DNA from: Candidatus Magasanikiibacteriota bacterium | GTDB lineage: Bacteria; Patescibacteriota; Patescibacteriia; Magasanikbacterales; GWA2-37-8 | NCBI GenBank assembly: GCA_963840935.1 | Contig: CAWJAS010000001.1 | Span: 579,834 to 643,833, forward strand | Direction: 5' to 3' | DNA: 64,000 bases | Part shown: positions 1-64,000 of the stretch, piece by piece | Layout: each line of letters begins with the position of its first letter | How positions within the stretch are numbered: the first letter of the stretch is position 1 | Notes under the pieces: generated by a model | Databases searched by the model: none | What the model was told of the DNA's origin: nothing | Seen by the model: the letters and a program-made list of their open reading frames with translations, nothing else | Program-made: the position numbers and the translations under genes

Positions 1-2
1 AT

Positions 3-626
3 AACCCGACAACGCACGCCACAATACACGACCGATTAAAATTATCAACCGGAGAAAAAGTATCCAACAAGGATTTACTTTATTCATTTTTAATCGCTCC
101 GATTAATAATGCCGCCAGAATGATAGCGCAAGCAACCGGACTTAGCGAATCAAAATTTATTTCTTCAATGAACACAAGATTAAGCGATTGGGGGGCTGAC
201 AAAACAAAAATTTTTGACACGACCGGTTTATCCGAAAAAAATATTTCTTCGGCCAGAGATATGCTTAAAATTTTTACCAACGCTTTGGCAAACAAAACAA
301 TCCGCGAATCAATGGGTAAAACGAGTCATACATTTACCGAGCTATTAACTAAGGACGGTATTTCAAATCATAAAATTTCCAACTTTAATGATTTGATGTT
401 TAATCTGAAAAAGAACTATGAAATACTGGCTTCAAACACCGGATATACCGATAAATCAGGCGCGATAATGGCCGTGCTTGTCGAGTCAAAAAAAGCCAAA
501 ACTCAATATATCGTAATAACCATGGGAGACACCAATTACGATAACCGCTTTACCGAACCAAATCGTTTAGCTGAATGGGCCATAAACGCAAATAATACCG
601 CGGGCGTGGCGGGAATTACTAATTAA
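3..626 (+). CDS. D-alanyl-D-alanine carboxypeptidase (serine-type, S11 family), 5'-truncated at window edge
   Basis: The frame is open from nt 3 with no upstream stop. The C-terminal part of a PBP5/DacA-like domain is recognisable (SxN-like 'YSFLIAPINNA', 'KTKIFDTTGL'). Confidence 0.55.
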   Translation, partial: NPTTHATIHDRLKLSTGEKVSNKDLLYSFLIAPINNAARMIAQATGLSESKFISSMNTRLSDWGADKTKIFDTTGLSEKNISSARDMLKIFTNALANKTIRESMGKTSHTFTELLTKDGISNHKISNFNDLMFNLKKNYEILASNTGYTDKSGAIMAVLVESKKAKTQYIVITMGDTNYDNRFTEPNRLAEWAINANNTAGVAGITN

Positions 627-632
627 TTCAAT

Positions 633-1424
633 ATGCCCTTAGTTTTTGCCGCCATCACTCCTCACCCGCCAATACTAATACCTGACGTGGGAAAGGAATC
701 GATAAAAAAAATATCGCGCACGGTCAATTCGATGAATACGCTTGAAGAGCATTTTTATGCCGCTCATCCGGATTCGGTTATAGTAATTTCACCTCACGGA
801 AGTTATTTTTCCGAAGCGTTCACTATTAATTGTTGCTCTGAATTTACCGCCGATATGAAAAATTTCGGGGACTTGTCGGTCAATATGTCATTTAACGGGG
901 ATTTTTATTTGGCGCAACAACTGCGTGATTTAACAAAAAAGAAACACTTGCCTTCGGTTATGATTTCCGAGCCGAAACTTGACCACGGCACAAGCGTACC
1001 AATGTATTACTTCTCAAAACATAATAAAAAAGCCAAGTTATTGCAATTGGGTTTTTGCAATCTGGATTATAAATCACATCTTGATTTTGGTTCTCTGATT
1101 AAAGAAGCGATACATGGCACAAACAAAAGAATAGCCATAGTCGCTTCCGCTGATTTATCACACGCTTTGTCATCGGACGCACCGGCCGGTTTCAACAAAT
1201 ACGGAGCGGAATTTGATGAAAAAATTCGTGAATTATTTATGTCAAATAACCTATCCGGTTTGTCTCAAATAAAACCGTCGTTTGCCGAAAAAGCCGCTGA
1301 GTGCGGTCTGCGCTCTCTTCTGATTTTGGCCGGAATCATCCAAGGCACATCCTTCAATTACAAGGAATACTCATACGAAGACCCTTTTGGAGTCGGTTAT
1401 TTAACCGCTGAATTAGTATTATAA
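633..1424 (+). CDS. class III extradiol dioxygenase / Memo-like (LigB superfamily) protein
   Basis: The N-terminus 'AITPHPPILIP' and the His-rich pattern typical of the LigB/MEMO fold support a family-level call only. Confidence 0.4.
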   Translation: MPLVFAAITPHPPILIPDVGKESIKKISRTVNSMNTLEEHFYAAHPDSVIVISPHGSYFSEAFTINCCSEFTADMKNFGDLSVNMSFNGDFYLAQQLRDLTKKKHLPSVMISEPKLDHGTSVPMYYFSKHNKKAKLLQLGFCNLDYKSHLDFGSLIKEAIHGTNKRIAIVASADLSHALSSDAPAGFNKYGAEFDEKIRELFMSNNLSGLSQIKPSFAEKAAECGLRSLLILAGIIQGTSFNYKEYSYEDPFGVGYLTAELVL

Positions 1425-1428
1425 TTTT

Positions 1429-3291
1429 ATGATAATTCAAGTAATCCCGCTTCGACGGATGCCTTTTGAAATTTTTTGGCTGGATTACTCGGTTCCGGAA
1501 AATTTAATGAAGAATATCTCACCCGGCTCGCTTGTGACAATACCATTCAGAAATCAGATTTCATACGGCATAGTCGCTCACTTAAAACAATCAGAGGAAG
1601 CAAAAAAAATAAAAATTAAAGATATAGACGGTCTTGTTTTTGAAACTCCGCTTATTCCGCAAAATATTATCGACTTTACGGAGGAATTTTCATTATTTTA
1701 TCGTGTTTCACCGGGGGCTATTTTAAAAAATTTAATTTTCAAATTAATCAAAAAAAACTTGGCGCTGACAAAGGATGTGCTAAGGAATTGTGAGGTAGAA
1801 AAATATTCAAAAATCGGGAAAAAACCGATTCTTTTTAATTACAAATCTTCCGAACAAAAATACGCAAAAATTATTGAATTAAACCGCCAACAAGGGCAAA
1901 AATTTATATTAACGCCCTTCGTTGAATTAGCAAATGATATAATGGAAAATCTGCCGGATGATATCAAAGAAAATTGCATATTAATAACCGGCGAAACAAC
2001 TGACAAACAATTTTTTGAATATTGGTTAAGGATCAGAAATAACGAAAGTCTCACCGTAATCGGAACAAGAAGAGCGATTTTTTTGCCATGGATGAGTTTG
2101 GCCCACGTTATAATGGACGACGAAGGCGATTCGGTTCATAAGAGTTGGGATATGGCTCCGCGTTTTCATTCACGAGATGCCCTGCTTTTAATGTCCAAAT
2201 ACATTAATTGTGATATTTATTTATTTAGCCACACCCCTTCAATTGAAAGCTATTTCTTTGCCAAAAAAAATATTTATTCTCTGGAAGGAGAAGTGCAAAC
2301 TTTTACCAACCCTTCACCGATATTTGTAACATATAACAGTAAAAACAAATCCGCCCTTGATGATGAAATAATCGAGTCGCTCTCAAATTCCAAAAAAAAT
2401 TGCTTTATTTACATAAATAGAAAATCCGCTTATTCTTCGGTTGTATGCAAAGATTGCGGTCATGTATTCAGATGCAAAAATTGTGAAAGAGCTCTCAATC
2501 TAGTGCAAAAAAACAGTTTATTAAATTGCCTATTTTGCAACACCAACGAGACTCTACCGTTTGAATGCCCAAAATGTAACGGTTCAAATTTCGTTTTTTT
2601 GGGGCAGGGCGCCAAAAGTATTGTTCTGGACATAAAAAATAAATTTCCGCAAAAAAATGTAATCCTGGTCGACAAAGAATTGCTCGAAACAAAAATTAAT
2701 TTGCATGACATAAATAATTCTATAATTGTCGGTACCGAATTCGCCTGGACGCGAGTAAATTGGAAAAATATCGACGTCTTTGCCATGGTTGACCCGGATT
2801 TTTCGTTGACGTTGCCGGAGTACAGAGCGACCGAAGATCTTTGGCAAAAAATTCGTCAAACGCAATTTTTATTGCCTAAAAATTCATCTTTTTTCATTCA
2901 AACATGCAATCGCGAGCATTACGTTTATTCGGGTGTTTATAAGCCGGATATATTTTATGGAAAAGAGACTTTGGAGCGAAAAAAGTTTAGCTATCCCCCG
3001 TTCAAATACTTAATCAGACTGCTCATAGACTCAAATAATAAAGAGTACGACGAAGCCCTGGTTCTCCAATTCAAAACCAAATTATCAAGCTTGACACAGG
3101 GCAAAAACAGTGTTATCATAAACGGTCCATTAAAAGCTAACCCGCCTTATTATAGAGGCAAATATTGGCATATTGTACTCATAAAGGCGGACTACTCAAA
3201 CTACAAAAATATAACAAAAAACATTGCAAAAATTATTCCGTCAACTTGGAAATTCGACCCTAACCCAATCAGCATTTTATCAATATCATAA
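1429..3291 (+). CDS. priA: primosomal protein N' (PriA-like), Walker A degenerate
   Basis: The N-terminal 3'-DNA-binding region, a DExH-like 'MDDEGDSVHKS' and the PriA Cys-rich zinc-binding region ('CKDCGHVFRCKNCERAL...CLFCN...CPKCN') are present. No GxGKT motif is found. Confidence 0.7.
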   Translation: MIIQVIPLRRMPFEIFWLDYSVPENLMKNISPGSLVTIPFRNQISYGIVAHLKQSEEAKKIKIKDIDGLVFETPLIPQNIIDFTEEFSLFYRVSPGAILKNLIFKLIKKNLALTKDVLRNCEVEKYSKIGKKPILFNYKSSEQKYAKIIELNRQQGQKFILTPFVELANDIMENLPDDIKENCILITGETTDKQFFEYWLRIRNNESLTVIGTRRAIFLPWMSLAHVIMDDEGDSVHKSWDMAPRFHSRDALLLMSKYINCDIYLFSHTPSIESYFFAKKNIYSLEGEVQTFTNPSPIFVTYNSKNKSALDDEIIESLSNSKKNCFIYINRKSAYSSVVCKDCGHVFRCKNCERALNLVQKNSLLNCLFCNTNETLPFECPKCNGSNFVFLGQGAKSIVLDIKNKFPQKNVILVDKELLETKINLHDINNSIIVGTEFAWTRVNWKNIDVFAMVDPDFSLTLPEYRATEDLWQKIRQTQFLLPKNSSFFIQTCNREHYVYSGVYKPDIFYGKETLERKKFSYPPFKYLIRLLIDSNNKEYDEALVLQFKTKLSSLTQGKNSVIINGPLKANPPYYRGKYWHIVLIKADYSNYKNITKNIAKIIPSTWKFDPNPISILSIS

Positions 3292-3297
3292 TTTAAT

Positions 3298-3783
3298 ATG
3301 GTCAGAGAAATAACAACCTACCCCGACCTGATACTATCCAAAGTCGGACGCGAAGTGAATGCGAATGAACTATCAAACTCTGAAATCAAATCATTAATCG
3401 TCGACATGATTGAAACGATGTATTTTTCGGATGGAGTCGGAATAGCAGCGCCACAAATCGGAGAATCAATAAAGATTTGCGTAATCGCAAAAAAATTTGC
3501 CGATGGTTTTGATGATGATTTGGTGCTCATAAATCCCGTTTGGCAAAAAAAATCCATTCTCAAAGAATCCGGAGAAGAAGGGTGTTTGTCGGTGCCAAAT
3601 GTTTACGGAAAAGTAAATCGCTACAAAAAAATTAGTGTAAACGCCATAAACAAGGAAGGAAAAAATATTAATTTTGATGCTTCCGGTTTTTTTGCAAGAA
3701 TTGTTCAGCACGAAATAGACCATTTAAACGGCGTCTTGTTCACAGAAAAAGCAAAGGGTCTTTACCGCGCCAACCAATTATGA
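3298..3783 (+). CDS. def: peptide deformylase
   Basis: All three PDF motifs are present: 'GIAAPQIG', 'EGCLSVP' and 'QHEIDHLNG'. Confidence 0.92.
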   Translation: MVREITTYPDLILSKVGREVNANELSNSEIKSLIVDMIETMYFSDGVGIAAPQIGESIKICVIAKKFADGFDDDLVLINPVWQKKSILKESGEEGCLSVPNVYGKVNRYKKISVNAINKEGKNINFDASGFFARIVQHEIDHLNGVLFTEKAKGLYRANQL

Positions 3784-4700
3784 TAAAAATATTTTTTTAC
3801 GGTACTCATAATTTTGCCTCCGCTGTGCTTGGAAAAATTATCGCTTCCAATATTTTCGATGTTTCCGGGGTTGTAACCGCGCCGGACAAGCAAGTTGGAC
3901 GCGAACAAGCAGTCCAAAAATCGGCCGTAAAAATAATGGCCGAAAAATTTAACATTCCGGTTTACCAGCCGGAATCTTTAAAAGATTTTTTACCGGCTGA
4001 ATTAGCGCTCACTGATTTGGGTGTTGTTGTTGAATATGGAAAAATTATACCGCTTAATATTTTAAGCACGCCAAAACACAAAACAATTAACATACACGGT
4101 TCCCTTCTTCCAAAATATCGCGGAGCTTCACCCATCCAGTCGGCCATACTAAACGGCGAAAAAACCACGGGCATTACTCTGATGCTTATGGACGAAAAAA
4201 TGGATCACGGCCCGATGCTTAAAAAAACGGAAATACAAATATACCCGGATGAAATTAAAGATGATTTATCCGCCCGCCTTTCTCAAACAGCATCCGAATT
4301 ATTAATTTCTGTTGCCCCCGACTATATTGCCGGCAAAATAAAACCAATTGAACAGGAACATGATTCGGCAACTTATTGTAAAATTTTGACTCGTGAAGAC
4401 GGAATAATAAATTTTAGCAAATCAGCTATACAAATTTACAATCAATATCGAGCTCTGACTCCATGGCCGGGTATTTGGTGCCTTGCCGACAGCAAAAGAC
4501 TGAAACTTATTAAAATATCCATTGCCAATAAACCGGTTGAACAAGGTAAAATTATATTTGATAATACAGATATATTAATCGGCTGTGCCCAAAATTCTGC
4601 TATCAAAGCAGAGGTACTGCAATTGGAAGGTAAAAAAGCGCTCTCGGCACGTGATTTTATTAACGGTAACATCGGCCTTAATGGCTCTACGCTGAATTAA
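3780..4700 (+). CDS. fmt: methionyl-tRNA formyltransferase
   Basis: The 'HGSLLPKYRGASPIQ' formyltransferase motif is present. The gene has a 4-nt overlap with def, the classic def-fmt operon arrangement. Confidence 0.9.
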   Translation: MIKIFFYGTHNFASAVLGKIIASNIFDVSGVVTAPDKQVGREQAVQKSAVKIMAEKFNIPVYQPESLKDFLPAELALTDLGVVVEYGKIIPLNILSTPKHKTINIHGSLLPKYRGASPIQSAILNGEKTTGITLMLMDEKMDHGPMLKKTEIQIYPDEIKDDLSARLSQTASELLISVAPDYIAGKIKPIEQEHDSATYCKILTREDGIINFSKSAIQIYNQYRALTPWPGIWCLADSKRLKLIKISIANKPVEQGKIIFDNTDILIGCAQNSAIKAEVLQLEGKKALSARDFINGNIGLNGSTLN

Positions 4701-4702
4701 AT

Positions 4703-6112
4703 ATGGTTAATAAAAAAATAATCTTTTATTCAATACTCGTCTACTTTTTTTTGAGATTATTTTCTTATTTTTTCGGCTCGCCCACCCCGCTTTCAGATGG
4801 GTCCGTTGTGAACACCGCGTTTTCTGTTTTTTTGGTTATTGCGGTTGCTTATTTACTTGCAAAAAAAGATATAAGGGGCTGGCTCATAATTGCCGGGGAA
4901 TTAATGCTTGGCGGAAGCGGAAATATTTTGGCCATTGATTCAATTTCCGTGAGAACCGTGCTGTTAGTTGTTTCATTATTCATTTTTTTCACCCAGACAA
5001 TCCAAGCTAAAAAAATTCGGCAAACTTTTATCGACCCGATCAGCATACCCATTTTGTTTTTATTGCTATGGGCATCTATTTCGGCAATTATCGGCTGGCG
5101 TAATAATAATGAAATTGGCCTCATAATATCCGACTTTATCCCCTACTTATTCTTATTATATTATTATCCTTTAAAAGAACTGATTAAAAAAGATGATTTT
5201 AAAATATTCTGCCTAAATATTCTTATCTCCGCTGTATTGGCAAACGCGTTATTTATTTTGATCACGTTTATTATATTTAATCTGGAAATTACGGCAATGC
5301 AAGACTCGTATTACCATTGGTTCAGAGACATCGCTCAAGGTAAAATAACTTATTTGTCCGACGGATTTTATCGTTTGGTTTTAAACGAGCAACTACTCGT
5401 CGTGCCGATTGCCGTTTATTTTATTTTTCAGCAAATTAAACAATCCAAAAACATTAATCTTGTAATAATATTTGCCTTATCATTTATACTTGCCCTATCT
5501 TTGACCAGAATTTATTACTTGGCATTGGTTGTTTCGCTTTTTTGTTTATTTTCTCGTGAATATTGGAAAAAATGGTTTAAATATTCACTCTTAATATTGA
5601 TTTCAATTTTTATTTTTTTTACCGGCTTTTATTTGTTTGCCAGCCGTGGAATGAGTTTGGGTTGGGAATATTTTGGATTAAGAATCGGTTCAATCGCCTC
5701 GCCAGCAATTGAACAAAGTTCATTATCAAGAATGGTTTTATTACCGGAAATAATCAACAAAATTAAAAATAGCCCCGTTATCGGGTCCGGCCTCGGGTCA
5801 ACTGTCACAATTTTTAGTCCGGTATACAAAGAAACAATCACCACTCCACATTTTGACTGGGGCTATCTTGAAATAATGGCTGAAACCGGAATTATCGGCT
5901 TTATTGCATGGATAGCAATGATTTGCTATATTTTCTACTTAATAAAAAGCGATAAAAACAAAAAATCACCGCTTATTGCAGTAATCGTGGCGCTTCTTGC
6001 AATAAATATCACTTCCCCGGCGATATTTCACGTTCTTGGAGTTGTTTTAATTGTAATTATTTTAGCCCGTGTTTCTCCACAATTATCCGGCGAGCCGATT
6101 CAAAATCCTTGA
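4703..6112 (+). CDS. O-antigen ligase (Wzy_C/WaaL) family polytopic membrane protein
   Basis: The protein has many predicted TM helices, and 'HFDWGYLEIMAETGIIGF' resembles the O-antigen ligase periplasmic loop motif. Confidence 0.5.
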   Translation: MVNKKIIFYSILVYFFLRLFSYFFGSPTPLSDGSVVNTAFSVFLVIAVAYLLAKKDIRGWLIIAGELMLGGSGNILAIDSISVRTVLLVVSLFIFFTQTIQAKKIRQTFIDPISIPILFLLLWASISAIIGWRNNNEIGLIISDFIPYLFLLYYYPLKELIKKDDFKIFCLNILISAVLANALFILITFIIFNLEITAMQDSYYHWFRDIAQGKITYLSDGFYRLVLNEQLLVVPIAVYFIFQQIKQSKNINLVIIFALSFILALSLTRIYYLALVVSLFCLFSREYWKKWFKYSLLILISIFIFFTGFYLFASRGMSLGWEYFGLRIGSIASPAIEQSSLSRMVLLPEIINKIKNSPVIGSGLGSTVTIFSPVYKETITTPHFDWGYLEIMAETGIIGFIAWIAMICYIFYLIKSDKNKKSPLIAVIVALLAINITSPAIFHVLGVVLIVIILARVSPQLSGEPIQNP

Positions 6113-6770
6113 CGGACCTTGTTTTCCATGGTAGTTTAAAAAATATTTTTGGAACCCACTTGCTAATGCCTTTTCTTTTTCCGATTAATTTGGCATAAAG
6201 AGTTTCCGGCAAATAAATGCCGGTTTTATTTTTATTCACCATCGTTAACCATAAATCCCAATCCTGAAATCTTTTTATCGTTTCATCAAACCCGGGGAAA
6301 TCACTTCTTCTGATGAGCGATGTTGTGTCGATATAATTATTAATTTTTAATTTTTCAGCGTCAAATTCATGACTGAATATTGTTTTTAAGCCAAATTTGA
6401 AATCACAGTACGCAAAGGAAGCTGACGAACACGAATCCAAAGTTTGTTTCATTTTCTTGAGCATTTCCGGTTCCGCGATTGTGTCGGCATCCCAAAAAAT
6501 AACAAAATTTCCACTCGATTCTGCAAAGCCGGCATTTCGCGCGGCCGGAGCCCCTTTGTTTTCCTGATTTATAATTCGAATATTAAATTGGCGTAAATCT
6601 GAATCATTCAACAATTCTTTTTCTATTTCATTAAAATTATCGGTACTGCCGTCATTAATAATTATAATTTCTATCGGACGATATGTTTGGCAAACAATTG
6701 ACCGAACAGATTGCCTGATGACCGAGGCGTGATTATAAACCGGAATAATAATACTTATCAAATCATTCAT
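6057..6770 (-). CDS. glycosyltransferase family 2
   Basis: The sequence 'IIIPVYNHASVIRQSVRSIVCQTY...IIINDGSTD' and a 'DAD' motif indicate GT2. Confidence 0.75.
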   Translation of the reverse strand: MNDLISIIIPVYNHASVIRQSVRSIVCQTYRPIEIIIINDGSTDNFNEIEKELLNDSDLRQFNIRIINQENKGAPAARNAGFAESSGNFVIFWDADTIAEPEMLKKMKQTLDSCSSASFAYCDFKFGLKTIFSHEFDAEKLKINNYIDTTSLIRRSDFPGFDETIKRFQDWDLWLTMVNKNKTGIYLPETLYAKLIGKRKGISKWVPKIFFKLPWKTRSVKDFESARRIIVEKHGLK

Positions 6771-6775
6771 AAAAG

Positions 6776-7888
6776 TTATTTATATATTTCGTTCAATAAA
6801 TTATCATAAGCAAACTCTTTTAGAATTCTCTCGCGAGAATATCCTCCCATTTCCAATCTCAAAGCATCGTTCAATAAAAGATTTATAATTGCGTTAGCAG
6901 TATTAATTTCAAAATTCGAGTCCACCAAAACACCGGTTTTATTATCAATAACCGCTTCGCTCACTCCGCCGACATTACCGGCCACCACAGGCAATCCGCA
7001 AACTCCGGCTTCCAAAAATACCATCCCCCACCCTTCTTCGTGATTTTCGTCCTTATGTGACAATAAAACAAATAAATCGGAAATCTGATAATAAATCGGC
7101 AAATCTATGTTGGGCAAGGCGCCAATATAACGAACAACATTTTCTAAATTAAATTTTTTGATTAATTCCAAAATATATTGCTTTTTGGGACCGTCTCCAA
7201 CAAGTAAAAGCACGGCATTGGGTATTTGTTCCGAAACTTTAACCATTGCCTTTAACAATCGGGGGAATCCTTTGCCTTCATCAAAACGACCAACAGATAT
7301 AATTATTTTTTTTCCTTCCAAGGCTAATCTTGATTTTAACGAAATTAAATCACTTTTATTTGGCTCTGTCGCAAAATGCTTTCCGGGCGCGGGCGGGCAA
7401 ATAAAAACATTATTCAAACCCGTGATTTTTGACAGCAATTTATTCTTTAAAAATTCACTACTGACAATTATTTTTTTGGCATATTTGCATACTAATTTGA
7501 GTTTGCCGATTTTCTTCTTCAAAGCCATCTCCAAATCACTACCGTGAAAAATAATTATGTATGGTTTTTTCAAAAACTTTAAAATCAGATAACCAATATA
7601 ACCGCCGGGCAAAGCATGTTGGATTACAAGCAAATCAATTTTTTCATTCTTAACGATTTTTTTAATCTGAAAATACCACTTTAACCATCTTGGCCAAAAT
7701 AATTTTGCATACGGCTTACCACGGTAAACTTTCCATGGATGATTATTATCAAAAACATCATCACCTTTTTGCTTTGGCGCCCAAACAACAATATCGGATG
7801 GCTGAGCCTGCCCTGCCAAATTAAATGTGTGAGTGGCAATTCCGCCTATTTGCGGAGGGTACTCAAGGGTTATTATTAGTATTTTCAT
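6776..7888 (-). CDS. glycosyltransferase family 4 (GT-B)
   Basis: The GT4 signature 'EGWGMVFLEAGVCGLPVVAGNVGGVSE' is present. The start is chosen at the internal 'MKILIITLEYPP'. Confidence 0.7.
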   Translation of the reverse strand: MKILIITLEYPPQIGGIATHTFNLAGQAQPSDIVVWAPKQKGDDVFDNNHPWKVYRGKPYAKLFWPRWLKWYFQIKKIVKNEKIDLLVIQHALPGGYIGYLILKFLKKPYIIIFHGSDLEMALKKKIGKLKLVCKYAKKIIVSSEFLKNKLLSKITGLNNVFICPPAPGKHFATEPNKSDLISLKSRLALEGKKIIISVGRFDEGKGFPRLLKAMVKVSEQIPNAVLLLVGDGPKKQYILELIKKFNLENVVRYIGALPNIDLPIYYQISDLFVLLSHKDENHEEGWGMVFLEAGVCGLPVVAGNVGGVSEAVIDNKTGVLVDSNFEINTANAIINLLLNDALRLEMGGYSRERILKEFAYDNLLNEIYK

Positions 7889-9326
7889 ATAAATTTTTTC
7901 CAAATAATTTATGACGTATTTCAAATATTATCTCCTTGTTAAGCCCACCGGTAATAAACAACAAAATTACGTAAACCGCGACCCCGATTGGAATGGTATA
8001 TATAAAATTAATTTTTAGGCCAAGCCAAAATACCAGCGCTCCCATAATAATCGATGGCACAAAAGAACGAATAAAATAACCGAATATCATCTTGCCGTTT
8101 ACCGCCACATACCTGCGAACAAAAACAAACCCAAGCAACCACAAAACCGAATTACCGATTAAAGCCGAAACTGCCGCCCCGTTAATTCCTATTTTTGGCA
8201 AAAGTATCAAATTAAAAATAACATTAACCACAAGCACAATCGCCATAATCATTGTTTGTTTGCGCTGTTGGCCGATGGCGTTCAAAAAAGTTCCGCTAAG
8301 CAGAGCCAAGTAAGAAAACACAAGGCTAAACGCCAAAATTCTTAATGGAGCGACCGATGGAGCATAATTTTGGCCATATACCATAACAATAAATGGTCCG
8401 GAAATGGCAAATATTCCGGTGGCTAATGGAAATACAATTGTGAATAGATAACGCCATGATTTTTCAAAAAGTTTGGCCAAAGCAGAACGGTCTGATACAA
8501 ACAAAGAACTAAATACCGGATACACGCTTGCCGATAAAGCAAGCGGAATAAACTGAAAAGCAAAAACAATTTTATACGGCACGCTCCACCATCCTAATTC
8601 GCGTTCTGATAAAATTTTTGACATTAGCAAGCTATCGCTATATGAATACAGCCGACCAATAATTCCGGCAAGAGCAAACGGCCAAGCCATGTTAAAAAAT
8701 TCCTTGCATGAAGCCGTATTTATAGATGCTCTGATCTTTATCAAACAAACTTTTACCGCAAAAAAACCGGAATAAAACACATTGAATACACTGGCGCAAG
8801 TATATGCTCCAATCAGCCAAATTAACGGCAGTTTGAAATAAAGGGCCAATGAGCCAACAAAAAGCGTTATGAATTGAGAGGCAACAATGCCGAATGACTC
8901 ATATTTTAAGTTTCTTTTGGCCCTGAAAACGGCGTAAAAAAGCGAGTGCAGATTGTCGAGCCACATTGTGAAACCCGCCAAATAAATCAAATATTTTGTT
9001 GTTTCGGGATAATTCAAAATGTTTACAAAAAATATCACAAGCAAATAAGCCACCGCGCCAAAGATTAATTTGCCTCCAAAAATTGAAGAAAATATGCTTT
9101 GAGTTTTTTCCGGTGATTTTGAAGCTTCGCGAGTAAGGACATTGGCCAAACCAAAATCAGCCACCACGGCAAAAATACTGGTAAATGTTAGGGCAAAAAA
9201 ATACATTCCAGTGTTCTCCACCCCGATTAATCGCGCGATTACCGTAAAATAAACAAAGGAAATTATCTTTTGCCCGATGGACGCAACTGTTAGAAACGAT
9301 GTATTTTTGGCGACAGAGTATGTCAT
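7863..9326 (-). CDS. polysaccharide flippase (Wzx/MOP superfamily)
   Basis: This is a 487-aa protein with about 12-14 TM helices and the typical Wzx layout. Confidence 0.65.
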   Translation of the reverse strand: MTYSVAKNTSFLTVASIGQKIISFVYFTVIARLIGVENTGMYFFALTFTSIFAVVADFGLANVLTREASKSPEKTQSIFSSIFGGKLIFGAVAYLLVIFFVNILNYPETTKYLIYLAGFTMWLDNLHSLFYAVFRAKRNLKYESFGIVASQFITLFVGSLALYFKLPLIWLIGAYTCASVFNVFYSGFFAVKVCLIKIRASINTASCKEFFNMAWPFALAGIIGRLYSYSDSLLMSKILSERELGWWSVPYKIVFAFQFIPLALSASVYPVFSSLFVSDRSALAKLFEKSWRYLFTIVFPLATGIFAISGPFIVMVYGQNYAPSVAPLRILAFSLVFSYLALLSGTFLNAIGQQRKQTMIMAIVLVVNVIFNLILLPKIGINGAAVSALIGNSVLWLLGFVFVRRYVAVNGKMIFGYFIRSFVPSIIMGALVFWLGLKINFIYTIPIGVAVYVILLFITGGLNKEIIFEIRHKLFGKNLYENTNNNP

Positions 9327-9370
9327 ATTTATATGGCTTATTCTATCATCAAAACTTGCTTATTACAAAC

Positions 9371-9395
9371 AAAAAACCGCCGATAAAGGCGGTTT
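9371..9395 (-). terminator. hairpin terminator downstream of rpsI
   Basis: The sequence 'aaaaaccgcc gataa aggcggttttt' forms a stem with A/T runs on both sides. Confidence 0.5.
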
Positions 9396-9404
9396 TTGAT
9401 TGAT

Positions 9405-9914
9405 TTAACGTTTGCTCCACTGTGGCGCTCTGCGGGCTCTTTTTAAACCCGGTTTCTTTCTTTCCTTTTTTCTGGCGTCTCTTGTTAAAAATCCTTGTGA
9501 TTTTAAAGCTTTTTTGAAATCTTCATTCCACAACAAAAGCGCTCTGGAAATTCCGTGCTTTACCGCGTCAGCTTGCCCTTTTTTGCCACCACCGGCAACC
9601 TTAACAGATACATCCAAGTCTTTTTCTTTACCCATGGCTTTTAAAGGAAGCAGAACAATTTCTTGCAAAGTAATATGGGAAAAATATTCTTTAAAATCCT
9701 GACCATTAACGACAATTTTGCCGGTTCCTCGGGAAACCCGCACTCTGGCCGAGGCGGTCTTTCGTCTTCCAACCGAACGACAAAAATCCGCTCCGTTTAC
9801 TTTTTCCGGTTTTTCAGCCTTAACTTCAACAACCGGTTTCTTCGCAACCGCGGTCTTTGTCGCAACAGTCGGGGCTTTTGTTTTTTTGGTTTTTACTGTG
9901 GCAGTTTTTGGCAT
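9405..9914 (-). CDS. rpsI: 30S ribosomal protein S9 with Lys/Ala-rich N-terminal extension
   Basis: The C-terminus matches S9 ('[10 protein letters not shown]...[27 protein letters not shown]'). Confidence 0.85.
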
Positions 9915-9920
9915 AAATGA

Positions 9921-10277
9921 TTATTTAAACTTCAAACGTAACATCCTCGCGGTGCGTAATTTATTTTTGGGTAACATTCTTTCGACCGCGTGGCATAAAA
10001 TTTCTTTTGGATTTTCTTTCATGATTTTTTTGGCCGGCGTTTCTTTTAATCCGCCCGGATGCATTGAATGCCTGCGATAAATTTTTTGCTCAATTTTTTT
10101 ACCGGAAAAACGCAGTTGGTCAACATTAGAAACAATTACTTTGTCGCCGGAATCAATGTGAGCCAAATACCCCACTTTTGTTTTGCCGATTAAAATTGAG
10201 GCGATTTTTGATGCCAATCTTCCCGGTGTTTGGTCGGTGGCGTCAATTTCAACTTTTTTTCTAGATATTTTCATCAT
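9921..10277 (-). CDS. rplM: 50S ribosomal protein L13
   Basis: 'DATDQTPGRLASKIASILIGK...GDKVIVSN' matches L13. Confidence 0.88.
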   Translation of the reverse strand: MMKISRKKVEIDATDQTPGRLASKIASILIGKTKVGYLAHIDSGDKVIVSNVDQLRFSGKKIEQKIYRRHSMHPGGLKETPAKKIMKENPKEILCHAVERMLPKNKLRTARMLRLKFK

Positions 10278-10304
10278 ACTTATTAAACTTATTCACGAAT
10301 ATTA

Positions 10305-10661
10305 TTATTTGATTAGCTCAATAACGGCCTGGTCGGCGCCGTCGCCCACTCGCGTCTTTGTGGTCAATACCAAGCGAGTATAACCGCCTTTTTTATCAAC
10401 ATATCTTAGGGCGATTACGTCCATCAATTTTTTAACCGCGTTTTTGGTATATAATTTTTTAATCAATTCTCGGCGAGCGGATAAATTATTTTTCTTCGCG
10501 GTGGTAATTAACTTTTCCACAAACGACTTAACCGCCCTTGCTTTTGCCGGGGTCGTTTTAATTCTCTCGTGCAATATCAAACTCTCAGCCAAATTGGTGA
10601 TTAATGATTTGCGCGCTCCTTTTTTTCTATCTAATGTGACTTTCTTCTTTAGGTGTCTCAT
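10305..10661 (-). CDS. rplQ: 50S ribosomal protein L17
   Basis: 'MRHLKKKVTLDRKKGARKSL...' matches L17. Confidence 0.88.
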   Translation of the reverse strand: MRHLKKKVTLDRKKGARKSLITNLAESLILHERIKTTPAKARAVKSFVEKLITTAKKNNLSARRELIKKLYTKNAVKKLMDVIALRYVDKKGGYTRLVLTTKTRVGDGADQAVIELIK

Positions 10662-10678
10662 AAGGGAAAATTAGCAAT

Positions 10679-11551
10679 TTATTTCTTTTTTGTCGCTTTA
10701 ACGGCTCTTTTTTTGGTTGTCTTTTTTGGATTAACCACTTCTTCTGTTTCTTCGGCTTCAGCGTCCGACTGTTCATCGACTACTTCCTCCGGTTCTTTTT
10801 CTTCTTCCACAGCTTCCTTCTCTTCCGGTTCAACCGACTTCTTCTTTCCCGCGGAAAGATTACCTTCGGTATTTACGGCAATTATTTCAAAATGGTCCAT
10901 TAAAATTTTATTTGCTTCATATACCGCTTCTTTTGGACTGATTGTGCCGTTGGTTTCAATGGTGACTGAAAGTTTTTCGTAGTTGGTGATATCACCGACA
11001 CGGGTATATTCCACAAAATAACCGACGTCTTTAACCGGAGTATAAATAGAATCAATCACAATCGTGCCCAAATCATAATTACCGCGGTCTTTCTCTTCGG
11101 CGGTAATAAAACCGCGCCCTTTACCGACAATAATTTCCATTTCAAACGGCTTGTCGCTGGTTAAATGACAAATGACCAAATCCGGATTTAGAATATCCAC
11201 GTTGGAATTTGTTTCAATGTCTTTGGCTGTTACCGGGCCTTTGCCTTTTTTGCTCAAATTCAAAACAACATTATCATCGCCGTAAAGCTTAACTATTAAT
11301 TGTTTAACATTAAGCATTATTTCCACCACATCCTCTTTGATGCCTTCAATCGAGGTGAATTCATGTTGAACACCTCTAATCTTGAACGCTTCGACGGCAG
11401 CTCCAGGCAATGAAGACAAAAGAACTCTGCGCAAAGCATTGCCCAATGTCGTGCCATAACCATGGTAGCAAGGAGTTATAATCAATGTCGTCTTGCTCGA
11501 GTCTTCTCCTTCGGAAAACTCTATTTTTGACGGCAAAAGCAAATTCTCCAT
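10679..11551 (-). CDS. rpoA: DNA-directed RNA polymerase alpha subunit, alpha-NTD only with acidic/basic low-complexity tail
   Basis: 'ITPCYHGYGTTLGNALRRVLLSSLPGAAV' is the alpha NTD. No helix-hairpin-helix CTD is recognisable after residue 230. Confidence 0.85.
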   Translation of the reverse strand: MENLLLPSKIEFSEGEDSSKTTLIITPCYHGYGTTLGNALRRVLLSSLPGAAVEAFKIRGVQHEFTSIEGIKEDVVEIMLNVKQLIVKLYGDDNVVLNLSKKGKGPVTAKDIETNSNVDILNPDLVICHLTSDKPFEMEIIVGKGRGFITAEEKDRGNYDLGTIVIDSIYTPVKDVGYFVEYTRVGDITNYEKLSVTIETNGTISPKEAVYEANKILMDHFEIIAVNTEGNLSAGKKKSVEPEEKEAVEEEKEPEEVVDEQSDAEAEETEEVVNPKKTTKKRAVKATKKK

Positions 11552-11563
11552 ATTATATAAATA

Positions 11564-12193
11564 TTATCTTGAATAGAACTCAATAATTGATTGAGTATTA
11601 AAATTAGGATTATCCAAAGAAGGAGGATTTAACACTTTGAAGCTTAAAGATTTTGCGTCCACGCTGATCCAAGACGGGATTTCCGCTTTGGTCAAGTTTT
11701 CCGCAAGATTTTCTAAGCCTTTTTTGCTTTTAGCCGCCTCCTTTATTGTAACGACCATGCCCGGTTTTATTCTAAACGAAGGCACATCGACTTTGCGCCC
11801 GTTTACAGTGATAAAACCGTGCGAAACAAGCTGACGCGCGCCTAATCTTGATTTTGCGAAAGAAGCTCTGTAAACAGTATTGTCCAAGCGCGATTCCAAT
11901 AAATTAATTAAAATTTTTGAAGTATCACCCACTTTTCTTCCCGCCTCTTCAACCAATGTTCTGAATTGGCGTTCCAAAATACCGTAAATTCTTTTTACTT
12001 TTTGCTTTTCTTTTAATTGTTTGCCGTAACCGGATAATTTTTTTACTCTTTTTTTATTCGGTCCGTGCATGCCCGGCGGATAATTTCTGCGCGAAAATGG
12101 ACATTTTGGGCCCAAACATTTTTCGCCTTTAAGCATTAATTTTTCTCCGGCGGTACGGCACTGCGCGCATTTTGAATTGACTTTTACTGACAT
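11564..12193 (-). CDS. rpsD: 30S ribosomal protein S4
   Basis: The N-terminal zinc-finger 'CAQCRTAGEKLMLKGEKCLGPKC' and an S4 domain are present. Confidence 0.9.
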   Translation of the reverse strand: MSVKVNSKCAQCRTAGEKLMLKGEKCLGPKCPFSRRNYPPGMHGPNKKRVKKLSGYGKQLKEKQKVKRIYGILERQFRTLVEEAGRKVGDTSKILINLLESRLDNTVYRASFAKSRLGARQLVSHGFITVNGRKVDVPSFRIKPGMVVTIKEAAKSKKGLENLAENLTKAEIPSWISVDAKSLSFKVLNPPSLDNPNFNTQSIIEFYSR

Positions 12194-12208
12194 AAAAAAA
12201 TTTTATTA

Positions 12209-12619
12209 TTAAACTCGTCTGCGCTTTGGCGGACGACAGCCGTTATGCGGAATCGGCGTAACATCGTTAATTGATAAAACATTAAGACCGTTAGTGTGAA
12301 GGGCTCTGATGGCGCCTTCTCTACCCGCGCCAATACCCTTAACAAAAACATTGACTTCTTTTACCGCGTAATCGGCAATTCTTTCCATAAGTGTTTTTAC
12401 AACCATGGATGCGGCGTATGGTGTGGCTTTTTTTGGCCCCTTAAAACCGGACATTCCGGCGGAAGCCCAGCCCAAAGCGTTCCCATTCGGGTCGGTGATG
12501 GTAATAATGGTATTGTTGTATGAGGCCTGGATATAGGCATTACCGCGAGGCACTTGTTTTAATACTTTCTTTTTTCTTTTGCCTTTATTTTTTGGTGTGG
12601 CCTTATTATCTTGAGTCAT
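12209..12619 (-). CDS. rpsK: 30S ribosomal protein S11
   Basis: 'AYIQASYNNTIITITDPNGNALGWASAG' matches S11. Confidence 0.9.
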   Translation of the reverse strand: MTQDNKATPKNKGKRKKKVLKQVPRGNAYIQASYNNTIITITDPNGNALGWASAGMSGFKGPKKATPYAASMVVKTLMERIADYAVKEVNVFVKGIGAGREGAIRALHTNGLNVLSINDVTPIPHNGCRPPKRRRV

Positions 12620-12636
12620 AATAAAATAATTTTAAC

Positions 12637-13023
12637 TTATGTCTTTATGCCGGACGGCTTACGACCGCTTCCCATTGTTTTTCTGGTATTTCCGCGGACT
12701 GTTCTGGAATTTGTTTTTGTGCGTTGTCCGTGAGCCGGCAAATGTTTTGTGTGGCGAACACCTCGATAGCATTTGATATCTTTGAGGCGTTTAATATTGG
12801 CTCCGACCTCTCGGCGCAAATCACCTTCGGTAAGATGGCTTTTTTCTACCAATGCTCTGAGTTTGTCTTGCTCGGCTTCGGATAAATCCTTGGTGCGAAT
12901 GCTTTCATCGACTTTTGCTTGCTTTAAGATTTTTTGGGCAAGCTTCGGGCCGATACCATGAACATACGTCAAAGACGCAACAATTCTTTTTTCTTTTGGT
13001 ATGATTATTCCTGCGATACGCAT
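12637..13023 (-). CDS. rpsM: 30S ribosomal protein S13
   Basis: 'MRIAGIIIPKEKRIVASLTYVHGIG' matches S13. Confidence 0.9.
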   Translation of the reverse strand: MRIAGIIIPKEKRIVASLTYVHGIGPKLAQKILKQAKVDESIRTKDLSEAEQDKLRALVEKSHLTEGDLRREVGANIKRLKDIKCYRGVRHTKHLPAHGQRTKTNSRTVRGNTRKTMGSGRKPSGIKT

Positions 13024-13039
13024 AAAATTCTATAATAAA

Positions 13040-13153
13040 TTAACCCTGGCGCTGTTTGTGCTTGGGGTTCGCGCAAATAACATAAACACGCCCTTTGCGC
13101 CTAACAACCTTGCATTTTTGACAAATTTTTTTTGCTGATGATCTAACCTTCAT
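13040..13153 (-). CDS. rpmJ: 50S ribosomal protein L36 (not in ORF track)
   Basis: Manual translation of the minus strand gives [37 protein letters not shown], with the Zn-ribbon L36 signature. It lies in the canonical position between infA and rpsM. Confidence 0.85.
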
Positions 13154-13180
13154 AAGTCCAGTTTATTTTTTATTAAGCAA

Positions 13181-13250
13181 AAATATCAATCATTGCCGCG
13201 ATATCAACGCCTCTCATTAAAGAAAAGCTACACCGCAATGATTGATATTT
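13181..13250 (-). promoter_or_regulatory. long inverted repeat (16-bp perfect stem, ~30-nt loop) between infA and rpmJ
   Basis: 'aaatatcaatcattgc' pairs with 'gcaatgattgatattt'. On the transcript the stem is followed by a U-run. Confidence 0.4.
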
Positions 13251-13268
13251 GATATTTGTTTGATTTTT

Positions 13269-13484
13269 TTAATATCGAAAAGTAATCCTCCCTTTAGTCA
13301 GGTCGTACGGAGTCATCACCATTTTTATCTTATCGCCGATGCTCAATCGTATTTTGTGCATACGCATCTTGCCCGATAAGTGGGCGATAACTTCTTGACC
13401 GCTTTCGAGTCTTACTCTAAATGTTCCCGCCGGCAATAATTCTTCAATTTTGCCGTCGATTTCTATGGTGTCTTTGTTTGACAT
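13269..13484 (-). CDS. infA: translation initiation factor IF-1
   Basis: The 71-aa S1-like protein '[35 protein letters not shown]' matches IF-1. Confidence 0.9.
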
Positions 13485-13648
13485 CTTTGTAAATTAGCAA
13501 TTTTGTGAATTAATGATAACCTAAAATGAATTTAAAGTCAAGCATTTTGAACCCTTTTTTTGCCTCTTAGCATGTTTGATATTTTTTGGCTAAAATTAGC
13601 AAAAAATTGAATGGATTAATAAATAATATGGTAAATTTAGCCAATTAT

Positions 13649-14068
13649 TCACATGGTCCGTTTTGGTTGTTTATAAACAAAACCGCGATAAAGTAAAAAA
13701 TTCCAGGATACTGACAGGGCGATATTAGCCAACCGCACAAGCAAATAATTAAAGCCCAGATTTTCGTTAAACAGGTACATCCAACCGATGGCGAACAAAT
13801 AATTCCCTGAAGCTATAATTAAAAATTTTATTACCTGCCGACCGGAATCTCCTTTTGAATCAAATGACCAATATTTGTTTAGAAAAAATATATAACAAAG
13901 AACAATAATCTGATTTATTACAACCGCAAATACCGGTTTCAGTCCAAAATATTCTTTTAAACAATATAGTGTGGCCAAATCTATAAAAACTCCGCTAGTT
14001 CCCGTTACAGCATATTTAAAAAACTGATAACGCATTGGCCAGAATTTTTTTGCCAAACCGATTATCAT
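13649..14068 (-). CDS. GtrA family membrane protein
   Basis: The protein is 139 aa with 4 TM helices, and 'FFKYAVTGTSGVFIDLATLY' is GtrA-like. Confidence 0.55.
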   Translation of the reverse strand: MIIGLAKKFWPMRYQFFKYAVTGTSGVFIDLATLYCLKEYFGLKPVFAVVINQIIVLCYIFFLNKYWSFDSKGDSGRQVIKFLIIASGNYLFAIGWMYLFNENLGFNYLLVRLANIALSVSWNFLLYRGFVYKQPKRTM

Positions 14069-14071
14069 AAT

Positions 14072-15922
14072 TTAATTAAGTACCGCCTTAATTCGCCTCA
14101 CGCCGGCACTCACCGCTTCTTCTTTGATAATTTTGAAAGCGCCTAGTTCACCGGTATTTTTTACATGAGGGCCCCCGCAAATTTCACGACTGAAAGTGAG
14201 TGAATTTTCACTGGCGGAGGGTTTTTGGTCAGGGTCGCCAACAGAATATACTTTGACTTTGTTGCCGTATTTGTCATCAAACAACCCCATCGCCCCCTTT
14301 GCTTTTGCTTCGGCCACGGGAAGCTCTTCGCAAACTATCGGATAATTTTTATTGATAGCGTAATTAACCAATTCTTCAACGCGCTTTTTTTGTTCTTCAG
14401 TTAATTTCTCGGGATGCGAAAAATCAAAACGCAAACGTTCGGCGGTAATATTGCTTCCTTTCTGTTCCACGTGCTCACCCAAAACCGCGCGCAAAGCGCA
14501 TTGAAGCAAATGAGTGGCCGTGTGATATTTGACCGACATTTCACCTTGGTCGCAAAGCCCGCCTTTAAACTTTTTTTCCGCACCGGCGCGCGACAAATCC
14601 TGATGAGCCCGAAAGGCATGCTCAAAACCTTCAACCTCAACCGTCATTCCGTTTTCTTGCGCCAACTCCACGGTCATTTCAAGCGGAAAACCATAGGACT
14701 CATATAATTTAAATGCCTGCATCCCGCTTATCTCATTTATTTTCTCTCCGGTTTCTTCTTCGGCCTTGGCAAAACTCAAAACCAGTTTGTCAAATTCTTT
14801 AAGCCCTTGTTCAATTGTATTTCTGAATTTGCTTTCTTCTTTTGCCATTTCGGTCAAAACAAAATTTTTGTTGCAAACCAGTCCGGAATAAACCAACCCG
14901 AATAAATTAATTACTTCTTCGGCGATAGTACTGCAAAAATTTTCTTTCAAACTAATAATTCGACCATGACGCACTGCCCGACGAATCAAACGGCGAACAA
15001 TATATCCTTGGTCAACATTACTTGGAGCGACTCCCCTGTCGTCCCCCATTATCATCACGGACGCGCGAATGTGGTCCGCGACAATGCGCAATGATTTTGT
15101 GATTTCCGCGCTTTCAGTGTAATTATGGCCGGACAATTCTTCAATTTTTTGAATTATCGGGCGTAGGGTATCAACTTGAAACACATCGCCTAGTCCGTTC
15201 AAGGCAACGAGCGTCCGTTCAAGCCCCATTCCGGTATCAACATTAAATTGTTTAAGAGGAATATATTTTCCATCAGTTGTTTTATTGTATTGCATGAAAA
15301 CATTGTTCCAAATTTCGAGCCAGTTATCCGGGTCTGTTTTTGGGTCGCTTGATTCTGGCGGGAATTCACTTTCACCGCGCCACCAAAAAATTTCCGTATC
15401 CGGTCCGCATGGTCCTGTTTGACCGGCCGGTCCCCACCAATTATCCGCTTTTGATAAATAAGCGATTTTGTTTTCCGGCACTCCGCAATTTTTCCAAATC
15501 TCGGCTGATTCTTCATCTCGTGGCGCGTCATCGTCGCCTTCAAAAACCGTGACAGCGATTTTTTTGGGGTCCAAATTCAGCCAAGCCGGTGAAGTCAAAA
15601 ATTCCCAGCTCCATTCAATTGATTCTTTTTTAAAATAATCCCCAAGCGACCAGTTGCCGAGCATTTCAAAGAATGTGGCATGCCTATTGTCGCCAACATC
15701 ATCAATGTCTCCGGTACGAATGCATTTTTGCGCGCTGACCAATCTCTTGCCATCGGGATGAGATTCACCAAGCAAATATGGAACCAAGGGATGCATTCCG
15801 GCGGTGGTAAAAAGCGCTGTCGGGTCGTTTTCAGGAATCAAAGAAGCCGAAGGAATAATTTTGTGGTCCTTGGAAACAAAAAAATCCAAATATTTTTGTC
15901 TTAATTCAATTGATGAAATCAT
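14072..15922 (-). CDS. alaS: alanine--tRNA ligase lacking the C-terminal C-Ala domain
   Basis: The class II core 'FTTAGMHPLVPY' is present, together with the editing-domain motifs 'HTATHLLQ' and 'CGGPHV'. The gene ends right after the editing domain. The start is set at 'MISSIELRQ' to avoid overlap with mnmA. Confidence 0.82.
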   Translation of the reverse strand: MISSIELRQKYLDFFVSKDHKIIPSASLIPENDPTALFTTAGMHPLVPYLLGESHPDGKRLVSAQKCIRTGDIDDVGDNRHATFFEMLGNWSLGDYFKKESIEWSWEFLTSPAWLNLDPKKIAVTVFEGDDDAPRDEESAEIWKNCGVPENKIAYLSKADNWWGPAGQTGPCGPDTEIFWWRGESEFPPESSDPKTDPDNWLEIWNNVFMQYNKTTDGKYIPLKQFNVDTGMGLERTLVALNGLGDVFQVDTLRPIIQKIEELSGHNYTESAEITKSLRIVADHIRASVMIMGDDRGVAPSNVDQGYIVRRLIRRAVRHGRIISLKENFCSTIAEEVINLFGLVYSGLVCNKNFVLTEMAKEESKFRNTIEQGLKEFDKLVLSFAKAEEETGEKINEISGMQAFKLYESYGFPLEMTVELAQENGMTVEVEGFEHAFRAHQDLSRAGAEKKFKGGLCDQGEMSVKYHTATHLLQCALRAVLGEHVEQKGSNITAERLRFDFSHPEKLTEEQKKRVEELVNYAINKNYPIVCEELPVAEAKAKGAMGLFDDKYGNKVKVYSVGDPDQKPSASENSLTFSREICGGPHVKNTGELGAFKIIKEEAVSAGVRRIKAVLN

Positions 15923-15927
15923 AATAA

Positions 15928-17079
15928 TTATTTTATCTCCCCTCCGCCCAAGCAAACGCCCTTAGAATAAAACACGGCGAATTGCCCCGGTGTTACCGCG
16001 CGTTGCGGTTGCGCGAATTTTACGATTAGATTACCACGTCGGCCTTTGGCCTTCTCGCAATGACATTGTTCAAGAGCCTGTCGGTGTCTAAGCCGTACTT
16101 CACATTTTAGCGGAAATTTGGGCTCTCGTCCAGCAATCCAATTGATATTTTTGACTTCCGCTTCGTTTGAATAAAGCATCGGGTCATTTTCAAATCCAAC
16201 TATCAATTGATTTTTTTTTGTATTTTTACCAACAATATATACCGACCGTTGGCTCTCATTTTTTAAACCAATTCTTTCTCCGATCGTATAAAAAGCCAAA
16301 CCGTCGTGCTCACCCAACACTTCACCCTTGGTTGAAGTGATGACGCCTTTTTTTGGTTTTATGGTTTTCATCAGGAATTTTTTCATCGGCACTTCGCCAA
16401 CAAAACAAATCCCCATGCTTTCTTCTTTTTGAGCCGTGGGCAAGCCGAATTTTTTGGCCAGATCCCTCACCTTCGTTTTTGGATACTCACCGATGGGAAA
16501 AATTATCTTTTTTAATTGCGTTTGATTAAGCTGATGCAAAAAATATGTCTGGTCTTTATTATCATCTTTTGCCGACAATAATTTGATTTTTTCTTTTTGT
16601 TCTTTTTTTGGAAATTTGATATTTGAAATTTGGAATTCCCGGTTTAACCGGGCATAGTGCCCGGTCGCCAAATAATCAAAACCTAATTTTTTTGCCTTTT
16701 GAAGCCAAGCGCCGAATTTAACAAATTTATTACACAGTACATCCGGATTCGGAGTTCTCCCGGCTTTGTATTCGCGGTACATATAGTCAAGCACAAATTT
16801 TTTGTACTCTCGCTTAAAGTCGAAACGCAAAAGAGGAATACCGATTTTTGCTGAAACCCGTAAAGCATCTTGATAATCGCCTCTCCAACAGGGCTTCGCT
16901 TCGCTACGCCCTGCAAGCGCCTCATGGGTGAATTTATCTGTAAAATCTTCATAATTAACCATAAAAGCGCCGGTCACATCATAGCCCAAGCGAACCAAAA
17001 GAGCGGCGGATACTGAAGAATCAACCCCGCCGGACATGGTGCATAATACTTTAATTTTTTTTGGTTTCGCGTTTTTCAT
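15928..17079 (-). CDS. mnmA: tRNA-specific 2-thiouridylase MnmA
   Basis: The PP-loop 'CTMSGGVDSSVSA' and the C-terminal 'AVTPGQFAVFY...CLGGG' are present. Two internal segments share DNA identity with the dispersed repeat family. Confidence 0.85.
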   Translation of the reverse strand: MKNAKPKKIKVLCTMSGGVDSSVSAALLVRLGYDVTGAFMVNYEDFTDKFTHEALAGRSEAKPCWRGDYQDALRVSAKIGIPLLRFDFKREYKKFVLDYMYREYKAGRTPNPDVLCNKFVKFGAWLQKAKKLGFDYLATGHYARLNREFQISNIKFPKKEQKEKIKLLSAKDDNKDQTYFLHQLNQTQLKKIIFPIGEYPKTKVRDLAKKFGLPTAQKEESMGICFVGEVPMKKFLMKTIKPKKGVITSTKGEVLGEHDGLAFYTIGERIGLKNESQRSVYIVGKNTKKNQLIVGFENDPMLYSNEAEVKNINWIAGREPKFPLKCEVRLRHRQALEQCHCEKAKGRRGNLIVKFAQPQRAVTPGQFAVFYSKGVCLGGGEIK

Positions 17080-17126
17080 ACTTAATAATACTTATCATTA
17101 TACCCGAATTCCCATATTTATCAAAC

Positions 17127-17157
17127 AAAAAAACACTCCGGTTGTTTAACCGAAGTG
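17127..17157 (-). terminator. rho-independent terminator for the zinc-ribbon gene
   Basis: On the minus strand the transcript reads CACUUCGG-UUAAACAA-CCGGAGUG followed by UUUUUUUG. Confidence 0.5.
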
Positions 17158-17172
17158 CTTTAATTGGCTTTT

Positions 17173-17505
17173 TTAAGCCGCGCGTTTAGCGCGAAGACAG
17201 TCAACGCACAAAATTGCTTTGTCGCCGGACGGAATAAATGGCAATTTATCTATATGTTTGCCACAATCCGAACAGTTTACATCAACATCATGCATTTGTC
17301 TTGGACCGCGGTTATCGCGGAAACCGCCACGAGGCGCACTGGCTCTTTTTTCTTGCCAAAACGCGCGATTGCAATCGTTACAATAAACTTTGCGATCGCC
17401 AGACGGTTGGAACGGAAGCTGAGAGATATGGGCTCCGCACTTTGCGCATTCTAAGTCCACATCATACATCGGCTTGTCGTCGTTACCAAAAGACATAATT
17501 TTCAC
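17173..17505 (-). CDS. tandem Cys4 zinc-ribbon protein
   Basis: The protein has two copies of 'D(V/L)D..C..CG.HI..LPF.PSGD+.+.C.DC'. Confidence 0.5.
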   Translation of the reverse strand: MKIMSFGNDDKPMYDVDLECAKCGAHISQLPFQPSGDRKVYCNDCNRAFWQEKRASAPRGGFRDNRGPRQMHDVDVNCSDCGKHIDKLPFIPSGDKAILCVDCLRAKRAA

Positions 17506-17649
17506 AGATCTTAATTCCCAAAAATGTGTTTTGAGATTACTTATTTAATCGACCTTCCGCTTTGTTAAGCGGGATATTTGGGAACTACGCTATTCGCGGC
17601 CCAAAAATTACCGTTATATTATACCACAAAAAAAGGAAAAAGTCAATAG

Positions 17650-19524
17650 CTAATCATCGAACTCAACCACCTGCCCGGGCCTGATCGGATTTGATTTTAC
17701 CGGTTCGGTCGGCTTTGCCTGCTCAATCGGTTTTAATACTGGTGCAGACGGCGGATTATCCGGCTCCGCATTTGATTTGACTATCGGTATGGGATTTAAA
17801 ACAATCGGAGCCGAATTTTCTTCTTCTGCTTCGGCGATTATTTGACTCAAAGGGCGCGGAGCCGGATGATTCCTGGGTTTATCTTGCCTGGCGCCACGCG
17901 ATTGATTAAATTGTTTTTTACCTCCTTTATTTTGCTCATGCTGACCGCCGAATTTTTTTGCGGGCGCGGAATGTTGTGCCGGTCTTTCCTTCTTTTTTTC
18001 CGCCCGCTCGGCCTCGGCCGAAAGCTCTTCGTCGGTTTTTTTCTCTAATTGATCTTTAACCAAAAAATCACCTAATTTTTTTGGCGCGGAAGCCGGAGCC
18101 GGAGCGGGCTCATCTTCACCATCATCTTCTAGGCCAATTTCCAAACCGCTCCATCGTTTAATTTTTTCTTCGATTTTATCCCGTGGTGTGCCATACCGTT
18201 CGCGCGTCACTCTGATAACTTTTTCCGTACTGCCTGTCGCAAATCCAATCGGAGGCAAAGTCAAAGATGAAAATGGCCTGGAAGACACACCGTCAATCAT
18301 TAATTTTAAATAAATATTGAACTTCGGCAAATTTACCAAATCTTCTTCAATAAAAGTCGGCGCGAATTCTTTTGCCAAAATATCGGCATCGGTTGAACCG
18401 ACTCTGTATGTGACCAAACTGCCGACGTTACCGATAACCGCCGCCAAAACTTTTTCATCAAGTTGCTCCATATATTGGTGAGCCATAATCAATCCCAAAC
18501 GGTATTTGCGAGCTTCGGATAAAATATTGGCAAAACTTTCGGTGGCAAAATTTTGGAACTCATCAACATAAAGAAAAAAATCTTTACGCTCCTTTTCCGG
18601 AATATCGACTCTCTCCATTGCCGAAAGTTGAATTTTGGTGATAAGCATACCCCCCAATAAGCGCGAATTGTCTTCGCCAATTCTGCCTTTGGATAAATTC
18701 ATGATAAATATTTTTTTCGTGTCCATCATCTCGCGGATATTGATTCTGGATTTTACCTGCGCCACTATATTTCGAATAACCGAGGCCGATAAAAATTGAC
18801 CGATTTTGTTTTGGATAGGCGCCACCGCTTCCTGCTTGTAGCGGTCGTTATAGGCGGCGAATTCAGTTTCCCAAAAAGCCCTGACCACCGGGTCCTTTAA
18901 ACTGCGCACCACTCGCAAACGATAGTCTTCATCCGCCAAAAGACGATTAATACCGAGTAGTGTAGTATCCGGATAATCCAAAAGAGCAAGAATGGTGTTG
19001 TTTAAAATATATTCCATCCTCGCGCTCCAAACATCCGGCCAGATTTTTTTAAACACGCCCATGAGACCGGATGCCACCAAATGTTTGTGGTCGGGATTAA
19101 CTGTTTCCAAAATATTAAAACCGATCGGATAATTAATATCCGCCGGATTAAAGTAAACCACGTCATTGATGCGATTGGCGGGTATATAATCAATTATTTT
19201 TTCGGCAAAATCACCGTGCGGATCAACCAAACCAACTCCGTGCCCGGCATATATATCATTAAGAACCATGTTTTCAAGCATGGTTGTTTTGCCCATTCCG
19301 GTTTTGCCGACCACATACATGTGCCTGCGTCTGTCGTCCAATTTGATGCCGAATTTTCGGTATTGATTCCTGTAATTCGTCATCCCAAAGTAATTCACTT
19401 CAGCATTTGGCTCCACCAGCGGTTTTTTTTCGATTGGATTGTCATCTGCGTCTGTCATAGCAATATTATACACCTTCCCGGCCTTTTCGTTAAGCGAATA
19501 GCTTGGCAATTTCCGCGACATCAA
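17650..19524 (-). CDS. VirD4/TraD/TrwB-like type IV coupling-protein family ATPase, soluble, with disordered Pro/Ala/Lys-rich C-terminal tail
   Basis: Walker A 'VVGKTGMGKTT' and Walker B 'FFLYVDEFQNF' are present, and 'LIMAHQYMEQL' resembles a TraD/TraG C-terminal motif. No N-terminal TM helices are seen. The start is ambiguous; an internal Met at 19458 would avoid overlap with the HIT gene. Confidence 0.55.
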   Translation of the reverse strand: MMSRKLPSYSLNEKAGKVYNIAMTDADDNPIEKKPLVEPNAEVNYFGMTNYRNQYRKFGIKLDDRRRHMYVVGKTGMGKTTMLENMVLNDIYAGHGVGLVDPHGDFAEKIIDYIPANRINDVVYFNPADINYPIGFNILETVNPDHKHLVASGLMGVFKKIWPDVWSARMEYILNNTILALLDYPDTTLLGINRLLADEDYRLRVVRSLKDPVVRAFWETEFAAYNDRYKQEAVAPIQNKIGQFLSASVIRNIVAQVKSRINIREMMDTKKIFIMNLSKGRIGEDNSRLLGGMLITKIQLSAMERVDIPEKERKDFFLYVDEFQNFATESFANILSEARKYRLGLIMAHQYMEQLDEKVLAAVIGNVGSLVTYRVGSTDADILAKEFAPTFIEEDLVNLPKFNIYLKLMIDGVSSRPFSSLTLPPIGFATGSTEKVIRVTRERYGTPRDKIEEKIKRWSGLEIGLEDDGEDEPAPAPASAPKKLGDFLVKDQLEKKTDEELSAEAERAEKKKERPAQHSAPAKKFGGQHEQNKGGKKQFNQSRGARQDKPRNHPAPRPLSQIIAEAEEENSAPIVLNPIPIVKSNAEPDNPPSAPVLKPIEQAKPTEPVKSNPIRPGQVVEFDD

Positions 19525-19891
19525 TTTTTTCTTCCCTCTTTATTATGCTGTGCATTGACCCGCCTCCATCCCCTTCCCACCGCGGGAAAATATGCCAATG
19601 AACATGGGGCACTACTTGACCCGCGACCGGTCTGTCATTCGCGCCCACATTGTATCCTTCGGGCTTCAAAATCTCTTGGACTCTTTGCATGGCGCTGTAA
19701 AGCCCCAAAGAAAAATTAGCCCAATCAATCGAATTGAATTCAGACATGTTTTCAAAATGTTTTTTTGGCACAACCACGGTGTGCCCTTTGGCGTGCGGAT
19801 AAATATCCAAAAAAGCAAGAACGTGTTCGTCTTCATAAACCTTGTGGCACGGAATTTCACCGGCAATAATTTTGCAAAATAAACAATCCAT
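19490..19891 (-). CDS. HIT family hydrolase
   Basis: The histidine triad 'HVHWHIFPR' is present. The start is at 'MDCLFCKII'. Confidence 0.8.
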   Translation of the reverse strand: MDCLFCKIIAGEIPCHKVYEDEHVLAFLDIYPHAKGHTVVVPKKHFENMSEFNSIDWANFSLGLYSAMQRVQEILKPEGYNVGANDRPVAGQVVPHVHWHIFPRWEGDGGGSMHSIIKREEKIDVAEIAKLFA

Positions 19892-19898
19892 AAAAAAA

Positions 19899-22052
19899 TT
19901 AATTAGTAAATTCTTTTGATAAAATTTTATCTTCAATAAGCAAATAGCATTTTTCGGCTCCGGTTAAATCTCGGGCTTGATTCCATAAATTTTCGTCATC
20001 ACTGCTATTTTTTATTTCATTATATAAAACCATGAGTTCGCTTTGTCCAAAATCTTTATCAATCGGGAAACCTCCGCCGATAACTTTTTTTGCCGACAAA
20101 GCTTCCAAAGCTAAAAGCGGATAGGTATCGGCGATAACGCAATAATTTTTCGAACCGTTAATTTCTTCCCAAATAATTCGCGCCGATTGATATTCGGTTT
20201 CACTCATTGATCGACTGGTTGGACCGAGCGAATATGATGACGCAATTCCAATGGAAAATATAAAAATAAAAAGCAAGGGGAAAAATGCTTTTTTTGTGAA
20301 CATTTTTTGAAGCCAGGCAAACATAAAGACAATGCCAAATACAGCGATTATTGGCTCGAGTCTTCGGCTGAGCAAATGACTGCCATCCAAAAAATATCGA
20401 CAAATTAAATAACCGACAATTACCCCGAGCGACAAAATAATAAATAACTTGTCATAACTCTCCCCTCTTTTTTTCATTTGGCGCGCTCCAAAAAAAATGG
20501 CGACAACGGCAAAAATCATCAAAACAACAATCCAGTATCTCCACTCCGTAAAACCGTTTGGCACAAATCCGTAAGTTGGCGCCTGATTAAAAAATATGTT
20601 GCCGGCTTCAATCAGGTGAGGCCTTGGACCATTCGCCAAATAAAAACCGCTAATATTTCCAACCAATTGTTTGGCCGATGAAAACAAGTTAATTTGAGAA
20701 TTTATTTTTGAATATCCGGCTACGATTTCAAGCAATGGGATTGCCAAAACAGAAAATATTAACAAGCCGGCAAGCATCCATTTCTTTAGTTTGTCTGAAT
20801 GATGTTTGTTTGAATACAAAATTTTCTCAACAATAATCCAACCAAGAGCAAATAAAATCAAATATAAACTATAACCAAAAAAAGAAATAAAAAATAATAA
20901 TGCCAAAGCGGGAATTTGAAAATTATTGGGCGATGAAATTCTTTTAATGAGTAACAACAAAATTATTAGGAAAAACAATAAGCCAAAATTAACAGGCAGT
21001 GAAAACGCGCCAGCCGAATGCAAAGCAAACGGCCATAATCCAAGCCATGCCAAAAATAATGACTTTCTTTTTCCAAAATTCAAGACAACACCAAGCTGAT
21101 ACAAAATTATGGGTAATATTATGCCGGCAATAATCGGTTGTAGCCAAGCGATTAATGCAATCAAATCAATACCGGTCGTTTGATTCACTGTGGAAACAAC
21201 TCCCCAGAATTGGCTGTAAGCAAAAAGGCCCGGATTAATCCGCTCAACCCAATTTCCTTCAGCCGAATAGTTCACAATTTCAACCGACCCGCTATTTTTC
21301 ACTTGCTCCAATATGGCCAAGTGCCTCCACCCATCCGCGCCCCAAAACAAATTACTGCTAAGAGGCAAATACGAGAGCATTGCCAAGTAAGCGATAATAA
21401 TTAAAACCAAAATTGATTTTATAGAAATTTTGGAAAAAATCAAAGCGCCCAAAATCAAAGTCGATAAAAAAAATAAATAAATATAATTTCCGGAAATTAT
21501 TTGCCACGGAGTAATAAGCGCGCCGTCAAACAACGATGATTTTGTCAAAAAATACAATCCGGAAATAATTAAAAAAAGAAAAATAACAATATAATATTTT
21601 TTGGGTTCCAAATCAACCGTCTCTTCTTCCATTTCTTTTATTTCTTCATTTTTTTGGCCTTCCACCTTCGGTTTTATTTCACCGGCCAAAACCGAAAATA
21701 ATCCTATCACCAAAAATATTAAGGCAATAATAACCGAATTTAAACGACCGAATAGAATAAATATTCCGGAAAGCGACCCGATAAATGCAAACGACAAAAA
21801 ACCGGCCAAAATTCGAGCGCAAATTTTATCGGTTAAATGGAAAATGCCGGCCAAAAACTTTTCAAATCCGATTGATGAAAAAAATAAAAACAAACCAAGC
21901 ACCATGAGTCCCAACCAGTTCAAATGCCAGAATTCGGCGTTAAAAAAAACCAAAAAAGAAACCAGGCAAAATATAATAATTTTTTTGTATAAGATATTAT
22001 TCATAAACTGAATTATACTGATAATTGACAATTTTGGCAAAGAATCGTACAT
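19899..22052 (-). CDS. large polytopic membrane protein (~14 TM) with C-terminal soluble domain; function unknown (possibly GT-C-like)
   Basis: Hydrophobicity pattern only. It is divergent from the CDP-alcohol phosphatidyltransferase gene. Confidence 0.4.
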   Translation of the reverse strand: MYDSLPKLSIISIIQFMNNILYKKIIIFCLVSFLVFFNAEFWHLNWLGLMVLGLFLFFSSIGFEKFLAGIFHLTDKICARILAGFLSFAFIGSLSGIFILFGRLNSVIIALIFLVIGLFSVLAGEIKPKVEGQKNEEIKEMEEETVDLEPKKYYIVIFLFLIISGLYFLTKSSLFDGALITPWQIISGNYIYLFFLSTLILGALIFSKISIKSILVLIIIAYLAMLSYLPLSSNLFWGADGWRHLAILEQVKNSGSVEIVNYSAEGNWVERINPGLFAYSQFWGVVSTVNQTTGIDLIALIAWLQPIIAGIILPIILYQLGVVLNFGKRKSLFLAWLGLWPFALHSAGAFSLPVNFGLLFFLIILLLLIKRISSPNNFQIPALALLFFISFFGYSLYLILFALGWIIVEKILYSNKHHSDKLKKWMLAGLLIFSVLAIPLLEIVAGYSKINSQINLFSSAKQLVGNISGFYLANGPRPHLIEAGNIFFNQAPTYGFVPNGFTEWRYWIVVLMIFAVVAIFFGARQMKKRGESYDKLFIILSLGVIVGYLICRYFLDGSHLLSRRLEPIIAVFGIVFMFAWLQKMFTKKAFFPLLFIFIFSIGIASSYSLGPTSRSMSETEYQSARIIWEEINGSKNYCVIADTYPLLALEALSAKKVIGGGFPIDKDFGQSELMVLYNEIKNSSDDENLWNQARDLTGAEKCYLLIEDKILSKEFTN

Positions 22053-22075
22053 TAATACAAAAAAAGGAGGGGGTA

Positions 22076-22723
22076 ATGGAAAAGCTCTTTAACAAAATAT
22101 ACAGACAGCTAAACCAATTCTTTGAAAAAAGATTGGCCAAATGGTTGCCCGATTTCATCACACCGAACATGGTCACCGTGTCACGCGTGTTTTTTGTCGG
22201 ACCGATAATTGGATTGCTTTTTGCCGGACAAACCGCATTGTCGGCCACGCTATTTATTTTTGCCTCGTTGCTTGATTATGTTGATGGAGCGCTGGCCAGG
22301 GGTCGCGGGGCCGAATCCGAACTGGGAAAGTTTCTTGACCCGATTTCGGACAAAATATTTTTTTGCGTTATTTCGATGATGGTTTCAGTGGCGATATTTT
22401 CAAACTCTCCCACGACAATCGCCACCATTTGTCTATTGGTGCATGTCAACTGCGCGGTCTGCGTTGAGCTTCTGCTCACTTGTGTCCGGATAATTGACTT
22501 TTGTCACAACCAAAATGAATGCGTAATAAATAACAAAAAGAATCTCAAAGCCGATTGGTCGGGCAAAATCAAATTCAATTTGCAGATGTTCGGCGCCGGC
22601 TTCGCGCTTATCGTCTACCCCGGGGACCCAAGCTCCCCCGTCATTTGGTTTGCTATTGCCTGTATCGCTCTTTCTCTGCCTTTTGCCACAATTTCTCTGG
22701 CGCGCAAAATTCACAGCAGATAA
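22076..22723 (+). CDS. CDP-alcohol phosphatidyltransferase (PgsA-like)
   Basis: The motif 'DYVDGALARGRGAESELGKFLDPISDK' (D-G-x2-A-R...G-x3-D-x3-D) is present. The RBS 'aaggagggg' lies 6 nt before the ATG. Confidence 0.7.
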   Translation: MEKLFNKIYRQLNQFFEKRLAKWLPDFITPNMVTVSRVFFVGPIIGLLFAGQTALSATLFIFASLLDYVDGALARGRGAESELGKFLDPISDKIFFCVISMMVSVAIFSNSPTTIATICLLVHVNCAVCVELLLTCVRIIDFCHNQNECVINNKKNLKADWSGKIKFNLQMFGAGFALIVYPGDPSSPVIWFAIACIALSLPFATISLARKIHSR

Positions 22724-22856
22724 ACACAAAAACCCCGATTTTCATTGGGGTTTTTAATTAACATTTTATTCACAAATTATAACTTGCCCGACTGCTCGGT
22801 ATTCGTTATTATACGGTTGCCTGAAAAGGACCTTTAAACCGCGAATCAAATTTTAT

Positions 22857-24326
22857 ATGTCTGATGATTCCCTAAACAAAGTACCGCCCCAAAGTTTGGA
22901 AGCCGAGATGTCTCTTCTCGGGTGTCTTTTGATTGATAAAGATGCCATTCTAAAAATCGCCGATATTATTATCGCGGAAGATTTTTACAAAATGGCGCAC
23001 GGAAAAATCTTTGAAACAATGATGGAATTGTATTCCAGAAACGAACCGGTTGATTTACTTACTCTAAACAATCGTTTGACTGAAAAAGGCCTGCTCGAAA
23101 ATGTTGGCGGAAAAACCTATTTGGTAAAACTGGCCAATTCCGTGGCCACCGCTTCGAATGTTGTGAATTACGCTCAAATCGTCAGAAGAAAATCTACCCG
23201 TCGACGATTGTTAACGGCCGCTCAAGAAATCAGCCGGCTCGGCTTTGAAGAAGAAGGCGAAATCGACAGCGTGCTTGATGAAGCGCAACGCCACCTCTTC
23301 GGCGTATCGCAAAATTACTTCAAACAATCATTCACGCCTATCCGCGGTGTTTTGGCTGAAGCGTTTGACAGAATCGATGAACTGCACAAGAACAAAGGAC
23401 AGCTTCGCGGATTGGCCAGCGGTTTTTCGGAACTCGACAGATTGCTAACCGGATTTCAAAAATCGGACTTAATAATTCTCGCCGCCCGTCCTTCGGTCGG
23501 TAAAACTTCATTGGCTCTTGATTTTGTCCGTCACGCCGGTTCAAAAATGAAAGTGCCGGTCGGTTTGTTTTCATTGGAAATGAGCAAAGAGCAGTTGGTT
23601 GACCGCCTGCTTTGCGCCGAAGCAAATATTGATTTGTGGCGCTTGCGCAGTGGTCGGCTTTCCGAAAGACCGGAAGACGGAGATTTTTCTCGCATCGGTC
23701 ATGCTATTGGTTCGCTTTCCGAAGCGCCAATTTTTATCGACGACACGCCAAATATAAATATCTTACAACTTCGCACCAAAGCTCGCCGACTTCAAATTGA
23801 ACACGGCCTGGGACTTATTGTGGTTGATTATTTGCAGTTAATGGACTCGCGACGAAGTTCCGAGAATCGCGTGCAAGAAGTGGCGGAAATCACCCGCGGG
23901 CTCAAAGGTATCGCCCGCGAATTGAATGTGCCGGTTATCGCCTTATCCCAGCTATCAAGAGTCGTCGAGCAATCCAAACCGGCCATCCCCAAACTTTCGC
24001 ATTTGCGTGAATCCGGTTCAATCGAGCAGGACGCTGATGTGGTTATGTTTATCTACCGCAAATCCCGCGATACAAATTACCGCGCCGAAGATATTCCGCC
24101 GGATGAAAAATACATTGCCGAATTGCGCATCGAAAAACACAGAAACGGCCCAACGGGTATGGTCAAATTATTTTTTCATGAAGCCTCGACTTCTTTCAGA
24201 AATTTGGACTCGCAAATGCGCCCGATTTCTTCACCGAATGTTTCGGAACCACAAAAATTGCGTCCAAAATCGGATTTTGAAAAAAAGCCCGATATAGCAA
24301 CAACACCGCCCACTCCGCCAATGTAG
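22857..24326 (+). CDS. dnaB: replicative DNA helicase DnaB
   Basis: The N-terminal 'PPQSLEAEMSLLGCLL' is followed by the Walker A 'GKTSLALD' and RecA-like motifs. Confidence 0.9.
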   Translation: MSDDSLNKVPPQSLEAEMSLLGCLLIDKDAILKIADIIIAEDFYKMAHGKIFETMMELYSRNEPVDLLTLNNRLTEKGLLENVGGKTYLVKLANSVATASNVVNYAQIVRRKSTRRRLLTAAQEISRLGFEEEGEIDSVLDEAQRHLFGVSQNYFKQSFTPIRGVLAEAFDRIDELHKNKGQLRGLASGFSELDRLLTGFQKSDLIILAARPSVGKTSLALDFVRHAGSKMKVPVGLFSLEMSKEQLVDRLLCAEANIDLWRLRSGRLSERPEDGDFSRIGHAIGSLSEAPIFIDDTPNINILQLRTKARRLQIEHGLGLIVVDYLQLMDSRRSSENRVQEVAEITRGLKGIARELNVPVIALSQLSRVVEQSKPAIPKLSHLRESGSIEQDADVVMFIYRKSRDTNYRAEDIPPDEKYIAELRIEKHRNGPTGMVKLFFHEASTSFRNLDSQMRPISSPNVSEPQKLRPKSDFEKKPDIATTPPTPPM

Positions 24327-24404
24327 GGAGTTGAAAATACTCGGTTGTTTTGATATAATCACTATTGTTCAAATCGTAAATTATCAGTTTGACATTTCCG
24401 GTTA

Positions 24405-24535
24405 TCATTACCTTTCGCAAACAGCGTCGGTCGGCTCCTGCGGCCGACCGCGCTTCTCGCTCACCACACGGCTCCTTCGGAGACCGAGCCCGTGTGGCTC
24501 CGCGACGTTGCTCAAGATAATAATAACCGGAAAAA
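24405..24535. other. GC-rich structured element (nested hairpins incl. cUUCGg loop) in AT-rich spacer; candidate small ncRNA or REP-like repeat
   Basis: Two hairpins are visible: 'ggtcggctcctgcggccgacc' and 'ccacacggctccttcggagaccgagcccgtgtgg'. The element lies just upstream of ybaB-recR. Confidence 0.3.
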
Positions 24536-24584
24536 AATCACACTAATTTGACATTTGACATTTTTATTTTTTAATTTTTATTAT

Positions 24585-24887
24585 ATGTCTGTTTTCTCAA
24601 AACTCAAACAATTCAAAGACCTACGCGAACAAGGCAAGCAATTGCAAAGCACTTTGAGCAAAGAATCGACCACAGCCGAATCGGCTTTTGGCAAAGTAAA
24701 AGTTACCATGGACGGCACGCTCAGTATAAAAAATGTCGAGATTGACAAAGAACTTTTAAGTCCTGACAAAAAAGAAAAACTTCAAGACGCAATCAGAGAC
24801 GCGCAAAATGACGCGCTCAAAAAAATGCAAAGAATAGCCGCCACAAAAATGCAGGAAAGCGGTTATGAACTTCCGGGTTTAAAATAA
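24585..24887 (+). CDS. ybaB: YbaB/EbfC nucleoid-associated protein
   Basis: 'MSVFSKLKQFKDLREQGKQLQ...' is YbaB-like, and the gene is followed by recR. Confidence 0.82.
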   Translation: MSVFSKLKQFKDLREQGKQLQSTLSKESTTAESAFGKVKVTMDGTLSIKNVEIDKELLSPDKKEKLQDAIRDAQNDALKKMQRIAATKMQESGYELPGLK

Positions 24888-24937
24888 TTTATGTATAACG
24901 CGCCAATTAATCCCGATGAATAATCGGGACGCAGGCC

Positions 24938-25543
24938 ATGTGGGCTATGTACGCAAATCCGATTAATAACCTTATAACGAATCTCAAAAAACTGCCCTCA
25001 GTCGGTCAAAAAACGGCTGAGCGTTTTGTTTTTCATTGGCTGGCTTCCGGAAAAAAGGAAGTCAACGATTTAAAAAACGCGCTTGATGAACTTTTGACCA
25101 AGGTCAAAAGCTGTGAAATCTGCTGGAACTTCGCTACCAACTCCCCGTGCCCCATTTGCGCGAACCCGGCGCGCGATAAAACGCTTGTTTGCGTTGTGGC
25201 TGAAGTGGCCGACATCGCTTCCATAGAAAAAACTGATGAGTTCAAAGGGGTCTATCATGTTCTGCGCGGTTTGATTGATTTTGCCGATGAAGAACCTGAT
25301 TTTGAAAAAATAAAAGTAAATGATTTATTATCCCGCGTTAAAAAATCAAAAATTGAGGAAATTATCTTGGCGCTTAATCCTGATTTGGCCGGCGAAACAA
25401 TGGCCATGTATCTTGAAAAAGAAATAAAAAATATCTCGCCAAAAATAAAAATCACACGGCTGGCGCGCGGACTGCCTTTGGGCTCGGACTTGCAATACGC
25501 CGATGAGATGACTCTTGGCAGTGCCATAAAGAATAGAAAATAA
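24938..25543 (+). CDS. recR: recombination protein RecR
   Basis: The HhH 'LKKLPSVGQKTAERF', a C4 zinc finger 'CEICWN...CPIC' and a Toprim domain are present. Confidence 0.9.
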   Translation: MWAMYANPINNLITNLKKLPSVGQKTAERFVFHWLASGKKEVNDLKNALDELLTKVKSCEICWNFATNSPCPICANPARDKTLVCVVAEVADIASIEKTDEFKGVYHVLRGLIDFADEEPDFEKIKVNDLLSRVKKSKIEEIILALNPDLAGETMAMYLEKEIKNISPKIKITRLARGLPLGSDLQYADEMTLGSAIKNRK

Positions 25544-25587
25544 AACCCGTCAGTTACTACTGGCGGGTTATTTATTTTGGCGTTATT

Positions 25588-25899
25588 TTATTTTTCGGAA
25601 ATTTTCACTTTGGTAAATTTTTGTCTGTGTCCGTGCACTTTGTGATATCTTACTTTTCTTTTGAATTTCTCCACCATTATCTTTTTACTTCTTCCTTGTT
25701 TAATCACGCTCGCCTCAATCGTGACTCCATCCAAATACGGCGCGCCGATTTTAACGTTTGTGCCGTCATCGCTCGCCGTGAGTAACACTTTGTCAAAAAC
25801 AACTTTGTCGCCTTCATTAAAAGCCAATTTCTCAATTTTGAGAGATTCATTATTTTTTACCAGATACTGTTTGCCTCCGGTCTCGATAACTGCGTACAT
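25588..25899 (-). CDS. rplU: 50S ribosomal protein L21
   Basis: 'MYAVIETGGKQYLVKNNESL' matches L21. The start is at an internal ATG; the ORF-track start is TTG. Confidence 0.85.
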   Translation of the reverse strand: MYAVIETGGKQYLVKNNESLKIEKLAFNEGDKVVFDKVLLTASDDGTNVKIGAPYLDGVTIEASVIKQGRSKKIMVEKFKRKVRYHKVHGHRQKFTKVKISEK

Positions 25900-25967
25900 A
25901 AAGTTTATGTTTAATATTAATTTCGCACTATATTTTAACAAAAATTACTAAATTAGTCAAGCGCCGG

Positions 25968-26441
25968 CTACAATTTAACCGTGTCCCCTATTTTTACATT
26001 ATGTTTTTCGACAAAACCGGCCGGTAATTCAATAACATGCGTGGCGGACATTCTTGGGCGATAACGAGTTAATTCCGCCTCCGGAACACCTTTTTCCGGC
26101 GCCAAATTGGGCGCTATTTCAACAATCTCGCCATTCTTTACCCAAATAATATCAATCGGGTAATCCATGTCGCGCATGACAAAAGTGTAATAATCAGGGG
26201 TTGCAAAAACAAATAGCATGCCTTGTTTCTTGTCGGTCAAATTCGTTCCGCTCAGCCCCTTGAATCTTAACGCCGGAGTATCAGCCACCATCACGGTTAG
26301 AACTTCACCAGCAATTTCAATATTTTGCATCGGCCGAACAAGCCAACCGTAAATTTTTAAACACAAAAAAAGTAAAATAATTATTCCAAAAGCAATCAAG
26401 TGCCATTTTTTTAATTTTGTTTTTTGTTTTTTTTCAAACAT
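25968..26441 (-). CDS. DUF192 domain protein with N-terminal TM anchor
   Basis: 'GLSGTNLTDKKQGMLFVF...YPIDIIWV' is DUF192-like. Confidence 0.55.
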   Translation of the reverse strand: MFEKKQKTKLKKWHLIAFGIIILLFLCLKIYGWLVRPMQNIEIAGEVLTVMVADTPALRFKGLSGTNLTDKKQGMLFVFATPDYYTFVMRDMDYPIDIIWVKNGEIVEIAPNLAPEKGVPEAELTRYRPRMSATHVIELPAGFVEKHNVKIGDTVKL

Positions 26442-26444
26442 ATT

Positions 26445-27506
26445 TTATGTTTTTTCTTCGCGACGGCCAAGCCAAAAACCAAAAATTATCATAGCCATGG
26501 TTAAAAAAATCAGGGCAATGAGCTTGCCGTTGCTTTTTAAATAAAGAGTGGTTATGCCAAACAAAAAAGCGATCAAATACAGCAATACTACCGCCTGAAC
26601 ATGAGTCATTCCCAAATCAAGCAATCGATAATGCAAATGCCTTCGGTCGCCGGAAAAGACGGGCTGGCCGGTTCTGACGCGCAAATAAATAACGCGCGCC
26701 AAATCCAAAATGGGCACGGCCAAAACCAAAAGGGCGGTGGCGATTTTTCCTCCGGCAATTATGGCCAAAACGCCAAGCATAAAACCAACAAATAATCCGC
26801 CGGCTTCTCCCAAAAAAATTCTGGCCGGATAAAAATTCAAAACCAAAAAACCGGCGCAGACTCCGGCCAAAACCAGTGATATTGTGGAAATGTCCGCTTG
26901 ATAAAACTGCCCTGATGAAGTTAAAAAATAAATCATGAGGGCGCCAATAAGCACAATCCCCGTGGCAAGCCCATCCAAACCATCCAAAATTTTTACAGTA
27001 TAGGTCATGCCAAAAATCCAGAAAAAAACAAAAATATTGGCAAGTACCAAAAAATTACCGATGACTATGGCGTCCAAGGGAATTACTCCACCAAAAGGAT
27101 TGGTGATAGCCGTCAATTGAGTTCCCCCGATAATTACACAAAGTGCCGAGAGCGCTGTGGCAAAAAGACGCCAAAAAGGAGAAATTTTATATTTATCATC
27201 AATGAGTCCGGTAACAAGCAAAATTAAACTGCCAAAAAAAACACCGATCAAGCTGGCGTTTGGCAAATGCTTGTGATTGATTTGGGCTACAAAAATCAAA
27301 AAAAACACCATTATCCAAAATGCCAAAAAAATACCCAAACCGCCCAAAAGCGGAACCGGTCCGTTGTGACGTTTACGGCTATTATCCGGAATGTCAAGAA
27401 TTGTATTTTTTATAGCCAATCGCCTGACGAGTAGTGTCAGAATGAGAGAAATTGTGGCTGAAGCCAAGAAAATAAGCATATTGTGCCTAAATTTTATCAA
27501 ATCCAA
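26445..27506 (-). CDS. MraY/WecA-family polyprenyl-phosphate sugar-1-phosphate transferase
   Basis: The protein has about 10 TM helices, and 'DDKYKISPFWRLF...GLDGLA' is an MraY/WecA-like motif. Confidence 0.7.
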   Translation of the reverse strand: MDLIKFRHNMLIFLASATISLILTLLVRRLAIKNTILDIPDNSRKRHNGPVPLLGGLGIFLAFWIMVFFLIFVAQINHKHLPNASLIGVFFGSLILLVTGLIDDKYKISPFWRLFATALSALCVIIGGTQLTAITNPFGGVIPLDAIVIGNFLVLANIFVFFWIFGMTYTVKILDGLDGLATGIVLIGALMIYFLTSSGQFYQADISTISLVLAGVCAGFLVLNFYPARIFLGEAGGLFVGFMLGVLAIIAGGKIATALLVLAVPILDLARVIYLRVRTGQPVFSGDRRHLHYRLLDLGMTHVQAVVLLYLIAFLFGITTLYLKSNGKLIALIFLTMAMIIFGFWLGRREEKT

Positions 27507-27512
27507 ACCCTC

Positions 27513-27541
27513 TTGACAAGACAGTAAAATTATAATATCAT
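27513..27541 (+). promoter_or_regulatory. sigma70-like promoter for rpmA (TTGACA-17-TATCAT)
   Basis: The -35 box is at 27513-27518 and the -10 box at 27536-27541. Confidence 0.4.
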
Positions 27542-27578
27542 ATTACCACCTAACTTTTATTAGAAATTATTATCCAAT

Positions 27579-27857
27579 ATGTCACATAAGAAAGCCGGCG
27601 GCTCCACACGGCTCGGCCGAGATTCACAATCCAAACGATTGGGTGTCAAAAAACACGATGGTGAAACCGTTAAACCGGGCATGATTATTATTAAGCAACG
27701 GGGCACCAGAGTCCACCCGGGCAAAAATGTTAAGCGCGGAAATGACGATACTCTTTTTTCCATTGCCGATGGCAAAGTAAAGTTCGAAAGCAAAAAAAGA
27801 AAACGCTTTGACGGCACTCTAAAAATGGCAAAATTTGTCAGCGTAGTGAACGCCTAA
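27579..27857 (+). CDS. rpmA: 50S ribosomal protein L27
   Basis: '[29 protein letters not shown]' matches L27. Confidence 0.9.
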
Positions 27858-27870
27858 AAAATCAATTCAA

Positions 27871-27900
27871 AAAACGCCGGTAAAAAACGGCGTTTTTTTA
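27871..27900 (+). terminator. rho-independent terminator after rpmA
   Basis: 'aaaacgccg-gtaaaaaa-cggcgtttt' is followed by a T-run. Confidence 0.65.
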
Positions 27901-27901
27901 T

Positions 27902-27945
27902 ACTCCCTCCTCTTGATAAGAGGAGGGCTGGGGTGGAGTCAGTGG
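27902..27945 (+). repeat. palindromic repeat copy A (cc(c)tcttgataagagg hairpin + ...ggagtc)
   Basis: The sequence is 'actccctcctcttgataagaggagggctggggtggagtcagtgg'. It is a direct copy of repeat B and is inverted relative to repeat C. Confidence 0.8.
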
Positions 27946-27951
27946 TAAACA

Positions 27952-27980
27952 TTGACAATTCCTACCAAAAATGATACTCT
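27952..27980 (+). promoter_or_regulatory. sigma70-like promoter with extended -10 (TTGACA-17-TGaTACTCT) for the HD gene
   Basis: The -35 box is at 27952-27957, with a TG at 27972-27973. Confidence 0.4.
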
Positions 27981-28026
27981 AATCAATCAGGTTCTTTAAC
28001 AAGCAACAACCAAAAAGGAGGGATTT

Positions 28027-28779
28027 GTGAACATACACGAGGTGCGTTCGACACGCGAAGTCGAGCAGTTTGTGACCGATGAATTTACGGCTCACAATTT
28101 TGACGTTGATTTGATTCACGGACTCAGGCATCTCCGTCGCGTTCGGGCCGAGTATGAAAATATTCGCCTGATGTGCGCGGACATGCTGGAACCCGAGCTG
28201 GTCAAGTGCTTGGGTGTGGCGGTGGCTGTCCATGACCTGGGCAGGATTCGCGAAGGCAACCACGCGGAAAATTCCGCGGAAATGTTTCGCTCCATGCCAA
28301 TCGAGGACCTGACGGCGGATGAAATCGAGGCAATCTACTACGCCGTCAAATACCACAATCGCGGGCTGGAATCACTCGGCATCGATAAGGCCGAAACATT
28401 CCAAGACAAGCTTTTGGGACTTTTGTGCCTTTGCGACCATGCCGACGCCGCGAGTACCGAAGGAGCGGCTCGTGCCGCTCTGCACATGGCGAACGTCAAG
28501 GCGCCGATCCTGTCCACTCGATTCTCGGCCGACCACCTGCGCGCCATAATGGTTCAAGGCGCTTCCCCGAGCATGATGAACGACTACAAGAACGACAGCT
28601 TGGTGGCGCACTGGGCGTACAACTACTTCGCCGACTTCTCCATCTGTTGCCCAATATTGCACCTTTTGAACACGCGATATTACGACGAGTGCCACGCCCC
28701 AAACGTGGTCATGTACCGCGCCCTCATCGAACCGCTTCTGATACTGCAAGAAGCGACCGATGAAGTCGCTTCCTTGTAA
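28027..28779 (+). CDS. HD-domain phosphohydrolase-like protein, GC-rich (compositionally foreign)
   Basis: It has a GTG start with the RBS 'aaggaggg', and the H...HD motif 'IHGLRHL...VAVAVHDLGRI'. The codon usage is strikingly GC-rich compared with its neighbours. Confidence 0.6.
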   Translation: MNIHEVRSTREVEQFVTDEFTAHNFDVDLIHGLRHLRRVRAEYENIRLMCADMLEPELVKCLGVAVAVHDLGRIREGNHAENSAEMFRSMPIEDLTADEIEAIYYAVKYHNRGLESLGIDKAETFQDKLLGLLCLCDHADAASTEGAARAALHMANVKAPILSTRFSADHLRAIMVQGASPSMMNDYKNDSLVAHWAYNYFADFSICCPILHLLNTRYYDECHAPNVVMYRALIEPLLILQEATDEVASL

Positions 28780-28806
28780 ATCGCACCTTGGTTGTTTCTT
28801 ATTATG

Positions 28807-28838
28807 CCCCGCGCCAAAAACGCGGGGCTTTTCTTTTG
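28807..28838 (+). terminator. rho-independent terminator after HD gene
   Basis: 'ccccgcg-ccaaaaa-cgcgggg' is followed by 'cttttcttttg'. Confidence 0.6.
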
Positions 28839-28869
28839 TCATTGCGAGGATGTTTTGGAGAGTCAACGT

Positions 28870-28910
28870 TTTCCCCCTCTTGATAAGAGGGGGCTGAGGG
28901 GGAGTCTACA
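28870..28910 (+). repeat. palindromic repeat copy B
   Basis: The sequence is 'ttccccctcttgataagagggggctgagggggagtctacac'. It overlaps the stop of the galE-like gene. Confidence 0.8.
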
Positions 28911-29817
28911 CACCAAATTCTTTTTTCAACTCACGAATCCCCTGTTCCAAACTAACTTCCGGTTTCCAATCAAGTAATTTTTTGGCAAGCGATATGTCGG
29001 CTTCCGTTTTTCTCGGGTCGCCGGCGCGCGGGTCAATATTCACCGTCGGACCGCCAATTAATTTCGCGAGTTCATTAACCGAACAACTCTCCCCACTCCC
29101 GATATTTATTACCTCGCCCTTACCTGCGGATTTACCCACCATGGCCATCAAATTTGCTTTGGCAATATCCGCCACATGCACGTAGTCCCTGTAATATTCC
29201 CCATCTCCGCAAATGGTCATTGGCTGATTGTTTTTTCTTTGGTCAATGAATTTACCCACAACAAGAGCATATGCCCCTTCAGGGTCAAAATATGGGCCAT
29301 AGACGTTAAAATAGCGCAGGCTGACAGTTTGCAACCCATAAGCTGAACTAAACAAGGCGCAGTATTGTTCGCCAATCTGCTTATGAAGCCCATAAGGACT
29401 CATTGGGTTTGGCAAAAAGGATTCTTTGACCGGAAATTTTTCTTGGTCGCCGTAAACCGCGGCCGATGAAGAAAACACCACGCGCTTAATATTATTTTCT
29501 TTGGCACAAACCAAAACATTCAAAGTACCGTTAACATTCGTATTGTGCGTTTCAATCGGTTGTTCCATTGAATACGAAACTCTGGGCAATGCCGCCAAAT
29601 GAAAAATACCATCAAAACCGCCGGCGCAAACTTTGTTTAATTTTTCAAAATCACAAATATCCAAATCAATATATTCGGCTTTTTCGTGCAAGCGTTCTTC
29701 TTTGCGCCCGCCCGCGTAATTATCCACCACCACAACTTCATGATTTTCACGAAGAAGTAATTTTACCAAATTAGCGCCGATAAAACCGGCTCCGCCGGTA
29801 ACTAAATATTTGCTCAT
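28906..29817 (-). CDS. NAD-dependent epimerase/dehydratase (UDP-sugar 4-epimerase-like)
   Basis: The Rossmann 'VTGGAGFIGANL' and a YxxxK catalytic motif are present. Confidence 0.75.
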   Translation of the reverse strand: MSKYLVTGGAGFIGANLVKLLLRENHEVVVVDNYAGGRKEERLHEKAEYIDLDICDFEKLNKVCAGGFDGIFHLAALPRVSYSMEQPIETHNTNVNGTLNVLVCAKENNIKRVVFSSSAAVYGDQEKFPVKESFLPNPMSPYGLHKQIGEQYCALFSSAYGLQTVSLRYFNVYGPYFDPEGAYALVVGKFIDQRKNNQPMTICGDGEYYRDYVHVADIAKANLMAMVGKSAGKGEVINIGSGESCSVNELAKLIGGPTVNIDPRAGDPRKTEADISLAKKLLDWKPEVSLEQGIRELKKEFGV

Positions 29818-29822
29818 AAAAA

Positions 29823-31214
29823 TTATTTATTACCTTTAATAAAAGGACCGCCGACAGCTAAAATATCGTAACCGCGTTTCTGCAAATCCGTATACGCGTG
29901 TTGCGCCATGCGCCGACCATCGGCGATTAAATAAGGAGTCTGACAAACACTAATAATGATTTGATCGACCGTGCTGAATTGAGGCCAGTCGGTTAGAATA
30001 AAAGCCGCGTCTGAATCGCACAAGGCCTCTTTTTCATTTTTGCAGTAAATAATCCGTTTATCATTTTTTTCCGGCCAATATTTTTTTAAAAGATCCAACG
30101 CCACCGGATCAAAAACTCTCAATTCATCAACATTGTCATCTAATAATTTTTCCGCAATATGCACTGCTCCGGAATTACGCACATCGTTAGTATCTCTTTT
30201 GAACGACAATCCTAAAACGGCAATTTTCTTTCCTTTAACATCAAAGTCGGCATCATTTTTAACTCGTTGATAAAAATGTTCTCGTTGATAAATATTACCG
30301 GATAAAACCTGTTTAATTTGTTGTGAGTTGCTTCCGGCTTTTTCTAATTGAAAAGACAACGCGGCGGCGTCTTTTGTTAAACAACTTCCGCCGGCATATA
30401 TATTGTTATAAAATCCATAACTGCCAATTCTTTTGTCGGCCGTCACTATTTTTCTGATTTTTTCAAAATTTATTCCTTGAAACGACTCGCTTACCCTTCC
30501 AACCACATCAAAAGAAGTAACTAGCCGGCTCAATAATATAAAATTAGCCAATAATTTTCCGGCGGCCGCTTCTCTGGGGCCGGCTTCAATATAACTACCA
30601 CCGGATGAATAATAAAAACGCTGATAAACTTGCTTCATCACTGAAAAATCTTCTTCTCTCAGCGCACCTATCACTGTTCTGTCGGGACTAAAGGAGTCGT
30701 GAATAGCCTGTCCTTCAACCAAAAATTCCGGATTTGAAACAACGCCAAAATTCGTCACTCCGGCCTCAGACAATTTTTGCTCCGCGACCTCCGCCATCTC
30801 AATCGGTACGGTGCTTTTATTGACGACAACGATACGTTTCTCTTGCTTGCCATTGTTCCTCTTGACCAGTCCGGTTGCCAAAGAGTTCAACGCTTCAAAA
30901 TAAATATCCAATTTGTAATTTCCATCTTCTCCAATCGGAGTAGGCACGCAAATAAACACGACATCAGCATCATCAAATGCTTTTTCAACTGTTTGATAAT
31001 CTGCGGTAAAGCTGATATTCTCTCTATTTTGCACCACTAAACTGCCCAAATCTTGTTCAAATAATTCTTGCTCTATTAAGTCGCGATTATAGGTATTAAA
31101 TATATTGATTCTTTTTTCATTTACATCGTATACCAAAACATCGTGACCGAATTTCGCCATCACCGCCGATGAACATGCCCCTACAAAACCGGCACCTATA
31201 TATATAAGCTTCAT
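29823..31214 (-). CDS. nucleotide-sugar dehydrogenase (UDP-glucose/GDP-mannose dehydrogenase family)
   Basis: The N-terminal 'IGAGFVGA' is followed by the central catalytic Cys region 'GGSCLTKD'. Confidence 0.75.
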   Translation of the reverse strand: MKLIYIGAGFVGACSSAVMAKFGHDVLVYDVNEKRINIFNTYNRDLIEQELFEQDLGSLVVQNRENISFTADYQTVEKAFDDADVVFICVPTPIGEDGNYKLDIYFEALNSLATGLVKRNNGKQEKRIVVVNKSTVPIEMAEVAEQKLSEAGVTNFGVVSNPEFLVEGQAIHDSFSPDRTVIGALREEDFSVMKQVYQRFYYSSGGSYIEAGPREAAAGKLLANFILLSRLVTSFDVVGRVSESFQGINFEKIRKIVTADKRIGSYGFYNNIYAGGSCLTKDAAALSFQLEKAGSNSQQIKQVLSGNIYQREHFYQRVKNDADFDVKGKKIAVLGLSFKRDTNDVRNSGAVHIAEKLLDDNVDELRVFDPVALDLLKKYWPEKNDKRIIYCKNEKEALCDSDAAFILTDWPQFSTVDQIIISVCQTPYLIADGRRMAQHAYTDLQKRGYDILAVGGPFIKGNK

Positions 31215-31486
31215 ATTTTAGATATTTTATACAGTTCTTCGACTGAGACAAGCATCTATTGGCCAGCGAAAATTTTGTGATAATTTGGCGCGCCCCATTC
31301 TCACCCAAACGAAGCCGTAAACTATTATCTTGAACTTATAATATCAAAGACGTTTGAAAATAGACCAATAAACCAGCCCCACCGGTCACTAATATTTTTT
31401 TCATATATTTTTATAAATATTTTCTATTTGATTTAACATTTTTTCCAAAGAAAATTTTTCAACAACATCGTCTTCCGTTCCCCATT

Positions 31487-32491
31487 TCAATCGTATTTTC
31501 GCAATTTTAATACAGCTTCTTTAATTTGTCCAACCTGATTTTTAACCAAAATTCCGTTTTGTTCATTCACCGCTTCACTAACTCCCCCGACATCACTGGC
31601 TATTATCGGCAAACCAGCGGACATGGCTTCCAAAATTGTATATGGGAAACCTTCCCAAGCGGAAATGAAAACAAAAATATCTGCTAATCTTAGTTGGGCC
31701 ATGGCTTCGACTTTTGGCAATGCGCCCAAAAATTCAACATCAATATTTTTTTCTTTGGCTAAATTTTCTAAACCGGTCTTCTTTGGTCCATCACCAACAA
31801 TTGTGAACTTTGTTTTATTTTTTATTTCTTCTGGCAAACCGGCAATGGCCTCAATCGTTAATTCCGGTTTTTTCGGTTCGGCCAATCGGCCAATAAATAC
31901 CAAACCGATTTTTGATTTTTGTCCGCCGGCTGGCGGATTAATTTTAGAATCATCCATAACCGATACCGTCGAAACGCCATTATAAATTACTTTAAACTTA
32001 TTTTCTGGCGCCAAACCATATTTTAATCCCAATTTTTTTACAAACTCTGCCACGCAAATATATGTGTCGGTATATTTGGCGCAAAGCTTTTCCAGCCACA
32101 AAACCGGATATTTTACCCACGGCTTCATTCCAATATTGAATCCCCAACCATGCGCGGTGTAAATTGTGCGGAATTTTCCTTTAATCGCAAGACGTCCCAA
32201 AATTCCGGCAGATGAACTATGACAATGCACAATGTCCGGTGCGAATTCATCGGCGAGTTTCCTGGTTTCTTTTATGGCGTTGGACAATCTCCGCGGGCAT
32301 GGTTTATTAGAAAAATATTTATTATCAACAAAAGCAACACCGATTTTTTCACATTCGTTTTTGAGCCAGCCATCGCCCGAACTCATCACAATAATCTCGT
32401 TTCCTTTTTCTTTAAAATAACGGCAAAGATCGGCAACATGCGTTTGCGCGCCTCCGGCTTCCGATTTGGTAATAAGATAGAGAATTTTCAT
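31487..32491 (-). CDS. glycosyltransferase family 4, apparently frameshifted near 3' end (true end probably 31401)
   Basis: 'EGFPYTILEAMSAGLPIIASDVGGVSE' is a GT4 signature. The -1 frame continues 'LKWGTEDDVVEKFSLEKMLNQIENIYKNI*', a typical GT4 C-terminus. Confidence 0.7.
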   Translation of the reverse strand: MKILYLITKSEAGGAQTHVADLCRYFKEKGNEIIVMSSGDGWLKNECEKIGVAFVDNKYFSNKPCPRRLSNAIKETRKLADEFAPDIVHCHSSSAGILGRLAIKGKFRTIYTAHGWGFNIGMKPWVKYPVLWLEKLCAKYTDTYICVAEFVKKLGLKYGLAPENKFKVIYNGVSTVSVMDDSKINPPAGGQKSKIGLVFIGRLAEPKKPELTIEAIAGLPEEIKNKTKFTIVGDGPKKTGLENLAKEKNIDVEFLGALPKVEAMAQLRLADIFVFISAWEGFPYTILEAMSAGLPIIASDVGGVSEAVNEQNGILVKNQVGQIKEAVLKLRKYD

Positions 32492-32494
32492 TTG

Positions 32495-33262
32495 TTAAAT
32501 TAATCGTAAATAGGCAAACATAATTCTAAAATATGCTTTTATAATTGCCAAACAATAATTGGGATAAGAGCCGTCATTGTATTGCCTTATTATTCTCAAA
32601 TGCTCTTTGGCGGAAAATGCCCTGTTTTTCCAAGTGGCGCTTGATAAATGCTTGCGGTAATTGATTAACACATCAGAAAAATTCATCAATTTACCCTTTT
32701 TCCCCATTCGCAAAATCAAGTCATAATCTTCTCCCAATTTATACTCTTTATAACCATCAATTTCAAGAACCGCTTTTCTCCTATACATTATTGAGGAATG
32801 AACAAATTGATTGCTGAATAATAATTTATTTCTGATTCTCTCGTCTGTTTGTTCAAAATTTATCTTTCCAATAACAGAGCCCGCCTGGTCTATTACCCCC
32901 GCCATACCGCCGACTAAAACATAATCTTTATTATTATCAAGAAAATCAACTTGTTTTTTTATTTTATCTTTATCAGTCCAAACATCATCACTATCAAGCA
33001 CGGCCATGTATTCACCTTCGCACAAAGATAGGGCGATTTTCCTGCTCTCGGCTATTCCTTTATTCCGGATTTGCGAGGAATATTTTATTGGCAAATTTTG
33101 ACCTGTATATTTTTTTATAATTTTATCGGTATTGTCCGTTGAGCCGTCATTCACAACAACAAGTTCCCAATCTGAAAAACTTTGAAACAAAACACTTTCA
33201 ATCGCTTGCGCGATGAATTTGTCTCTATTATAGGCAACCATTATTATACTTACTTTTGGCAT
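32495..33262 (-). CDS. glycosyltransferase family 2
   Basis: 'VSIIMVAYNRDKFIAQAIESVLFQ...VVNDGSTDNT' indicates GT2. Confidence 0.75.
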   Translation of the reverse strand: MPKVSIIMVAYNRDKFIAQAIESVLFQSFSDWELVVVNDGSTDNTDKIIKKYTGQNLPIKYSSQIRNKGIAESRKIALSLCEGEYMAVLDSDDVWTDKDKIKKQVDFLDNNKDYVLVGGMAGVIDQAGSVIGKINFEQTDERIRNKLLFSNQFVHSSIMYRRKAVLEIDGYKEYKLGEDYDLILRMGKKGKLMNFSDVLINYRKHLSSATWKNRAFSAKEHLRIIRQYNDGSYPNYCLAIIKAYFRIMFAYLRLI

Positions 33263-33263
33263 A

Positions 33264-34058
33264 TTATATTCTTAACCAATTTGATGGCACAATATCCATT
33301 TGTTTGGCTTTTTTATCATTGAACCATTTTTTTGGCGCAATCACAATTTTTTCGGAATTATCATTCAACCACGCCCCCCACCAACTAAAACTGCTATTGG
33401 CAATAATATTGTGTTTGCATTTGCTCATCAAAATTAATTCTTCAATATCTTCGATTTCAGGGCAAGAAACAAAAACAAATTCATTGCCTTTCAAATTTTC
33501 TTTCGCCCAGTGAATATCATCCGAAAAAACAAAAAAAATCGGATTATTTATTTTTTCTTTAATTATTCTCGTTGCTTCATTGTAATAATCCAAACCGCAA
33601 ACACCATGATAGGCGTTAATTTTTTTATTCGCCACATAATCCCCCCGCCTTATGTGCAACGAAACAGAATCGCTATTTTCTATTCTTTGCAAATATTCTT
33701 TTGCTGGCGCCGAAAAATCATTTTTTAAAGTAAATTCTTTTCTAATTTTATCGGCAATACCAATAAAATATTTTTCATTCTGATAATATTCATCAACAAA
33801 AAAACCCAACCGTCTTTTTATTTTATTCAAATAATTAATAAATAAATCTTTTTTGGTGATAAATTTACCAAACCTTGTTTTTGTTTGAATATTAAATTTA
33901 TTCAATTTAAAAATCCTGGCCGTATCAACAACGGGCTTCGCGCCGTCAAAAAAAGAAATATCAAAAGCAATTCGCTTCCCTGCAATTTCCAAATTTCTGC
34001 CATAGGCATATTGAAACATCTGGTTTCCGAGACCGCCTTTGATTTTGATAGCACGCAT
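33264..34058 (-). CDS. alpha-1,2-fucosyltransferase (GT11 family)
   Basis: 'IKGGLGNQMFQYAYG' is the GT11 motif I. Confidence 0.7.
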   Translation of the reverse strand: MRAIKIKGGLGNQMFQYAYGRNLEIAGKRIAFDISFFDGAKPVVDTARIFKLNKFNIQTKTRFGKFITKKDLFINYLNKIKRRLGFFVDEYYQNEKYFIGIADKIRKEFTLKNDFSAPAKEYLQRIENSDSVSLHIRRGDYVANKKINAYHGVCGLDYYNEATRIIKEKINNPIFFVFSDDIHWAKENLKGNEFVFVSCPEIEDIEELILMSKCKHNIIANSSFSWWGAWLNDNSEKIVIAPKKWFNDKKAKQMDIVPSNWLRI

Positions 34059-34107
34059 AATATTATTTTATAAAAAATAAATAATATCTGTTTGCAAAAT
34101 TATAAAT

Positions 34108-34875
34108 TTACTTACAGTAATCATCGCTAATAATCAAATAATTGCAATACTGGAAATTTTCCAAATCTTGTATATATTTAACCTTTACCAACTTATCCGG
34201 TAATATCTTGAAAAATGAGAATGAATAATTGTTAAAATAATCAAATATATCCTTTAAAAATATTCCGGCATCGATGTATGTACCGCCATATTCCAACTGA
34301 ATTATATTAATATTTTTTTCTTTTAACATTCTTTCCGCGCCCTTCAATACTTCCATTTCATTGCCTTCAACATCGATTTTTAGAAAATCTATTTTTTCAA
34401 TTTTATTATCAAAACAATAATCATCTAATTTGTTTATTGCGACTTTTTCCGTAACAACTTTATTTTTATCAACCAATTCATCTCTCAAATACAAAGAATT
34501 AACCGTTGAATCATTGTCAAAAATATAAAATACCTTTTCCTCGTTCGCAGAGCCTAACCCAAAATTATTAAGCACAACATTTTTAGAATCAATATTTTGT
34601 TCCAATTTGCTAAAAGTTGAATGCCCGGGCTCAAAACAATGCACATGCGCATTCGGCACTATACCCAAAACCGTTTTTGTCCAATCACCCACATTTGCTC
34701 CAACGTCAAAAATTACATCATTTTCATTTAAATATTTTTTTAAGACAAACATCTCTCCGTTGGTGTCAATCTCGCAATTATTCTCTCCGCGGTGATCAAA
34801 AACCAAACGCTTTGCCACTCGATAAATAGAATTATTGCTGGATATTAAATAAAATAATTTTCTTAATATTTTCAT
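34108..34875 (-). CDS. FkbM-family methyltransferase
   Basis: 'VIFDVGANVGDWT...HCFEP' is FkbM-like. Confidence 0.7.
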   Translation of the reverse strand: MKILRKLFYLISSNNSIYRVAKRLVFDHRGENNCEIDTNGEMFVLKKYLNENDVIFDVGANVGDWTKTVLGIVPNAHVHCFEPGHSTFSKLEQNIDSKNVVLNNFGLGSANEEKVFYIFDNDSTVNSLYLRDELVDKNKVVTEKVAINKLDDYCFDNKIEKIDFLKIDVEGNEMEVLKGAERMLKEKNINIIQLEYGGTYIDAGIFLKDIFDYFNNYSFSFFKILPDKLVKVKYIQDLENFQYCNYLIISDDYCK

Positions 34876-35801
34876 AACTTAATTAAATTGACAAAATTTT
34901 CGGCTACGCGACGATGTGAAAAATTTTCTATCACATATTGTCGAGGATTAAATTTTTCCAGATGTTCACTCATAAATAACCAATTATTTTGGAATTCATT
35001 AATGTCTTTAAAAAATATTCCGCAATCTTTCGTCAAATACGGCGCGCTAATTTTTTCATCTTTCCAAGAGATGCCATTATATTGCCAATAACCCCTATTC
35101 CAGACCAGCGTTGGAACATTTTTTTCCCACGCCTCCGCCAAAGCGAGGCCCTGGCTTTCAGACGGAGAAAAATAAATCATAAATTTTGCCTCGTCTAGCA
35201 AATCAAGATAAGTATCATGCCGATAATATCCATATTTTATTAAATCAACAGATACTTTTTTTTGAGCCAAAAAATGCCTAACATCTGATAATAATTTCTC
35301 ATCGCAATTTTTTGCATAGATTATGACTCGTTCTTTAGTTAATTTTTTTTGAGTTGTTTCATCTATGCCTGCCGGCCAAATCACAATTCTGTCGGATAAT
35401 TCCGGGTTCATATTAACCCATAGATTTTTTACCCAAAGAGACGGTACAATAATTACATCAATCGCTTTACCCATAATTATCCCATTTTTTTCGCTTGGAA
35501 CCACAACCATTACCGGGCCAACAATTAATTTTTTAATTTTTCCTTTCTTTTTTGCCTCTATCGCCCACTTCAAAGCTTCCAAGCTTCCATTGATATACAC
35601 AATATCATCGGGTTTAATTTCGTTCGCGCTAATATTAAATTTAAAATCAAAATTTAACTCTTTCAGTCCTTTTAATAAACTATCAACTACCACATCCGGT
35701 CCGCGCTTTTGCCCAAGCAAAAATTTGATAAAAGATTTAATATGTCTAATAAAATCTTTAAAATTTAATACAGGTGATTTTGTTAGAATTACTAAAGACA
35801 T
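34872..35801 (-). CDS. putative glycosyltransferase (GT-B C-terminal half-like)
   Basis: The call rests only on 'SPSESQGLALAEAW', which resembles the GT-B donor-binding motif. Confidence 0.35.
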   Translation of the reverse strand: MSLVILTKSPVLNFKDFIRHIKSFIKFLLGQKRGPDVVVDSLLKGLKELNFDFKFNISANEIKPDDIVYINGSLEALKWAIEAKKKGKIKKLIVGPVMVVVPSEKNGIIMGKAIDVIIVPSLWVKNLWVNMNPELSDRIVIWPAGIDETTQKKLTKERVIIYAKNCDEKLLSDVRHFLAQKKVSVDLIKYGYYRHDTYLDLLDEAKFMIYFSPSESQGLALAEAWEKNVPTLVWNRGYWQYNGISWKDEKISAPYLTKDCGIFFKDINEFQNNWLFMSEHLEKFNPRQYVIENFSHRRVAENFVNLIKL

Positions 35802-35802
35802 A

Positions 35803-37038
35803 TCAATTTAATGCTTCATCAATCCATTTTTCAAATTTACCCATGTTGTTTTGAATTATAAACAACTCATCACCTTTTTCTTTTGCATGTTTGCCCATTT
35901 CAACAATTTTACCGTTATTTTTAGCTTCAATAAATTCTTTCATAAATTCCGCATATTGATTTAAATCATCAATTTTCGCGACGCGCGAGAAGGAATTATC
36001 CAAATATTCCAAATGAGCATTCCAAACGACAGATTTGTGCGAAATAATCGGCTTTCCGCACAACATTGATTCGGCAATATTTAAACCGCATGTTTCGCCA
36101 TCTTTGCGAAAGTGCCCCAAAACATCAATGGCATTATGGAAAGCCCATACATCTTTTTCCTCGGCAATCAAAGGTAAAAAATGCACATTCGGAATATTTT
36201 CTTCGCGCACAATTTGCTCTAATTTTGGCGATGGCGCCACAATCAAATAATGGGCGTTGGAATATTTTTTAACAACTTCTTTGAAGGCGTTTATGCCAAT
36301 CGGGTCAAAAATATTATCATCAGGCCGGCCAATACGACCAAAGATAAACTCATTTTCGTTAATACCCAACTTAATACGTAAATTACGACCGCGATTCAAC
36401 GGAATTTCCGATGGGCCTTCGCTTGGTACATACATAACTTCAACTTTATCACTTGTAATACATGGTCTAATCGTATTAGCCGTCAAACTTGAATTACATA
36501 CATGCTTAACGATGTTTTTCTGCACGGATACAGAGCCAAAAACATTAATAAATATTATCGGTAATTTAATAATATTTGCCGTTGGAAATTCCGGATAACC
36601 GGAACCCGCCGTGACAAATAAATCAATATTATAATCTTTTATCACATCAAAAATATGCGGTTTCATTCCGGTAATATAAAACGGTAATTTGTTTTCAACA
36701 CTTTCATAGTCAAAATCAATCAAATGAATGCCGGAATTTTCCAAATATCCCTTTCGTTCGCTATGATTTTTGGAAGAATACATGAAAAAAACTTCATATT
36801 TTTTCTTATCAAGATATTTAGCTAAAATTTGCAAATTTTTTTGTGTGCCAGCGTATGACAAGCCATTAATTTCGTAAAATAAAATTATTTTTTTATTATC
36901 ATTTGATAAATTATTATTATATTCACAGATTCCGCCACGACGGCGAGAAATATACAATCGATAAAAAGACAATAAAATCTTCGCTTTATTTAAAAAACAT
37001 GATGGAAATATTTTTTTTGCCAAACTTATTAAAGACAT
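35803..37038 (-). CDS. glycosyltransferase (GT-B / GT4-like)
   Basis: 'ETCGLNIAESMLCGKPIISH' resembles an E-x7-E region. Confidence 0.5.
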   Translation of the reverse strand: MSLISLAKKIFPSCFLNKAKILLSFYRLYISRRRGGICEYNNNLSNDNKKIILFYEINGLSYAGTQKNLQILAKYLDKKKYEVFFMYSSKNHSERKGYLENSGIHLIDFDYESVENKLPFYITGMKPHIFDVIKDYNIDLFVTAGSGYPEFPTANIIKLPIIFINVFGSVSVQKNIVKHVCNSSLTANTIRPCITSDKVEVMYVPSEGPSEIPLNRGRNLRIKLGINENEFIFGRIGRPDDNIFDPIGINAFKEVVKKYSNAHYLIVAPSPKLEQIVREENIPNVHFLPLIAEEKDVWAFHNAIDVLGHFRKDGETCGLNIAESMLCGKPIISHKSVVWNAHLEYLDNSFSRVAKIDDLNQYAEFMKEFIEAKNNGKIVEMGKHAKEKGDELFIIQNNMGKFEKWIDEALN

Positions 37039-37946
37039 AATCTATTAATTAATTGCATGTGTTTAGCCGGATCCAAACATAAATACATTTTTGCGCCTTC
37101 AATATCCCAATTTAAATCAACTTTTTTTAATTTATCATCAACTAAACAAAAAACCGCGTATCCAAGATCATTTCTTAACAAATTCAAAGTCGCGGAACTA
37201 TGAGCATTATTAAATACCTGCTTTCCATTTTGAGCATGGGCGATTATCTCCACAAATATTATTGGGCGCGACTTAGCTATAACTTCTTTACTCCCGCAAA
37301 GCATACTATATTCGGCCCCTTCAATATCAATTTTTATGAAATCCGGCAAATCCATATTATTCGCCATAATCAGACCATCCAATTTTTTGACAGCAACGTT
37401 TCTTTGGTTATCCACCGCAACATTCATAAATCCTTTCACTATTGTTGAACCGGTGCCGGATAGAAATATACTACTTTCGCCATCCTCATTGCTCAAAGCC
37501 ACGGGGATAACAGTGATCTTGTTTTCTAAATTATTTAATTTTAAACTTTCGCGCAATATATCAACGTGTTCTTTAACGGGTTCAAAGGAAAAAACTTTAA
37601 CTCTGCCACCACCAACCGTGGCTGTGAGTATTCCATAATAACCCGTGTTAGCACCAATATCATAAACCACGATATCATCTATATTTTCAAGCAAATAATT
37701 GATGATTTTAATTACCAATTCAGTTTCATTTTTTTCCACATAACCATTATTGGCAATGCCATTTGAAATATCGGCTTCGTTATAGATATCTCCAACATAC
37801 CAATAACCAAGGTCGGCCTTAACAGCAAAACGTGGCACACCACCATCCAACCTGTTAGAAACTATAACAAATTTCTTTCCAAATTTATTCAAAAATGAAT
37901 TGATTAATTTAACAAATAAATTTTTTATAATATTTTTAATATTCAT
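37029..37946 (-). CDS. FkbM-family methyltransferase
   Basis: 'VYDIGANTGYYG...FSFEP' is FkbM-like. Confidence 0.7.
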   Translation of the reverse strand: MNIKNIIKNLFVKLINSFLNKFGKKFVIVSNRLDGGVPRFAVKADLGYWYVGDIYNEADISNGIANNGYVEKNETELVIKIINYLLENIDDIVVYDIGANTGYYGILTATVGGGRVKVFSFEPVKEHVDILRESLKLNNLENKITVIPVALSNEDGESSIFLSGTGSTIVKGFMNVAVDNQRNVAVKKLDGLIMANNMDLPDFIKIDIEGAEYSMLCGSKEVIAKSRPIIFVEIIAHAQNGKQVFNNAHSSATLNLLRNDLGYAVFCLVDDKLKKVDLNWDIEGAKMYLCLDPAKHMQLINRLCL

Positions 37947-37973
37947 ATCCTTATTATTAATAGCACGTCATTA

Positions 37974-38720
37974 CTAGCGAAAAAAATTAAGTAACAATCT
38001 CATCCCATACTTGATGCGAGAAGGCACCCCACTTATTATCCATTGAATTTTTTTAACTCGCGTCATTTTGTAATCATTTTTTACTGCACTTTGACCAACG
38101 CATTCGCCAATTACACCATAACAATAATTATCTGCTAACACATCGTTAAATCTCAATTCCCAATTTGGTAAATGATACGCCCACCACTCTTTACTTCGAA
38201 TATGCCACAAATATTGCTGACGGTTTTTTCCATACGGTTCCCCAAAATATAATACAGAACCAAGTGGCGCATTGTTAATTAGTTTTAGGAATTGTAATAC
38301 AATTTTATCTGGAATGTGGGAAAGCACAGTTGCCGTAGTAAAAAAAACCGGCTTATCAATATTCACATTATTAAGCGCTTCAATCATGCCTGCATTAATG
38401 TGGGAAATATTATGGAATTGTTGAGTAATTTTTTTTGAGACATCCACACCGGCTTTTGAAGGTTCAACACCTATCACCTTTTCAAAAAGAGGCGCCGTCT
38501 TCAGCAATAACCAGCCACCACCAGATCCGATATCAATATGAGTTTTTACAGCCGCAGTGACTTCATTTGCTATTTTTTCAAAACCTAAATGTATAAATTG
38601 ATTGCGCCGATCATATTCAGCAAAACAATCTTGATGCCGTTCTAATGCGCCTTCTTTTTCAAATTCGAAATTATGCGCAAGATAGCTTTCATTATCATCT
38701 ATTAATTTAAATTTATTCAT
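37974..38720 (-). CDS. class I SAM-dependent methyltransferase
   Basis: 'IDIGSGGGWLL' is SAM-binding motif I. Confidence 0.6.
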   Translation of the reverse strand: MNKFKLIDDNESYLAHNFEFEKEGALERHQDCFAEYDRRNQFIHLGFEKIANEVTAAVKTHIDIGSGGGWLLLKTAPLFEKVIGVEPSKAGVDVSKKITQQFHNISHINAGMIEALNNVNIDKPVFFTTATVLSHIPDKIVLQFLKLINNAPLGSVLYFGEPYGKNRQQYLWHIRSKEWWAYHLPNWELRFNDVLADNYCYGVIGECVGQSAVKNDYKMTRVKKIQWIISGVPSRIKYGMRLLLNFFR

Positions 38721-38833
38721 AATTAGCAGTCTATTTTTTAAAAAATTTAAATATTTTATATATAATTGAATTATCAGAAATAAATCTCTGCATTGTAGAA
38801 TGATAAAATTTTTGAAAGATATTTCTCGGGTCT

Positions 38834-39094
38834 TTAATTTCTAAAATCCGGGATTTCTAATTTATGTCCTTTTTCAATTGCTGTTTGTCTTTTTTCTTCC
38901 CAATCAATATCCCAAATATCTAGCCATTTAAATTTATTCACGCCGTATTCTTTAAATTTTTTAAGACATTCCAAATCATACCAAAAAAAATTTTCTTTTT
39001 TAATTTGAAAGTTTTTAACTAAATTTCCATATTTATCCAAGCCATTCTTTTGATAATTTTGTTGTTTCAGGTTGCGATATGTTTTTTGTCTCAA
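38834..39094 (-). CDS. small hypothetical ORF overlapping GT2 3' end (possible frameshifted extension)
   Basis: This is an ORF only. It has a 62-nt overlap with the upstream GT2 gene. Confidence 0.2.
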   Translation of the reverse strand: MRQKTYRNLKQQNYQKNGLDKYGNLVKNFQIKKENFFWYDLECLKKFKEYGVNKFKWLDIWDIDWEEKRQTAIEKGHKLEIPDFRN

Positions 39095-39755
39095 AATACA
39101 TTCTATTAATTTTTATCGCTTTTTTAAGAGTACTTTGTTCCAAAAAATCAAATATTCTATATCTTCTTTGCTTGGAAAGCATCCTTTCAAAATCTAAAAA
39201 ATGAAAATGCAGTACTTTTATCTCATTATTTTTAACACTTTTTCGCATGTAGTCTTCCGGCATTCTTGGTTCGGAAGTTTTTTTATTTGAAAAATTTAAT
39301 TTGCCGTCATCGCGAAAAATAAAATGTTTGAAATTTGCCGACCATATGGAATTTTTTTCAACAATATGCGAATGGATGTCTTTTGATAGCATTATCCATT
39401 GTAAAATCATTGATTCGCCGGGCAATAAATTACAAACTTGACTATCAAAATTGATATTATTTAATACGTTTGCAGACAATATTTCATCTGCATCTAGCGC
39501 AATAATTATATTATCGGTTCCAAATAATTCTCTGGCTTTATTGAGCAGTATTTGCCGTGCATGAGATTGGTCTAGATTACTAAGTTCGTTTTTTACACAA
39601 ATGACTTTGTCAAATTTATTACAAATCATAGGCGTCGTGTCAGTCGAATTTTGATCGGCAACAATAATATTGTCCACCCATAAAGAAGCGCACTGCAAAG
39701 AAAATTCCAAAATCCAATCTTCGTTTTTAACCGGCATTACCAATATCTTTTTCAT
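39033..39755 (-). CDS. glycosyltransferase family 2
   Basis: 'ILVMPVKNEDWILEFSLQ...IALDADE' indicates GT2. Confidence 0.6.
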   Translation of the reverse strand: MKKILVMPVKNEDWILEFSLQCASLWVDNIIVADQNSTDTTPMICNKFDKVICVKNELSNLDQSHARQILLNKARELFGTDNIIIALDADEILSANVLNNINFDSQVCNLLPGESMILQWIMLSKDIHSHIVEKNSIWSANFKHFIFRDDGKLNFSNKKTSEPRMPEDYMRKSVKNNEIKVLHFHFLDFERMLSKQRRYRIFDFLEQSTLKKAIKINRMYFETKNISQPETTKLSKEWLG

Positions 39756-40503
39756 GTTTTATTTTTTTATAGATATCAAATACAAATTTATTGGTATTTT
39801 TTAAGTACTTAATAAAATTTACTATGCCACCGCCTTGAATTTTACTAAAATATTTCCACATTTCTCTATCAGAAATTTTTTTATCTAAATAATATTCCAT
39901 TATTTCTCTACCGGAATTCAACCAATTTTCGAAAAAATTAAAATTATCTTGCCAAGAAAATTTATATACCCATGAATTATCTTGTGGATTCTGGTACTTT
40001 GCCTTATTCAAATTCAAATACTTTAAATGAACGTGAAAATATTTGTATGTAAAACGTAATTTATTTTCAGATAAATCTACTATCCAACGATGATGGCTAG
40101 CGCCCGCCAATTTTTTTGCTTCAAGGCCAAAAGTTGTTTCGTATTTCTTTGAGGGAACCTCAATGTACCCCGCTTTGCTAACTCTTATCAATTCAGAACA
40201 AACCCAAAGTGGATCTCTGACGTCTTCCAAAACGTGCGAACAAATGCTAAAATCAAAAAATTTATCTTGAAAAGGCCAAGGTTCTCGAGAGCAAATATCA
40301 TGCTGAGTATAATTTTCTTTGGGCAACAATTTTCTTTGGCCGGGGCCTTTGCTGTTTTCAAATTTTACTTTATCGTACGATACAATGTCTATCAGATGAC
40401 TAGCCTGATTATGTGGGGCTGAGGCACCGCCAACATCTAAAATTCTAGAATTTGAAGGAAGGTTTTTTAGTAAGTCAGTATTATTTTTTTCGATTTGAAT
40501 CAT
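39727..40503 (-). CDS. class I SAM-dependent methyltransferase
   Basis: 'RILDVGGASAP' is SAM-binding motif I. Confidence 0.5.
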   Translation of the reverse strand: MIQIEKNNTDLLKNLPSNSRILDVGGASAPHNQASHLIDIVSYDKVKFENSKGPGQRKLLPKENYTQHDICSREPWPFQDKFFDFSICSHVLEDVRDPLWVCSELIRVSKAGYIEVPSKKYETTFGLEAKKLAGASHHRWIVDLSENKLRFTYKYFHVHLKYLNLNKAKYQNPQDNSWVYKFSWQDNFNFFENWLNSGREIMEYYLDKKISDREMWKYFSKIQGGGIVNFIKYLKNTNKFVFDIYKKIKHEKDIGNAG

Positions 40504-41449
40504 ATTTTATACCAATTTTTTTAATTAACCAAACAGGGTTTTTGAATAAATATTTAATGCCCAATTTAATTCTTTCTATCTTAGTCGGGTCAATCAAATT
40601 GCGCCTAATCCCCTTTTTAAAATATTTTCTGTATCTTTCCTCCATCATTTCTTTATAATTCGGAACCAATTCGCTAATATGCTTTTTTTGACCACCATGG
40701 TAAACATGAAAAATATCATATTCCAAAGCTTTCGGCAGATATTTATAATTTATTTTGTCATAAATTCCATAGCGCAATTCAATAACCGTGCGTTCAATTT
40801 GTTGCAATTCATTACTACTGGCGCTCCCACTCCCCTCGTAGCGTGTGTAATACAATAACGGTTCACCAATAATTTTTTTGAAATCAGTATTAAACGCGGC
40901 GCGAATTTGAAAATCAAAATCGCCACCCGACTTGAATTGTTCATCCCAGTAGCCGCATTTATCCAATAATTTTTTTCTAAAAAAATGATTGGGCCCAACA
41001 ATTGAACCGCGAGTAGCAACTTCTCTTGAAAATTCCGGCGCTTTAATGCGCAATCCATTAAAAATACCTTGGCCCGTTACCATAATAATATCGCCGTATG
41101 TAAAACCTTTGTCCGGATTATCCTCCAGGGTTTTTAACTGGCGACTGTAACAATCTATTTTTTTGTAGTCATCAACATCCGCATAAGTGACATATTCGGT
41201 GGTCGTCAGCGCAAAACCGCGATTAGTGGACGCGCCGATGCTTTCTCGCGGAACTTGTTCAATGCGAATATTGTCAGGATATTTATTTTTGAAATAATCT
41301 GCGATTTCTTTTTCTTTTTCGTTTGGGTCATTGAGAATTAAAATAATTACAAAATCATTAAAACCTTCAAGCCCTGTAATATTTTTGAAGTATGTTTCAA
41401 GATATTTTTCACTTTTATACGCCGATGTGACAATACTTAATTTTTTCAT
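40481..41449 (-). CDS. glycosyltransferase family 2
   Basis: 'LSIVTSAYKSEKYL...YADVDD' indicates GT2. Confidence 0.65.
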   Translation of the reverse strand: MKKLSIVTSAYKSEKYLETYFKNITGLEGFNDFVIILILNDPNEKEKEIADYFKNKYPDNIRIEQVPRESIGASTNRGFALTTTEYVTYADVDDYKKIDCYSRQLKTLEDNPDKGFTYGDIIMVTGQGIFNGLRIKAPEFSREVATRGSIVGPNHFFRKKLLDKCGYWDEQFKSGGDFDFQIRAAFNTDFKKIIGEPLLYYTRYEGSGSASSNELQQIERTVIELRYGIYDKINYKYLPKALEYDIFHVYHGGQKKHISELVPNYKEMMEERYRKYFKKGIRRNLIDPTKIERIKLGIKYLFKNPVWLIKKIGIKYDSNRKK

Positions 41450-41454
41450 GATTA

Positions 41455-42399
41455 TTATGCGTTATAATAATGATTTTTTACGTTGATTAATTCGCATACT
41501 TTAATAAGCTCATCAATTCCATCTTCCATACTAACTGTATTTTGGTATCCCAACTCATGTATTTTGTCGTAAGAAACCATATAGTCACGTTGATCAAAAT
41601 CATGGCCGACATCAGCAAAATGTAAATAATAATCAATCTTATTTTTTATCATTAAACACAGGTCTTCTTTGCTGTAATTCATCTTATTGTCGCCAACATT
41701 ATATACTTGACCCTTCATTTTTTCATAATTTTCTAAAGCAAATAAAAACGAACGTGCCATGTCACGCACATGAATAAAAGTACGCATAAAATGCTTTTCA
41801 TAAACAATCAGTGTTTTTTCATTTACTGCCCGATACACAAAATCATTCGGCATAAGGTCCAAGCGCATTCTTGGCGAAACACCAAAAGCAGTAGCAAAAC
41901 GATAAATTACATATTCGCCATTTTTTTCAATAATTTTTTCGCCTTCGGCTTTATGTTCACCATAATTTGTCAAAGGATTTAGAGGCGATGTCTCGGTGCA
42001 TAATTTTTCAATCATTTTTCCATAAGTACTTCCAGACGAAGCAAATAAAATTGGTTTTTGTCCATTTACCAAATCCACTAATAATTTTGTGGCATCAACA
42101 TTTATCTCTTTTGATTCGACCGGATATTTGCGACAAGCCGGATATCCGACAATACCAGCAAGATGAATAACAACATCAATATCGTCCAATGCGTTTTTTA
42201 TAATATCTTGATTACGGATATCGCCTTTGATAAATTCATAATTTGGATTCGAAAAAAATTGTATAATTGGATCTACGCCGAAATCCAATCTGTCTAAAAC
42301 TCGCACTTTATAATTTGATTCCAATAATAACTTTGTTAAGATACTGCCGATGTAACCCGCGCCACCTGTTACCAAAACTTTATTAAATTTATTTACCAT
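41455..42399 (-). CDS. NAD-dependent epimerase/dehydratase
   Basis: 'VLVTGGAGYIGS' is the Rossmann motif. Confidence 0.7.
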   Translation of the reverse strand: MVNKFNKVLVTGGAGYIGSILTKLLLESNYKVRVLDRLDFGVDPIIQFFSNPNYEFIKGDIRNQDIIKNALDDIDVVIHLAGIVGYPACRKYPVESKEINVDATKLLVDLVNGQKPILFASSGSTYGKMIEKLCTETSPLNPLTNYGEHKAEGEKIIEKNGEYVIYRFATAFGVSPRMRLDLMPNDFVYRAVNEKTLIVYEKHFMRTFIHVRDMARSFLFALENYEKMKGQVYNVGDNKMNYSKEDLCLMIKNKIDYYLHFADVGHDFDQRDYMVSYDKIHELGYQNTVSMEDGIDELIKVCELINVKNHYYNA

Positions 42400-42400
42400 A

Positions 42401-43198
42401 TTATTTATTAATAATAGTATTTAAATAATCATCTAAATATTCAGATGAATTTTTTAATTTTATTATTCTATTAATTTTTTCCACATTCATCTCATAAATT
42501 TGAGTTTCCGCATCATTGTTGACTTCGATTTTTTTATTAGAAAAATATTGCGCGATACAATCTTGCATATTCACCGTTGCAATTCCGCCAATATTATAAA
42601 CTTCATTAACCACTTTCTGATTAATTAAATTTTTTACTATTTTTGCAATTTCATTAGCGGTTATCATTTGAATTCTTGAATTTAATGTAACAAAAATAGG
42701 TTGACCGTTTATGACATCGAAAAGTGGACCTTTTTTTAAATTACTGCCCAATATCATGCTAGAACGTAATATTATATACGACTTGCAATACTTGCGTACT
42801 AGTATTTCACTTAAAAATTTATGCATACCATAGGGGCACAACTTCTTATAATCAATGTTAGTTATCTCGTCTGTTGTTTGTGGCGAGGAATGGTCAACAT
42901 AAACATCGCTCGATGATATATATATATATTTTCTATATTTAAAATCGAACAATGTTTTATAAACAGACTCAGTTGAAGCAATAAAGTCTTCAACAGGGTT
43001 TTGATTCGCCCAAAATCGACGACTGTTGCCGTTGGCATTTATTAAAATATCAAATTCATTGCCAACACAATCCAAATAGTTATCTTTATCAATTTTGGTA
43101 ACAATATATTCATCACTTAAATATGCCGCCAGATCTGACCCCAACACGCCCTGAGCGCCAATTACTGCGACTGTTTTTAATTTATTTGCGCTGGTCAT
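42401..43198 (-). CDS. SDR-type sugar-nucleotide reductase (RmlD-like)
   Basis: 'VAVIGAQGVLGSDL' is present. The start is set at 'MTSANKLK'. Confidence 0.45.
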   Translation of the reverse strand: MTSANKLKTVAVIGAQGVLGSDLAAYLSDEYIVTKIDKDNYLDCVGNEFDILINANGNSRRFWANQNPVEDFIASTESVYKTLFDFKYRKYIYISSSDVYVDHSSPQTTDEITNIDYKKLCPYGMHKFLSEILVRKYCKSYIILRSSMILGSNLKKGPLFDVINGQPIFVTLNSRIQMITANEIAKIVKNLINQKVVNEVYNIGGIATVNMQDCIAQYFSNKKIEVNNDAETQIYEMNVEKINRIIKLKNSSEYLDDYLNTIINK

Positions 43199-43952
43199 AT
43201 TCAAAAAATTTCTTTGAATAAATATATACATACGACGGCAAACCGCAAAGAGGAAACAATTGCAACTGCCCAAAACCAAGATTGTTAAATTCGTTTATTG
43301 CCTTTAGTTCACCATAATCAGGATGCCCATGATATGCCCAAATATCGTCGAAACGGAAAATCGCACCACTACTCAACAACGGCATAAGCCATTTTAAGGC
43401 CATAATGGTCGATGAATAATAATCGCAATCAATATTAATAATCGCCGGAGCAAATGTTACAAATTTATCTCTCAAATCGGTAGTTAATGTCGTATCATAA
43501 AAACCATCGACAGAATGAAAATTATCAATCGGAAATTTAGTTTCTCGAATAACTCCCAGAACCTGTTCCTTCGGATGTACCATCTGCGACTGACCCCAAA
43601 TTACATGATTATCACCGACCCCCTCCTTCGGCAAACCCTGAAAACTATCAAAAGCAAAAATGTGAAAATCATTAATATTCTTCTTGTAATCTTTGCAGAA
43701 TTTCTTCAATGCTAATATATATATTTTAATAGAACCGCCGCTAGCTACACCAAATTCATAATAATTCTTCGTTGGTGAATAATCATGACAAACAACATTT
43801 TGATATACTAAAGAGTCGTAAAAAAAAGAAAATAGGTTATCCTTTCTCTTGTACTGAAAAAGAAACAAGCCAATAGTTGCATTTAAAAACCTTTCCACAC
43901 TCAAACGTATTTGATAAATTTTTGAACTTTTTAATCGATCAATAAATTTCAT
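43182..43952 (-). CDS. TylF/MycF-family (macrocin-type) sugar O-methyltransferase
   Basis: 'INIDCDYYSST' and the overall TylF pattern are present. Confidence 0.55.
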   Translation of the reverse strand: MKFIDRLKSSKIYQIRLSVERFLNATIGLFLFQYKRKDNLFSFFYDSLVYQNVVCHDYSPTKNYYEFGVASGGSIKIYILALKKFCKDYKKNINDFHIFAFDSFQGLPKEGVGDNHVIWGQSQMVHPKEQVLGVIRETKFPIDNFHSVDGFYDTTLTTDLRDKFVTFAPAIINIDCDYYSSTIMALKWLMPLLSSGAIFRFDDIWAYHGHPDYGELKAINEFNNLGFGQLQLFPLCGLPSYVYIYSKKFFEYDQRK

Positions 43953-43962
43953 AATTTAATAT

Positions 43963-44922
43963 TTAATGCATAATAGCAAATGAATAATTATTTTTAAACC
44001 AATCAACGGTTTCTTGGATACCTTTTTCAAGCGAAGTTTCCGGTTGCCAACCCAAAGTTTCTTTCATTTTTTTGATTCCAAATGTTTTTTTCAGAGCACC
44101 ATCAGGCTTATCCGTATTAAAAGTAAAATCACCTTCATAGCCAATTACCTTCTTTATTGTTTCCGCCAAATCAATTACGGAAATTCCCACACCGGAAGCG
44201 ATGTTAATCGGCGCAACATCATCATAAAGTTCAGTCGCTTTCAAAATACCTTCCGCGCCATCTTTCACATACAACCAATCACGAATCGGTTTGCCCGAAC
44301 CCCAAATTTCAACAGTCGGCGCATTGTTCATTTTAGCTTCATAAATTTTTTTAATCAATCCCGCAAGAGCCTTGCTTTGTTCCGGGTTAAAGTGCTCACC
44401 CGGTCCATACATATTTGCCATTATCAAATGGATGGAATTAAAATTATGCTGTTTTTTGAGAGCCAACCCATAAACAGCCGTTGTTTTTCTTGAAAATCCA
44501 TAACTAAAAATTAATTCATGCACTTCACCATTCCAATAATCATTTTCATTTAATTCATCCTTTTCCAGGTAGCCGGGATAGGAACAGCCGGCAATAATAT
44601 TTACAAATTTTTCCACGCCATTTTGTTGCGCTGCTTTCATTAAAAAGGTTCCCATCATTAAATTATCAAAATACAAATCCGCTTGTTTGCCACTATGAAA
44701 CCCAATTCCTCCCTGCCATGCCGCACAATTTATCGCGACATCTGGCTTATGCGTGCTAAAAAAACGCTCACAATTCGCGAGAAGGCGAAAATCCCATCCA
44801 TCCGCGGTTCTGGGTATTATTATTTTACAATTGGCGCGTTTTTTTATGGACTCAATAATATGCTTGCCAAAAAAACCCCCACCCCCAAGCACGGCCACTT
44901 TTTTTTGATTGAGATTTAACAT
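43963..44922 (-). CDS. GDP-L-fucose synthase-like NAD-dependent epimerase/reductase (intact Fcl paralogue)
   Basis: 'VAVLGGGGFFG' is followed by 'AGCSYPGY...YGFSRK' and '...IWGSGKPIRDWLYVKD', which run parallel to the GMER motifs. Confidence 0.5.
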   Translation of the reverse strand: MLNLNQKKVAVLGGGGFFGKHIIESIKKRANCKIIIPRTADGWDFRLLANCERFFSTHKPDVAINCAAWQGGIGFHSGKQADLYFDNLMMGTFLMKAAQQNGVEKFVNIIAGCSYPGYLEKDELNENDYWNGEVHELIFSYGFSRKTTAVYGLALKKQHNFNSIHLIMANMYGPGEHFNPEQSKALAGLIKKIYEAKMNNAPTVEIWGSGKPIRDWLYVKDGAEGILKATELYDDVAPINIASGVGISVIDLAETIKKVIGYEGDFTFNTDKPDGALKKTFGIKKMKETLGWQPETSLEKGIQETVDWFKNNYSFAIMH

Positions 44923-44924
44923 AT

Positions 44925-46235
44925 TTAACTATTTACATTACTTAACAACAATTTTTTATTGCCAATTAGAATCGCGAGAGCGCCCACTGAATATGAAATC
45001 ATTGTTGCCCAGGCGGCGCCGGTAATGCCAAAATTGGAGATTAGGATAAAATTAAGCGCGATGTTTAACACCATCAAAAATAAATAAAAATAAAAAATTG
45101 TTTTCAAACGATTTTCCGCCAAAAAATATTGGTAAAATCCGGCGTTTAAAAAGAATCCTACTCCCGACCAAACATATATTCGTAAAATTCCGATTGATTC
45201 AAAATAGGCGTTGCCAAATAAAAAGTTCACTATTATTGGGGCGAATGCAGACAAGAGCAAGGCGATTACAACCGCCATTCCGCCAAGCAAAAAATATAAT
45301 TTTCGTAACCGGCTGAAAAATTTTTCTTGGCTTACTTTTCTTGCGTTTATTATGGCCGGAAGTAATGAACCGCAAATTATACCCGGAATAAAATACCAAA
45401 TTTCCACTAATTTTATAGCGGCAGAGTACAACCCGACTGCTGTTTCATCCAAAAAATGCCTGATCATCACTTGGTCAACACGCAAGAATATATATCCGGC
45501 GGCGGCGGCCAAAGCCAGAAGCCAAGCGCCTGATAAAATTTGTTTTGCCAGACGAACATCAAATCTCCAAGTGCTGAATTTGTAGCCACTTTTTAAATAA
45601 TTGAAAATGTACAATGCGAGAAGGGTTAATGATTCAACAACAAAAATTGCCATTAACCAAATAATCCCCTGTCCGGTCAAAATCAAAATTACTTTCAAAA
45701 CCGAAGCAACCAGCGCGGAAATAACTGTCGCCTGGACATTCTTTTTTGCCTGAACAGTTGATTGAAAATAAACGCTTATCACCCCAAATGCTGACCATAA
45801 AAAAGTTGAAGCGTATAAAATAATCAATCCTCGAACAAAATTTGATGATTCGAACAAAAGAGCGGAAATGAGAATTAATATAAAAGCGGTGATACTCCCA
45901 GCAAGCAATAATCCAAAACCGGTCCCCATTAGCTCGTCTTTTTTTTCGGGATTCTTTGCCAAATCTCGAAGTAAAATATTATGGATGCCCAAATAAGCAA
46001 TGAAAGTAAAAAGTCCGACAAACGCGACCGAGTAGCTTATGATTCCGTAATTTTCAGGGCCCAAATAACGCGCCAACCAAGCGCCGATAAAAAAAGAAAC
46101 AACAAGCGAAAACATTTGCCCAATAAACATCCAGCCGGTATTGGCAAAATATTTTTTGAACCCGGCGTGTTCCAAAATCCACTTCCAGCGCTCGGGTACA
46201 ATTTTGTTAATTTTTTGAAATAGAATGTCTATCAT
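44925..46235 (-). CDS. polysaccharide flippase (Wzx/MOP)
   Basis: The protein has about 12 TM helices with Wzx-like architecture. The start is at an internal Met to avoid overlap. Confidence 0.65.
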   Translation of the reverse strand: MIDILFQKINKIVPERWKWILEHAGFKKYFANTGWMFIGQMFSLVVSFFIGAWLARYLGPENYGIISYSVAFVGLFTFIAYLGIHNILLRDLAKNPEKKDELMGTGFGLLLAGSITAFILILISALLFESSNFVRGLIILYASTFLWSAFGVISVYFQSTVQAKKNVQATVISALVASVLKVILILTGQGIIWLMAIFVVESLTLLALYIFNYLKSGYKFSTWRFDVRLAKQILSGAWLLALAAAAGYIFLRVDQVMIRHFLDETAVGLYSAAIKLVEIWYFIPGIICGSLLPAIINARKVSQEKFFSRLRKLYFLLGGMAVVIALLLSAFAPIIVNFLFGNAYFESIGILRIYVWSGVGFFLNAGFYQYFLAENRLKTIFYFYLFLMVLNIALNFILISNFGITGAAWATMISYSVGALAILIGNKKLLLSNVNS

Positions 46236-46237
46236 AA

Positions 46238-47191
46238 TTAAATTGCTGAGTTTTGGTACCATTTGTAGGTAGATTCCAATCCTTCTTTCAATTCAAATTT
46301 TGGTTGCCAACCAAGATTATTGACTTTTGAACTGTCCATCAATCTTCCGGGGGTTCCGTCGGGCTTGGTTGTATCCCAAACAATATTTCCTTTGTATCCC
46401 GTAATTTCTTGAATCAAGTTTGCCAAATCTTTGATGTTTATATCTTTTCCAGCGCCCAAATTTACAAATATATCCCCTTTTTCATTTTGCTCTTTGGTCG
46501 GATTCAAATTATTCATGAGAAATATACAACCCTCTGCCATATCATCCACGTGCAAAAATTCACGACGAGGATTGCCTGTGCCCCAAAGTATTACTTCTTT
46601 ATCACCTTTAATTTTCGCTTCATGGAATTTGCGAATCATTGCCGGAATTACATGTGATTTTTCCAAATCAAAGTTATCATTAGGGCCATATAAATTAGCA
46701 GGCATTACGGAAATAAAATTTGTGCCATATTGACGATTGTAACTCTGACACATTTTTATGCCGGCGATTTTTGCCAAGGCGTACGGCTCATTGGTTGGCT
46801 CCAAAGTTCCGGTTAATAAATATTCTTCTTTGACGGGCTCTGGGGCAAATTTTGGATAAATGCAAACCGAACCCAAAAATAAAAGTTTTTTTACTCCGTT
46901 TACGTATGACTGGTGAATAATATTATTTTGAATTTGCAAATTTTCGTATATAAATTGTGCCGGGTATGTATTGTTTGCTTAAATCCCGCCGACTTTGGCG
47001 GCGGCCAAAATTACATACTCCGGTTTTTCTTGCGCGAAAAATTCGGCAGTTGCCTGTTGGTTTGTTAAATCAAGTTCTTCGATAGTGCGATAAACCAGAT
47101 TGTTGTAACCTTGGGCTTGCAAATTGCGGACCAAGGATGAACCGACAAGGCCGGTGTGGCCGGCGATGTAAATTTTGGATGTTTTTTGCAT
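46238..47191 (-). pseudogene. fcl: GDP-L-fucose synthase (fcl) interrupted by an in-frame TAA at 46979-46981
   Basis: The N-terminal part '[19 protein letters not shown]...AAKVGGI*' is followed in the same frame by '[22 protein letters not shown]...[13 protein letters not shown]'. The alignment to E. coli Fcl is collinear across the stop. Confidence 0.6.
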
Positions 47192-47203
47192 AATTTTTAA
47201 ATA

Positions 47204-47437
47204 AAATTCTTCGCTTCGCTCAGAATGACAGGTAACTGGATTCCCGCCTACGCGGGAATGACAGTGTGCGAATAAGATTGCTTCGGCGTCCCTTTGGGAC
47301 TTCTCGCAATGACAGGGCTTCGCTTCGCTACGCCCTGTAAACGCCAGGTTCACTTATTAACTACGCCCTGTAAACGCCAGATTCGCTTCGCTCAGAATGA
47401 CAACGAACTGGATTCCCGATCAAGTCGGGAATGACAA
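47204..47437. repeat. cluster of short GC-rich hairpin repeats (units ending ...cgc(t/a)(cag)aatgaca, and cagggcttcgcttcgctacgccctg) filling gmd-fcl spacer
   Basis: There are at least five sub-elements, and the same units recur at 16043, 16889, 28838, 50921 and 51226. Confidence 0.8.
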
Positions 47438-48448
47438 TTAGGATTCGCACATTATGGCTACGAGCTCTTTGAATTTAACTTTCGGTTCCCAACCAAGAAT
47501 ATTTTTTGCCTTGGTGGCATCGCCCAAAAGCAAATCCACTTCAGCCGGTCGAAAATATCGCTCATCAATTTCAATAATTGTTTTACCGGTATTTTTATCA
47601 ATTCCTTTTTCATCTTTTCCACTGCCTTGCCAAACAATATCAAAACCAAAAAAATTTCCCGCAGTTTCCGCGAATTCCCGCACAGTATGCGTTTCACCTG
47701 TGGCTATCACATAATCATCCGGTTTATCTTGCTGGAGCATCAGCCACATCGCTTCTACATAATCCTTGGCATATCCCCAATCGCGTTTGGCATCAAGATT
47801 ACCCAGATAAAGTTTTTCTTGTTTTCCTTCTTTGATATTTTTGAGCGCGTCGGTAATTTTTTTGGTGACAAAAGTTCCACCCCTGCGTGGCGATTCATGA
47901 TTAAACAAAATTCCATTGCAGGCAAACAAACCGTATGACTCGCGATAATTAACGGTTAAATAATGCGAATAAACCTTGGCGCACCCGTATGGACTGCGAG
48001 GATAAAACGGGGTGGTTTCTTTTTGCGGAGTTTCTTGAACTTTGCCAAACATTTCTGATGAGCCGGCTTGATAAAATTTTGTTTTTATACCCGATTCTTT
48101 GATCGCGTCAAGCAAGCGCAAAGTGCCGAGCCCAACGGTGTTACCGGTGTAAACCGGCATGTCAAAACTGACCTTCACATGACTTTGCGCGCCCAGATTA
48201 TATATTTCATCCGGCTTAATTTGCTCCAATAGTCGAGAAATATTACTGCCGTCAGTCAAGTCGCCATAATGCAAAAACAATTTTACTCCATTTACATGCG
48301 GGTCCTCATAAAGATGGTCTATACGCGAAGTATTAAAAGTACTGCTCCGGCGAATGAGGCCGTGGACTTCATAACCTTTTTCCAAAAGCAGTTCCGCCAA
48401 ATATGAACCGTCTTGACCGGTAATGCCGGTGATTAAAGCTTTTTTCAT
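47438..48448 (-). CDS. gmd: GDP-mannose 4,6-dehydratase
   Basis: '[19 protein letters not shown]' is present, and the C-terminal '...VAIMCES' resembles E. coli Gmd '...VAIALES'. Confidence 0.9.
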
Positions 48449-48450
48449 AA

Positions 48451-50463
48451 TTATTCTGTTGTTACTGTCCCCGTGGTTGAAGACACATACGGCGCGAATA
48501 TTTGGTCAATCGCCGTTTGATCATTGGCTGTTATGTTTGCGCCATTTTCCTCCGCCCAATCCATCATCTCAAAAGCTTTTTCAATTTCATTCATAGAAAG
48601 ATATGTATAAGCCAAACGCCAATAGCTCTCGCCCACTTTTTTATTTTCTTCCACCGCTTGCAAAAGAAGCTCGATTGATTTATCGGGTTGTCCCATTTGC
48701 ATGTGAAGTGTGGCGAGCGAGAAAATAAGCTGTTGACGCTTTGGCGAATATTTGAGCGCGGAGTTCAAACAATTCAATGAATCACTCAAATGCAAAGGGT
48801 TATTTTCCAAATAGGCTTTCATTTGCGCCAATTGCGCCAAACTAATAAAGTTTCGCACGTCATAAGGGTGCAATAACGTATTTTTCTCCAGTTCCGAATA
48901 CGATAAATCAAGAATATTTTTTGCCAAATTTGAATCAATCTGTTGGCCATAGGCGGAGATAAGCTGAGTTGCCGTTCTGCTAATATCGCTTCTAATGTCA
49001 TCAATATGCGGAGATTTATTATCAAAAGCAACGCGCATTTTTTCCAGCCCCAAAACAGGGTCGGTTGAAAGCGCCTTGATAGCGTCAAGGGTTTTCATAT
49101 TGGCTGATGCTGATTGAATGTTATAGGCGTTAATTGACAAAATAACTATTAAACCGGTGATGATAAGCGCTGGTGGACCGATTTTTTTATCATCTTTTCT
49201 TAATATCTCTTCTTCGTGGCGAATCGCTTCCACATCGGTTGTTTTATTAAGAGTCAGCCGATTAATCATCGCGAGCCAGAACATAAAATACAAATATGAT
49301 GTGATATTTTCAAATACCGTGATATTGCCAATAAAATGCGCTACCAAAAATCCACTTCCAATGGCAAGCAAATGAATGTCTATTTCTTTTTTGCGATAAC
49401 CCATTACGAGCGCCCAAAAAGCGACAAAAAATACGCCAAAATATGTGATAATGCCAAGCGCGCCCTGAACCGAAAGCGTGTTCATTACAATATTATGGGC
49501 GTTATCAAACCATGTTTCTCCATAGCCAAAATCAAGCGAACGCGGATTATAGTGCTGATTAAAAGCGTAAAAATAATTATTCGGGCCCCAGCCAAAAGCG
49601 GGTCGTTCAAGAAAGCTGTCCCAAGCGATTTCCCAGGCAATCCATCGGGGCGATGCTTTAATATCGGCAAGCGATGTGTTAACCGCTCTGCCAACCGCGG
49701 GAATATCTTTTACAAAATCAGTTTGACGATTGGCATACAAAACTCCGACAAAAATAATCATCAAGGCGATGGCACTGCCAATTACAATTCTTGTTTTTTT
49801 GTATCCGCGAAGAGCAATGGCATAAATTAAAAGCGTGGCGCCAATTCCGGCCACAAGTCCAAGCATGGCTCCGCGAGTTCCGCTAAAAAATAATCCTAGT
49901 ATGATAAAAATAAGCATTATGGCATAGGTATATTTCCAAATGCGATTTTTATCTTTCAAAATTAAAAGTACGGCCATGAAAGCCAAAAACAAAGCATAAC
50001 CGCCGACATAAATCGGATTGCCAAGGGTGCTCGCAATTCGTTCGGCGCCTTGATTCAAAAGTAATTGAGGGTTGCCGACCTGCAAAAGCCCAATAAACAT
50101 GACCGCGAGTCCGGCAAACAAAAAGATTCTCATGGCCCATTTCCATGAAGTCCAATTTTTTAGGAACTTTGAACACATCAAATAAAAAATAAAATAATGT
50201 ATGATGGTGAAAAAACCAAGCATTCTTTCGTGGTTATCCCAAAAACTGTGGTATGTGTCTGTGCCAAAAAAAGTGGATAAACCAAAACTCAAAATATAGA
50301 AACAAAAAACCGCGATGGTGAGCGGAGTAAAAGTCGGCTTGTATTCTTTCCAGTTGATTATCAAAAGCAAAACATACACGCCAAGCATTATCTCGATGAT
50401 GGTTCTAAAAATTACAATTTTTGGAACAATAAAACGGAAAAATGAATGAACCGGGCAAAACAA
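48451..50463 (-). CDS. O-antigen ligase/polymerase-like membrane protein with C-terminal TPR domain
   Basis: The N-terminal ~420 aa are polytopic, and the C-terminus has TPR-like repeats ('[33 protein letters not shown]'). Confidence 0.5.
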
Positions 50464-50657
50464 TGAGTGGAATAAAAAATGCCGTGTAAATAAGAATTTT
50501 GATAAGAAGCTCTAATTTTTGGCGATACATAAATTATGCTAAAAATCCGGACTTGCCGGTTGAATAATATTCATATATTTTATGGCAAAATGGAAGCAAT
50601 GTCAAACGAATTAATCTTGATTATTTGGGGAATTAATGATATTTTATTTTAATAATA

Positions 50658-50699
50658 GACTCCCCCTTAATCCCCCTCTTAATAAGAGGGGGGAAACTG
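50658..50699 (-). repeat. palindromic repeat copy C (inverted relative to A/B)
   Basis: The sequence is 'gactcccccttaatccccctcttaataagaggggggaaactg'. Confidence 0.8.
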
Positions 50700-50707
50700 C
50701 AAGAAAT

Positions 50708-51226
50708 ATGAAATATATTGCCAAAAATGAAGCGGAAACCGTTAAAATAGGCGAAAAAATCTCTGCCAAGCTTAAAGGCGGAGATATTTTGTGTTTGTAC
50801 GGGGATTTGGGCGCCGGAAAGACTACTTTGGTAAAAGGGTTGGCGAAAGGGTTTGGGATAACAAAAGAGGTGGTTAGTCCGTCGTTTGCGATTATGAATG
50901 TTTATGAAATTGGTGATTGCCGAAGGGATTCTTCGACTTCGCTCAGAATGACAGGGCTTCGCTTCGCTACGCCCTGTAAACGCCAAGCTAACTTAACTAT
51001 GCCCTGTAAACGAAAAAGCACAGTAAAACAGTTGGCGCATTTTGATTTGTATCGTTTAAAAGATGTTGAAGAATTTTTGGATACGGGTGGAGCGGATTAC
51101 TTGGGCGCGCCGGACACGATTTGTGTTATTGAATGGCCGGAAAAAATTGAGGAGCTTTTGAAAAATAAAAAAACGATTGACATAGCAATCGAGCATTTAA
51201 AAAATGGGAGAGAAATTAAATTTTAG
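50708..51226 (+). CDS. tsaE: tRNA t6A biosynthesis ATPase TsaE with ~30-aa in-frame repeat-derived insertion
   Basis: The P-loop 'GDLGAGKTT', 'SPSFAIMNVYE' and 'HFDLYRL' are present. A repeat-encoded segment lies between the last two motifs. Confidence 0.75.
   Translation: MKYIAKNEAETVKIGEKISAKLKGGDILCLYGDLGAGKTTLVKGLAKGFGITKEVVSPSFAIMNVYEIGDCRRDSSTSLRMTGLRFATPCKRQANLTMPCKRKSTVKQLAHFDLYRLKDVEEFLDTGGADYLGAPDTICVIEWPEKIEELLKNKKTIDIAIEHLKNGREIKF
50921..51012. repeat. dispersed hairpin repeat copy inside tsaE ORF
   Basis: 'cttcgacttcgctcagaatgacagggcttcgcttcgctacgccctgtaaacgcca...' is near-identical to 47381-47345. Confidence 0.8.
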
Positions 51227-51848
51227 GAGATTGCTTCGTCGACCCTTTGGGGCTCCTCGCAATGACAAGACGAACGTGGGATTGCTTCGGCGTCCCTTTG
51301 GGACTTCTCGCAATGACAGATAAGGAAAATTCGCAACCGCAATAATTTTGCCTATATATCCCCCGCTCTGATGTTAATTTTTGCCCTTTTTCTTGCCTGC
51401 CTTTGCTTTTCCAATTTTCATCCAAAAATTCCAAACCGAACTCATCCGCCAAGCGCTTTCCAATTCCGCCGATTATATCGGCGTTTTTGTTTCTGCCACT
51501 GGTCAAACTTGAGGCAAATATTTTAATATTATTTTCTTTGGCGTACTCCGCGGTTCGTTTTAGGCGCGATGCAAAACATACGGCGCATCTTTTGCCGGAT
51601 TCAGGCTCACCCTCCATTCCAGCAATCGCTTTTTTCCAGCTTTCGTGTTCATAATCAAGGTCGATGAATGGCACGCTCCATTCATCGCACACGCGGATAA
51701 CTTCGGCTTTGCGCTTTTCGTATTCATTTTTTGGAAAAATATTGGGATTATAAAACAAAACCGTTAAATCATATTGATTTTTCAGTTCATCAATAATTGC
51801 GATACTGCATGGAGCACAGCAAGCATGAAGCAAAAGCTGTTTTGCCAT
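51216..51848 (-). CDS. queH: epoxyqueuosine reductase QueH (DUF208) with repeat-derived C-terminal tail
   Basis: 'LLLHACCAPCS' and '...YCGCEFS' are present, followed by a 34-aa tail '[35 protein letters not shown]'. Confidence 0.75.
   Translation of the reverse strand: MAKQLLLHACCAPCSIAIIDELKNQYDLTVLFYNPNIFPKNEYEKRKAEVIRVCDEWSVPFIDLDYEHESWKKAIAGMEGEPESGKRCAVCFASRLKRTAEYAKENNIKIFASSLTSGRNKNADIIGGIGKRLADEFGLEFLDENWKSKGRQEKGQKLTSERGIYRQNYCGCEFSLSVIARSPKGTPKQSHVRLVIARSPKGSTKQSPKI
51226..51320. repeat. two tandem copies of the 'gattgcttcg(g/t)cg(t/a)ccctttggg(a/g)ct(t/c)ctcgcaatgaca' unit
   Basis: Direct sequence comparison with 47270-47313. Confidence 0.8.
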
Positions 51849-51851
51849 AAA

Positions 51852-53873
51852 TTATTTTTCAAACTTACCGGAAACAAGGGCAATCGCCTGACCGATCCAA
51901 TTTTCCACTTCTTTAATATCCAGTTCGCCAATTCCTCCTTTTTCCAAACGGCAAATAACTTTTAATTTGCCGGACGAGTCTTCGGTCACGGCAATGTTTT
52001 TGAAATGTTTTATTTCCATTCGCGATAACTCTTCATTCAATCGTGCCTCGTCGGATGCAGGTATTCCTTTCATTTGTTCAAGAATTAATTCCGCCAAACG
52101 CATCTTTTTTTCAATCTTCTTGCACATTTCACTGCCGTTTTCGGCTCTTTTGATGGCCGTCAAATGGTCGCTCAATAATTCATCGCTCTTTGCATCTTTA
52201 CTGTGGCGCTCGGAACCGCCGACCACTGTTTTTACCACTCTGGTGCCGGTTTCATTCTGAAGCGCAAGCATAAATTCTTCAAATACTTTCTGGTCACCCT
52301 TGTCTTCAATGGCCAAAGCGATTTCATCTCCGCCCACTCTGTCAATCGGGTCGGCGTCAGGAAAATATTTTTTGAACACCTCAAGCGCTTTTGCTCTGAT
52401 AGCGCGCATATTTTCCGTGATTTTATCACCGGCGACAATTGAGGCCTCGCGTAATTTTGTTTCGTCCTCACCCACTTCCTGAATCAATTGTTCATATTCC
52501 AAAAGCAAATCAACGCCCAAATCCAAAACATCGATATTTATATAAACACAATCTTTTAATTCAGATGCTTTTTTGTGAAAAAACTCCGGCGCGTCATAAG
52601 TTCCGTCTTTTTGGTCGGTTTTTAATTCGGCGGATAATTGTTCTCTGTCCGTTTGCGACAAATCGGCTTTCAAAACATATTTGCCTTCTTCGTTTTTTTC
52701 CACAAACTTTGACATTCTGTCAATTCGCGCGCTGATTTCACCGCCGACCGCTTCTTTGGCGGTAAACGGCTTTACCAAGTCAACAAGATTGATACGACGG
52801 ACATATTGCTGAACCATTCTGAATGTGTCAGCGTCGGAATCTTCCGGCTTGAATTGTCCTTTTCTTGTCAATCGCAACAAATCTCTATTCATGATTCTTT
52901 TACCATCTTTTTCTGTGAATACTTTATATTTAATTCCCATTTCATCGGTAATGGTTTTATCCAATAATTTATCGCCCAATTCATTGATGCCGTGTTCTCC
53001 TTTTATTTCATTAACCACGTTTTCGCGGTCATAGGCGCCACCATATGAATCTTTTGATAAACGACGCGACAACTGCGCTGTTTGAGCGCATTCGGCCAAA
53101 GCTTGAATAATATTTGATTTATCTGTTTCGTTTTGCGACTGGTCAACAACGCTTGTGCCAAAATTTATGCGATAACCCTCACCATCAGAGCCAAGCAAAT
53201 CACGCATTCTTGCGTATTTGCCCACATCCGCATCCCCGTCTTCGGCCAAGCGCGAATCAATCGCGGAATTAATCACTTCTTTCATTCGATTGTTGAGCGC
53301 GGATGAAATCGCGTTCATATCTTCTTCCGGCAGGGCTTCACCTGTTTTTGACAACTTGAACGACGCGCTTCGATAATCTTGCGATAACAACTCGTGCCCA
53401 GACTCGGCCATTAATTCATTCAAAATCTTTTTTCTGCTGTCGATTATGGAATCGGTTACTTGTTCGCCAAAAAGAGTATTCAAATTTTTAACCGAAAATT
53501 CACCACCCGGAGACGAAAAATATGCCATGGAATCCCCGGCTTTTAATTCTTTAAACATCGCGAACCAGCCCCGTTCTTTTATCATTCCGCCCAGTCGTTC
53601 GCGGTCGCTTTCTGAAAGTTCAGCGCCATTTTCAAGCGCTTCAACCAAGCTAGCCCTATCCAAATAATTTTTGACGCGCTCAATTGCCGACCGGTCTATC
53701 TTTGATTCGGATTCCGCTCCCAATTCGGCGGAAATACCATGAAGTATCGCATCGGCATCTCTTGGAAGAATTTCTCCAATATATTTGGGCAATTTTTCGC
53801 TCGACTCCGGGGCTTTTTTTGGTTCTGCTGACATATTATGTTCATTTATATTTTTTGCTCTTTCTGCTTCCAT
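51852..53873 (-). CDS. large acidic hypothetical protein with C-terminal GGDEF-like palm motif ('RVGGDEIALAI')
   Basis: Near the C-terminus the order IDVLDLGVD ... AGDKI ... RVGGDEI matches D-x-D / GD / GGDEF. Confidence 0.45.
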   Translation of the reverse strand: MEAERAKNINEHNMSAEPKKAPESSEKLPKYIGEILPRDADAILHGISAELGAESESKIDRSAIERVKNYLDRASLVEALENGAELSESDRERLGGMIKERGWFAMFKELKAGDSMAYFSSPGGEFSVKNLNTLFGEQVTDSIIDSRKKILNELMAESGHELLSQDYRSASFKLSKTGEALPEEDMNAISSALNNRMKEVINSAIDSRLAEDGDADVGKYARMRDLLGSDGEGYRINFGTSVVDQSQNETDKSNIIQALAECAQTAQLSRRLSKDSYGGAYDRENVVNEIKGEHGINELGDKLLDKTITDEMGIKYKVFTEKDGKRIMNRDLLRLTRKGQFKPEDSDADTFRMVQQYVRRINLVDLVKPFTAKEAVGGEISARIDRMSKFVEKNEEGKYVLKADLSQTDREQLSAELKTDQKDGTYDAPEFFHKKASELKDCVYINIDVLDLGVDLLLEYEQLIQEVGEDETKLREASIVAGDKITENMRAIRAKALEVFKKYFPDADPIDRVGGDEIALAIEDKGDQKVFEEFMLALQNETGTRVVKTVVGGSERHSKDAKSDELLSDHLTAIKRAENGSEMCKKIEKKMRLAELILEQMKGIPASDEARLNEELSRMEIKHFKNIAVTEDSSGKLKVICRLEKGGIGELDIKEVENWIGQAIALVSGKFEK

Positions 53874-53964
53874 ATTCTGCGATGATTTAATTTTTATGTA
53901 ATAATTTTATAATCTTTAACCGCTTCTGTCAAAAAATCCCGACTTAAAATCGGGATTTTTGTTT

Positions 53965-55902
53965 TTATAATTGTACTCGGAATAACCGCCAGTCGGACCA
54001 AGAAGTGTATGTGCCGTCCGTAAACTTTGCGCGGACGCGCACTCTGTATTCATTTGAATATTTGAGGTCCAAACCGACGCTGGTTAAAACTGAAGTGTAC
54101 AATCCTTCTTCAAGCCAGCCGGTGCCCGATTTGTAATTAACATTAATTTCGTATGACACGGCGCCGGTAATGGTATACCAAGTCGGAAAAACATATCGTG
54201 AATATAATGTTTGATTTTCTGTTGGCGTGGAAATGACAGGCGAGGTGTAGCTGTATGATGAGCCGATGTTATAATTGAAATATCTATAATCAGACCAATT
54301 GGTGTAATTGCCGTCACTAAAATTCGCTCTTACTTGAACGCGATATTCATTTGTATAATATAAATATTTAGTCAAATAAAGCGAAGTTACATTTGTGTTT
54401 GATTCAATAAGCCAGTTGCTTCCTGATTTGTATTCAACACGGACATTGTATGAAGTCGCGCTAGGAACTGAATTCCAACGAACAGTCACGGATTGGCTGG
54501 ATGAAAAATATTGGTTCGCATATGGATCGGTGATTGTCGGCGGAGATTGCGGGTTATAATAACTGTCGCTTTGACCAATATTAAAATATCTCCAATCGGA
54601 ATAATTGGTAGTAACGCCATCAACAAAGACACCACGAACACTTACGCGATATTCATTTGTGTATGGAAAGTATTTGGTTAAATAAAGAGAAGTGACATTT
54701 GTGTTTGACTCACTATACCAATTTCCATTTGATTCATATTCGATTCGAACATCATAAGCCGTCGCATTTGTGACCGAATTCCATCTCACGGTTACATTTG
54801 AGCCGGTAGAATAATATTGGTTGGCGTATGGTTCGGTGATGGTCGGGGCAGTGTAGGAATAATTGTTATTACTTTGTCCGACATTGAAATATCTCCAATC
54901 GGAATAATTGGTAGTAACGCCATCAACAAATACACCGCGAACGCTCACTCGATATTCATTTGTGTAGGAAAAATATTTGGTTAAATAAAGAGAAGTGACA
55001 TTTGTGTTAGACTCACTATACCAATTTCCATTTGATTCATATTCAATTCGGACATCATAAGCCGTCGCATTTGTGACCGAATTCCATCTCACGGTTACAT
55101 TTGAGCCGGTAGAATAATATTGGTTGGCGTATGGTTCGGTGATGGTCGGAGCAGTGTAGGAATAATTGTTATTATTGTTGTTGTTTGTGGAATAAGTATT
55201 ATAAAAATATCTCCAAGAAGACCATTCACTTTTGTTACCCAAATTGTCTCCGGCATAAACACGATAGCGGAATTGTCCATCACCCCAATTTGATATGTTG
55301 TAATTAACAGCACTCACGCCGGAAGAAATAATTTGAGAATCCTTGCTTTCCCATTGGCTCAAAGAAGTATTCCATTTATGAACTTCGTAGCCGTATTTGG
55401 TGGCGGAATTCACATCAGACCAATCAAAATATATTGAGGATTGATTATATTGTTCCCCATTGTTTGGAAGATTAATACTTGGTGTGCTTAATTTTGTTTG
55501 ATTTTTGGTATTGAAAGTAAAATATCTATATTCAGACCATTGGCCGACTTGGTTGTTCCACATATTGCCGACCGCGCGCACACGCCAGCGAAATTGATTG
55601 TCGGCTCCGGGAACTGTAACGCTAAAAGTATTGCCGACGACATTATATGTTCTGGCATTTTGCCATTTAATTGTTTTGCTAACGCAAGTGTCGCAAGCGA
55701 TTTCCACTTGATAATTATTGGCTCCATAAATGGAAGTCCAACTGAAATTAGCCATCCTCGGATAATTGGTCAAAACCTGATTATTTGTGGGATAGCTGAG
55801 CGACGGCGCGTTGTAGGCGGCCTTTGCCGGATATGATATGCCAAAAGCCGTAAAAATAACGGCAAAAACTAAAACCCAGTTAAAAATGCGATTCATTTTC
55901 AT
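53965..55902 (-). CDS. secreted/cell-surface protein with four ~100-aa tandem beta-rich (FN3/Ig-like) repeats
   Basis: A signal peptide 'MKMNRIFNWVLVFAVIFTAFGISYPAKA' is present. Repeats 2 and 3 are nearly identical at the DNA level. Confidence 0.6.
   Translation of the reverse strand: MKMNRIFNWVLVFAVIFTAFGISYPAKAAYNAPSLSYPTNNQVLTNYPRMANFSWTSIYGANNYQVEIACDTCVSKTIKWQNARTYNVVGNTFSVTVPGADNQFRWRVRAVGNMWNNQVGQWSEYRYFTFNTKNQTKLSTPSINLPNNGEQYNQSSIYFDWSDVNSATKYGYEVHKWNTSLSQWESKDSQIISSGVSAVNYNISNWGDGQFRYRVYAGDNLGNKSEWSSWRYFYNTYSTNNNNNNNYSYTAPTITEPYANQYYSTGSNVTVRWNSVTNATAYDVRIEYESNGNWYSESNTNVTSLYLTKYFSYTNEYRVSVRGVFVDGVTTNYSDWRYFNVGQSNNNYSYTAPTITEPYANQYYSTGSNVTVRWNSVTNATAYDVRIEYESNGNWYSESNTNVTSLYLTKYFPYTNEYRVSVRGVFVDGVTTNYSDWRYFNIGQSDSYYNPQSPPTITDPYANQYFSSSQSVTVRWNSVPSATSYNVRVEYKSGSNWLIESNTNVTSLYLTKYLYYTNEYRVQVRANFSDGNYTNWSDYRYFNYNIGSSYSYTSPVISTPTENQTLYSRYVFPTWYTITGAVSYEINVNYKSGTGWLEEGLYTSVLTSVGLDLKYSNEYRVRVRAKFTDGTYTSWSDWRLFRVQL
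54584..55190. repeat. 2 x 303-bp near-perfect tandem repeat inside surface-protein gene
   Basis: 'aaatatctccaatcggaataattggtagtaacgccatcaacaaa...' recurs at 54584 and 54887. Confidence 0.8.
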
Positions 55903-56130
55903 ATAAATTATGCGTTATATTAGATAAATTATTAGCTTAATTATAACACTAAATAATAGCATATTTTGAGAGTTTTGTCAATTCCGTTAAATATGGCGAT
56001 TATTTAATGGGGTTAATTATTTTCGACCGTGTAAGTAATTTTTTGGCATTGACAGATAATTAATTTTATGCCAACATATCTAGTTGAAGTAGCCGTACAT
56101 TCCACAACAAACCCAAAGGAGGGGAAAATA

Positions 56131-56361
56131 ATGGGTAATTTGAACAAGACGATAATTTGTGAGGCGGAAGGGTCCAAAAACATTCTTATGAGTGGTCAAA
56201 GAATTTTTCGAGTGATTATCAACAAATCTCGCATCGGAGAAAAACGTAGCGGTCATTTTACAACGGTTAGAGAAGTCTCTGATTGGGTTTTGAAATGTGA
56301 CTGGCTCGAAACTTCCGAGCGGGCTGATATCGTTGAGCGCGCGCGCAAACACTTCGGTTGA
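56131..56361 (+). CDS. small hypothetical protein (76 aa)
   Basis: The RBS 'aaggagggg' lies 5 nt upstream of the ATG, and a terminator follows. Confidence 0.35.
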   Translation: MGNLNKTIICEAEGSKNILMSGQRIFRVIINKSRIGEKRSGHFTTVREVSDWVLKCDWLETSERADIVERARKHFG

Positions 56362-56409
56362 TGAAAAACGTTTCTTTTTGCACTTTTCTGTTCTATTCTG
56401 CTAATTCTT

Positions 56410-56436
56410 GCCGGTTTCACACCGGCTTTTTTCTTT
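56410..56436 (+). terminator. rho-independent terminator
   Basis: 'gccggt-ttcaca-ccggc' is followed by 'ttttttctt'. Confidence 0.55.
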
Positions 56437-56443
56437 GCAAATA

Positions 56444-56472
56444 TTGACTTTTTGGCTAAAATGTGATATAAT
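56444..56472 (+). promoter_or_regulatory. consensus sigma70 promoter with extended -10 (TTGACT-17-TGaTATAAT) driving tRNA-Glu
   Basis: The -35 box is at 56444-56449 and the -10 box at 56467-56472, with a TG at 56463-56464. Confidence 0.6.
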
Positions 56473-56496
56473 ATATGCATTATTTTTCAAAAACAT

Positions 56497-56568
56497 GGCC
56501 CGTTCGTCTATCAGTTAGGACACGGCCCTCTCAAGGCTGAAAGACGGGTGCGATTCCCGTACGGGCTA
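56497..56568 (+). tRNA. tRNA-Glu (anticodon CUC), no encoded CCA
   Basis: It was folded manually. The 7-bp acceptor stem has G1-U72. The D-stem is gtct/ggac. The anticodon stem is cggcc/ggctg and the loop 'cuCUCaa' has U33 and A37. The T-arm is acggg-TGCGATT-cccgt, and the discriminator is A. Confidence 0.55.
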
Positions 56569-56579
56569 CAAATAATAAT

Positions 56580-56606
56580 ATCGGCTTTATGCCGATTTTA
56601 TTATTT
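56580..56606 (+). terminator. terminator after tRNA-Glu
   Basis: 'atcggc-tttat-gccgat' is followed by 'tttattatttg'. Confidence 0.55.
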
Positions 56607-56619
56607 GTATTCTGACCAG

Positions 56620-56782
56620 GGAGTCGCACGGGCAGGAAGTGAGACGTGAAGTTTTTGCGGAAGCAAAAACGAAACGCTTGAACGTCGTCAGACTGCCAGT
56701 GGCAGTCTGACGCTGCCCAGGACAAAGGAGTCGAGCCGATTGTGGTCGGCTCGGCGACGCGGAATTCCCGTACGGGCTACAA
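56620..56782 (+). other. GC-rich structured segment ending with duplicate of tRNA-Glu T-arm/acceptor 3' end; candidate ncRNA or att-site remnant
   Basis: There are perfect hairpins 'cagactgccagtggcagtctg' and 'gagccgattgtggtcggctc'. The 3' 21-mer 'attcccgtacgggctacaaat' is identical to the tRNA 3' end. Confidence 0.3.
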
Positions 56783-56820
56783 ATCCCGCCACTCACGAGT
56801 GGCGGGATTGTTATTTATAT
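56783..56820 (+). terminator. rho-independent terminator
   Basis: 'atcccgccactc-ac-gagtggcgggat' is followed by 'tgttatttatat'. Confidence 0.6.
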
Positions 56821-56860
56821 ATTTAAGTGATAAAATCTATAATGATTAATCATATTTAAT

Positions 56861-58135
56861 ATGCTTAAAAAAATATTATTTTTTATATTTGTAATTTCTT
56901 TGCTGGTAATACCGGGGCGAAGTGTTTTTGCGCAAGAAAAAAATGATGATGTAAATATTTATTTCTTTTGGGGCGACGGATGCCCGCATTGCGCCAATGA
57001 AAAAATTTATTTGGAATATCTCACAAATAAATATCCTTTTGTCACTCTTTATGATTACGAAGTATATAACAACGGTGAAAATAAAGAATTATTGAAAGAA
57101 ATCGGTTCGGCCATGGATGTTAATATCGCCGGAGTGCCTTTCACTGTTATCGGAGAAAAATATTTCATCGGTTGGAGTGATAATACTGACCTGAAACTAA
57201 GCATGGAGGAAACAATTAAATGTGTGCAAGAAGACAGGTGCGCCGATGTGATAGACAAAATTGCGGGTGTTGCCGACCCTGTAAAAAATGATTTGATTTT
57301 AAGTTATGAGGATTATACTGAATCACAAAACGAGGAACAGTCTGAACAATTAGCTGAGTATGAATTGGAACCGGTATCACTAATTCCCGAAAAAATTAAA
57401 GTGCCGATTATTGGCGAAATCAACATAAAAAATTTGTCATTGCCCATAATCACCATAATATTTGGCGCGCTTGATGGCTTTAATCCCTGCGCCATGTGGG
57501 TACTTTTGTTTTTGATTTCTATGCTTATGGGTATGGAAAACAAAAAACGAATGTGGATTTTGGGAAGCGTGTTTTTGGTGGCCTCGGCTTCTGTCTATTA
57601 TATTTTTATGGCTGCCTGGCTTAATTTGCTTTTGTTTATCGGTTTTATTTTTTGGATAAGAGCGGGCATTGGTATTGTCGCCCTTTTGGGCGGTGGATTT
57701 AATTTGAAAGAATATTTCAAGAATCCCGAAGGCGCCTGCAAAGTGACCGGCACAGAAAAAAGGCAAAAAGTTTTTCAAAGATTAAAAGAAATAACTCAGC
57801 AAAAAAGTTTTTGGTTGGCGCTTGGCGGAATAATAATTCTTGCTTTTGCCGTTAATTTGGTTGAGTTAATTTGCTCGGCAGGATTACCGGCGGTGTACAC
57901 TCAAATTCTCGCCATGAGCAATTTGAGCACATGGCAATATTACGCCTATATCGGTTTATATATTTTGGTATTTTTGCTTGATGACTTAATCGTGTTTTTT
58001 GTGGCCATGACCACGCTTCATATTACCGGCGCGACCACCAAATATTCCCGCTTCTCGCATTTAATCGGCGGAATTCTTATGATTATTATCGGTTTATTAT
58101 TGATTTTTAAACCGGGCTGGTTGATGTTTGGTTAA
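56861..58135 (+). CDS. thioredoxin-like domain fused to CcdA/DsbD-family transmembrane thiol-disulfide transporter
   Basis: A signal peptide is followed by 'WGDGCPHC'. The C-terminal TM domain has 'FNPCAMWVLL' and 'ELICSAGLPAV' Cys pairs. Confidence 0.6.
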   Translation: MLKKILFFIFVISLLVIPGRSVFAQEKNDDVNIYFFWGDGCPHCANEKIYLEYLTNKYPFVTLYDYEVYNNGENKELLKEIGSAMDVNIAGVPFTVIGEKYFIGWSDNTDLKLSMEETIKCVQEDRCADVIDKIAGVADPVKNDLILSYEDYTESQNEEQSEQLAEYELEPVSLIPEKIKVPIIGEINIKNLSLPIITIIFGALDGFNPCAMWVLLFLISMLMGMENKKRMWILGSVFLVASASVYYIFMAAWLNLLLFIGFIFWIRAGIGIVALLGGGFNLKEYFKNPEGACKVTGTEKRQKVFQRLKEITQQKSFWLALGGIIILAFAVNLVELICSAGLPAVYTQILAMSNLSTWQYYAYIGLYILVFLLDDLIVFFVAMTTLHITGATTKYSRFSHLIGGILMIIIGLLLIFKPGWLMFG

Positions 58136-58210
58136 AATTTCTTCACTTGTGTTTAGATAAACAATATGGTATAAAATGGGTAGTTTTAATTATTAATTTC
58201 AAATAATAAT

Positions 58211-58906
58211 ATGAGCGAAAGATATTTCAGACCACCCGGGGTTCCGGAATGCGCAGTCAGAATTCCACTCGAAAATAAATCAACACCCGAATCAAACAAA
58301 TACGACAAAACCATTCCCATGACTGAATGGGAAGATAGAATAAAAAAAGATAAAAAATTTATATTTAAAGGATTTATTGAGGCAGAAAAAGAAGGACCTA
58401 ATAAGCCGGCAAATTTTTATGTTGAAACAGTCGCGCTGAACGAAATAGGAGAAACTGAAAATGATCATGGCGCGCATGTTGGCGCCGAGGCAATAGGCGG
58501 ACGTTTTGAATTTATTAATTCTCCTGAAGAAGTGAATAATTATAGAATGTTTTTGGAATTCCCAAAAACATGGTTAAAGGATGAGGGATTAATCGCAATA
58601 AATGGTGAGTTAATGACCATTGAAAAAGCCGAGGACAATTTTGAAAAAGAAGCAAAAACGGCAATGAAAGAAGCAAAAATAAAATTAAATTTCTTAACAG
58701 GATTAAATCCTGAAAAAGATAAAGAATTTTTTCAAAAAATCCAAATAGCTTGCGAAGCTTTGAAGGAATACATCAAAAATAAAGGAAGAGTTGAATACGC
58801 GCAAGCTTTTTTAAGAGGGGTAATCGAGGAGTTGAAAGAAGCTGATTCGCCTCTTGAAATCTCTGATATAGAAGATAAATACGTTCCGGAAAAAAGAAAT
58901 CAATAA
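58211..58906 (+). CDS. hypothetical protein
   Basis: This is an ORF only, with no recognisable motifs. Confidence 0.35.
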   Translation: MSERYFRPPGVPECAVRIPLENKSTPESNKYDKTIPMTEWEDRIKKDKKFIFKGFIEAEKEGPNKPANFYVETVALNEIGETENDHGAHVGAEAIGGRFEFINSPEEVNNYRMFLEFPKTWLKDEGLIAINGELMTIEKAEDNFEKEAKTAMKEAKIKLNFLTGLNPEKDKEFFQKIQIACEALKEYIKNKGRVEYAQAFLRGVIEELKEADSPLEISDIEDKYVPEKRNQ

Positions 58907-58943
58907 ATGAGTAAAACTTTTTTTAGCCAAAGAGAGCAGTCTC

Positions 58944-60236
58944 TTATCTTCCCTCCCACTCCCCTGTTTGCCTGACCAAAAGTTCTTTGGCACGCAATGG
59001 TTCGGCCATTAATTCTTTGGCTATTTTTTCTGTTCTGATACTTTGTGAACCTTTAATCAAAATCACATCGCCTTTTTTTATTGCATCTTGCAAAAATCTT
59101 CCGGCAGTTTCACTGTCGGCAAATGACAATACCCTGTGTTCATCCATCCCCGCTTCCCTGGCCGAATTCGCTGTGTGCTTGCCAGCTTCTCCAATTGTCA
59201 CAAGCATGTCAATTCCAAGTTCGGCTGTTCTTAGTCCGATTTCGCGATGAGCGTTCTCTGTTTCCGGTCCAAGTTCGAGCATGTCGCCCAAAACCGCGTA
59301 GCGTTCCGCGCCTTCTCTCACTTGAATTCCGGCCAATGTTTTTAAAGCCGATTTGGTCGGTTCAGGCGATGAATTGTATGAATCATCAATTATAAGAGTT
59401 CCTTTAATGCCGGGTAAAATTCTCATGTGTCCGGCAAGCGGTTTTAATTCGCGCAATGCTTTGGCGGCATCAACCAAATTTATGCCAAAAATATGCCCGA
59501 CTGCCATGGCAGACAGCGCGGACGGAATCAAATGTTCTGCCACTGCACCCGGTAAAAGCACAGGAACAAAACTACCTTTAAAATTAACTTTAAAATTCAA
59601 GCCCGCCGGCCATCCGGTTTCCAAATCAGTAATGATATTTACATCGGTTGCCAAAAAATCCGCGCCTTCTTTAAAACCAAAAGTGAAAACCTCGGCACGC
59701 GTTTTTGTATTTTGCATTACCAAGTCGCTGTCAAAATTCACCACCGCGTAATTATCTTCGTTCAAATGCGAAACAATAATCCGTTTTTCTTGGGCGATTT
59801 TTTTTATTGTTTTGAAATATTCGGTGTGAGCGTGAGCAATGTGCGTTAAAACTCCGACTTTGCAAGGGGCAATGTCTGTCAAATAGGCAATGTCGCCGGG
59901 CTTGTCAGCGCCCATTTCCAAAACCATTATCTCCGGATAATCTTTTTGTCTGACGGCGAGCAAATGAATCGCTCGGCAAAATACTTTACACCAACCAAAA
60001 AAAGATTTACCGGGCGTATTTTCAATTCCAATAATCGTTAATGGCAAGCCGATTTCATTGTTGTAATTGTGCGCGTTTGAACGAATATTAAATTTTGTGG
60101 AAAGTACGGCCGACGTCGCTTCTTTGGTGGATGTTTTGCCAATTGAACCGGTAATACCGACCACATCGGGACGATATTTTTTTATTATTTTTTTGGACAA
60201 TTTGCGCAATATCCAGATAACAAATGTTTTTAACAT
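58944..60236 (-). CDS. murF: UDP-MurNAc-tripeptide--D-Ala-D-Ala ligase MurF
   Basis: 'VGITGSIGKTSTKE' and 'IDDSYNSSPEPTKSALKTL' are present. Confidence 0.8.
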   Translation of the reverse strand: MLKTFVIWILRKLSKKIIKKYRPDVVGITGSIGKTSTKEATSAVLSTKFNIRSNAHNYNNEIGLPLTIIGIENTPGKSFFGWCKVFCRAIHLLAVRQKDYPEIMVLEMGADKPGDIAYLTDIAPCKVGVLTHIAHAHTEYFKTIKKIAQEKRIIVSHLNEDNYAVVNFDSDLVMQNTKTRAEVFTFGFKEGADFLATDVNIITDLETGWPAGLNFKVNFKGSFVPVLLPGAVAEHLIPSALSAMAVGHIFGINLVDAAKALRELKPLAGHMRILPGIKGTLIIDDSYNSSPEPTKSALKTLAGIQVREGAERYAVLGDMLELGPETENAHREIGLRTAELGIDMLVTIGEAGKHTANSAREAGMDEHRVLSFADSETAGRFLQDAIKKGDVILIKGSQSIRTEKIAKELMAEPLRAKELLVRQTGEWEGR

Positions 60237-60250
60237 AAATAAAATTATTA

Positions 60251-61990
60251 TTAATTATTTTTATCTTTTTCCGCGCCCAGATAATCCATGGCGAATTCGG
60301 CCACGTCTTTAAATATTACCGCGGCGGTCGCTTCGGCCCATTGCCTTTCGGGCATCTCATAGTGCACTACCATTACCACGCGCGGATTACCGGCGGGCAC
60401 ATAACCGGCAAAAGTGTGGTTGGTTACATTTTCCAAATAACCGCCCGGACCGGCAATCTGCGCCGTACCTGTTTTTCCGGCGACGTAATAATTATTCATT
60501 CGCACGGAATTCACGTAGGATTTTTCAACCACCGAAGTAAGCATGCCGGAAACTAATTTAGCGGAGCGAGGCGTTATCGCTTGCGCCGTGACTTGCGGTT
60601 CAAATTTTTCTATCTTTCCATTGGCGTACTTAATTTCTTTTATCAGATACGGTTGAGGTACTTTTCCTTCATAAGCCAGAGCGCTGTATGCCAAGGCCAA
60701 CTGCAAAGTTGTCGCGGTAATACCTTGGCCAAAAGAGGCTTGCGCCGTGTAAATTGGGGATTTTTTTTGGAGCGAAGATATGTCACCGGCCAATTCCATA
60801 TCGAGTGGTATGCCGGTTTTTTGGCCAAAACCGAATTTTTCAAGATAAGTTCGCAGTCTACTTGTGCCGATTCTTTCCGCAACCCAAATCATACCCGTAT
60901 TTATGGAATTTTCCAATACTTCGGTCATAGTCACATTATTACCATAGCATTTTTTTAGGGCGTTCCTTATTGTGTATTTATCAAACTGACGCTCACACGG
61001 GTCGTTAAAGGTGGTTTGCGGGCCAACCAACCCCAAATCAATGGCCACAGACATTACAATCGGTTTAAATACCGAACCGATTTCGTAAGCGTTAAATATT
61101 GCGTTGTTATTGAATAATTTTATTGATTCGGTTTCAGAAAAATTATTCGGGTCATAATCCGGCAAACTGCACATGGCGAGCACGGCGCCGGTCGTGGGTT
61201 CAAGCATAATAAGCGACGCACTTTTGGCATTAAACGCTTTCATTCCTTCAGCCAATCTGGCGCAAGCCTTGTATTGCAAAGCACGGTCAACGGTGAGAAT
61301 TATATCCGCTCCGTTTTCCGCTTCGATATTTGTCATTCCGGCCAAAGAAATCCAACCTCCTTGAGCCGCTTTTTCTCCCATAAAAAAACCGGGTTTTCCA
61401 GCCAACACTTTGTTCCAATAGCCTTCCGCGCCGTATTGACCGGATAAATTTTGGTCTTCGTCAAAAGAGCAAAAACCAAGAATGGCGGACGATAAATTTT
61501 CTTCCGGATAATAGCGATATGTTTCCGGACTGCCATAAATTCCTTTCAAACCGGCTTCCTTAATTTTATCCAACGTTTCTTCGGGAATTTTTACGGCTAA
61601 CGGTTCGTACGGGTCGTTCTCTTTTGACAATCTTTCTTTCCATGGCGATGTTGCTTCTTCGGTCAACCCGGTTATTTCAATTAATTTTTCTATTGTTTTA
61701 TCAACTTCATCTTGGGGTATTTCAAGCGGTACACCATATAGCCGATAATATATACGATTAACCGCGGCCGGAAAAATCGCGCCTTTTTGATCTGAAAAAA
61801 ATATCTCACCTCGTTTGGGGTGTAATTTTTGATATATTTCATGCGACGACATGGCCAAAGTGGAATAATAATCATGCTGTAAAATTTGCAAACGAAACAA
61901 CTGGATTCCGGTGATTACGGCAATAATAAGAAACACAAAAGATAATGCTTTTATTTCTTTGTATTCGGAATTTTTATTTTTTTGAAACAT
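60251..61990 (-). CDS. class B penicillin-binding protein (FtsI/PBP2-type transpeptidase)
   Basis: An N-terminal TM anchor, the SxxK motif 'GSVFKP' and a 'KTGT' motif are present. Confidence 0.8.
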   Translation of the reverse strand: MFQKNKNSEYKEIKALSFVFLIIAVITGIQLFRLQILQHDYYSTLAMSSHEIYQKLHPKRGEIFFSDQKGAIFPAAVNRIYYRLYGVPLEIPQDEVDKTIEKLIEITGLTEEATSPWKERLSKENDPYEPLAVKIPEETLDKIKEAGLKGIYGSPETYRYYPEENLSSAILGFCSFDEDQNLSGQYGAEGYWNKVLAGKPGFFMGEKAAQGGWISLAGMTNIEAENGADIILTVDRALQYKACARLAEGMKAFNAKSASLIMLEPTTGAVLAMCSLPDYDPNNFSETESIKLFNNNAIFNAYEIGSVFKPIVMSVAIDLGLVGPQTTFNDPCERQFDKYTIRNALKKCYGNNVTMTEVLENSINTGMIWVAERIGTSRLRTYLEKFGFGQKTGIPLDMELAGDISSLQKKSPIYTAQASFGQGITATTLQLALAYSALAYEGKVPQPYLIKEIKYANGKIEKFEPQVTAQAITPRSAKLVSGMLTSVVEKSYVNSVRMNNYYVAGKTGTAQIAGPGGYLENVTNHTFAGYVPAGNPRVVMVVHYEMPERQWAEATAAVIFKDVAEFAMDYLGAEKDKNN

Positions 61991-63020
61991 AGTCGCTTTT
62001 TAATTGTCCGCAAGCCGCTTTAATGTCTGTTCCCTGAGACAAACGGATGGTGGTGGCAAAACCGGATGCCATTAATTTTTTTTGCCATTTTTTTATAACC
62101 TCGTCGCTTGTCGCCAAAAAATCGCTCCCCCCGATATTTAATGGAATTAAATTAATTCTTACGCGCCCGAGTTTTGACGCCAATTTAATTAATTCTTTTA
62201 GTTCCTTATCGGAATCGTTAATATTGCCAATCAAAACATATTCCAATCCGATAAAATGAGTCCTACTTGGAAAACTTTCGTGGTATTTTTTTGACCACTT
62301 GACCAAAAATTCAAAAAAATCAGCGGTGTGCGAAGGAATTATTTTTTTTCTGGTGGCGGACACAGCCGAATGAAGGGAGAGTGCAAATCTAACCGGTGGA
62401 AAATCCGCGTCTTCAACCAACTTTTCCATAGCGGATTTTATTCCGACCGTGGAGATGGTAATTTTTGTTTCGCCGATTGAAGTATATTTTAAAATCAGAT
62501 TTATCGCTTTTTTCACTTCATCATAATTAAGAAGCGGTTCGCCTTGGCCCATAAAAACCAAATTATCAATCTTGCCGTTATTTTTTTGACTGATAAGATT
62601 ATTCCAAAATCTGTATTGGGCTATAATTTCTTCCGCCGTTAAATTTCTTGAAAATTTGAGCGAACCGGTGGCGCAAAACAGGCAACCCATCGGGCACCCG
62701 ACCTGAGAAGACAAACAAACGGTATGGCGATGCTCCGTGTCACCCGATATTTTTTTTGATTGGCGAGGCATTAAGACGGTTTCTACCGCGCTCTTATCAT
62801 CAAAAACAAGCAATGCTTTTTGGGTATTATCAATTTTACTGGTTTGAAGAACTTCTTGTTTTGCCGGCATCCATTTTACGGCCTTTAATTTTTCGCGCAA
62901 GTCTTTGGGCAAATCGCTCATGTCATTAAAACTTTTTATTTGCGGATTAAACCAAGCGCGATAAATTTGCTCGCGTCGATATTTTGGTTGACTAATTAAA
63001 ATATTTTCAATTTCTTCCAT
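61974..63020 (-). CDS. rlmN: 23S rRNA/tRNA m2A methyltransferase RlmN (radical SAM)
   Basis: 'CLSSQVGCPMGCLFCATG' is a radical SAM CxxxCxxC motif. Confidence 0.85.
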   Translation of the reverse strand: MEEIENILISQPKYRREQIYRAWFNPQIKSFNDMSDLPKDLREKLKAVKWMPAKQEVLQTSKIDNTQKALLVFDDKSAVETVLMPRQSKKISGDTEHRHTVCLSSQVGCPMGCLFCATGSLKFSRNLTAEEIIAQYRFWNNLISQKNNGKIDNLVFMGQGEPLLNYDEVKKAINLILKYTSIGETKITISTVGIKSAMEKLVEDADFPPVRFALSLHSAVSATRKKIIPSHTADFFEFLVKWSKKYHESFPSRTHFIGLEYVLIGNINDSDKELKELIKLASKLGRVRINLIPLNIGGSDFLATSDEVIKKWQKKLMASGFATTIRLSQGTDIKAACGQLKSDYVSKK

Positions 63021-64000
63021 AATCGTGCTTATTGCCGGCTCGTAATAATAAAACCGTTAAACCCATCACAATAAACGAAATGGCATAAACGGATAAATAT
63101 ATGGCCAGTGAAATTTGGGGTAAATGAAACAAGCTTTGAGTAGGCGGTAAAAACACAATAAATGATAGGGCGACATACGTGATTAAACCAATGGCAATCA
63201 AAACAAAATTATTTTTAACTTGGTACCATTCACGAGACAAAAAGATAAGCATAATCTGCGAGACGATTAAGGCGACAAAAGCCAAGCCTCGCCCCATTTC
63301 ATGGTCGTTTTTAAAAATCGAATAGTAAAGATAAAAGCCGATGCTTACCAAAAAAATCGCCACTGCTTGCGCGGAGATTCTACAAAGTAAACTTTTGGGA
63401 ATTAAAGATTCGTCTGTCGGACGTGGTTTTTGACTCATAATATTTTTTGGCGCTTTCTCGCGTTCAAAACCAAGCACTGACGCCGGGTCGCAAATCAATT
63501 CCAAAAACACGACATGAATGGGCAAAAAAATTAAAGGGTCTCCAAAAAATAACGGAAAAATCGCCAATCCGACAATCGGCAAATGAAATGAAATCAAATA
63601 GGAAAATGATTGTTGTAAATTGCGGTAAATTTTTCGCCCTTCCCTGACCGCATTCGCGATTGTAAAAAAATCATCATCAAGTAAAATCATATCCGATGCT
63701 TCTCTGGCCACCTCTGTTCCGCGTATTCCCATAGCAACGCCGATATCGGCTTTTTTGAGCGCCGGCGCGTCGTTAACGCCGTCGCCGGTCATGGCGACAA
63801 TTTCTTTATTTTGTTGAAGCGCATCAACGATTAAAAATTTTTGTTCCGGTTTTACTCGGGCATAAATGTTATATTCGGTCACCGCTTTTCGCAAAGCGGC
63901 CGGTGACATTTTTTCCAAATCATCGCCATATATTACTTTTTTATGATTTTTTATTCCGACGCGCTCAGCAATGGCGGACGCGGTCAATTGGCTGTCTCCG
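63007..64000 (-). CDS. P-type cation-transporting ATPase, C-terminal part (5' end beyond window)
   Basis: The hinge 'MTGDGVNDAPALKKADIGVAMG' and C-terminal TM helices are present. The frame stays open to the window end. Confidence 0.75.
   Translation of the reverse strand, partial: GDSQLTASAIAERVGIKNHKKVIYGDDLEKMSPAALRKAVTEYNIYARVKPEQKFLIVDALQQNKEIVAMTGDGVNDAPALKKADIGVAMGIRGTEVAREASDMILLDDDFFTIANAVREGRKIYRNLQQSFSYLISFHLPIVGLAIFPLFFGDPLIFLPIHVVFLELICDPASVLGFEREKAPKNIMSQKPRPTDESLIPKSLLCRISAQAVAIFLVSIGFYLYYSIFKNDHEMGRGLAFVALIVSQIMLIFLSREWYQVKNNFVLIAIGLITYVALSFIVFLPPTQSLFHLPQISLAIYLSVYAISFIVMGLTVLLLRAGNKHDYGRN

Follow-up and report, generated by a model that had tools for sequence, protein, structure and literature searches.

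Two segments of mnmA in a Patescibacteria genome as probable in-frame copies of short hairpin-forming repeats

The mnmA gene and its two repeat-like segments

The mnmA gene of a Candidatus Magasanikiibacteriota bacterium, which encodes the tRNA 2-thiouridine synthase, occupies positions 15928–17079 on the reverse strand of the stretch of DNA analysed here (the window, 64,000 nucleotides) and is an intact host gene of 383 codons for amino acids. Its product has 8,000 homologues, a Pfam architecture that fits MnmA and a match to PDB 2HMA at E = 5.7e-81, and the MnmA alignment (A1) shows no variation at the PP-loop SGGVDS, at C116 or at C225. Protein alignments comprised 30 MnmA and 20 TsaE sequences. 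In CPR bacteria, MnmA proteins range from 337 to 448 residues because the gene has at least four hypervariable insertion sites. Two of these, sites 1 and 4, hold segments in the window that resemble sequences found elsewhere in the same DNA, and sites 2 and 3 are further hypervariable positions.

At site 1, the 25-mer CAGGGCTTCGCTTCGCTACGCCCTG occurs exactly at 16889–16913, 47313–47337 and 50952–50976, and not once in 100 dinucleotide shuffles. The identity at 25 of 25 positions that a sequence-only reading of this DNA had noticed is thereby confirmed, with the two outlying copies starting a few bases away from the 47314 and 50948 given there. Local alignment extends the match to 16888–16921 (forward strand; score 58, against a maximum of 30 among some 2,900 random windows), and this copy of what we call unit D agrees at 32 of 34 positions with 47312–47345 and 50951–50984. 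The second fragment described earlier, 23 nt long, does match the repeats but is not a free-standing piece: it belongs to a full-length 37-nt unit, GATTACCACGTCGGCCTTTGGCCTTCTCGCAATGACA, at 16029–16065 on the forward strand (site 4), an SRM-like (see below), old and partly decayed copy of unit A. It matches unit A at 47276–47314 and 51280–51318 in a gapped alignment with a score of 37, where random comparisons average 11.8 (sd 2.2; z ~11), and the stretch CTTCTCGCAATGACA within it is exact at 16051–16065 and in two other units. The encoded peptides are those reported before, MnmA residues 53–64 at site 1 and 339–351 at site 4, the latter being CHCEKAKGRRGNL, read as CHCEKAKGRRGN(L).

The shortness and high GC content of the units, the misassemblies to which hairpin repeats can lead, and the position of the 25-mer at contig ends in Bryobacter metagenome-assembled genomes (MAGs) might suggest that the matches arose by chance, by convergence in codon usage or through a chimeric assembly. 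Yet the matches were never reproduced in shuffles, the reading frames are intact, and the same mnmA alleles recur in independent assemblies, across samples and assemblers (protein P0003 on 6 contigs from several samples, P0002 on 2 contigs), so that the chance of such an artefact is next to negligible.

Copies elsewhere in the window

The spacer between gmd and fcl carries a head-to-tail intergenic array on the forward strand (47206–47436) composed, in order, of units B (47206–47230), C (47236–47263), A (47276–47314), D (47315–47347), D′ (47348–47380), B (47381–47402) and C′ (47408–47436). The fcl gene is split, and the suspicion that a unit caused the split was rejected, the interruption being an ordinary in-frame TAA that has no unit close to it. 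Further along, the tsaE gene (50708–51226) contains an in-frame insert of 33 residues (50915–51013, forward strand), and Pfam detects the TsaE domain as two separate stretches; the insert consists of B (50926–50953), D (50954–50986) and a D′ fragment (50987–51012). In the closest relative (locus L015, protein P0122, 86% amino acid identity) this site is empty; L016 has only unit B there, and L017 has unit C.

Two A units follow on the forward strand in the tsaE/queH spacer (51229–51318; A′ at 51229–51267 and A at 51280–51318), where L015 has A, D and another unit. The frame of queH (51216–51848, reverse strand) extends through both of them, which gives the protein 34 extra C-terminal residues, and of its 210 residues the Pfam domain for QueH reaches only to 176. 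A degenerate, isolated A-type remnant, TGTCATTGCGAGGATG, lies in intergenic DNA at 28837–28852 (forward strand). Scanning for GC islands proved too unspecific as a way to further units.

A modular family of hairpin units

The units are modular, 25–40 nt long, and form hairpins. Types A, B and C share a layout in which a GTCATT leader is followed by the hairpin and then by AATC; the frame TGTCATT…AATC is found on the reverse strand in A, A′, C, C′, the tsaE copy of B and the mnmA site-4 copy, whose reverse complement starts with TGTCATTGCGAG and ends with AATC. The intergenic B copies lack the C that comes straight after the palindrome in SRMs, and the reverse complement of B1 ends in …AATTT. 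Unit D is a separate hairpin, found in more than one phylum, with no GTCATT leader of its own, and it follows ACA in all five Magasanikbacteria-type copies (…ACA/GGGC… junction, leader side). DNA folding gave −8.7 kcal/mol for C (z = −4.9), −7.7 for C′ (z = −3.7) and −5.1 for A. Open frames run through the units in 40 of 60 cases, against a proportion of about 0.69 expected from composition. Thus, coding copies are survivors rather than designed ones, and a special “coding design” of the units was rejected; protein databases, for their part, are biased toward intact ORFs. Rfam contained no family for the units, whether the whole window was searched at gathering thresholds or the array in E-value mode, and a literature search returned nothing on the encoded peptide signatures or on CPR bacteria with palindromic, REP or REPIN repeats.

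Other phyla have near-identical units in contexts unrelated to mnmA, as do viral contigs that lack the gene; units A and D were absent from the IMG/VR viral contigs. Such copies bear on the direction of transfer, for which the sequence-only reading had left two options open, in-frame insertion into coding DNA or derivation of the elements from mnmA. The idea that the intergenic units are fragments copied out of mnmA draws on the identical 25-mers in the gene and the intergenic arrays, and on the unit-terminal TGT that coincides with a conserved mnmA Cys codon at both sites. It is nonetheless very improbable, since the closest orthologues lack the sequences, tsaE, queH and the spacers contain units that run in other frames and orientations, near-identical ones turn up in unrelated phyla and in viruses, and unit C is the Neisseria NTS/dRS3 motif. 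Orthologue alignments, with their empty, triplicated, short, intact and decayed forms, show instead that the repeats entered mnmA. We take both mnmA segments to be copies, lying in frame, of interspersed DNA repeats that are short and form hairpins, with a probability of roughly 85%. Identical peptides specified by unrelated codons in repeat-free genomes, which the sequence-only reading had named as the observation that would speak for convergence or chance, were not encountered among the orthologues.

Unit D at site 1

The site-1 copy is a hairpin of the form CAGGGC / 13-nt loop / GCCCTG and gives residues 53–64 when read on the gene strand. MnmA is here 11 residues longer than the solved structures 2HMA and 2DER, in agreement with the roughly 10 noted earlier, and orthologues without the unit have shorter, unrelated sequence at this point, which supports an element lying in frame within coding DNA. 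The mnmA of the P0002 lineage (L001), 94.1% identical in nucleotides over a codon alignment, has no unit D and reads ESDDAIAGESC, while that of L003 has three tandem copies, two of them missing the 3′ arm. Compared with L001, the window shows a 60-for-30-nt replacement where a simple insertion would have left the flanks unchanged, and a repeat origin can be demonstrated for no more than 34 nt of the 60-nt block; the proposal that the whole block stems from repeats, with 16922–16950 as a possible D′ remnant, was dropped, this part being not significantly repeat-like (p ~0.13). Unit D stands alone at site 1. In the AlphaFold2 model the site is a loop (residues 44–61, pLDDT <50) between E34–41 and H64–79 and is predicted to be disordered.

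The site-1 copy looks “live”, and it is conserved in excess of its host gene: the element is identical at 34 of 34 positions between the window and L003, where mnmA as a whole is 79.5% identical and third positions 62%, and it is about 91% identical in more distant lineages whose host gene is at 67–76%. Such conservation would also be expected if the hairpin were kept for a role in cis, as a recognition or cleavage signal by which the recombination of incoming single-stranded DNA would be restrained or guided (as by NTS and Ssn in Neisseria) or as an mRNA structure for translation or stability, rather than as tolerated selfish DNA. Consistent with such a role, the stem survives in L032 although an indel in the loop alters the reading frame there, the RNA of filled alleles folds at −13 to −16 kcal/mol and that of empty ones at −3 to −5 kcal/mol, the gene looks like a recombination mosaic at sites 1 and 2, and NTS has an established role in Neisseria transformation (PMC11893778). 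The conservation of the 16889–16913 hairpin at the RNA level, raised in the sequence-only reading, is however borne out only as invariance of the stems, which show no compensatory changes and hence no covariation signal. Two of the three tandem L003 copies do without the 3′ arm; in L031, in L033 and at site 4 the peptide insert outlasts the decay of the stem; close relatives manage without the element; and gene conversion by copies elsewhere in the genome would account for the conservation just as well. A role in cis thus appears unlikely, and a tolerated repeat copy is the reading we prefer for site 1.

An A-like unit at site 4

Site 4 documents the decay of a unit. DNA folding indicates that the window copy has lost its outer stem; L033 carries a version with an intact stem, L003 and L032 decayed versions, and P0005, P0006 and P0007 a shorter form without the unit (CVINKN-KV). 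The short form of L029, AAATGT/GTAGTTAAAAAT/AATCTT, compares with CAATGT/CATTGCGAG...GGT/AATCTA in the window, and the unit's ends (TGT…AATC) fall on the host's own TGT and AATC, each present once. Neither target-site duplications nor a clean excision footprint were detected on comparing the empty and filled states of site 4 and of tsaE. AlphaFold2 places the segment at the tip of a beta-hairpin between E337–343 and E351–360 (pLDDT ~88).

Because the peptide G(R)RGNLIV is kept across several lineages while the DNA hairpin decays, it may be asked whether the inserted peptides, and especially this extended and confidently modelled beta-hairpin, have been co-opted as functional parts of MnmA under selection at the protein level. 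The filled loop, at 21 residues, is indeed near the length in Streptococcus pneumoniae MnmA (18), the short CPR form having 14. But many close orthologues work with the short loop, and the site-1 peptide, in a region of predicted disorder, is dispensable in the 94%-identical relative; co-option is accordingly doubtful, to much the same degree as a role in cis. Insertion of repeats into tolerant loops, followed at site 4 by decay, is the account that we carry forward.

The same sites have been filled repeatedly. Site 3, empty in the window, has in-frame inverted doublets of B-type and C′-type units in L029 and L030, and filled and empty mnmA states are interleaved on the tree.

Relation to known palindromic repeats

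The closest precedent for palindromes inside coding DNA is provided by the Rickettsia palindromic elements (RPEs; Ogata et al., 2000, 2002), which, according to the summary in PMC10969869, are in-frame palindromic repeats inside genes, translated within the host protein, single elements of about 100–150 bp grouped in the Rickettsia-specific families RPE-1 to RPE-10. On that description, the two systems share palindromic repeats lying in frame in unrelated housekeeping genes of reduced-genome bacteria (translation, documented for RPEs, would follow here from the intact frames), positions compatible with the fold, and a series of proliferation and decay. In the present set, palindromes are in frame in unrelated genes (mnmA at two sites, tsaE, the queH C-terminus and orthologue sites), and the AlphaFold2 models put mnmA sites 1 and 4 in loop or surface positions. 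The length differs, the modules being 25–39 nt, and so does the host, a member of the Patescibacteria. Unlike RPEs as there described, moreover, the modules serve as building blocks, for the most part joined head to tail in arrays, and have near-identical counterparts in other phyla, the likeness being one of description.

Short palindromes in mosaic intergenic arrays are also known from the REP/BIME and REPIN-RAYT systems of Escherichia coli and Pseudomonas (PMC3116915), with which the units further share a presumed ssDNA-hairpin biology. Inverted doublets with a spacer, as in REPINs, are formed by unit A in its metagenome copies and are also present at mnmA site 3 in L029 and L030. The units nevertheless fall outside REPIN-RAYT, the leader being GTCATT rather than GTAG, the window arrays running head to tail, and no transposase-like ORF being present in the window; and, unlike REPs, extragenic by definition and vertically inherited (PMC3116915), they are partly intragenic and found across phyla. 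Intragenic MITEs (ERIC, Correia/NEMIS, Nezha) are likewise small non-autonomous repeats with occasional in-frame fusions to host ORFs, but no terminal inverted repeats with target-site duplications, which characterize MITEs, were detected here, and the modules are several-fold shorter.

A relation in sequence exists with the Neisseria NTS/dRS3 repeat. In 2025 this NTS/dRS3-SRM motif was linked with a newly described family of site-specific ssDNA nucleases, Ssn, small GIY-YIG enzymes that bind hairpins called Ssn-related motifs (SRMs) in single-stranded DNA and cut next to them (PMC11893778). The reverse complement of unit C, TGTCATTCCCGCGTAGGCGGGAATCCAG, agrees at 26 of 28 positions with the NTS consensus CGTCATTCCCGCGMAVGCGGGAATCYRG, and the published SRM search pattern, HGTCWYN(0-2)YYVSBRHN(0-5)WNVSBRGN(0-2)RNCYNB (PMC11893778), has one match in the window, unit C at 47236–47263, against 0.07 expected; the in-frame TsaE unit C of L017 fits it too. 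Unit C, ATTCCCGCCTACGCGGGAAT, also conforms to the 20-bp dRS3 palindrome ATTCCC-N8-GGGAAT, from which C′ departs by having N9 and outside which A, B and D fall; the strict SRM pattern is unmatched by A, B, C′ and D, including both mnmA units (D and A-like). With blastn, the array gave hits at 7–8 positions in chromosomes of N. gonorrhoeae. Common to NTS/SRM and to units A, B, C and C′ are an oriented GTCATT leader, a hairpin and an AATC trailer, and the units in the window cluster around genes, as NTS/SRM do; the stems of A and B differ, however, D is a different hairpin, and no ssn gene was found in the window. In-frame or intragenic copies and CPR bacteria are not mentioned in the account of SRMs (PMC11893778).

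Possible mechanism and significance

A scenario that would accommodate these observations begins with units accumulating head to tail in spacers and at gene ends. Now and then a unit would land in, or recombine into, coding DNA, where purifying selection would spare only frame-preserving, stop-free copies in tolerant loops, and the host protein would then be translated through the survivors. A resident copy could either stay “live” and near-identical to its family, as at site 1, or decay into ordinary loop-coding sequence, as at site 4, and filled and empty alleles appear to be exchanged among related lineages by recombination. For the copying itself we infer either an Ssn-like enzyme acting on ssDNA hairpins or microhomology-based or homologous recombination after DNA uptake.

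A bolder and rather improbable extension is that NTS/SRM-type hairpins in CPR core genes are portable break or recombination signals, by which loop cassettes of essential enzymes would be swapped between lineages during DNA uptake. If so, an Ssn-like system would shape intragenic mosaicism and the diversification of protein loops, and the identical hairpin embedded in a diverging host gene would be explained as well.

In-frame palindromes, treated so far as a Rickettsia peculiarity, are hereby extended to an unrelated lineage of reduced genomes, the Patescibacteria, and to much shorter modules. The units would explain much of the striking length variation of conserved CPR proteins, which matters for annotation, alignment-based phylogenomics and structure prediction, and their insertion sites could serve as natural “permissive-site maps” of these enzymes. 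They also link two literatures, that on RPE-type protein remodelling and that on SRM/Ssn biology, and lead to the prediction that SRM-type hairpins can be coding, for which viral contigs offer supporting cases.

As to a cognate enzyme, a motif scan, an ORF inventory, Pfam searches of unassigned ORFs and tblastn with seed sequences turned up no gene for an Ssn/GIY-YIG protein (cd10448), a RAYT or an IS200/605 transposase, either in related CPR loci or in the 64-kb window, which makes up about 8% of the 770,905-bp source contig. Ssn-like genes flanked by the motif, as in Neisseria, were re-found in viral contigs: four of the six single-domain GIY-YIG genes in viral loci lie 24–76 nt from a copy of it, which lends independent support to the link between motif and nuclease.

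Repeat units within mnmA

The mnmA gene (15928-17079, minus strand, 383 aa) carries two copies of short repeats found elsewhere in the window, as the sequence-only reading had claimed. The 25-mer CAGGGCTTCGCTTCGCTACGCCCTG occurs exactly at 16889-16913, 47313-47337 and 50952-50976, with zero matches in shuffled sequences, and only the positions earlier assigned to the latter two copies (47314 and 50948) were slightly off. By local alignment, the mnmA match extends to 16888-16921, is 32/34 identical to each of the other two copies, and scores 58 against a maximum of 30 among ~2,900 random windows. A second, 23-nt fragment was correctly recognized as repeat-related but forms part of a full unit, GATTACCACGTCGGCCTTTGGCCTTCTCGCAATGACA (16029-16065), which can be aligned, by opening two small gaps, to unit A at 47276-47314 and 51280-51318 (score 37; random mean 11.8, sd 2.2). 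The first copy, at hypervariable site 1, encodes a 12-residue peptide (MnmA residues 53-64), and the second, at site 4, encodes CHCEKAKGRRGNL (residues 339-351). The site-1 region exceeds that of solved MnmA structures by 11 residues, in keeping with the ~10 first estimated.

Both copies belong to a modular family of short units, GC-richer than the window (GC 0.39), which comprises A (39 nt, GATTGCTTCGGCGTCCCTTTGGGACTTCTCGCAATGACA), B (…ATTCTTCGCTTCGCTCAGAATGACA), C (CTGGATTCCCGCCTACGCGGGAATGACA), C' (a C variant differing in its loop), D (33 nt, GGGCTTCGCTTCGCTACGCCCTGTAAACGCCAG, including the 25-mer) and its variant D'. Units lie head-to-tail in the gmd/fcl intergenic array (47206-47436), in frame inside tsaE (50915-51013), and fill the tsaE/queH spacer (51229-51318), where the usual queH stop is lost and two A units are read through, adding 34 residues outside the QueH Pfam domain. 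In single-stranded form, C and C' fold strongly, at -8.7 kcal/mol (z = -4.9) and -7.7 kcal/mol (z = -3.7), respectively, while folding is moderate for D, modest for A and weak for B. Reading frames are open in 40/60 cases, as expected from base composition (about 0.69), and the units are therefore not designed for coding. When 63 non-nested ORFs were scanned for peptides encoded by units, only mnmA, tsaE and queH gave convincing copies. All these unit-carrying genes (15928-17079, 50708-51226 and 51216-51848) encode tRNA-modification enzymes, which may be coincidence, with only two independent loci, or reflect relaxed constraint.

Empty and filled sites in orthologues

The sequence-only reading had allowed that the element inserts in frame into coding DNA or, alternatively, that the elements derive from mnmA fragments, and had called for an alignment of MnmA orthologues. 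Among 5.8 billion proteins searched, the window mnmA grouped with Patescibacteria (Magasanikbacteria-like) MnmA, 337-448 aa long, and 30 of these proteins, once aligned, showed at least four hypervariable indel sites in an otherwise highly conserved sequence. Site 1, immediately before an invariant Cys-Trp, holds a 20-residue segment in the window, SDDAIAGESCW in the closest relative (P0002/L001, 94.1% nucleotide identity across shared codons), three D cores as tandem 27-nt copies in P0003/L003, and a canonical D encoding an 11-residue peptide in P0006/L029. At site 4, the short form of L029 (AAATGT/GTAGTTAAAAAT/AATCTT) set against that of the window (CAATGT/CATTGCGAG…CGACGTGGT/AATCTA) indicates that the unit ends, TGT…AATC, coincide with the host TGT (Cys339) and AATC; the ATTGC/GCAAT stem is intact in L033, and L003 and L032 have decayed versions. 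In-frame inverted doublets (B-type plus C'-type) occupy site 3 in L029 and L030, a position empty in the window.

The tsaE insertion site is likewise empty in the closest orthologue (L015), holds only unit B in L016 and, at the equivalent position in L017, unit C with a different exit frame; in the window, B is followed by D, joined directly after its …AATGACA. All five Magasanikbacteria-type copies of D (5/5) are preceded by …ACA. These empty and filled sites show that repeats entered genes in frame, and reject a derivation of the intergenic units from mnmA.

In an AlphaFold2 model from the 30-sequence alignment (mean pLDDT 80.8), site 1 (residues 44-61) lacks structure and joins strand 34-41 to helix 64-79 as a loop of pLDDT <50, site 2 is another loop modelled with low confidence, and site 4 forms a beta-hairpin tip in the C-terminal barrel (pLDDT ~88). 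Catalytic and PP-loop residues are all invariant in the alignment, and mnmA therefore looks functional.

Gain, loss and decay

On a neighbour-joining tree of 323 gap-free MnmA columns, filled and empty states are intermixed. D occupies site 1 in the window, P0003 and P0006, whereas P0002, P0004 and P0005 lack it and have a single "empty" allele in common; P0009 and P0019 carry a D variant that their sisters P0020 and P0023 lack. The window and L001 genes are 94% identical apart from sites 1 and 2, where entire segments are replaced, with the window resembling L003 at site 1 and L001 resembling L003 at site 2. Recombinational exchange of alleles, or gain and loss on repeated occasions, accounts for this mosaic better than one event would.

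The site-1 element is much more conserved than its host gene, being 34/34 identical between the window and L003 (gene 79.5%, and 62% at third positions) and ~91% identical to L029, L031 and L032 (genes 67-76%). Site 1 is thus a "live" copy, which may be kept identical by gene conversion, DNA-level selection or recurrent site-specific insertion. The stem is kept in L032, although an indel in the loop alters the internal frame there, and has decayed in L031 and L033. For RNA-level conservation of the hairpin, raised earlier as a check, covariation gives no evidence, because the stems do not vary. In L003, two of the three tandem D copies lack the 3' arm. Site 4 decays about as fast as mnmA while the peptide part GRRGNLIV persists, and is thus a fossil now behaving as ordinary, possibly co-opted, coding sequence.

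Relationship to known repeats

A blastn search with the array gave multicopy matches in Neisseria gonorrhoeae, Photobacterium and a Microcystis phage. The Neisseria NTS (CGTCATTCCCGCGMAVGCGGGAATCYRG), which includes dRS3 (ATTCCC-N8-GGGAAT), falls within a broader class of oriented hairpins, the Ssn-related motifs (SRMs), abundant in genomes including Rickettsia, Wolbachia and Neisseria; small GIY-YIG Ssn nucleases bind single-stranded SRMs and cleave a few nucleotides 5' of the leader, and SRM-flanked ssn genes look like insertion sequences (PMC11893778). Unit C, read as its reverse complement TGTCATTCCCGCGTAGGCGGGAATCCAG, matches NTS at 26/28 positions and fits the published SRM pattern (1 match, 0.07 expected), as does the in-frame TsaE unit of L017. 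A, B and C' fail the strict pattern, differing in stems or loops; they have a common GTCATT leader, and of these A, C' and the B copy in tsaE keep the AATC trailer. The hairpin of unit D is a different one and adjoins the leader side (…GCCC/TGTCATT…); by analogy its junction would lie within a few nucleotides of the Ssn cut position. Neither the window nor the related CPR loci examined yielded an Ssn, RAYT or other transposase gene.

The unit architecture matches NTS/SRM repeats, and that of the array recalls BIME/NIME mosaics. The outcome is like that of the Rickettsia palindromic elements, described as in-frame palindromes at fold-compatible positions of unrelated genes (PMC10969869), although the window units are modular, shorter by several-fold, and come from a different phylum. 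The Ssn paper mentions neither intragenic or in-frame copies nor CPR bacteria (PMC11893778), and the literature searched gave no report of REP, REPIN or SRM-type repeats in Patescibacteria.

Distribution beyond Magasanikbacteria

The NTS-like pattern occurs in at least 120 IMG/VR viral contigs. The loci among the matches listed contain six single-domain GIY-YIG genes (Pfam PF01541), and for four of these a motif lies 24-76 nt away, which independently reproduces the motif-nuclease association. Viral motifs are mostly extragenic (17% deep in an ORF versus 62% of random positions, among the matches listed), and some copies look in frame. Two NTS-like motifs in the IMG/VR contig L092 (GC 0.46), at 3944-3969 and 5153-5178, lie deep in one ~870-aa ORF and both encode VIPAQAGIQ, so in-frame SRM-type hairpins apparently occur outside CPR bacteria too.

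Unit A is near-identical in nine metagenome contigs (GC 0.39-0.65), usually as a REPIN-like inverted doublet. The exact D 25-mer, identical across three phyla, recurs in another Magasanikiibacteriota MAG, in a Chlorobiota MAG (L013) as a tandem array with a period of ~84 nt, and in Bryobacter MAGs (L005-L014), where it caps a long hairpin (GGATGGGGGCC…GGCCCCCATCC) lying ~85 nt from where a multicopy element ends; many Bryobacter contigs terminate in this element.

Additional observations

A third lineage-specific in-frame segment of mnmA, NREFQISNIKFPKKEQKEK (16588-16644, residues 146-164), is single-copy in the window and has a perfect 15-nt palindrome, CCCGGTTTAACCGGG (16638-16652), together with GAATTC and CAAATTTCAAAT-type repeats. 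L001 and L003 carry ATCAAAACATTAAAACATCAAAACATTAAAACA ("TLKHQNIKT") in its place, and the same peptide is found in the P0132 and P0164 TsaE loops, suggesting that in-frame inserts include a second family, rich in AT.

Intergenic stretches at 24414-24517 and 56612-56781, the latter just downstream of a tRNA (56497-56568), are GC-rich and structured-looking; neither matched an Rfam family at threshold. The fcl gene (GDP-L-fucose synthase) is broken by a single in-frame TAA (46977-46979, minus strand) into ORFs 46979-47192 and 46238-46939, with no repeat unit at the break; loss of gene function (a pseudogene), an error in sequencing or read-through could account for it. A GC-rich island (28027-28893, GC 0.56-0.60 versus 0.39 for the window), which may be horizontally acquired, contains an ORF with a weak HD-domain match, then a degenerate unit of the A type (28837-28852) and a distinct hairpin, CCCCCTCTTGATAAGAGGGGG (28873-28893). 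Three tandem ~300-nt copies (54250-55158), 65-93% identical, within ORF 53965-55902 suggest a repeat-domain protein.

What the first reader, a model, noticed from the sequence alone, without database searches (positions are those of the whole stretch)
17173..19524. Soluble VirD4/TraD-like ATPase paired with a tandem Cys4 zinc-ribbon protein, without other T4SS genes
The 624-aa ATPase has the TrwB/TraD-type Walker A 'VVGKTGMGKTT' and Walker B 'FLYVDEFQNF'. It lacks the N-terminal TM helices of canonical coupling proteins and ends in a ~160-aa Pro/Ala/Lys-rich disordered tail. Directly downstream on the same strand is a 110-aa protein made of two 'C..C-x18-C..C' zinc ribbons with the conserved 'LPF.PSGD' motif and its own terminator. 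No VirB-like components are present in the window. This could be a DNA-translocation or uptake module, for example a competence/DNA-processing motor, or an orphan coupling ATPase with a Zn-ribbon partner. It is not a described system as far as the sequence shows.
Basis: inference. Interest (0 to 1): 0.55.

Follow-up and report, generated by a model that had tools for sequence, protein, structure and literature searches.

The report
Split coupling-type ATPase with zinc-ribbon partner
This is the motor piece of a secretion-type (T4SS coupling-protein-like) ATPase that nearly all Patescibacteria carry and conserve more tightly than their ribosomal proteins. It is linked by gene fusion in sister lineages to the small double zinc-ribbon protein next door and to a membrane piece encoded elsewhere, and its cellular job is still unknown.

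Summary
A 602-624 aa ATPase without a TM segment (17650..19458/19524, -) has intact Walker A and B motifs and a 162-aa disordered tail. A 107-110 aa protein with two CxxC-x18-CxxC ribbons (17173..17496, -) follows, with its own promoter and terminator. The window has no T4SS genes among the ORFs checked.

The ATPase is T4CP-type, not FtsK or HerA. It belongs to a huge, vertically inherited Patescibacterial family. Its core is more conserved than S13, S11, S4, IF-1, DnaB or AlaRS in the same loci.

The zinc-ribbon link is supported, mainly by fusion. At least 26 of 86 related loci carry one copy of the same Pfam domain inside the ATPase tail, and none of these also has the separate gene. Gene order is weaker evidence, because the zinc-ribbon gene stays with mnmA more often than with the ATPase.

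I read this as a three-piece split T4CP-like translocase. Substrate and conduit are inferred only. It is a new variant of a known kind, of moderate interest.

The parts
17650..19458 (-). T4CP-type P-loop ATPase CDS (602 aa from ATG 19458; the mechanical ORF runs to TTG 19524)
18130..19395 (-). Highly conserved ATPase core (residues 44-465 of the 624-aa ORF), 69-99 % identical across related loci
19282..19308 (-). Walker A GKTGMGKTT (G73-T81)
   Evidence: invariant columns
18550..18579 (-). Walker B FFLYVDEFQN (F316-N325)
17653..18138 (-). 162-aa disordered tail with short conserved motifs (acidic patch, PKKLGDFL, PRPLSQII)
17653..17685 (-). Extreme C-terminal motif IRPGQVVEFDD. It is conserved as (I/L)KPGQxVxF(D/E) in this clade, with or without a fused Zn ribbon.
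19465..19493 (-). Promoter-like site (TTAACG-17-TATAAT) just upstream of the likely ATPase start
17618..17646 (-). Promoter-like site TTGACT-17-TATAAT (11/12 matches, TG extension) in the ATPase/Zn-ribbon intergenic gap
17173..17496 (-). Tandem Zn-ribbon protein CDS (107 aa from ATG 17496): two ribbons joined by an Arg/Gly-rich linker
17371..17448 (-). Zn ribbon 1, CAKC-x18-CNDC
17197..17274 (-). Zn ribbon 2, CSDC-x18-CVDC
17130..17161 (-). Intrinsic-terminator-like hairpin (14 pairs) plus T-run after the Zn-ribbon gene

Best explanation
The 602-aa protein is the motor subunit of a Patescibacteria-wide, chromosomally fixed, T4CP-type (VirD4/TrwB-like) ring ATPase.

The ancestral full-length form had three parts: an N-terminal TM helix plus a VirB4-N-terminal-domain-like DUF8128 domain, the P-loop ATPase, and a disordered tail carrying a CxxC-x17/18-CxxC zinc ribbon.

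In this lineage the three modules are separate genes:
- DUF8128 is encoded outside the window.
- The ATPase is here.
- The zinc-ribbon module is the downstream gene, duplicated to two ribbons joined by an RGG-like linker.

Inferred mechanism:
- The ATPase oligomerises and docks on the membrane through DUF8128.
- The zinc-ribbon/RGG protein, or the fused ribbon in other lineages, together with the tail's short motifs, binds and hands over a nucleic-acid substrate, most likely DNA.
- ATP hydrolysis drives that substrate's translocation.

Shown here: family assignment, extreme conservation, the domain fusions, the VirB4-NTD-like fold of DUF8128, and the dispersal of the genes.

Inferred only: oligomeric state, physical contact between the pieces, the nature of the substrate, and whether the conduit is the Patescibacterial T4SS.
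For: T4CP assignment:
- Pfam TrwB_AAD_bind 1.6e-11 and T4SS-DNA_transf are above their cutoffs. FtsK matches the P-loop only.
- The best PDB sequence hits are TrwB and DotL.
- The core is 31 % identical over 89 % of its length (E 1e-62) to an Embleya plasmid T4CP. That gene lies next to a PrgI-family gene, a VirB4-like ATPase, a replication-relaxation protein and an NlpC/P60 hydrolase.
- Walker A-B spacing is 243 aa, against 230-244 in T4CPs and 124 in FtsK.

Housekeeping status:
- There are at least 8000 homologues, and all those that carry an organism name are Patescibacteria.
- The core is more conserved than rpsM, rpsK, rpsD, infA, dnaB and alaS in every syntenic locus compared.

Zn-ribbon link:
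- At least 26 of 86 loci have one PF23477 ribbon inside the ATPase tail. Pfam scores are 38-48 bits against a cutoff of 27 in L047, L058 and L064.
- 28 loci have the separate two-ribbon gene downstream on the same strand. No locus has both (Fisher p 1e-6, not corrected for phylogeny).
- In about 2 Mb of surveyed Patescibacterial DNA the domain occurs nowhere else.

Membrane module:
- 50 of 150 family representatives carry a roughly 400-aa N-terminal extension.
- This extension is homologous to a protein encoded immediately upstream of the ATPase in about 31 loci and hits Pfam DUF8128.
- The Embleya T4CP aligns end to end with the long form.
- In Magasanikbacteria, DUF8128 lies 9 kb and 72 kb from the ATPase on the same replicon.

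Tail:
- It is a roughly 160-aa disordered extension ending in a conserved ...PGQxVxFD-COOH. This is comparable to F TraD's roughly 150-aa tail ending ...EPGDDF. From my own knowledge of Lu et al. 2008, that TraD tail docks the DNA-binding protein TraM.
Against: - No DUF8128 homologue was found in the 64-kb window, so its presence in this genome is inferred from relatives.
- The Zn-ribbon gene has its own strong promoter-like site and terminator.
- In a Zn-ribbon-centred sample, the ATPase lies within 1 kb upstream in 11 of 27 loci, while mnmA lies within 1.5 kb downstream in 30 of 40.
- In one MAG the Zn-ribbon gene and the ATPase are on different contigs.
- No locus in the sample shows the ATPase next to T4SS genes. 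Published counts put only 148 of 5,713 Patescibacterial T4CP homologues near virB4. The homologue in S. epibionticum was not essential although the T4SS was (PMC12102498).
- The structure prediction of the ATPase itself failed (pLDDT 45.6), so the T4CP fold and its all-alpha domain were not confirmed structurally.
- No experiment bears on substrate, oligomer or contacts.
Confidence: 0.45

Rival explanations
1. The pairing is inherited gene order only. The two-ribbon protein is an independent, abundant small nucleic-acid (probably RNA) binding protein that heads the mnmA-alaS-gtrA-infA-rpsM-rpsK-rpsD block. The ATPase works without it. The ribbons in ATPase tails of other lineages are an independent use of a common binding module.
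For: - The Zn-ribbon gene has its own promoter-like site and terminator.
- When genes are inserted, the breakpoint falls between the ATPase and the Zn-ribbon gene, which stays directly upstream of mnmA (21 of 27 loci).
- mnmA is within 1.5 kb in 30 of 40 loci, against the ATPase within 1 kb in 11 of 27.
- Loci exist with Zn-ribbon-mnmA and no ATPase within 7 kb, and one MAG has them on separate contigs.
- The linker is RGG-like.
- M. mazei CxxC-x17-CxxC proteins are stand-alone, readily detected small proteins (PMC12704099).
Against: - The same Pfam domain is fused into the ATPase tail in at least 26 loci, and the fused and separate forms are strictly complementary.
- The domain always lies between the ATPase core and mnmA.
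- No mnmA or other gene carried the domain in about 2 Mb surveyed.
- ATPase-Zn-ribbon pairs without mnmA exist (L033, L124, L127, L141, L164).
Confidence: 0.3
2. It is a truly cytoplasmic housekeeping motor, exapted from a T4CP, that acts on the chromosome or on RNA (repair, segregation, replication or transcription clearance). It works independently of any membrane conduit or T4SS.
For: - No TM segment.
- Conservation exceeds that of ribosomal proteins.
- The neighbourhood is housekeeping (DnaB, RecR, YbaB, ribosomal proteins).
- T4CP homologues occur in 2,918 genomes against VirB4 in 2,417, are rarely near virB4, and the authors say exaptation cannot be ruled out (PMC12102498).
Against: - One third of family representatives are fused to a TM-anchored VirB4-NTD-like domain, and another large fraction have it as the overlapping upstream gene.
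- That gene persists in Magasanikbacteria next to secDF.
- A paper on TM7x mentions FtsK (search hit only, paper not opened), so an FtsK replacement may not be needed.
Confidence: 0.2
3. It is a remnant or cargo of an integrated conjugative or mobile element, that is, a conventional conjugative coupling protein.
For: Pfam/NCBI naming as a T4SS DNA-binding domain protein. Distant relatives sit on plasmids.
Against: - It lies in the same housekeeping synteny block across many genera.
- It is more conserved than ribosomal proteins.
- No relaxase, integrase or T4SS genes are nearby.
- GC content is the same as the flanks.
- 389 of 482 plasmid relatives are on non-mobilizable plasmids.
Confidence: 0.03

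Closest known systems
Type IV coupling proteins (TrwB of R388, TraD of F, VirD4, DotL)
   Same: - Walker A/B P-loop core and a DPHGD motif after Walker A.
- About 240 aa between the Walker motifs.
- Pfam TrwB_AAD_bind, T4SS-DNA_transf and TraG-D_C hits.
- A long disordered C-terminal extension ending in a short conserved motif, as in F TraD.
   Different: - No N-terminal TM helices in this polypeptide.
- No linkage to a relaxase or T4SS genes.
- Chromosomal, vertically inherited and extremely conserved.
- Far below every NCBIfam equivalog cutoff.
- No significant BLAST similarity to F TraD.
Actinobacterial plasmid T4CP with a long N-terminal domain (Embleya sp. WP_331738717, 812 aa)
   Same: It aligns end to end with the long Patescibacterial form (N-domain plus ATPase; E 3e-80). 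It is 31 % identical to the window core.
   Different: It sits in a T4SS-like cluster with PrgI-family, VirB4-like, replication-relaxation and NlpC/P60 genes. No Zn-ribbon (PF23477) hit was returned in its Pfam scan. It is a single polypeptide.
VirB4 / TrwK
   Different: The ATPase domain matches T4CP profiles, not the VirB4 profiles CagE_TrbE_VirB, AAA_10 or P-loop_TraG. Patescibacteria have a separate bona fide VirB4 (PMC12102498).
'T4CP homologues' of Patescibacteria reported in PMC12102498 (2025)
   Same: Probably the same proteins: 5,713 VirD4-type hits in 2,918 of 3,035 genomes, 148 of them near virB4. The authors say exaptation cannot be ruled out.
   Different: My term searches of that paper, which were for T4CP and genome terms rather than for these features, showed no mention of the Zn-ribbon link, the DUF8128/VirB4-NTD-like module, the split architecture or the exceptional conservation. 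I could not map this clade onto their table.
CxxC-x17-CxxC small proteins (TIGR04272 / PF23477), e.g. M. mazei A00184 and A01980
   Same: Same domain family. The archaeal members bind zinc by ICP-MS (PMC12704099).
   Different: Here there are two ribbons with an RGG-like linker, x18 spacing and an LPFxPSGD(R/K)PVYC signature. The domain is also fused to a T4CP-type ATPase in sister lineages. The function of the family is unknown.
FtsK/SpoIIIE and HerA pumping ATPases
   Same: Same P-loop superfamily. There is a weak DUF87 hit (25.9 bits against a cutoff of 23.2).
   Different: FtsK_SpoIIIE matches 25 residues of the P-loop only (15 bits against a cutoff of 24). Walker spacing is twice that of FtsK. 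No FtsK gamma-domain or HerA_C hit was returned, and no NurA-type gene appears in the +-10 kb annotation.

Membership tests
T4CP (VirD4/TraD/TrwB) | P-loop NBD with Walker A and Walker B | tested here: met
   GKTGMGKTT and FFLYVDEFQN, invariant in 25 homologues
T4CP (VirD4/TraD/TrwB) | Family profile match above the curated threshold | tested here: met
   PF10412 gives 44.2 bits (cutoff 20.5) over residues 63-358. PF02534 gives 21.7 bits (cutoff 20.1). PF12696 gives 21.8 bits against 22, just below.
T4CP (VirD4/TraD/TrwB) | All-alpha domain inserted between Walker A and Walker B | tested here: inconclusive
   Spacing is 243 aa, against TraD 230, Embleya T4CP 244 and FtsK 124. The only moderately confident part of the failed AF2 model (residues ~141-245) is helical. 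No reliable structure was obtained.
T4CP (VirD4/TraD/TrwB) | N-terminal transmembrane anchor | tested here: not met
   Maximum KD19 is 1.26 and the protein starts about 50 aa before Walker A. A TM-bearing DUF8128 module is fused or adjacent in relatives.
T4CP (VirD4/TraD/TrwB) | Genetic linkage to T4SS (VirB4 etc.) or relaxase genes | tested here: not met
   None in the window ORFs checked or in the 86 related loci examined. The literature reports 148 of 5,713 near virB4.
T4CP (VirD4/TraD/TrwB) | Equivalog-level identity to a named T4CP (NCBIfam TraD, CD1115, etc.) | tested here: not met
   Best is 42.5 bits against a cutoff of 366 (SXT_TraD). conju_CD1115 gives 33.6 against 250.
T4CP (VirD4/TraD/TrwB) | Hexameric, DNA-stimulated ATPase that recruits substrates to a T4SS | not testable with these tools
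   Needs biochemistry or cryo-EM.
FtsK/SpoIIIE | Motor-domain profile match and gamma (KOPS-binding) domain | tested here: not met
   PF01580 gives 15.1 bits (cutoff 24) on residues 67-91 only. BLAST against E. coli FtsK matches only 25 residues at the P-loop.
HerA | HerA central plus C-terminal domains, with a NurA or other nuclease partner | tested here: not met
   DUF87 gives 25.9 bits (cutoff 23.2), but this domain is shared with VirB4 and T4CPs. No HerA_C hit was returned, and no NurA-type gene appears in the +-10 kb annotation. PADLOC HerA hits are weak and partial.
VirB4 | VirB4-type ATPase profiles (CagE_TrbE_VirB, AAA_10, P-loop_TraG) with an N-terminal VirB4 domain | tested here: inconclusive
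   [not shown]
CxxC-x17-CxxC domain (TIGR04272 / PF23477 zf_Tbcl_2) | Profile match above cutoff, with four Cys in CxxC...CxxC | tested here: met
   75.2 bits (cutoff 27) and 73.7 bits (cutoff 36), two copies each. All eight Cys are invariant in 23 homologues.
CxxC-x17-CxxC domain (TIGR04272 / PF23477 zf_Tbcl_2) | Zinc binding | not testable with these tools
   Shown by ICP-MS for M. mazei members only (PMC12704099).

The most novel reading that the evidence does not exclude
This split machine (small 2-TM protein?, DUF8128, ATPase, Zn-ribbon/RGG adaptor) could be a Patescibacteria-specific, near-universal nucleic-acid translocation motor. It may be the com-independent DNA or nucleotide acquisition route that CPR biologists infer must exist. 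In evolutionary terms it would be a surviving intermediate between VirB4 and VirD4, with a VirB4-type N-domain on a VirD4-type ATPase.
Probability: 0.15. Interest if true: 0.85.

Novelty: new variant of a known kind. Interest (0 to 1): 0.55.

Why it matters
Patescibacteria make up a large share of bacterial diversity. They cannot make nucleotides, and how they obtain nucleic-acid building blocks is open: the com system is dispensable in the one species tested, and a T4SS of unknown substrate is essential (PMC10187176, PMC12102498).

A T4CP-type ATPase that is kept in nearly every genome and conserved more tightly than ribosomal proteins must do something central. This work supplies three concrete partners to test: the ATPase, the DUF8128 membrane piece and the Zn-ribbon/RGG protein. 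It also gives a clear architecture.

That turns 'orphan T4CP homologue, possibly exapted' into an experimentally addressable system. It also offers a possible evolutionary link between the VirB4 and VirD4 ATPases.

Tried and rejected
- AlphaFold2 on the ATPase with a 25-sequence alignment failed (pLDDT 45.6, pTM 0.28). The available homologues were too similar, so no fold search of the ATPase was possible.
- hhalign of the family profile against single sequences of F TraD, F TraC and E. coli FtsK gave only low probabilities (4-33 %) for all three. It cannot discriminate between them.
- PADLOC gave only a weak mad8 match (53.6 bits) and partial HerA and DndH matches, with no sign of a defence system.
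- Rfam on 16900-20100 found nothing credible.
- Searches for PF23477, zf_Tbcl_2, TIGR04272, IPR026363 and DUF8128 in the paper library found nothing.
- The FtsK-replacement idea was dropped because a paper on TM7x mentions FtsK. This is a search hit only; I did not open the paper.
- The mobile-element idea was dropped because of synteny and conservation.
- The supplement of PMC12102498 is stored truncated. It did not contain the assemblies I could cross-reference.
- Accession AP001918 was not held; NC_002483 was used instead.
- The listing of cluster members gave no names for the long-form relatives.
Full report
**Observation.** Both ORFs are present on the minus strand as described.
- The ATPase ORF is listed from a TTG at 19524 that overlaps the upstream HIT-family gene. 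Homologue N-termini indicate the real start is ATG 19458 (MTDADD...), giving 602 aa.
- Walker A (GKTGMGKTT) and Walker B (FFLYVDEFQN) are invariant among 25 homologues.
- The protein has no TM-like segment (maximum 19-residue hydropathy 1.26).
- It ends in a 162-aa tail rich in Pro, Glu, Ala and Lys.
- After a 144-nt gap lies the 107-aa (ATG 17496) protein with two CxxC-x18-CxxC units. The gap contains a near-consensus TTGACT-17-TATAAT site with a TG extension.
- The small protein scores 75 bits on Pfam zf_Tbcl_2 (cutoff 27) and 74 bits on TIGR04272 (cutoff 36). A hairpin with a T-run follows it.
- The surroundings are housekeeping genes: HIT, a 717-aa membrane protein, CDP-alcohol phosphatidyltransferase, DnaB, YbaB and RecR on one side; mnmA, alaS, gtrA, infA, rpsM, rpsK, rpsD and rpoA on the other.
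- The other large ORFs of the window are PriA, polysaccharide-synthesis proteins, PBP2 and similar, not T4SS parts.

**What the ATPase is.**
- Pfam places it with coupling proteins. TrwB_AAD_bind gives 44 bits over residues 63-358. T4SS-DNA_transf is just above its cutoff and TraG-D_C just below. FtsK_SpoIIIE matches only 25 residues of the P-loop, and DUF87 is marginal.
- A profile of the family finds only TrwB and DotL among PDB sequences, weakly.
- The nearest annotated relatives on plasmids are an orphan 395-aa ATPase in Sulfitobacter (39 % identity) and an 812-aa Embleya protein (31 % over 89 % of the core, E 1e-62).
- The Embleya protein sits between a VirB4-like ATPase and a replication-relaxation protein, with PrgI-family and NlpC/P60 genes nearby. 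That is a monoderm T4SS cluster.
- Walker A-B spacing is 243 aa. The Embleya T4CP has 244, F TraD 230 and E. coli FtsK 124.
- Membership in the T4CP family is still incomplete. This polypeptide has no TM anchor, no T4SS or relaxase linkage, scores far below every NCBIfam equivalog cutoff, and its structure could not be predicted reliably.

**How conserved it is.**
- The family is enormous: at least 8000 hits, and all those with organism names are Patescibacteria. An exhaustive search finds 23,357 relatives at E<=1e-3.
- I compared the window with 26 syntenic loci. In every one, the ATPase core (69-99 % identical) is more conserved than AlaRS and MnmA. Wherever they are present, it is also more conserved than S13, S11, S4, IF-1, DnaB and RecR.
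- This does not fit a mobile-element gene or a dispensable accessory.
- It matches a 2025 survey that found VirD4-type T4CP homologues in 2,918 of 3,035 Patescibacteria genomes. Only 148 were near virB4. VirB4 itself was in 2,417 genomes. The homologue in S. epibionticum was non-essential, and the authors say exaptation cannot be ruled out (PMC12102498).

**Is the zinc-ribbon protein a partner?**

ATPase-centred sample (86 loci):
- My HMM of the ribbon found 28 loci with a separate two-ribbon gene downstream on the same strand. In 20 of them the gene lies within 800 nt.
- At least 26-28 loci have a single ribbon inside the ATPase tail.
- About 30 loci have neither within 8 kb.
- The fused ribbons are the same Pfam family in the clearest cases (L058 48.5, L064 42.8, L047 38.1 bits; cutoff 27). 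They are weaker in Uhrbacteria-type proteins, at about 20 bits.
- Fused and separate forms never co-occur (0 of 28; Fisher p 1e-6, not corrected for shared ancestry).
- In about 2 Mb of surveyed DNA the domain appears in no other gene.

Gene order alone is weaker evidence:
- When genes are inserted, the ribbon gene stays directly upstream of mnmA (21 of 27 loci) rather than next to the ATPase.
- Several 'neither' loci turned out to have the ribbon gene 10 kb away, or on another contig of the same MAG, still heading mnmA-alaS.
- In a ribbon-centred metagenome sample, the ATPase is within 1 kb upstream in 11 of 27 loci with enough flank, and within 10 kb in 16 of 27. mnmA is within 1.5 kb downstream in 30 of 40.

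I conclude that a functional link is likely. It rests on the fusion and on the complementary distribution of fused and separate forms, not on operon structure. The ribbon gene appears to be transcribed on its own.

**The missing membrane piece.**
- One third of the family's 50 %-identity representatives (50 of 150) carry a roughly 400-aa N-terminal extension beginning with hydrophobic helices.
- This extension is homologous to a roughly 475-aa protein encoded immediately upstream of the ATPase, with overlapping stop and start, in about 31 of my loci. These include all the fused-ribbon loci.
- Precomputed annotation calls it DUF8128 (PF26449), a family on which I found no paper.
- An AlphaFold2 model from 117 sequences is confident (pLDDT 84.7, pTM 0.78).
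- The Embleya T4CP aligns with the long Patescibacterial form across both the N-domain and the ATPase.
- In Magasanikbacteria the DUF8128 gene persists but has drifted away from the ATPase. It lies 5 kb away in L041, 9 kb away on contig WJJZ01000004 and 72 kb away on the complete chromosome OZ246405. In the latter two it lies after secD-secF and a conserved 53-aa two-TM ORF.
- No DUF8128 homologue lies in this 64-kb window, so its presence in this genome is inferred.
- The 'soluble' state is therefore most simply a consequence of gene fission, not evidence of a cytoplasmic function.

**The tail.**
- Tails vary in length and sequence but keep short motifs: an acidic patch after the core, an (I/V)SLxEA-like motif, often a KKKRKRKRK patch in fused forms, and in this clade the extreme C-terminus (I/L)KPGQxVxF(D/E).
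- More distant clades without the ribbon have other C-terminal motifs, such as VPEDxLKxxL and FEEPII.
- F TraD likewise has a roughly 150-aa disordered extension ending ...EPGDDF. From my own knowledge (Lu et al. 2008), that end docks the relaxosome protein TraM.
- The two-ribbon protein has an Arg/Gly-rich linker between ribbons. This composition is typical of nucleic-acid binders, which is an inference.

**Most likely mechanism, and rivals.**
- Best reading (confidence 0.45): a three-piece split T4CP-like translocase. DUF8128 anchors it in the membrane, this ATPase is the motor, and the ribbon protein plus tail motifs act as a nucleic-acid-binding adaptor. The substrate (DNA?) and the conduit (the Patescibacterial T4SS or something else) are open.
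- Main rival (0.3): the ribbon protein is an independent small RNA- or DNA-binding protein of the mnmA/translation block, and the adjacency here is inherited synteny.
- Second rival (0.2): a genuinely cytoplasmic exapted motor.
- A mobile-element remnant is essentially excluded.

**Novelty.**
- The ATPase family is annotated, and its odd distribution has been published.
- My term searches of the 2025 survey (which were for other terms) and my library searches for the domain names turned up no description of the following:
  - the fusion link to the CxxC-x17/18-CxxC ribbon;
  - the DUF8128 module and its VirB4-N-domain fold;
  - the dispersal of the modules in Magasanikbacteria;
  - conservation above that of ribosomal proteins.
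- This is a new variant of a known kind. It is of moderate interest now and of high interest if it proves to be the nucleic-acid acquisition motor of CPR bacteria.

**Limits.**
- There is no reliable structure of the ATPase.
- No whole-genome co-occurrence analysis was possible with these tools.
- All loci sampled come from a related set of Patescibacterial classes, so counts are not phylogenetically independent.
- Nothing here tests activity, binding or localisation.

Noticed in passing
L092:7830-7991 and L093:7821-7982 (Magasanikbacteria loci): A conserved 53-aa ORF with two predicted TM helices (MSD..RHLI.FIGT.IVLLAY..GY.S..NGWWWTAI..) sits between secF and the DUF8128 gene in two distant genomes. 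It could be a VirB3-like small partner of the VirB4-NTD-like DUF8128. It has no Pfam hit.
   Followed up: partly
L097:1-6831, L098:1-6832 (also cluster 3, 44 members in 12 loci): Tandem arrays of three to five ~490-aa 'PEP-utilizers' (PF00391) paralogues plus a PPDK_N gene are inserted between the ATPase and the Zn-ribbon gene in some Magasanikbacteria-like genomes.
   Followed up: no
window 15928-17079 (mnmA) and 86 related loci: mnmA lies downstream of the ATPase on the same strand in 56 of 86 loci, including 21 of 28 loci where the Zn ribbon is fused into the ATPase. The Zn-ribbon gene is the immediate upstream neighbour of mnmA in most genomes. A functional tie between the ribbon protein and tRNA thiolation was not examined.
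   Followed up: partly
window 19490-19936 / 19458-19524: The mechanical ATPase ORF (TTG 19524) overlaps the 3' end of the HIT-family gene by 35 nt. Homologues indicate the true start is ATG 19458, preceded by a promoter-like TTAACG-17-TATAAT inside the HIT gene's end.
   Followed up: yes
L001:7924-8292 (JGI contig Ga0401391_000055): The public gene call places an 80-aa ORF on the opposite strand (8062-8304) where the two-ribbon gene actually lies. The Zn-ribbon gene is therefore missed in that annotation.
   Followed up: yes
L008-L086 record titles: Many MAG records that carry this Patescibacterial ATPase in typical CPR synteny are titled 'uncultured Gammaproteobacteria bacterium'. The titles appear to be mislabelled.
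   Followed up: no
[not shown]
   Followed up: no
window 19899-22052: A 717-aa polytopic membrane protein with no significant Pfam hit is conserved upstream (with HIT) in 24 related loci.
   Followed up: no
window 30000-46000: A low-GC block (0.30-0.35 against ~0.40 elsewhere) holds about 15 same-strand genes. It is flanked by UDP-glucose dehydrogenase and a Polysacc_synt flippase, so it looks like a surface-polysaccharide island.
   Followed up: no

Follow-up and report, generated by a model that had tools for sequence, protein, structure and literature searches.

The gene for GDP-L-fucose synthase (fcl) in the 64-kb stretch of DNA analysed here, which comes from an uncultured, Magasanikbacteria-like Patescibacteria genome and is referred to below as the window, occupies 46238..47191 on the minus strand. 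Its frame comprises 317 codons and a terminal TAA and is interrupted at codon 71 by an in-frame TAA (46979..46981). A single C>T substitution probably turned Gln71 into this stop, giving a genuine and very young null allele in the majority of the genomes behind the assembly. Judged by its sequence, the locus would be classed as an fcl pseudogene or null allele, orthologous to bacterial Fcl/WcaG.

Identity of the interrupted gene

Translation of the minus strand from 47191 to 46238 gave a single internal stop within the 317 codons, and the C-terminus of the frame read YKWYQNSAI before the terminal stop. The frame was compared with the model of the Fcl family (NCBIfam NF047922, EC 1.1.1.271). 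With X placed at the stop, it matched profile positions 2-303 of 308 at 482.5 bits, confirming the preliminary description of an in-frame TAA in an otherwise intact minus-strand fcl. With Gln restored the score was 483 bits, and the next best family reached ~80 bits. The equivalog cutoff of NF047922 is 500 bits. As the four closest intact sister proteins also scored only 472-480 bits, the shortfall appears to be a property of the clade and not a sign of damage.

The preliminary description had called the gene collinear with E. coli Fcl, and this was upheld by alignment with E. coli GMER (PDB 1bws), which covered residues 5-313 at E=2e-114 with no rearrangement. E. coli Fcl/WcaG (PDB 1bws, 1e6u) is a GDP-4-keto-6-deoxy-D-mannose 3,5-epimerase/4-reductase whose gene likewise adjoins gmd. 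The two proteins share 309 collinear residues, the GxxGxxG N-terminus (GHTGLVGS at residues 11-18 of the window copy), the Ser-Tyr-Lys triad and the Cys/His pair. Residues S108, Y137, K141, C110 and H180 of the window copy align with E. coli S107, Y136, K140, C109 and H179; the catalytic triad and the Cys/His epimerisation pair are therefore all present, and all lie downstream of the stop. Where the window copy has TAA, the E. coli protein has Val70; the window copy also falls in a Patescibacteria clade in which intact proteins score just below the family cutoff. The alignment of the stop with Val70, in the context GGIVANN, also means that the E. coli sequence quoted earlier for this position was wrong.

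Membership of the Fcl family was further assessed by the GxxGxxG motif with the triad and the Cys/His pair, an uninterrupted frame of ~320 aa, and association with gmd and a fucosyltransferase. The motif and all five residues were found by sequence alignment, and gmd lies 246 nt upstream, with a GT11 gene in the same co-directional cluster. The frame itself is broken by the TAA at codon 71.

Translation from the native start should yield no more than the N-terminal 70 codons (46982..47191, minus strand), which carry the GHTGLVGS motif and matched profile positions 2-67 of 308 at 73.7 bits. In the list of open reading frames the gene is split into a 124-aa upstream stretch, within which the ATG at 47191 opens 70 codons, and a 233-aa ORF that begins at a TTG at 46939 (46238..46939, minus strand). 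This internal TTG, at codon 85, is the only downstream restart, and the residual ORF lacks residues 1-84, including the NADP-binding N-terminus. The 233-aa ORF is present in the public protein collection as P0078, on a single 770,905-bp contig (NCBI, ENA), and it is the sole member of its cluster. The deposited record thus carries the interruption, which did not arise during extraction of the window.

Origin and age of the stop codon

The preliminary description had asked for a comparison with sister genomes. We read codon 71 in the four closest intact relatives, from Magasanikbacteria-like genomes (P0001/L081, P0002/L082, P0003/L107 and P0004/L105), whose proteins of 317-318 aa are 88-92% identical to the window copy. 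All four were uninterrupted. Since the codon is CAA in L081, L105 and L107 and CAT in L082, one transition suffices, and the lesion would most simply be a change of Gln71 from an ancestral CAA to TAA by C>T at 46981 (G>A on the plus strand). An origin from a leucine codon (TTA>TAA), suggested by the Leu and Met of distant relatives, was dropped after the four closest sisters had been read.

The stop had previously been said to replace a conserved hydrophobic residue. This was not the case, as the column proved variable among 119 homologues (L65, M37, G5, Q4, H2, F2, S2, V1, I1), with Leu or Met prevailing in more distant relatives and Gln in the closest. No stop was found at codon 71 in the 77 genome loci where this codon was read, in 22 metagenome loci with the flanking peptide preserved, or in the 119 database proteins. 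An exact 32-base DNA pattern with codon 71 wildcarded had no match in metagenome contigs, and look-ups by the exact sequence of Gmd or the 233-aa fragment gave no other copy. The closest GTDB-representative genomes were at most 73% identical at the protein level, and the best matches were Magasanikbacteria/Patescibacteria MAGs.

Selective constraint was estimated by the Nei-Gojobori method. Comparison of the window with the four sisters gave dN/dS values of 0.041-0.069 overall and 0.037-0.062 downstream of the stop, and comparisons between intact sisters gave 0.037-0.087. By this measure, constraint on fcl is equal before and after the stop, and equal to that in intact-sister pairs. When three outgroups were used to polarise amino acid changes, four were derived in the window copy (the stop, L97V and two in the variable C-terminal tail) and six in sister L081. 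The window departs from four otherwise invariant sisters at 17 nucleotide positions, 11 of them third positions; outside the last five codons, the stop-creating C>T is the sole first- or second-position change among the 17. Among the changes specific to the window lineage, the stop alone is non-conservative. At columns at least 90% conserved in the 119 homologues, two deviations were observed, both mild: S19, common to 8 other homologues, and L229, common to 1. The earlier statement that there is no other damage is consistent with the low dN/dS, the intact catalytic residues and the mildness of these two deviations.

The pairwise dS between the window and L081 is 0.72. By a rough estimate, neutral evolution for a few percent of the L081 branch would add some ten or more non-synonymous changes, and none of the non-synonymous decay expected under neutrality was seen in fcl. 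Because these changes are absent, the stop appears to be either very recent or not real. With dS values of 0.7-1.6, the sisters are distant. From dN/dS it follows that any inactivation was recent, not that inactivation occurred. Within that limit, the very recent nonsense mutation put forward in the preliminary description is well supported: CAA is one transition from TAA, and both a second lesion and relaxed constraint are absent.

Gene neighbourhood

The genes said earlier to be intact were so. Upstream of fcl, gmd (47438..48448, minus strand), which supplies the Fcl substrate, scored 581.6 bits against TIGR01472 (cutoff 415). The GT11 alpha-1,2-fucosyltransferase-like gene (33264..34058, minus strand), the presumed user of GDP-fucose, scored 131 bits against PF01531 and retains an N-terminal GGLGNQMFQYA motif. 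A Wzx/MOP-family flippase gene (44925..46262, minus strand) lies immediately 3' of fcl; its start overlaps the 3' end of fcl, and this arrangement recurs in sisters. Several GT2 and GT4 enzymes and FkbM-type methyltransferases are also encoded in the cluster.

The cluster further holds a divergent Fcl-family paralogue of 319 aa (43963..44922, minus strand), which scored 209 bits on the Fcl model (cutoff 500) and 185 bits against PDB 7ll6. An orthologue with 80% identity adjoins the flippase gene in L082, alongside an intact fcl. Because the paralogue is not an Fcl equivalog and its orthologue coexists with intact fcl in L082, it is probably a different enzyme, one acting on another branch from the Gmd product and not a backup Fcl. 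It may thus be another consumer of that product. The Ser of its SDR triad is apparently replaced (AGCSYPG versus GSSCIYP).

Sisters L081 and L105 keep the gene order of the window, queH-tsaE-wzy/TPR-gmd-fcl-wzx, whereas the downstream glycan genes vary between genomes. Such variation in glycan-cluster content is typical of surface-polysaccharide loci under diversifying selection.

The spacer of 246 nt between gmd and fcl (47192..47437, no strand assigned) consists of TGTCATT-type hairpin repeat modules. It is absent in L081, where the two genes are 1 nt apart, and shorter in L105 (L105 5876-6000). The modules are hairpins of 25-40 nt starting with TGTCATT, for example TGTCATTCCCGCGTAGGCGGGAATCCAG and TGTCATTGCGAGAAGTCCCAAAGGGACGCCGAAGCAATC, and the spacer as RNA folds at -84.7 kcal/mol (z=-3.8). 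Further copies of the modules lie at 50942-50995 and 51229-51319, with weaker ones at 16045-16065 and 16879-16932 that fall in an mnmA-like ORF (15928..17079). Taken together, they look like a mobile REP/MITE-like repeat family. The copy at 50942-50995 belongs to an in-frame insert of these modules in tsaE (50636..51226, plus strand). This insert varies in length among the window, L081 and L105, and the flanking TsaE sequence is conserved. Within this essential gene the modules seem to expand while the frame stays open.

Other features of the window were noted in passing. Three tandem copies of ~300 nt (65-93% identical) at 54250..55158 lie within a 645-aa ORF (53965..55902, minus strand) that has only a faint Ig-like Pfam match and is probably a repeat-domain surface protein. 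Two minus-strand ORFs, of 717 aa (19899..22052) and 673 aa (51852..53873), had no Pfam match at E<=0.001; the latter has a syntenic counterpart upstream of queH in L081 and L105.

Competing explanations and consequences

Apart from fcl, the only interrupted gene found in the window, all genes checked among the 53 ORFs were uninterrupted, which suggests a clean assembly. This bears on the possibility that the deposited T is a sequencing, polishing or consensus artefact, or a promoted minority variant, and that the organism has CAA or another sense codon. We regard such an error as unlikely, although it deserves serious attention: a single-base lesion with no accompanying decay is also how an error would look, and the allele is uncorroborated, there being one assembly of the species in the collections searched. 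However, finished consensus sequence rarely contains substitution errors, and none of the genes checked was split by a frameshift. C>T is moreover the commonest mutation type, and we estimate that a genome carries several-fold more young nonsense alleles than consensus errors that create a stop codon. A miscall linked to a methylation motif was also considered, as the ancestral GATTC matches the motif GANTC. The window contains 188 copies of GANTC where 187.9 are expected; with no depletion, there is no sign of a systematic motif-linked miscall, and this candidate was rejected as unsupported.

We give little credence to a more elaborate reading, in which the stop is a real and selected OFF allele within a natural episymbiotic Patescibacteria population, diverting GDP-4-keto-6-deoxymannose through the paralogue, or else a weakly read-through attenuator of dosage. 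If the former were true, loss of fcl with gmd kept would yield a different 6-deoxyhexose and a swap of surface glycan, with phage escape or altered host attachment; under the latter, weak read-through at the stop would attenuate the dosage of fucosylation.

Read-through was also considered in its own right. The stop could be real but leaky, UAA being read by a near-cognate tRNA or by a suppressor tRNA encoded elsewhere, so that a little full-length Fcl is made from a down-tuned allele kept under selection. The 246 codons downstream of the stop are perfectly preserved, as such an allele would require; recency explains this preservation equally well. The tolerance of the position (L, M, G, Q, H, F, S, V and I occur there) implies that any inserted residue would probably give an active enzyme, and few natural terminators here share the 3' context TAAG (2 of 40 TAA stops). 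UAA is nevertheless the most efficiently terminated codon in bacteria. It is also the usual terminator in the window, ending 40 of the 53 ORFs, and a strong suppressor would therefore be harmful. A search of the 64-kb window for suppressor tRNAs or RNA elements (Rfam, ARAGORN) found only tRNA-Glu(CTC). The stop is, in addition, not shared by the relatives in which codon 71 was read. On these grounds we hold a leaky stop to be very doubtful.

Reassignment of TAA is not supported for this genome, in line with the earlier view that recoding is unlikely, given its use as a terminator, the lack of a suppressor tRNA in the window, and the nature of the other same-frame pairs. We inspected all 36 same-frame ORF pairs (two stretches of at least 60 codons with one stop between them). 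The plausible ones were unrelated neighbours by Pfam, namely AlaRS/GtrA, S4/RpoA, PriA/Def, GT2/GT4, the 673-aa ORF without Pfam match/QueH, and MraY-like/DUF192. A triple ORF at 27979-29817, considered as an interrupted gene, was rejected as the shadow of a plus-strand HD-domain gene. The alanyl-tRNA synthetase (14072..15955, minus strand) is only 627 aa long and lacks the C-terminal C-Ala/DHHA1 domain; its TAA is followed by one codon and then, in the same frame, by the unrelated GtrA-family membrane protein.

A phase-variable ON/OFF switch, or a functional Fcl in two pieces (the 70-aa N-fragment and the 233-aa C-fragment), we consider highly improbable, even though the gene sits in a variable surface-glycan cluster that differs among sisters, the type of locus where contingency switches occur. 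A phase-variation-like state had been offered in the preliminary description and found no support here: Tandem Repeats Finder reported nothing in 46000..47600, no letter of the local sequence GGCGGGATTTAAGCAAAC is repeated more than 3 times in a row, reversion of a point substitution is not frequent, and the stop did not recur in the genome loci, metagenome loci and proteins surveyed. The site has neither a slipped-strand nor an invertible switch of the classical kind. In scans for promoters and terminators around the locus, counts did not differ from those in shuffled sequence. A two-piece enzyme is unlikely because the product from codon 85 would lack both the cofactor-binding N-terminus and the conserved segment 71-84, and a split Fcl was absent among the full-length homologues retrieved.

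Under the preferred reading, a young null allele created by one substitution, translation from the native ATG would halt after 70 residues, the first part of the NADP-binding Rossmann fold. Ser108, Tyr137, Lys141, Cys110 and His180, all downstream of the stop, would never be made, and a product restarted at the TTG would be without the segments noted above. The allele should then be null for GDP-L-fucose made de novo. With this synthesis lost, the GT11 fucosyltransferase of the same glycan cluster would be deprived of its donor, and the Gmd product would be left for other branch enzymes, such as the Fcl-like paralogue. The predicted outcome, barring rescue by the paralogue or by a salvage route (Fkp), is a surface glycan that lacks fucose.

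Bacteria routinely vary their glycans through loss-of-function point mutations in surface-sugar pathways, for instance when phages or the host exert selection, and nonsense and missense changes in GDP-sugar genes are documented as a path to phage resistance. Phage-resistant isolates of Yersinia enterocolitica carried a manC nonsense mutation, p.Gln71*, and a gmd missense mutation (bioRxiv 10.64898/2026.03.24.713101). In both cases one nonsense substitution hits a nucleotide-sugar gene of a surface-glycan cluster that is otherwise intact. The parallel is an analogy only.

There is nothing new in the mechanism, which is that of an ordinary recent gene knockout or possibly a sequence error, and the finding matters mainly for annotation. 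The label fcl pseudogene or null allele (Gln71*) is appropriate in place of a 233-aa 'epimerase', and de novo synthesis of GDP-fucose should not be taken for granted when the metabolism of this genome is reconstructed. If the allele is not real, it is a consensus error that needs correction. If it is real, it would provide a small example of glycan variation by point mutation in a candidate-phyla-radiation bacterium.

Follow-up and report, generated by a model that had tools for sequence, protein, structure and literature searches.

A one-way mosaic of TGTC-tagged hairpin repeats between gmd and fcl in a Candidatus Magasanikiibacteriota genome, and its relation to Ssn-related motifs

The spacer between gmd and fcl in the 64,000 nucleotides of Candidatus Magasanikiibacteriota DNA analysed here (henceforth the window) is built of short hairpin units, all facing the same way. 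As judged from their sequences, these units belong to the already described superfamily of CGTC/TGTC-tagged REPs, now known as Ssn-related motifs (SRMs), and for the units of type B membership of the family is established. We consider it probable (about 0.7) that the spacer as a whole is made up of Ssn-related motifs, which would be recognized as single-stranded DNA hairpins by a GIY-YIG nuclease of the Ssn family. The repeat family itself is known; the host group is an unreported one, the one-way organization of the cluster is unusual, and in-frame copies occur in essential genes.

Composition and folding of the gmd–fcl spacer

The genes gmd (GDP-mannose 4,6-dehydratase, 47438–48448) and fcl (GDP-L-fucose synthase, 46238–47191), both identified with Pfam, lie on the minus strand as the upstream and the downstream member of a pair. 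Between them are 246 bases (47192–47437), bounded by the start codon of fcl (CAT on the plus strand, 47189–47191) and by the stop codon of gmd (TTA, 47438–47440). The window is compact and AT-rich, and its intergenic gaps are tiny. The GC content of the spacer is 0.484, compared with 0.386 for the window and 0.24–0.39 in all but one of ten other large gaps between genes, in agreement with the first-pass annotation, which had described a GC-rich spacer in an AT-rich genome. As a separate observation, fcl contains an in-frame TAA at 46979–46981.

The spacer contains five TGTC-tagged hairpin units, together with one complete and one half copy of another hairpin (D), in a single orientation; the sequence was as quoted in the first-pass annotation, and the cluster of at least five units between gmd and fcl reported there is present. 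Along the plus strand, the order is 14 AT-rich bases, A1, B1, C1, D1, a 14-nt filler, the half D, A2 and B2, with one base between the end of B2 and the gmd stop codon. An ending in ATGACA had been noticed for many of the units, and in fact all of the tagged units have AATGACA as their plus-strand end, i.e. begin with TGTCATT on the minus strand. That the repetition goes far beyond chance is apparent from GAATGACA (seven occurrences versus 2.05 expected), from CTCGCAATGACA (five occurrences in 64 kb), and from direct repeats of 37 nt at 92% identity and 28 nt at 93%. The heptamer GCGAAGC is on the minus strand in 13 of its 14 copies in the window. It should be noted that a scan for TGTCATT followed by a 4–5-bp stem is too loose in AT-rich DNA (12 hits versus 9.9 expected) and is not evidence.

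Read on the minus strand, on which all of them lie, the tagged units share a common anatomy, composed of an unpaired GTC tag, a palindrome ATT...AAT, and then a C. What lies between the ATT and AAT feet distinguishes the types: a continuous 8-bp stem in B, a GCGAAGC core flanked by GA on either side in A, and an internal loop with a second hairpin in C. Unit A1 (47205–47230, TGTC-ATTCT-GA-GCGAAGC-GA-AGAAT-T) has a 5-bp outer stem around the GCGAAGC core, and carries T, not C, directly after the palindrome; A2 (47380–47402) is a shortened A unit, with an outer stem of 4 bp. Unit B1 (47236–47263, TGTCATTCCCGCGTAGGCGGGAATCCAG) consists of the TGTC tag, an 8-bp stem, a 4-nt loop and a CCA tail, while B2 (47408–47436, TGTCATTCCCGACTTGATCGGGAATCCAG) has an 8-bp stem, a 5-nt loop and the same tail; the two stems differ by one compensated pair. 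Unit C1 (47276–47314, TGTC-ATTGC-GAGAA-GTCCC-AAA-GGGAC-GCCGAA-GCAAT-C) has an outer stem, a purine-rich internal loop and an inner hairpin, and its ends are identical to those of at least 153 units in other phyla. In D1 (47313–47346, CAGGGC-TTCGCTTCGCTAC-GCCCTG-TAAACGCCA when written on the plus strand), the stem overlaps with the tag (TGTC) of C1. At 47361–47379 there is half a D (CTACGCCCTGTAAACGCCA), which belongs to a composite block of about 75 nt (the end of a unit, D, filler and half D) that is also present inside tsaE, with about 90% identity between the two places.

The suggestion that each unit can form a hairpin holds clearly for B, and less so for the other types. When DNA folds were compared with those of shuffled sequences, B1 (z = −4.6/−5.5) and B2 (z = −3.5/−3.6) were the only units that made clearly better hairpins than the shuffles, on either strand. 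Folding was weak to moderate for C; it was moderate at most for D (z = −2.2 on the minus strand), which was also counted as no better than shuffles; and the A units were not distinguishable from shuffles under nearest-neighbour folding rules. In the A and D units, the GCGAAGC sequence on the minus strand is flanked by purines. In the early 1990s Hirao and colleagues reportedly found d(GCGAAGC) to be an unusually stable DNA mini-hairpin, and tandem G.A mismatches to be tolerated. If so, the model may understate how well the tagged strand folds as DNA.

Some trivial origins of the cluster were considered and rejected. A CRISPR-like array does not fit, the units being heterogeneous and abutting, with no unique spacers. 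The first-pass annotation had named rRNA or tRNA fragments, which would have indicated a chimeric assembly, as a point to be checked; neither Rfam nor ARAGORN detected any such fragment in the spacer, and chimerism was rejected because the families recur at these loci in assemblies obtained independently. More generally, a search of Rfam 15 gave nothing at the gathering threshold in the window, and nothing with E up to 10 in the spacer, the best score being 24 bits versus a threshold of 66.

Relation to CGTC-tagged REPs and Ssn-related motifs

CGTC-tagged REPs have been defined (Di Nocera et al., 2013; PMC3733652) by a CGTC tag, for which TGTC or CCTC is allowed, by a stem of 8–9 bp that begins with A-T and then T-A, by a loop of 4–5 nt, and by an unpaired 3-nt tail, mostly CCA. 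The class takes in dRS3 of Neisseria and RPE-4/-6 of Rickettsia; intragenic copies are known, and there is no association with a transposase. These REPs occur mainly as head-to-head dimers and rarely in clusters, which is a tendency and not a criterion (PMC3733652). More recently, Chenal et al. (2025; PMC11893778) described the NTS (CGTCATTCCCGCGMAVGCGGGAATCYRG), a longer form of dRS3, for which binding and cleavage were restricted to single-stranded DNA and to the tagged strand. The enzyme that cuts it is SsnA, a single-domain GIY-YIG nuclease of 94 amino acids, encoded by a gene with NTS units on its flanks; cutting depends on the three bases immediately 5′ of the palindrome, and binding on the C that follows it at the 3′ side. 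Repeats of the NTS type were generalized in the same study to the SRM (PMC11893778). In Neisseria, the demonstrated role of Ssn is restriction of transforming single-stranded DNA.

The TGTC tag was found on the minus strand in all of the nine tagged units of the window. B1 (TGTC ATTCCCGC GTAG GCGGGAAT CCA) and B2 (TGTC ATTCCCGA CTTGA TCGGGAAT CCA) have every structural feature of a CGTC-tagged REP, including the 8-bp stem starting with A-T, the loop of 4–5 nt and the CCA tail. The A and C units depart from the stem and loop of the definition, since a 4–5-bp outer stem is followed by an internal loop, and their 3′ tails are CTT, CTC or CCC (C units) and TTT, CTG or CCC (A units). The published SRM pattern (PMC11893778), coded as HGTCWYN(0-2)YYVSBRHN(0-5)WNVSBRGN(0-2)RNCYNB, matched at a single place in the window, namely B1 (47236–47263), against 0.02 matches expected per shuffled window; the A, B2, C and D units gave no match, and one of the nine tagged units is thus covered by the pattern. 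B1, compared by eye, agrees with the Neisseria NTS consensus at 26 of 28 positions (two differences), and the orthologous unit of a syntenic relative (L122, TGTCATTCCCGCGAAGGCGGGAATCCAG), which also matches the SRM pattern, at 27 of 28. GTC before and C after the palindrome are present in eight of the nine tagged units, A1 with its T being the exception; these are the positions common to units A, B and C, and they match the determinants of cutting and binding by SsnA.

A blastn search of annotated records with the spacer gave matches, through unit B, in Neisseria gonorrhoeae and Photobacterium (18 places), and further unit-B matches in Cupriavidus, Halioglobus and a Microcystis phage. A literature search with the raw unit sequences returned matches to primers only, and in the PDB no Ssn structure was detectable by sequence, the sole match being a remote UPF0213 structure. 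The first-pass annotation had spoken of a REP/MITE-like hairpin family; this description is sound, with the refinement that the family is one already described.

The comparison with the known systems shows likeness as well as difference. As in the NTS/SRM system of Neisseria, the window has a unit (B1) that fits the SRM pattern and differs from the NTS consensus at two bases, GTC precedes and C follows the palindrome, and oriented units are clustered around genes; in addition, inverted pairs of type C units flank genes homologous to ssn in other genomes, as discussed below. Unlike in Neisseria, the host is a Parcubacteria-like bacterium with a genome of about 0.77 Mb, from a group that the main text of PMC11893778 does not mention, the A, C and D units fall outside the published pattern, and there is no ssn gene in the window. 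With the CGTC-1 and CGTC-2 families (PMC3733652) the units share the tag and, in B, the stem, loop and tail described above, as well as in-frame intragenic copies and the lack of a transposase gene nearby. However, every unit of the window is arranged head-to-tail in one-way clusters, and the head-to-head dimers prevailing in those families are absent; the cluster is also mixed with the longer, bulged A and C units, which exceed the stem and loop limits. The Rickettsia palindromic elements, likened here by description, are similarly short palindromes that, inserted in frame, lengthen the products of housekeeping genes by peptide loops, again in a host-dependent genome of reduced size, although the hosts are unrelated and the insertions in the window are composites of several unit types. 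Finally, the BIMEs of E. coli and the REPINs of Pseudomonas are likewise intergenic mosaics of short imperfect palindromes that are thought to act as single-stranded hairpins, but their tag is GTAG, their enzyme is an HUH Y1 transposase (RAYT), and alternating orientation, which is absent here, is typical of them.

The longer unit, type C (TGTCATTGCGAG...CGAAGCAATC), was found across most bacterial phyla. Scanning 596 Gb of sequence, with one genome per species, for GATTGCTTCG-N(8-30)-CTCGCAATGACA (22 fixed bases) yielded at least 120 stretches, whereas one or two chance matches were estimated. The hosts among the matches listed include Chloroflexota, Patescibacteria, all proteobacterial classes, Bacteroidota isolates, Nostoc and Helicobacter, and also Planctomycetota, Omnitrophota, a Rickettsiales endosymbiont and others. 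Among these listed matches the middle of the unit is variable in sequence and enriched in hairpins: of the 128 distinct middles, 63 contain a perfect stem of 4 bp or more, against 16.6 expected, and many of the remaining ones belong to the GCGAAGC type.

In one of these loci (L048), a gene for a 95-aa GIY-YIG protein is directly flanked by two C units that form an inverted pair. Starting from the repeat is a weak direction for testing this association, and a GIY-YIG gene was present at two of the 120 loci chosen by the repeat pattern among the matches listed. In the reverse test, 80 metagenomic loci were retrieved with the L048 protein, and the 73 having at least 150 nt on both sides of the gene were counted. 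The motif was found upstream of the gene (GTCATTGCGA) at 55 of the 73 loci, downstream (TCGCAATGAC) at 61 and on both sides at 48, a range of flanking of 66–84%; the flanking C units mostly end within a few tens of bases of the gene. The associated genes encode proteins of about 95 aa with PF01541 as the only domain. In N. gonorrhoeae, the L048-type protein matched a single place (44% identity, E = 7e-17), which is an ssnA locus with canonical NTS units on both flanks, the stop codon being separated from one of these by 2 nt; the tags face towards the gene at this gonococcal locus and away from it at loci of the L048 type. On the basis of the association between gene and motif, and of the homology to the NTS-flanked gonococcal locus, type C is the motif of another branch of the Ssn nuclease family.

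The window and 49 kb of DNA from its syntenic relatives (L121–L123, L204 and L205) yielded neither a GIY-YIG frame nor a remnant of one. A GIY-YIG gene type of the candidate phyla radiation (L008 type) was rejected as a source of the cognate enzyme, the genes examined being without flanking units; one adjoins a tRNA gene (L207), and another leaves no room for units (L213).

Units are gained, lost or exchanged at orthologous sites

Two further copies reported by the first-pass annotation proved to be genuine clusters. The copy near 50921 lies inside tsaE (50636/50708–51226, plus strand), and is composed of A3 (50927–50953), D2 (50952–50985) and a half D (50997–51012), with the tags on the minus strand, antisense to the gene. 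These pieces are in frame, and lengthen a loop of the protein by 36 residues, inserted between two residues that are adjacent in the solved TsaE structures. The copy near 51226 consists of two C units, C2 (51229–51267) and C3 (51280–51318), which lie on the minus strand between the convergent genes tsaE and queH; the reading frame of queH continues through both. Of the copy given at 28838, only a 12-nt fragment is present (TGTCATTGCGAG, 28837–28848, plus strand), corresponding to the 5′ end of a C unit; it is not a full unit and has the opposite orientation.

Two copies in mnmA (15928–17079), both on the minus strand, had escaped the first-pass annotation. The one at 16029–16065 is a degenerate C-like unit, translated as CHCEKAKGRRGNL, which adds almost no length to the protein. 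The other, D3 (16889–16921), is translated as AGRSEAKPC, and at this place MnmA is about 11 residues longer than in the solved MnmA structures. Translations of the repeats had been regarded as those of spurious ORFs, which is not always the case, as the units of tsaE and mnmA are read in frame within intact genes. The single orientation is kept at four independent loci of the window.

For comparison, we used syntenic relatives recovered from independent metagenomes. In one of them (L121), the gmd stop codon and the fcl start codon are 1 nt apart, so the view that the repeats separate two normally coupled genes is borne out, and because the syntenic gap is only 1 nt the spacer can be recognized as an insertion into a tight junction. 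A second relative (L122) has a 125-nt gap containing a C, a B and an A unit in the same orientation. Differences in presence and absence, which the first-pass annotation had proposed to look for, do exist: the same site is empty in L121, holds three units in L122, and holds seven pieces in the window.

A similar picture emerged for tsaE. The proteins most similar to it (P0002 and P0004) are free of insertions, while the same loop contains an A unit in P0005, a B unit in P0006, a B unit with a longer loop in P0008, and a nested B plus an A in P0003. Across 120 TsaE homologues, the loop has 14–20 residues in about 90 and at least 25 residues in about 26, and several of the long loops carry peptides derived from the units. 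When the A unit of tsaE in L122 is compared with that of the window, ATTCC...GGAAT has become ATTCT...AGAAT, a compensated pair inside a coding region. In another relative (L204), tsaE is empty and a block of C and D units is found just after the gene; the D type was seen only in L204 and in the window, and is lineage-specific. Units are gained, lost or exchanged at orthologous sites.

Recognition by a nuclease, alternative explanations and consequences

Under the explanation that we favour, a unit would fold whenever the minus strand became single-stranded, be it at the replication fork, during repair, or in incoming transforming DNA. The folded unit would then be a target for a small GIY-YIG nuclease with a single domain, a member of the Ssn family with its gene elsewhere in the genome, which would bind it and nick the DNA a few bases 5′ of the tag. 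The units might be copied through Ssn-dependent transposition of an IS-like 'unit–ssn–unit' element and of its orphan ends, or else through recombination and gene conversion between copies. We infer an ssn gene elsewhere in the genome, recognition of the units as single-stranded hairpins by its product, and a part of the latter in their copying. The GC skew is negative over 1–50 kb, and for this reason the tagged minus strand is probably the template of the lagging strand, as it is for other single-strand elements, although with so few loci this is only a hint.

An alternative, which we regard as unlikely, is that the units act mainly as RNA, within the gmd–fcl mRNA, as REP-like stabilizers, processing sites or attenuators setting the gmd:fcl expression ratio, an enzyme acting on DNA being irrelevant here. 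The minus-strand RNA of the spacer is indeed strongly folded (−88.6 kcal/mol versus −72.0 for shuffles, z = −3.75), and the units are placed between genes of the same direction or at 3′ ends, where most REPs are found and where RNA roles have been argued for (PMC3733652). On the other hand, neither a terminator-like site (a GC-rich hairpin followed by a run of T, searched on both strands of 47192–47437) nor a promoter-like site was found in the spacer, and the antisense position of the tagged strand in tsaE indicates that orientation is independent of transcription. Moreover, SsnA does not bind RNA (PMC11893778), and an RNA role leaves unexplained why 22 fixed nucleotides are common to many phyla. 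Quite unlikely, in our opinion, is also that the units are inert relics, i.e. that an old insertion has been shuffled by slippage, unequal recombination and gene conversion in a lineage devoid of a dedicated enzyme. Such a history would agree with the lack of an ssn gene in the DNA of the window and its syntenic relatives, with the absence of an Ssn homologue from 19% of SRM-rich genomes (PMC11893778), and with the block of about 75 nt shared by the spacer and tsaE and the C and D block of L204, both as expected from copying by recombination. It is difficult to reconcile with the differing unit types found in the same tsaE loop of close relatives, with the compensated stem change, which points to selection on pairing, and with the conservation of GTC...C in all tagged units except A1.

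Two other explanations involve enzymes of a different kind, and both appear very improbable. The units resemble classical REPs or REPINs, moved by a RAYT (a Y1 transposase of the IS200/IS605 type), in their size, in the combination of a palindrome with an unpaired tag, and in their clustering, and inverted doublets of type C do exist in other genomes (L012, L030 and L069). Yet the tag is TGTC and not GTAG, repeats of the CGTC class have no association with RAYTs (PMC3733652), the units of the window do not form inverted pairs, and the gene flanking type C is a GIY-YIG gene rather than a Y1 transposase; no Y1 transposase was present among the subset of window proteins run through Pfam. Alternatively, a site-specific recombinase could use the units as landing pads, in the way that IS110/Piv-type enzymes integrate Nf prophages into the dRS3 of Neisseria; unit B has dRS3 as its core, and dRS3 is known to be targeted by a recombinase (PMC11893778). 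In this case, no unit has anything inserted into it, and the ORF map and the minority of window ORFs scanned with Pfam revealed no recombinase, prophage or IS.

Whereas the mosaic of Ssn-related motifs remains our preferred reading, a more far-reaching form of it can be put forward as a tentative, and rather doubtful, proposal. The hairpin–ssn–hairpin arrangement with TGTCATTGCGAG ends would be a pan-bacterial IS having as its transposase a GIY-YIG single-strand nuclease of about 95 aa, and the units of the window would be its orphan ends, still actively inserting in a Parcubacteria lineage, also in frame into essential tRNA-modification genes. If this were true, such elements would continue to supply ultra-small genomes with new protein loops and operon rearrangements.

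As a side effect, the spacer probably uncouples the translation of fcl from that of gmd. The insertion broke the 1-nt junction between the two genes, and put a strongly folded stretch of 246 nt into their transcript; the same repeat family has added peptide loops to TsaE and MnmA.

Recognition of these units is of practical use in annotation, because it avoids spurious ORF calls and accounts for unusual insertions, and for extended C termini, in genuine proteins. The near identity between a unit of a Parcubacteria-like bacterium and the Neisseria NTS, together with the conservation of the 22 nt of the type C ends in many phyla, suggests either strong constraint by the nuclease or horizontal spread of the nuclease–motif pair. 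The hairpin repeat system of the Ssn/NTS type is here extended to bacteria of the candidate phyla radiation. In the present lineage the repeats have remodelled a very compact genome, splitting a coupled gene pair and lengthening loops of TsaE and MnmA.

Genes on either side of the repeat cluster

The repeat cluster (47192-47437) lies between gmd and fcl. An in-frame TAA is found inside fcl, on the minus strand at 46979-46981, at a position which is CAA (Gln) in both of the two syntenic relatives; therefore fcl, which lies downstream of the cluster, either is a pseudogene, varies between strains here, or contains an error of assembly. The other neighbouring gene, gmd, is intact. It should also be noted that nine nucleotides of the spacer (47265-47273, TGTGCGAAT) form a perfect inverted match to the last codons of gmd (47443-47451, ATTCGCACA), which could be due to chance or could be a trace of the origin of the insertion.

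The window contains a second hairpin repeat, CCCCTCTTNATAAGAGGGG, unrelated to the TGTC-tagged units and accompanied at a short distance by a GACTCCCCCT-like arm. It is present in three copies (27907-27925, 28874-28892 and 50673-50691; none expected). One copy immediately precedes the true start of tsaE, and another adjoins the fragment of a type C unit at 28837. A local GC peak (0.529, against a window mean of 0.386) was observed at 28001-29000, spanning an HD-domain gene and the repeat-rich spacer downstream of it.

Related units and GIY-YIG genes in other genomes

Contig 48 of Chloroflexus sp. SKYG63 (loci L058 and L079) carries long arrays of type C units, each embedded in a larger composite repeat (about 90-150 nt). 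This 18-kb contig has 12 units that fit the pattern exactly, a density far above that found elsewhere. Unit B of the spacer is matched at eight places in the 274-kb cyanophage MaAM05 of Microcystis (MW495066.1).

At L207 (1440-1830), a different GIY-YIG gene, of CPR type and encoding 85 aa, is located directly 5' of a tRNA gene. About 11 bases from the beginning of the tRNA (GGGCCGGTAGC) are duplicated at the opposite side of the GIY-YIG gene, as if the latter had been inserted at the 5' end of the tRNA. At L008 (3972-4930, minus strand), the GIY-YIG gene of Doudnabacteria contains an in-frame TAG, and near it is a 27-nt tandem repeat of ~5 copies, bordered on one side by a C unit and on the other by a fragment of one. 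As for the ssnA-like frame of N. gonorrhoeae NZ_CP119142.1 (L223, 245-300), a frame change near the start seems to be needed: the frame opened by the ATG is only 10 codons long before a stop, and the one encoding GIY-YIG starts in a different phase. Either this gene is a pseudogene or its translation may begin at some other codon.

Repeats within the queH and tsaE reading frames

At 51216-51318 the queH frame extends 34 residues beyond its Pfam domain; this extension reads through two C units, and the frame shares 11 nt with the end of tsaE, stop codon included. QueH is 210 aa long in the window, compared with 176-190 aa in relatives. Among the TsaE homologues P0001-P0120, the loop between SPTF and HxDxYR is a hot spot of repeat-derived insertions across Parcubacteria. 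The peptides KLFNRV and LPAGR recur in this loop beside those derived from TGTC units, which suggests that additional hairpin families are translated in frame.
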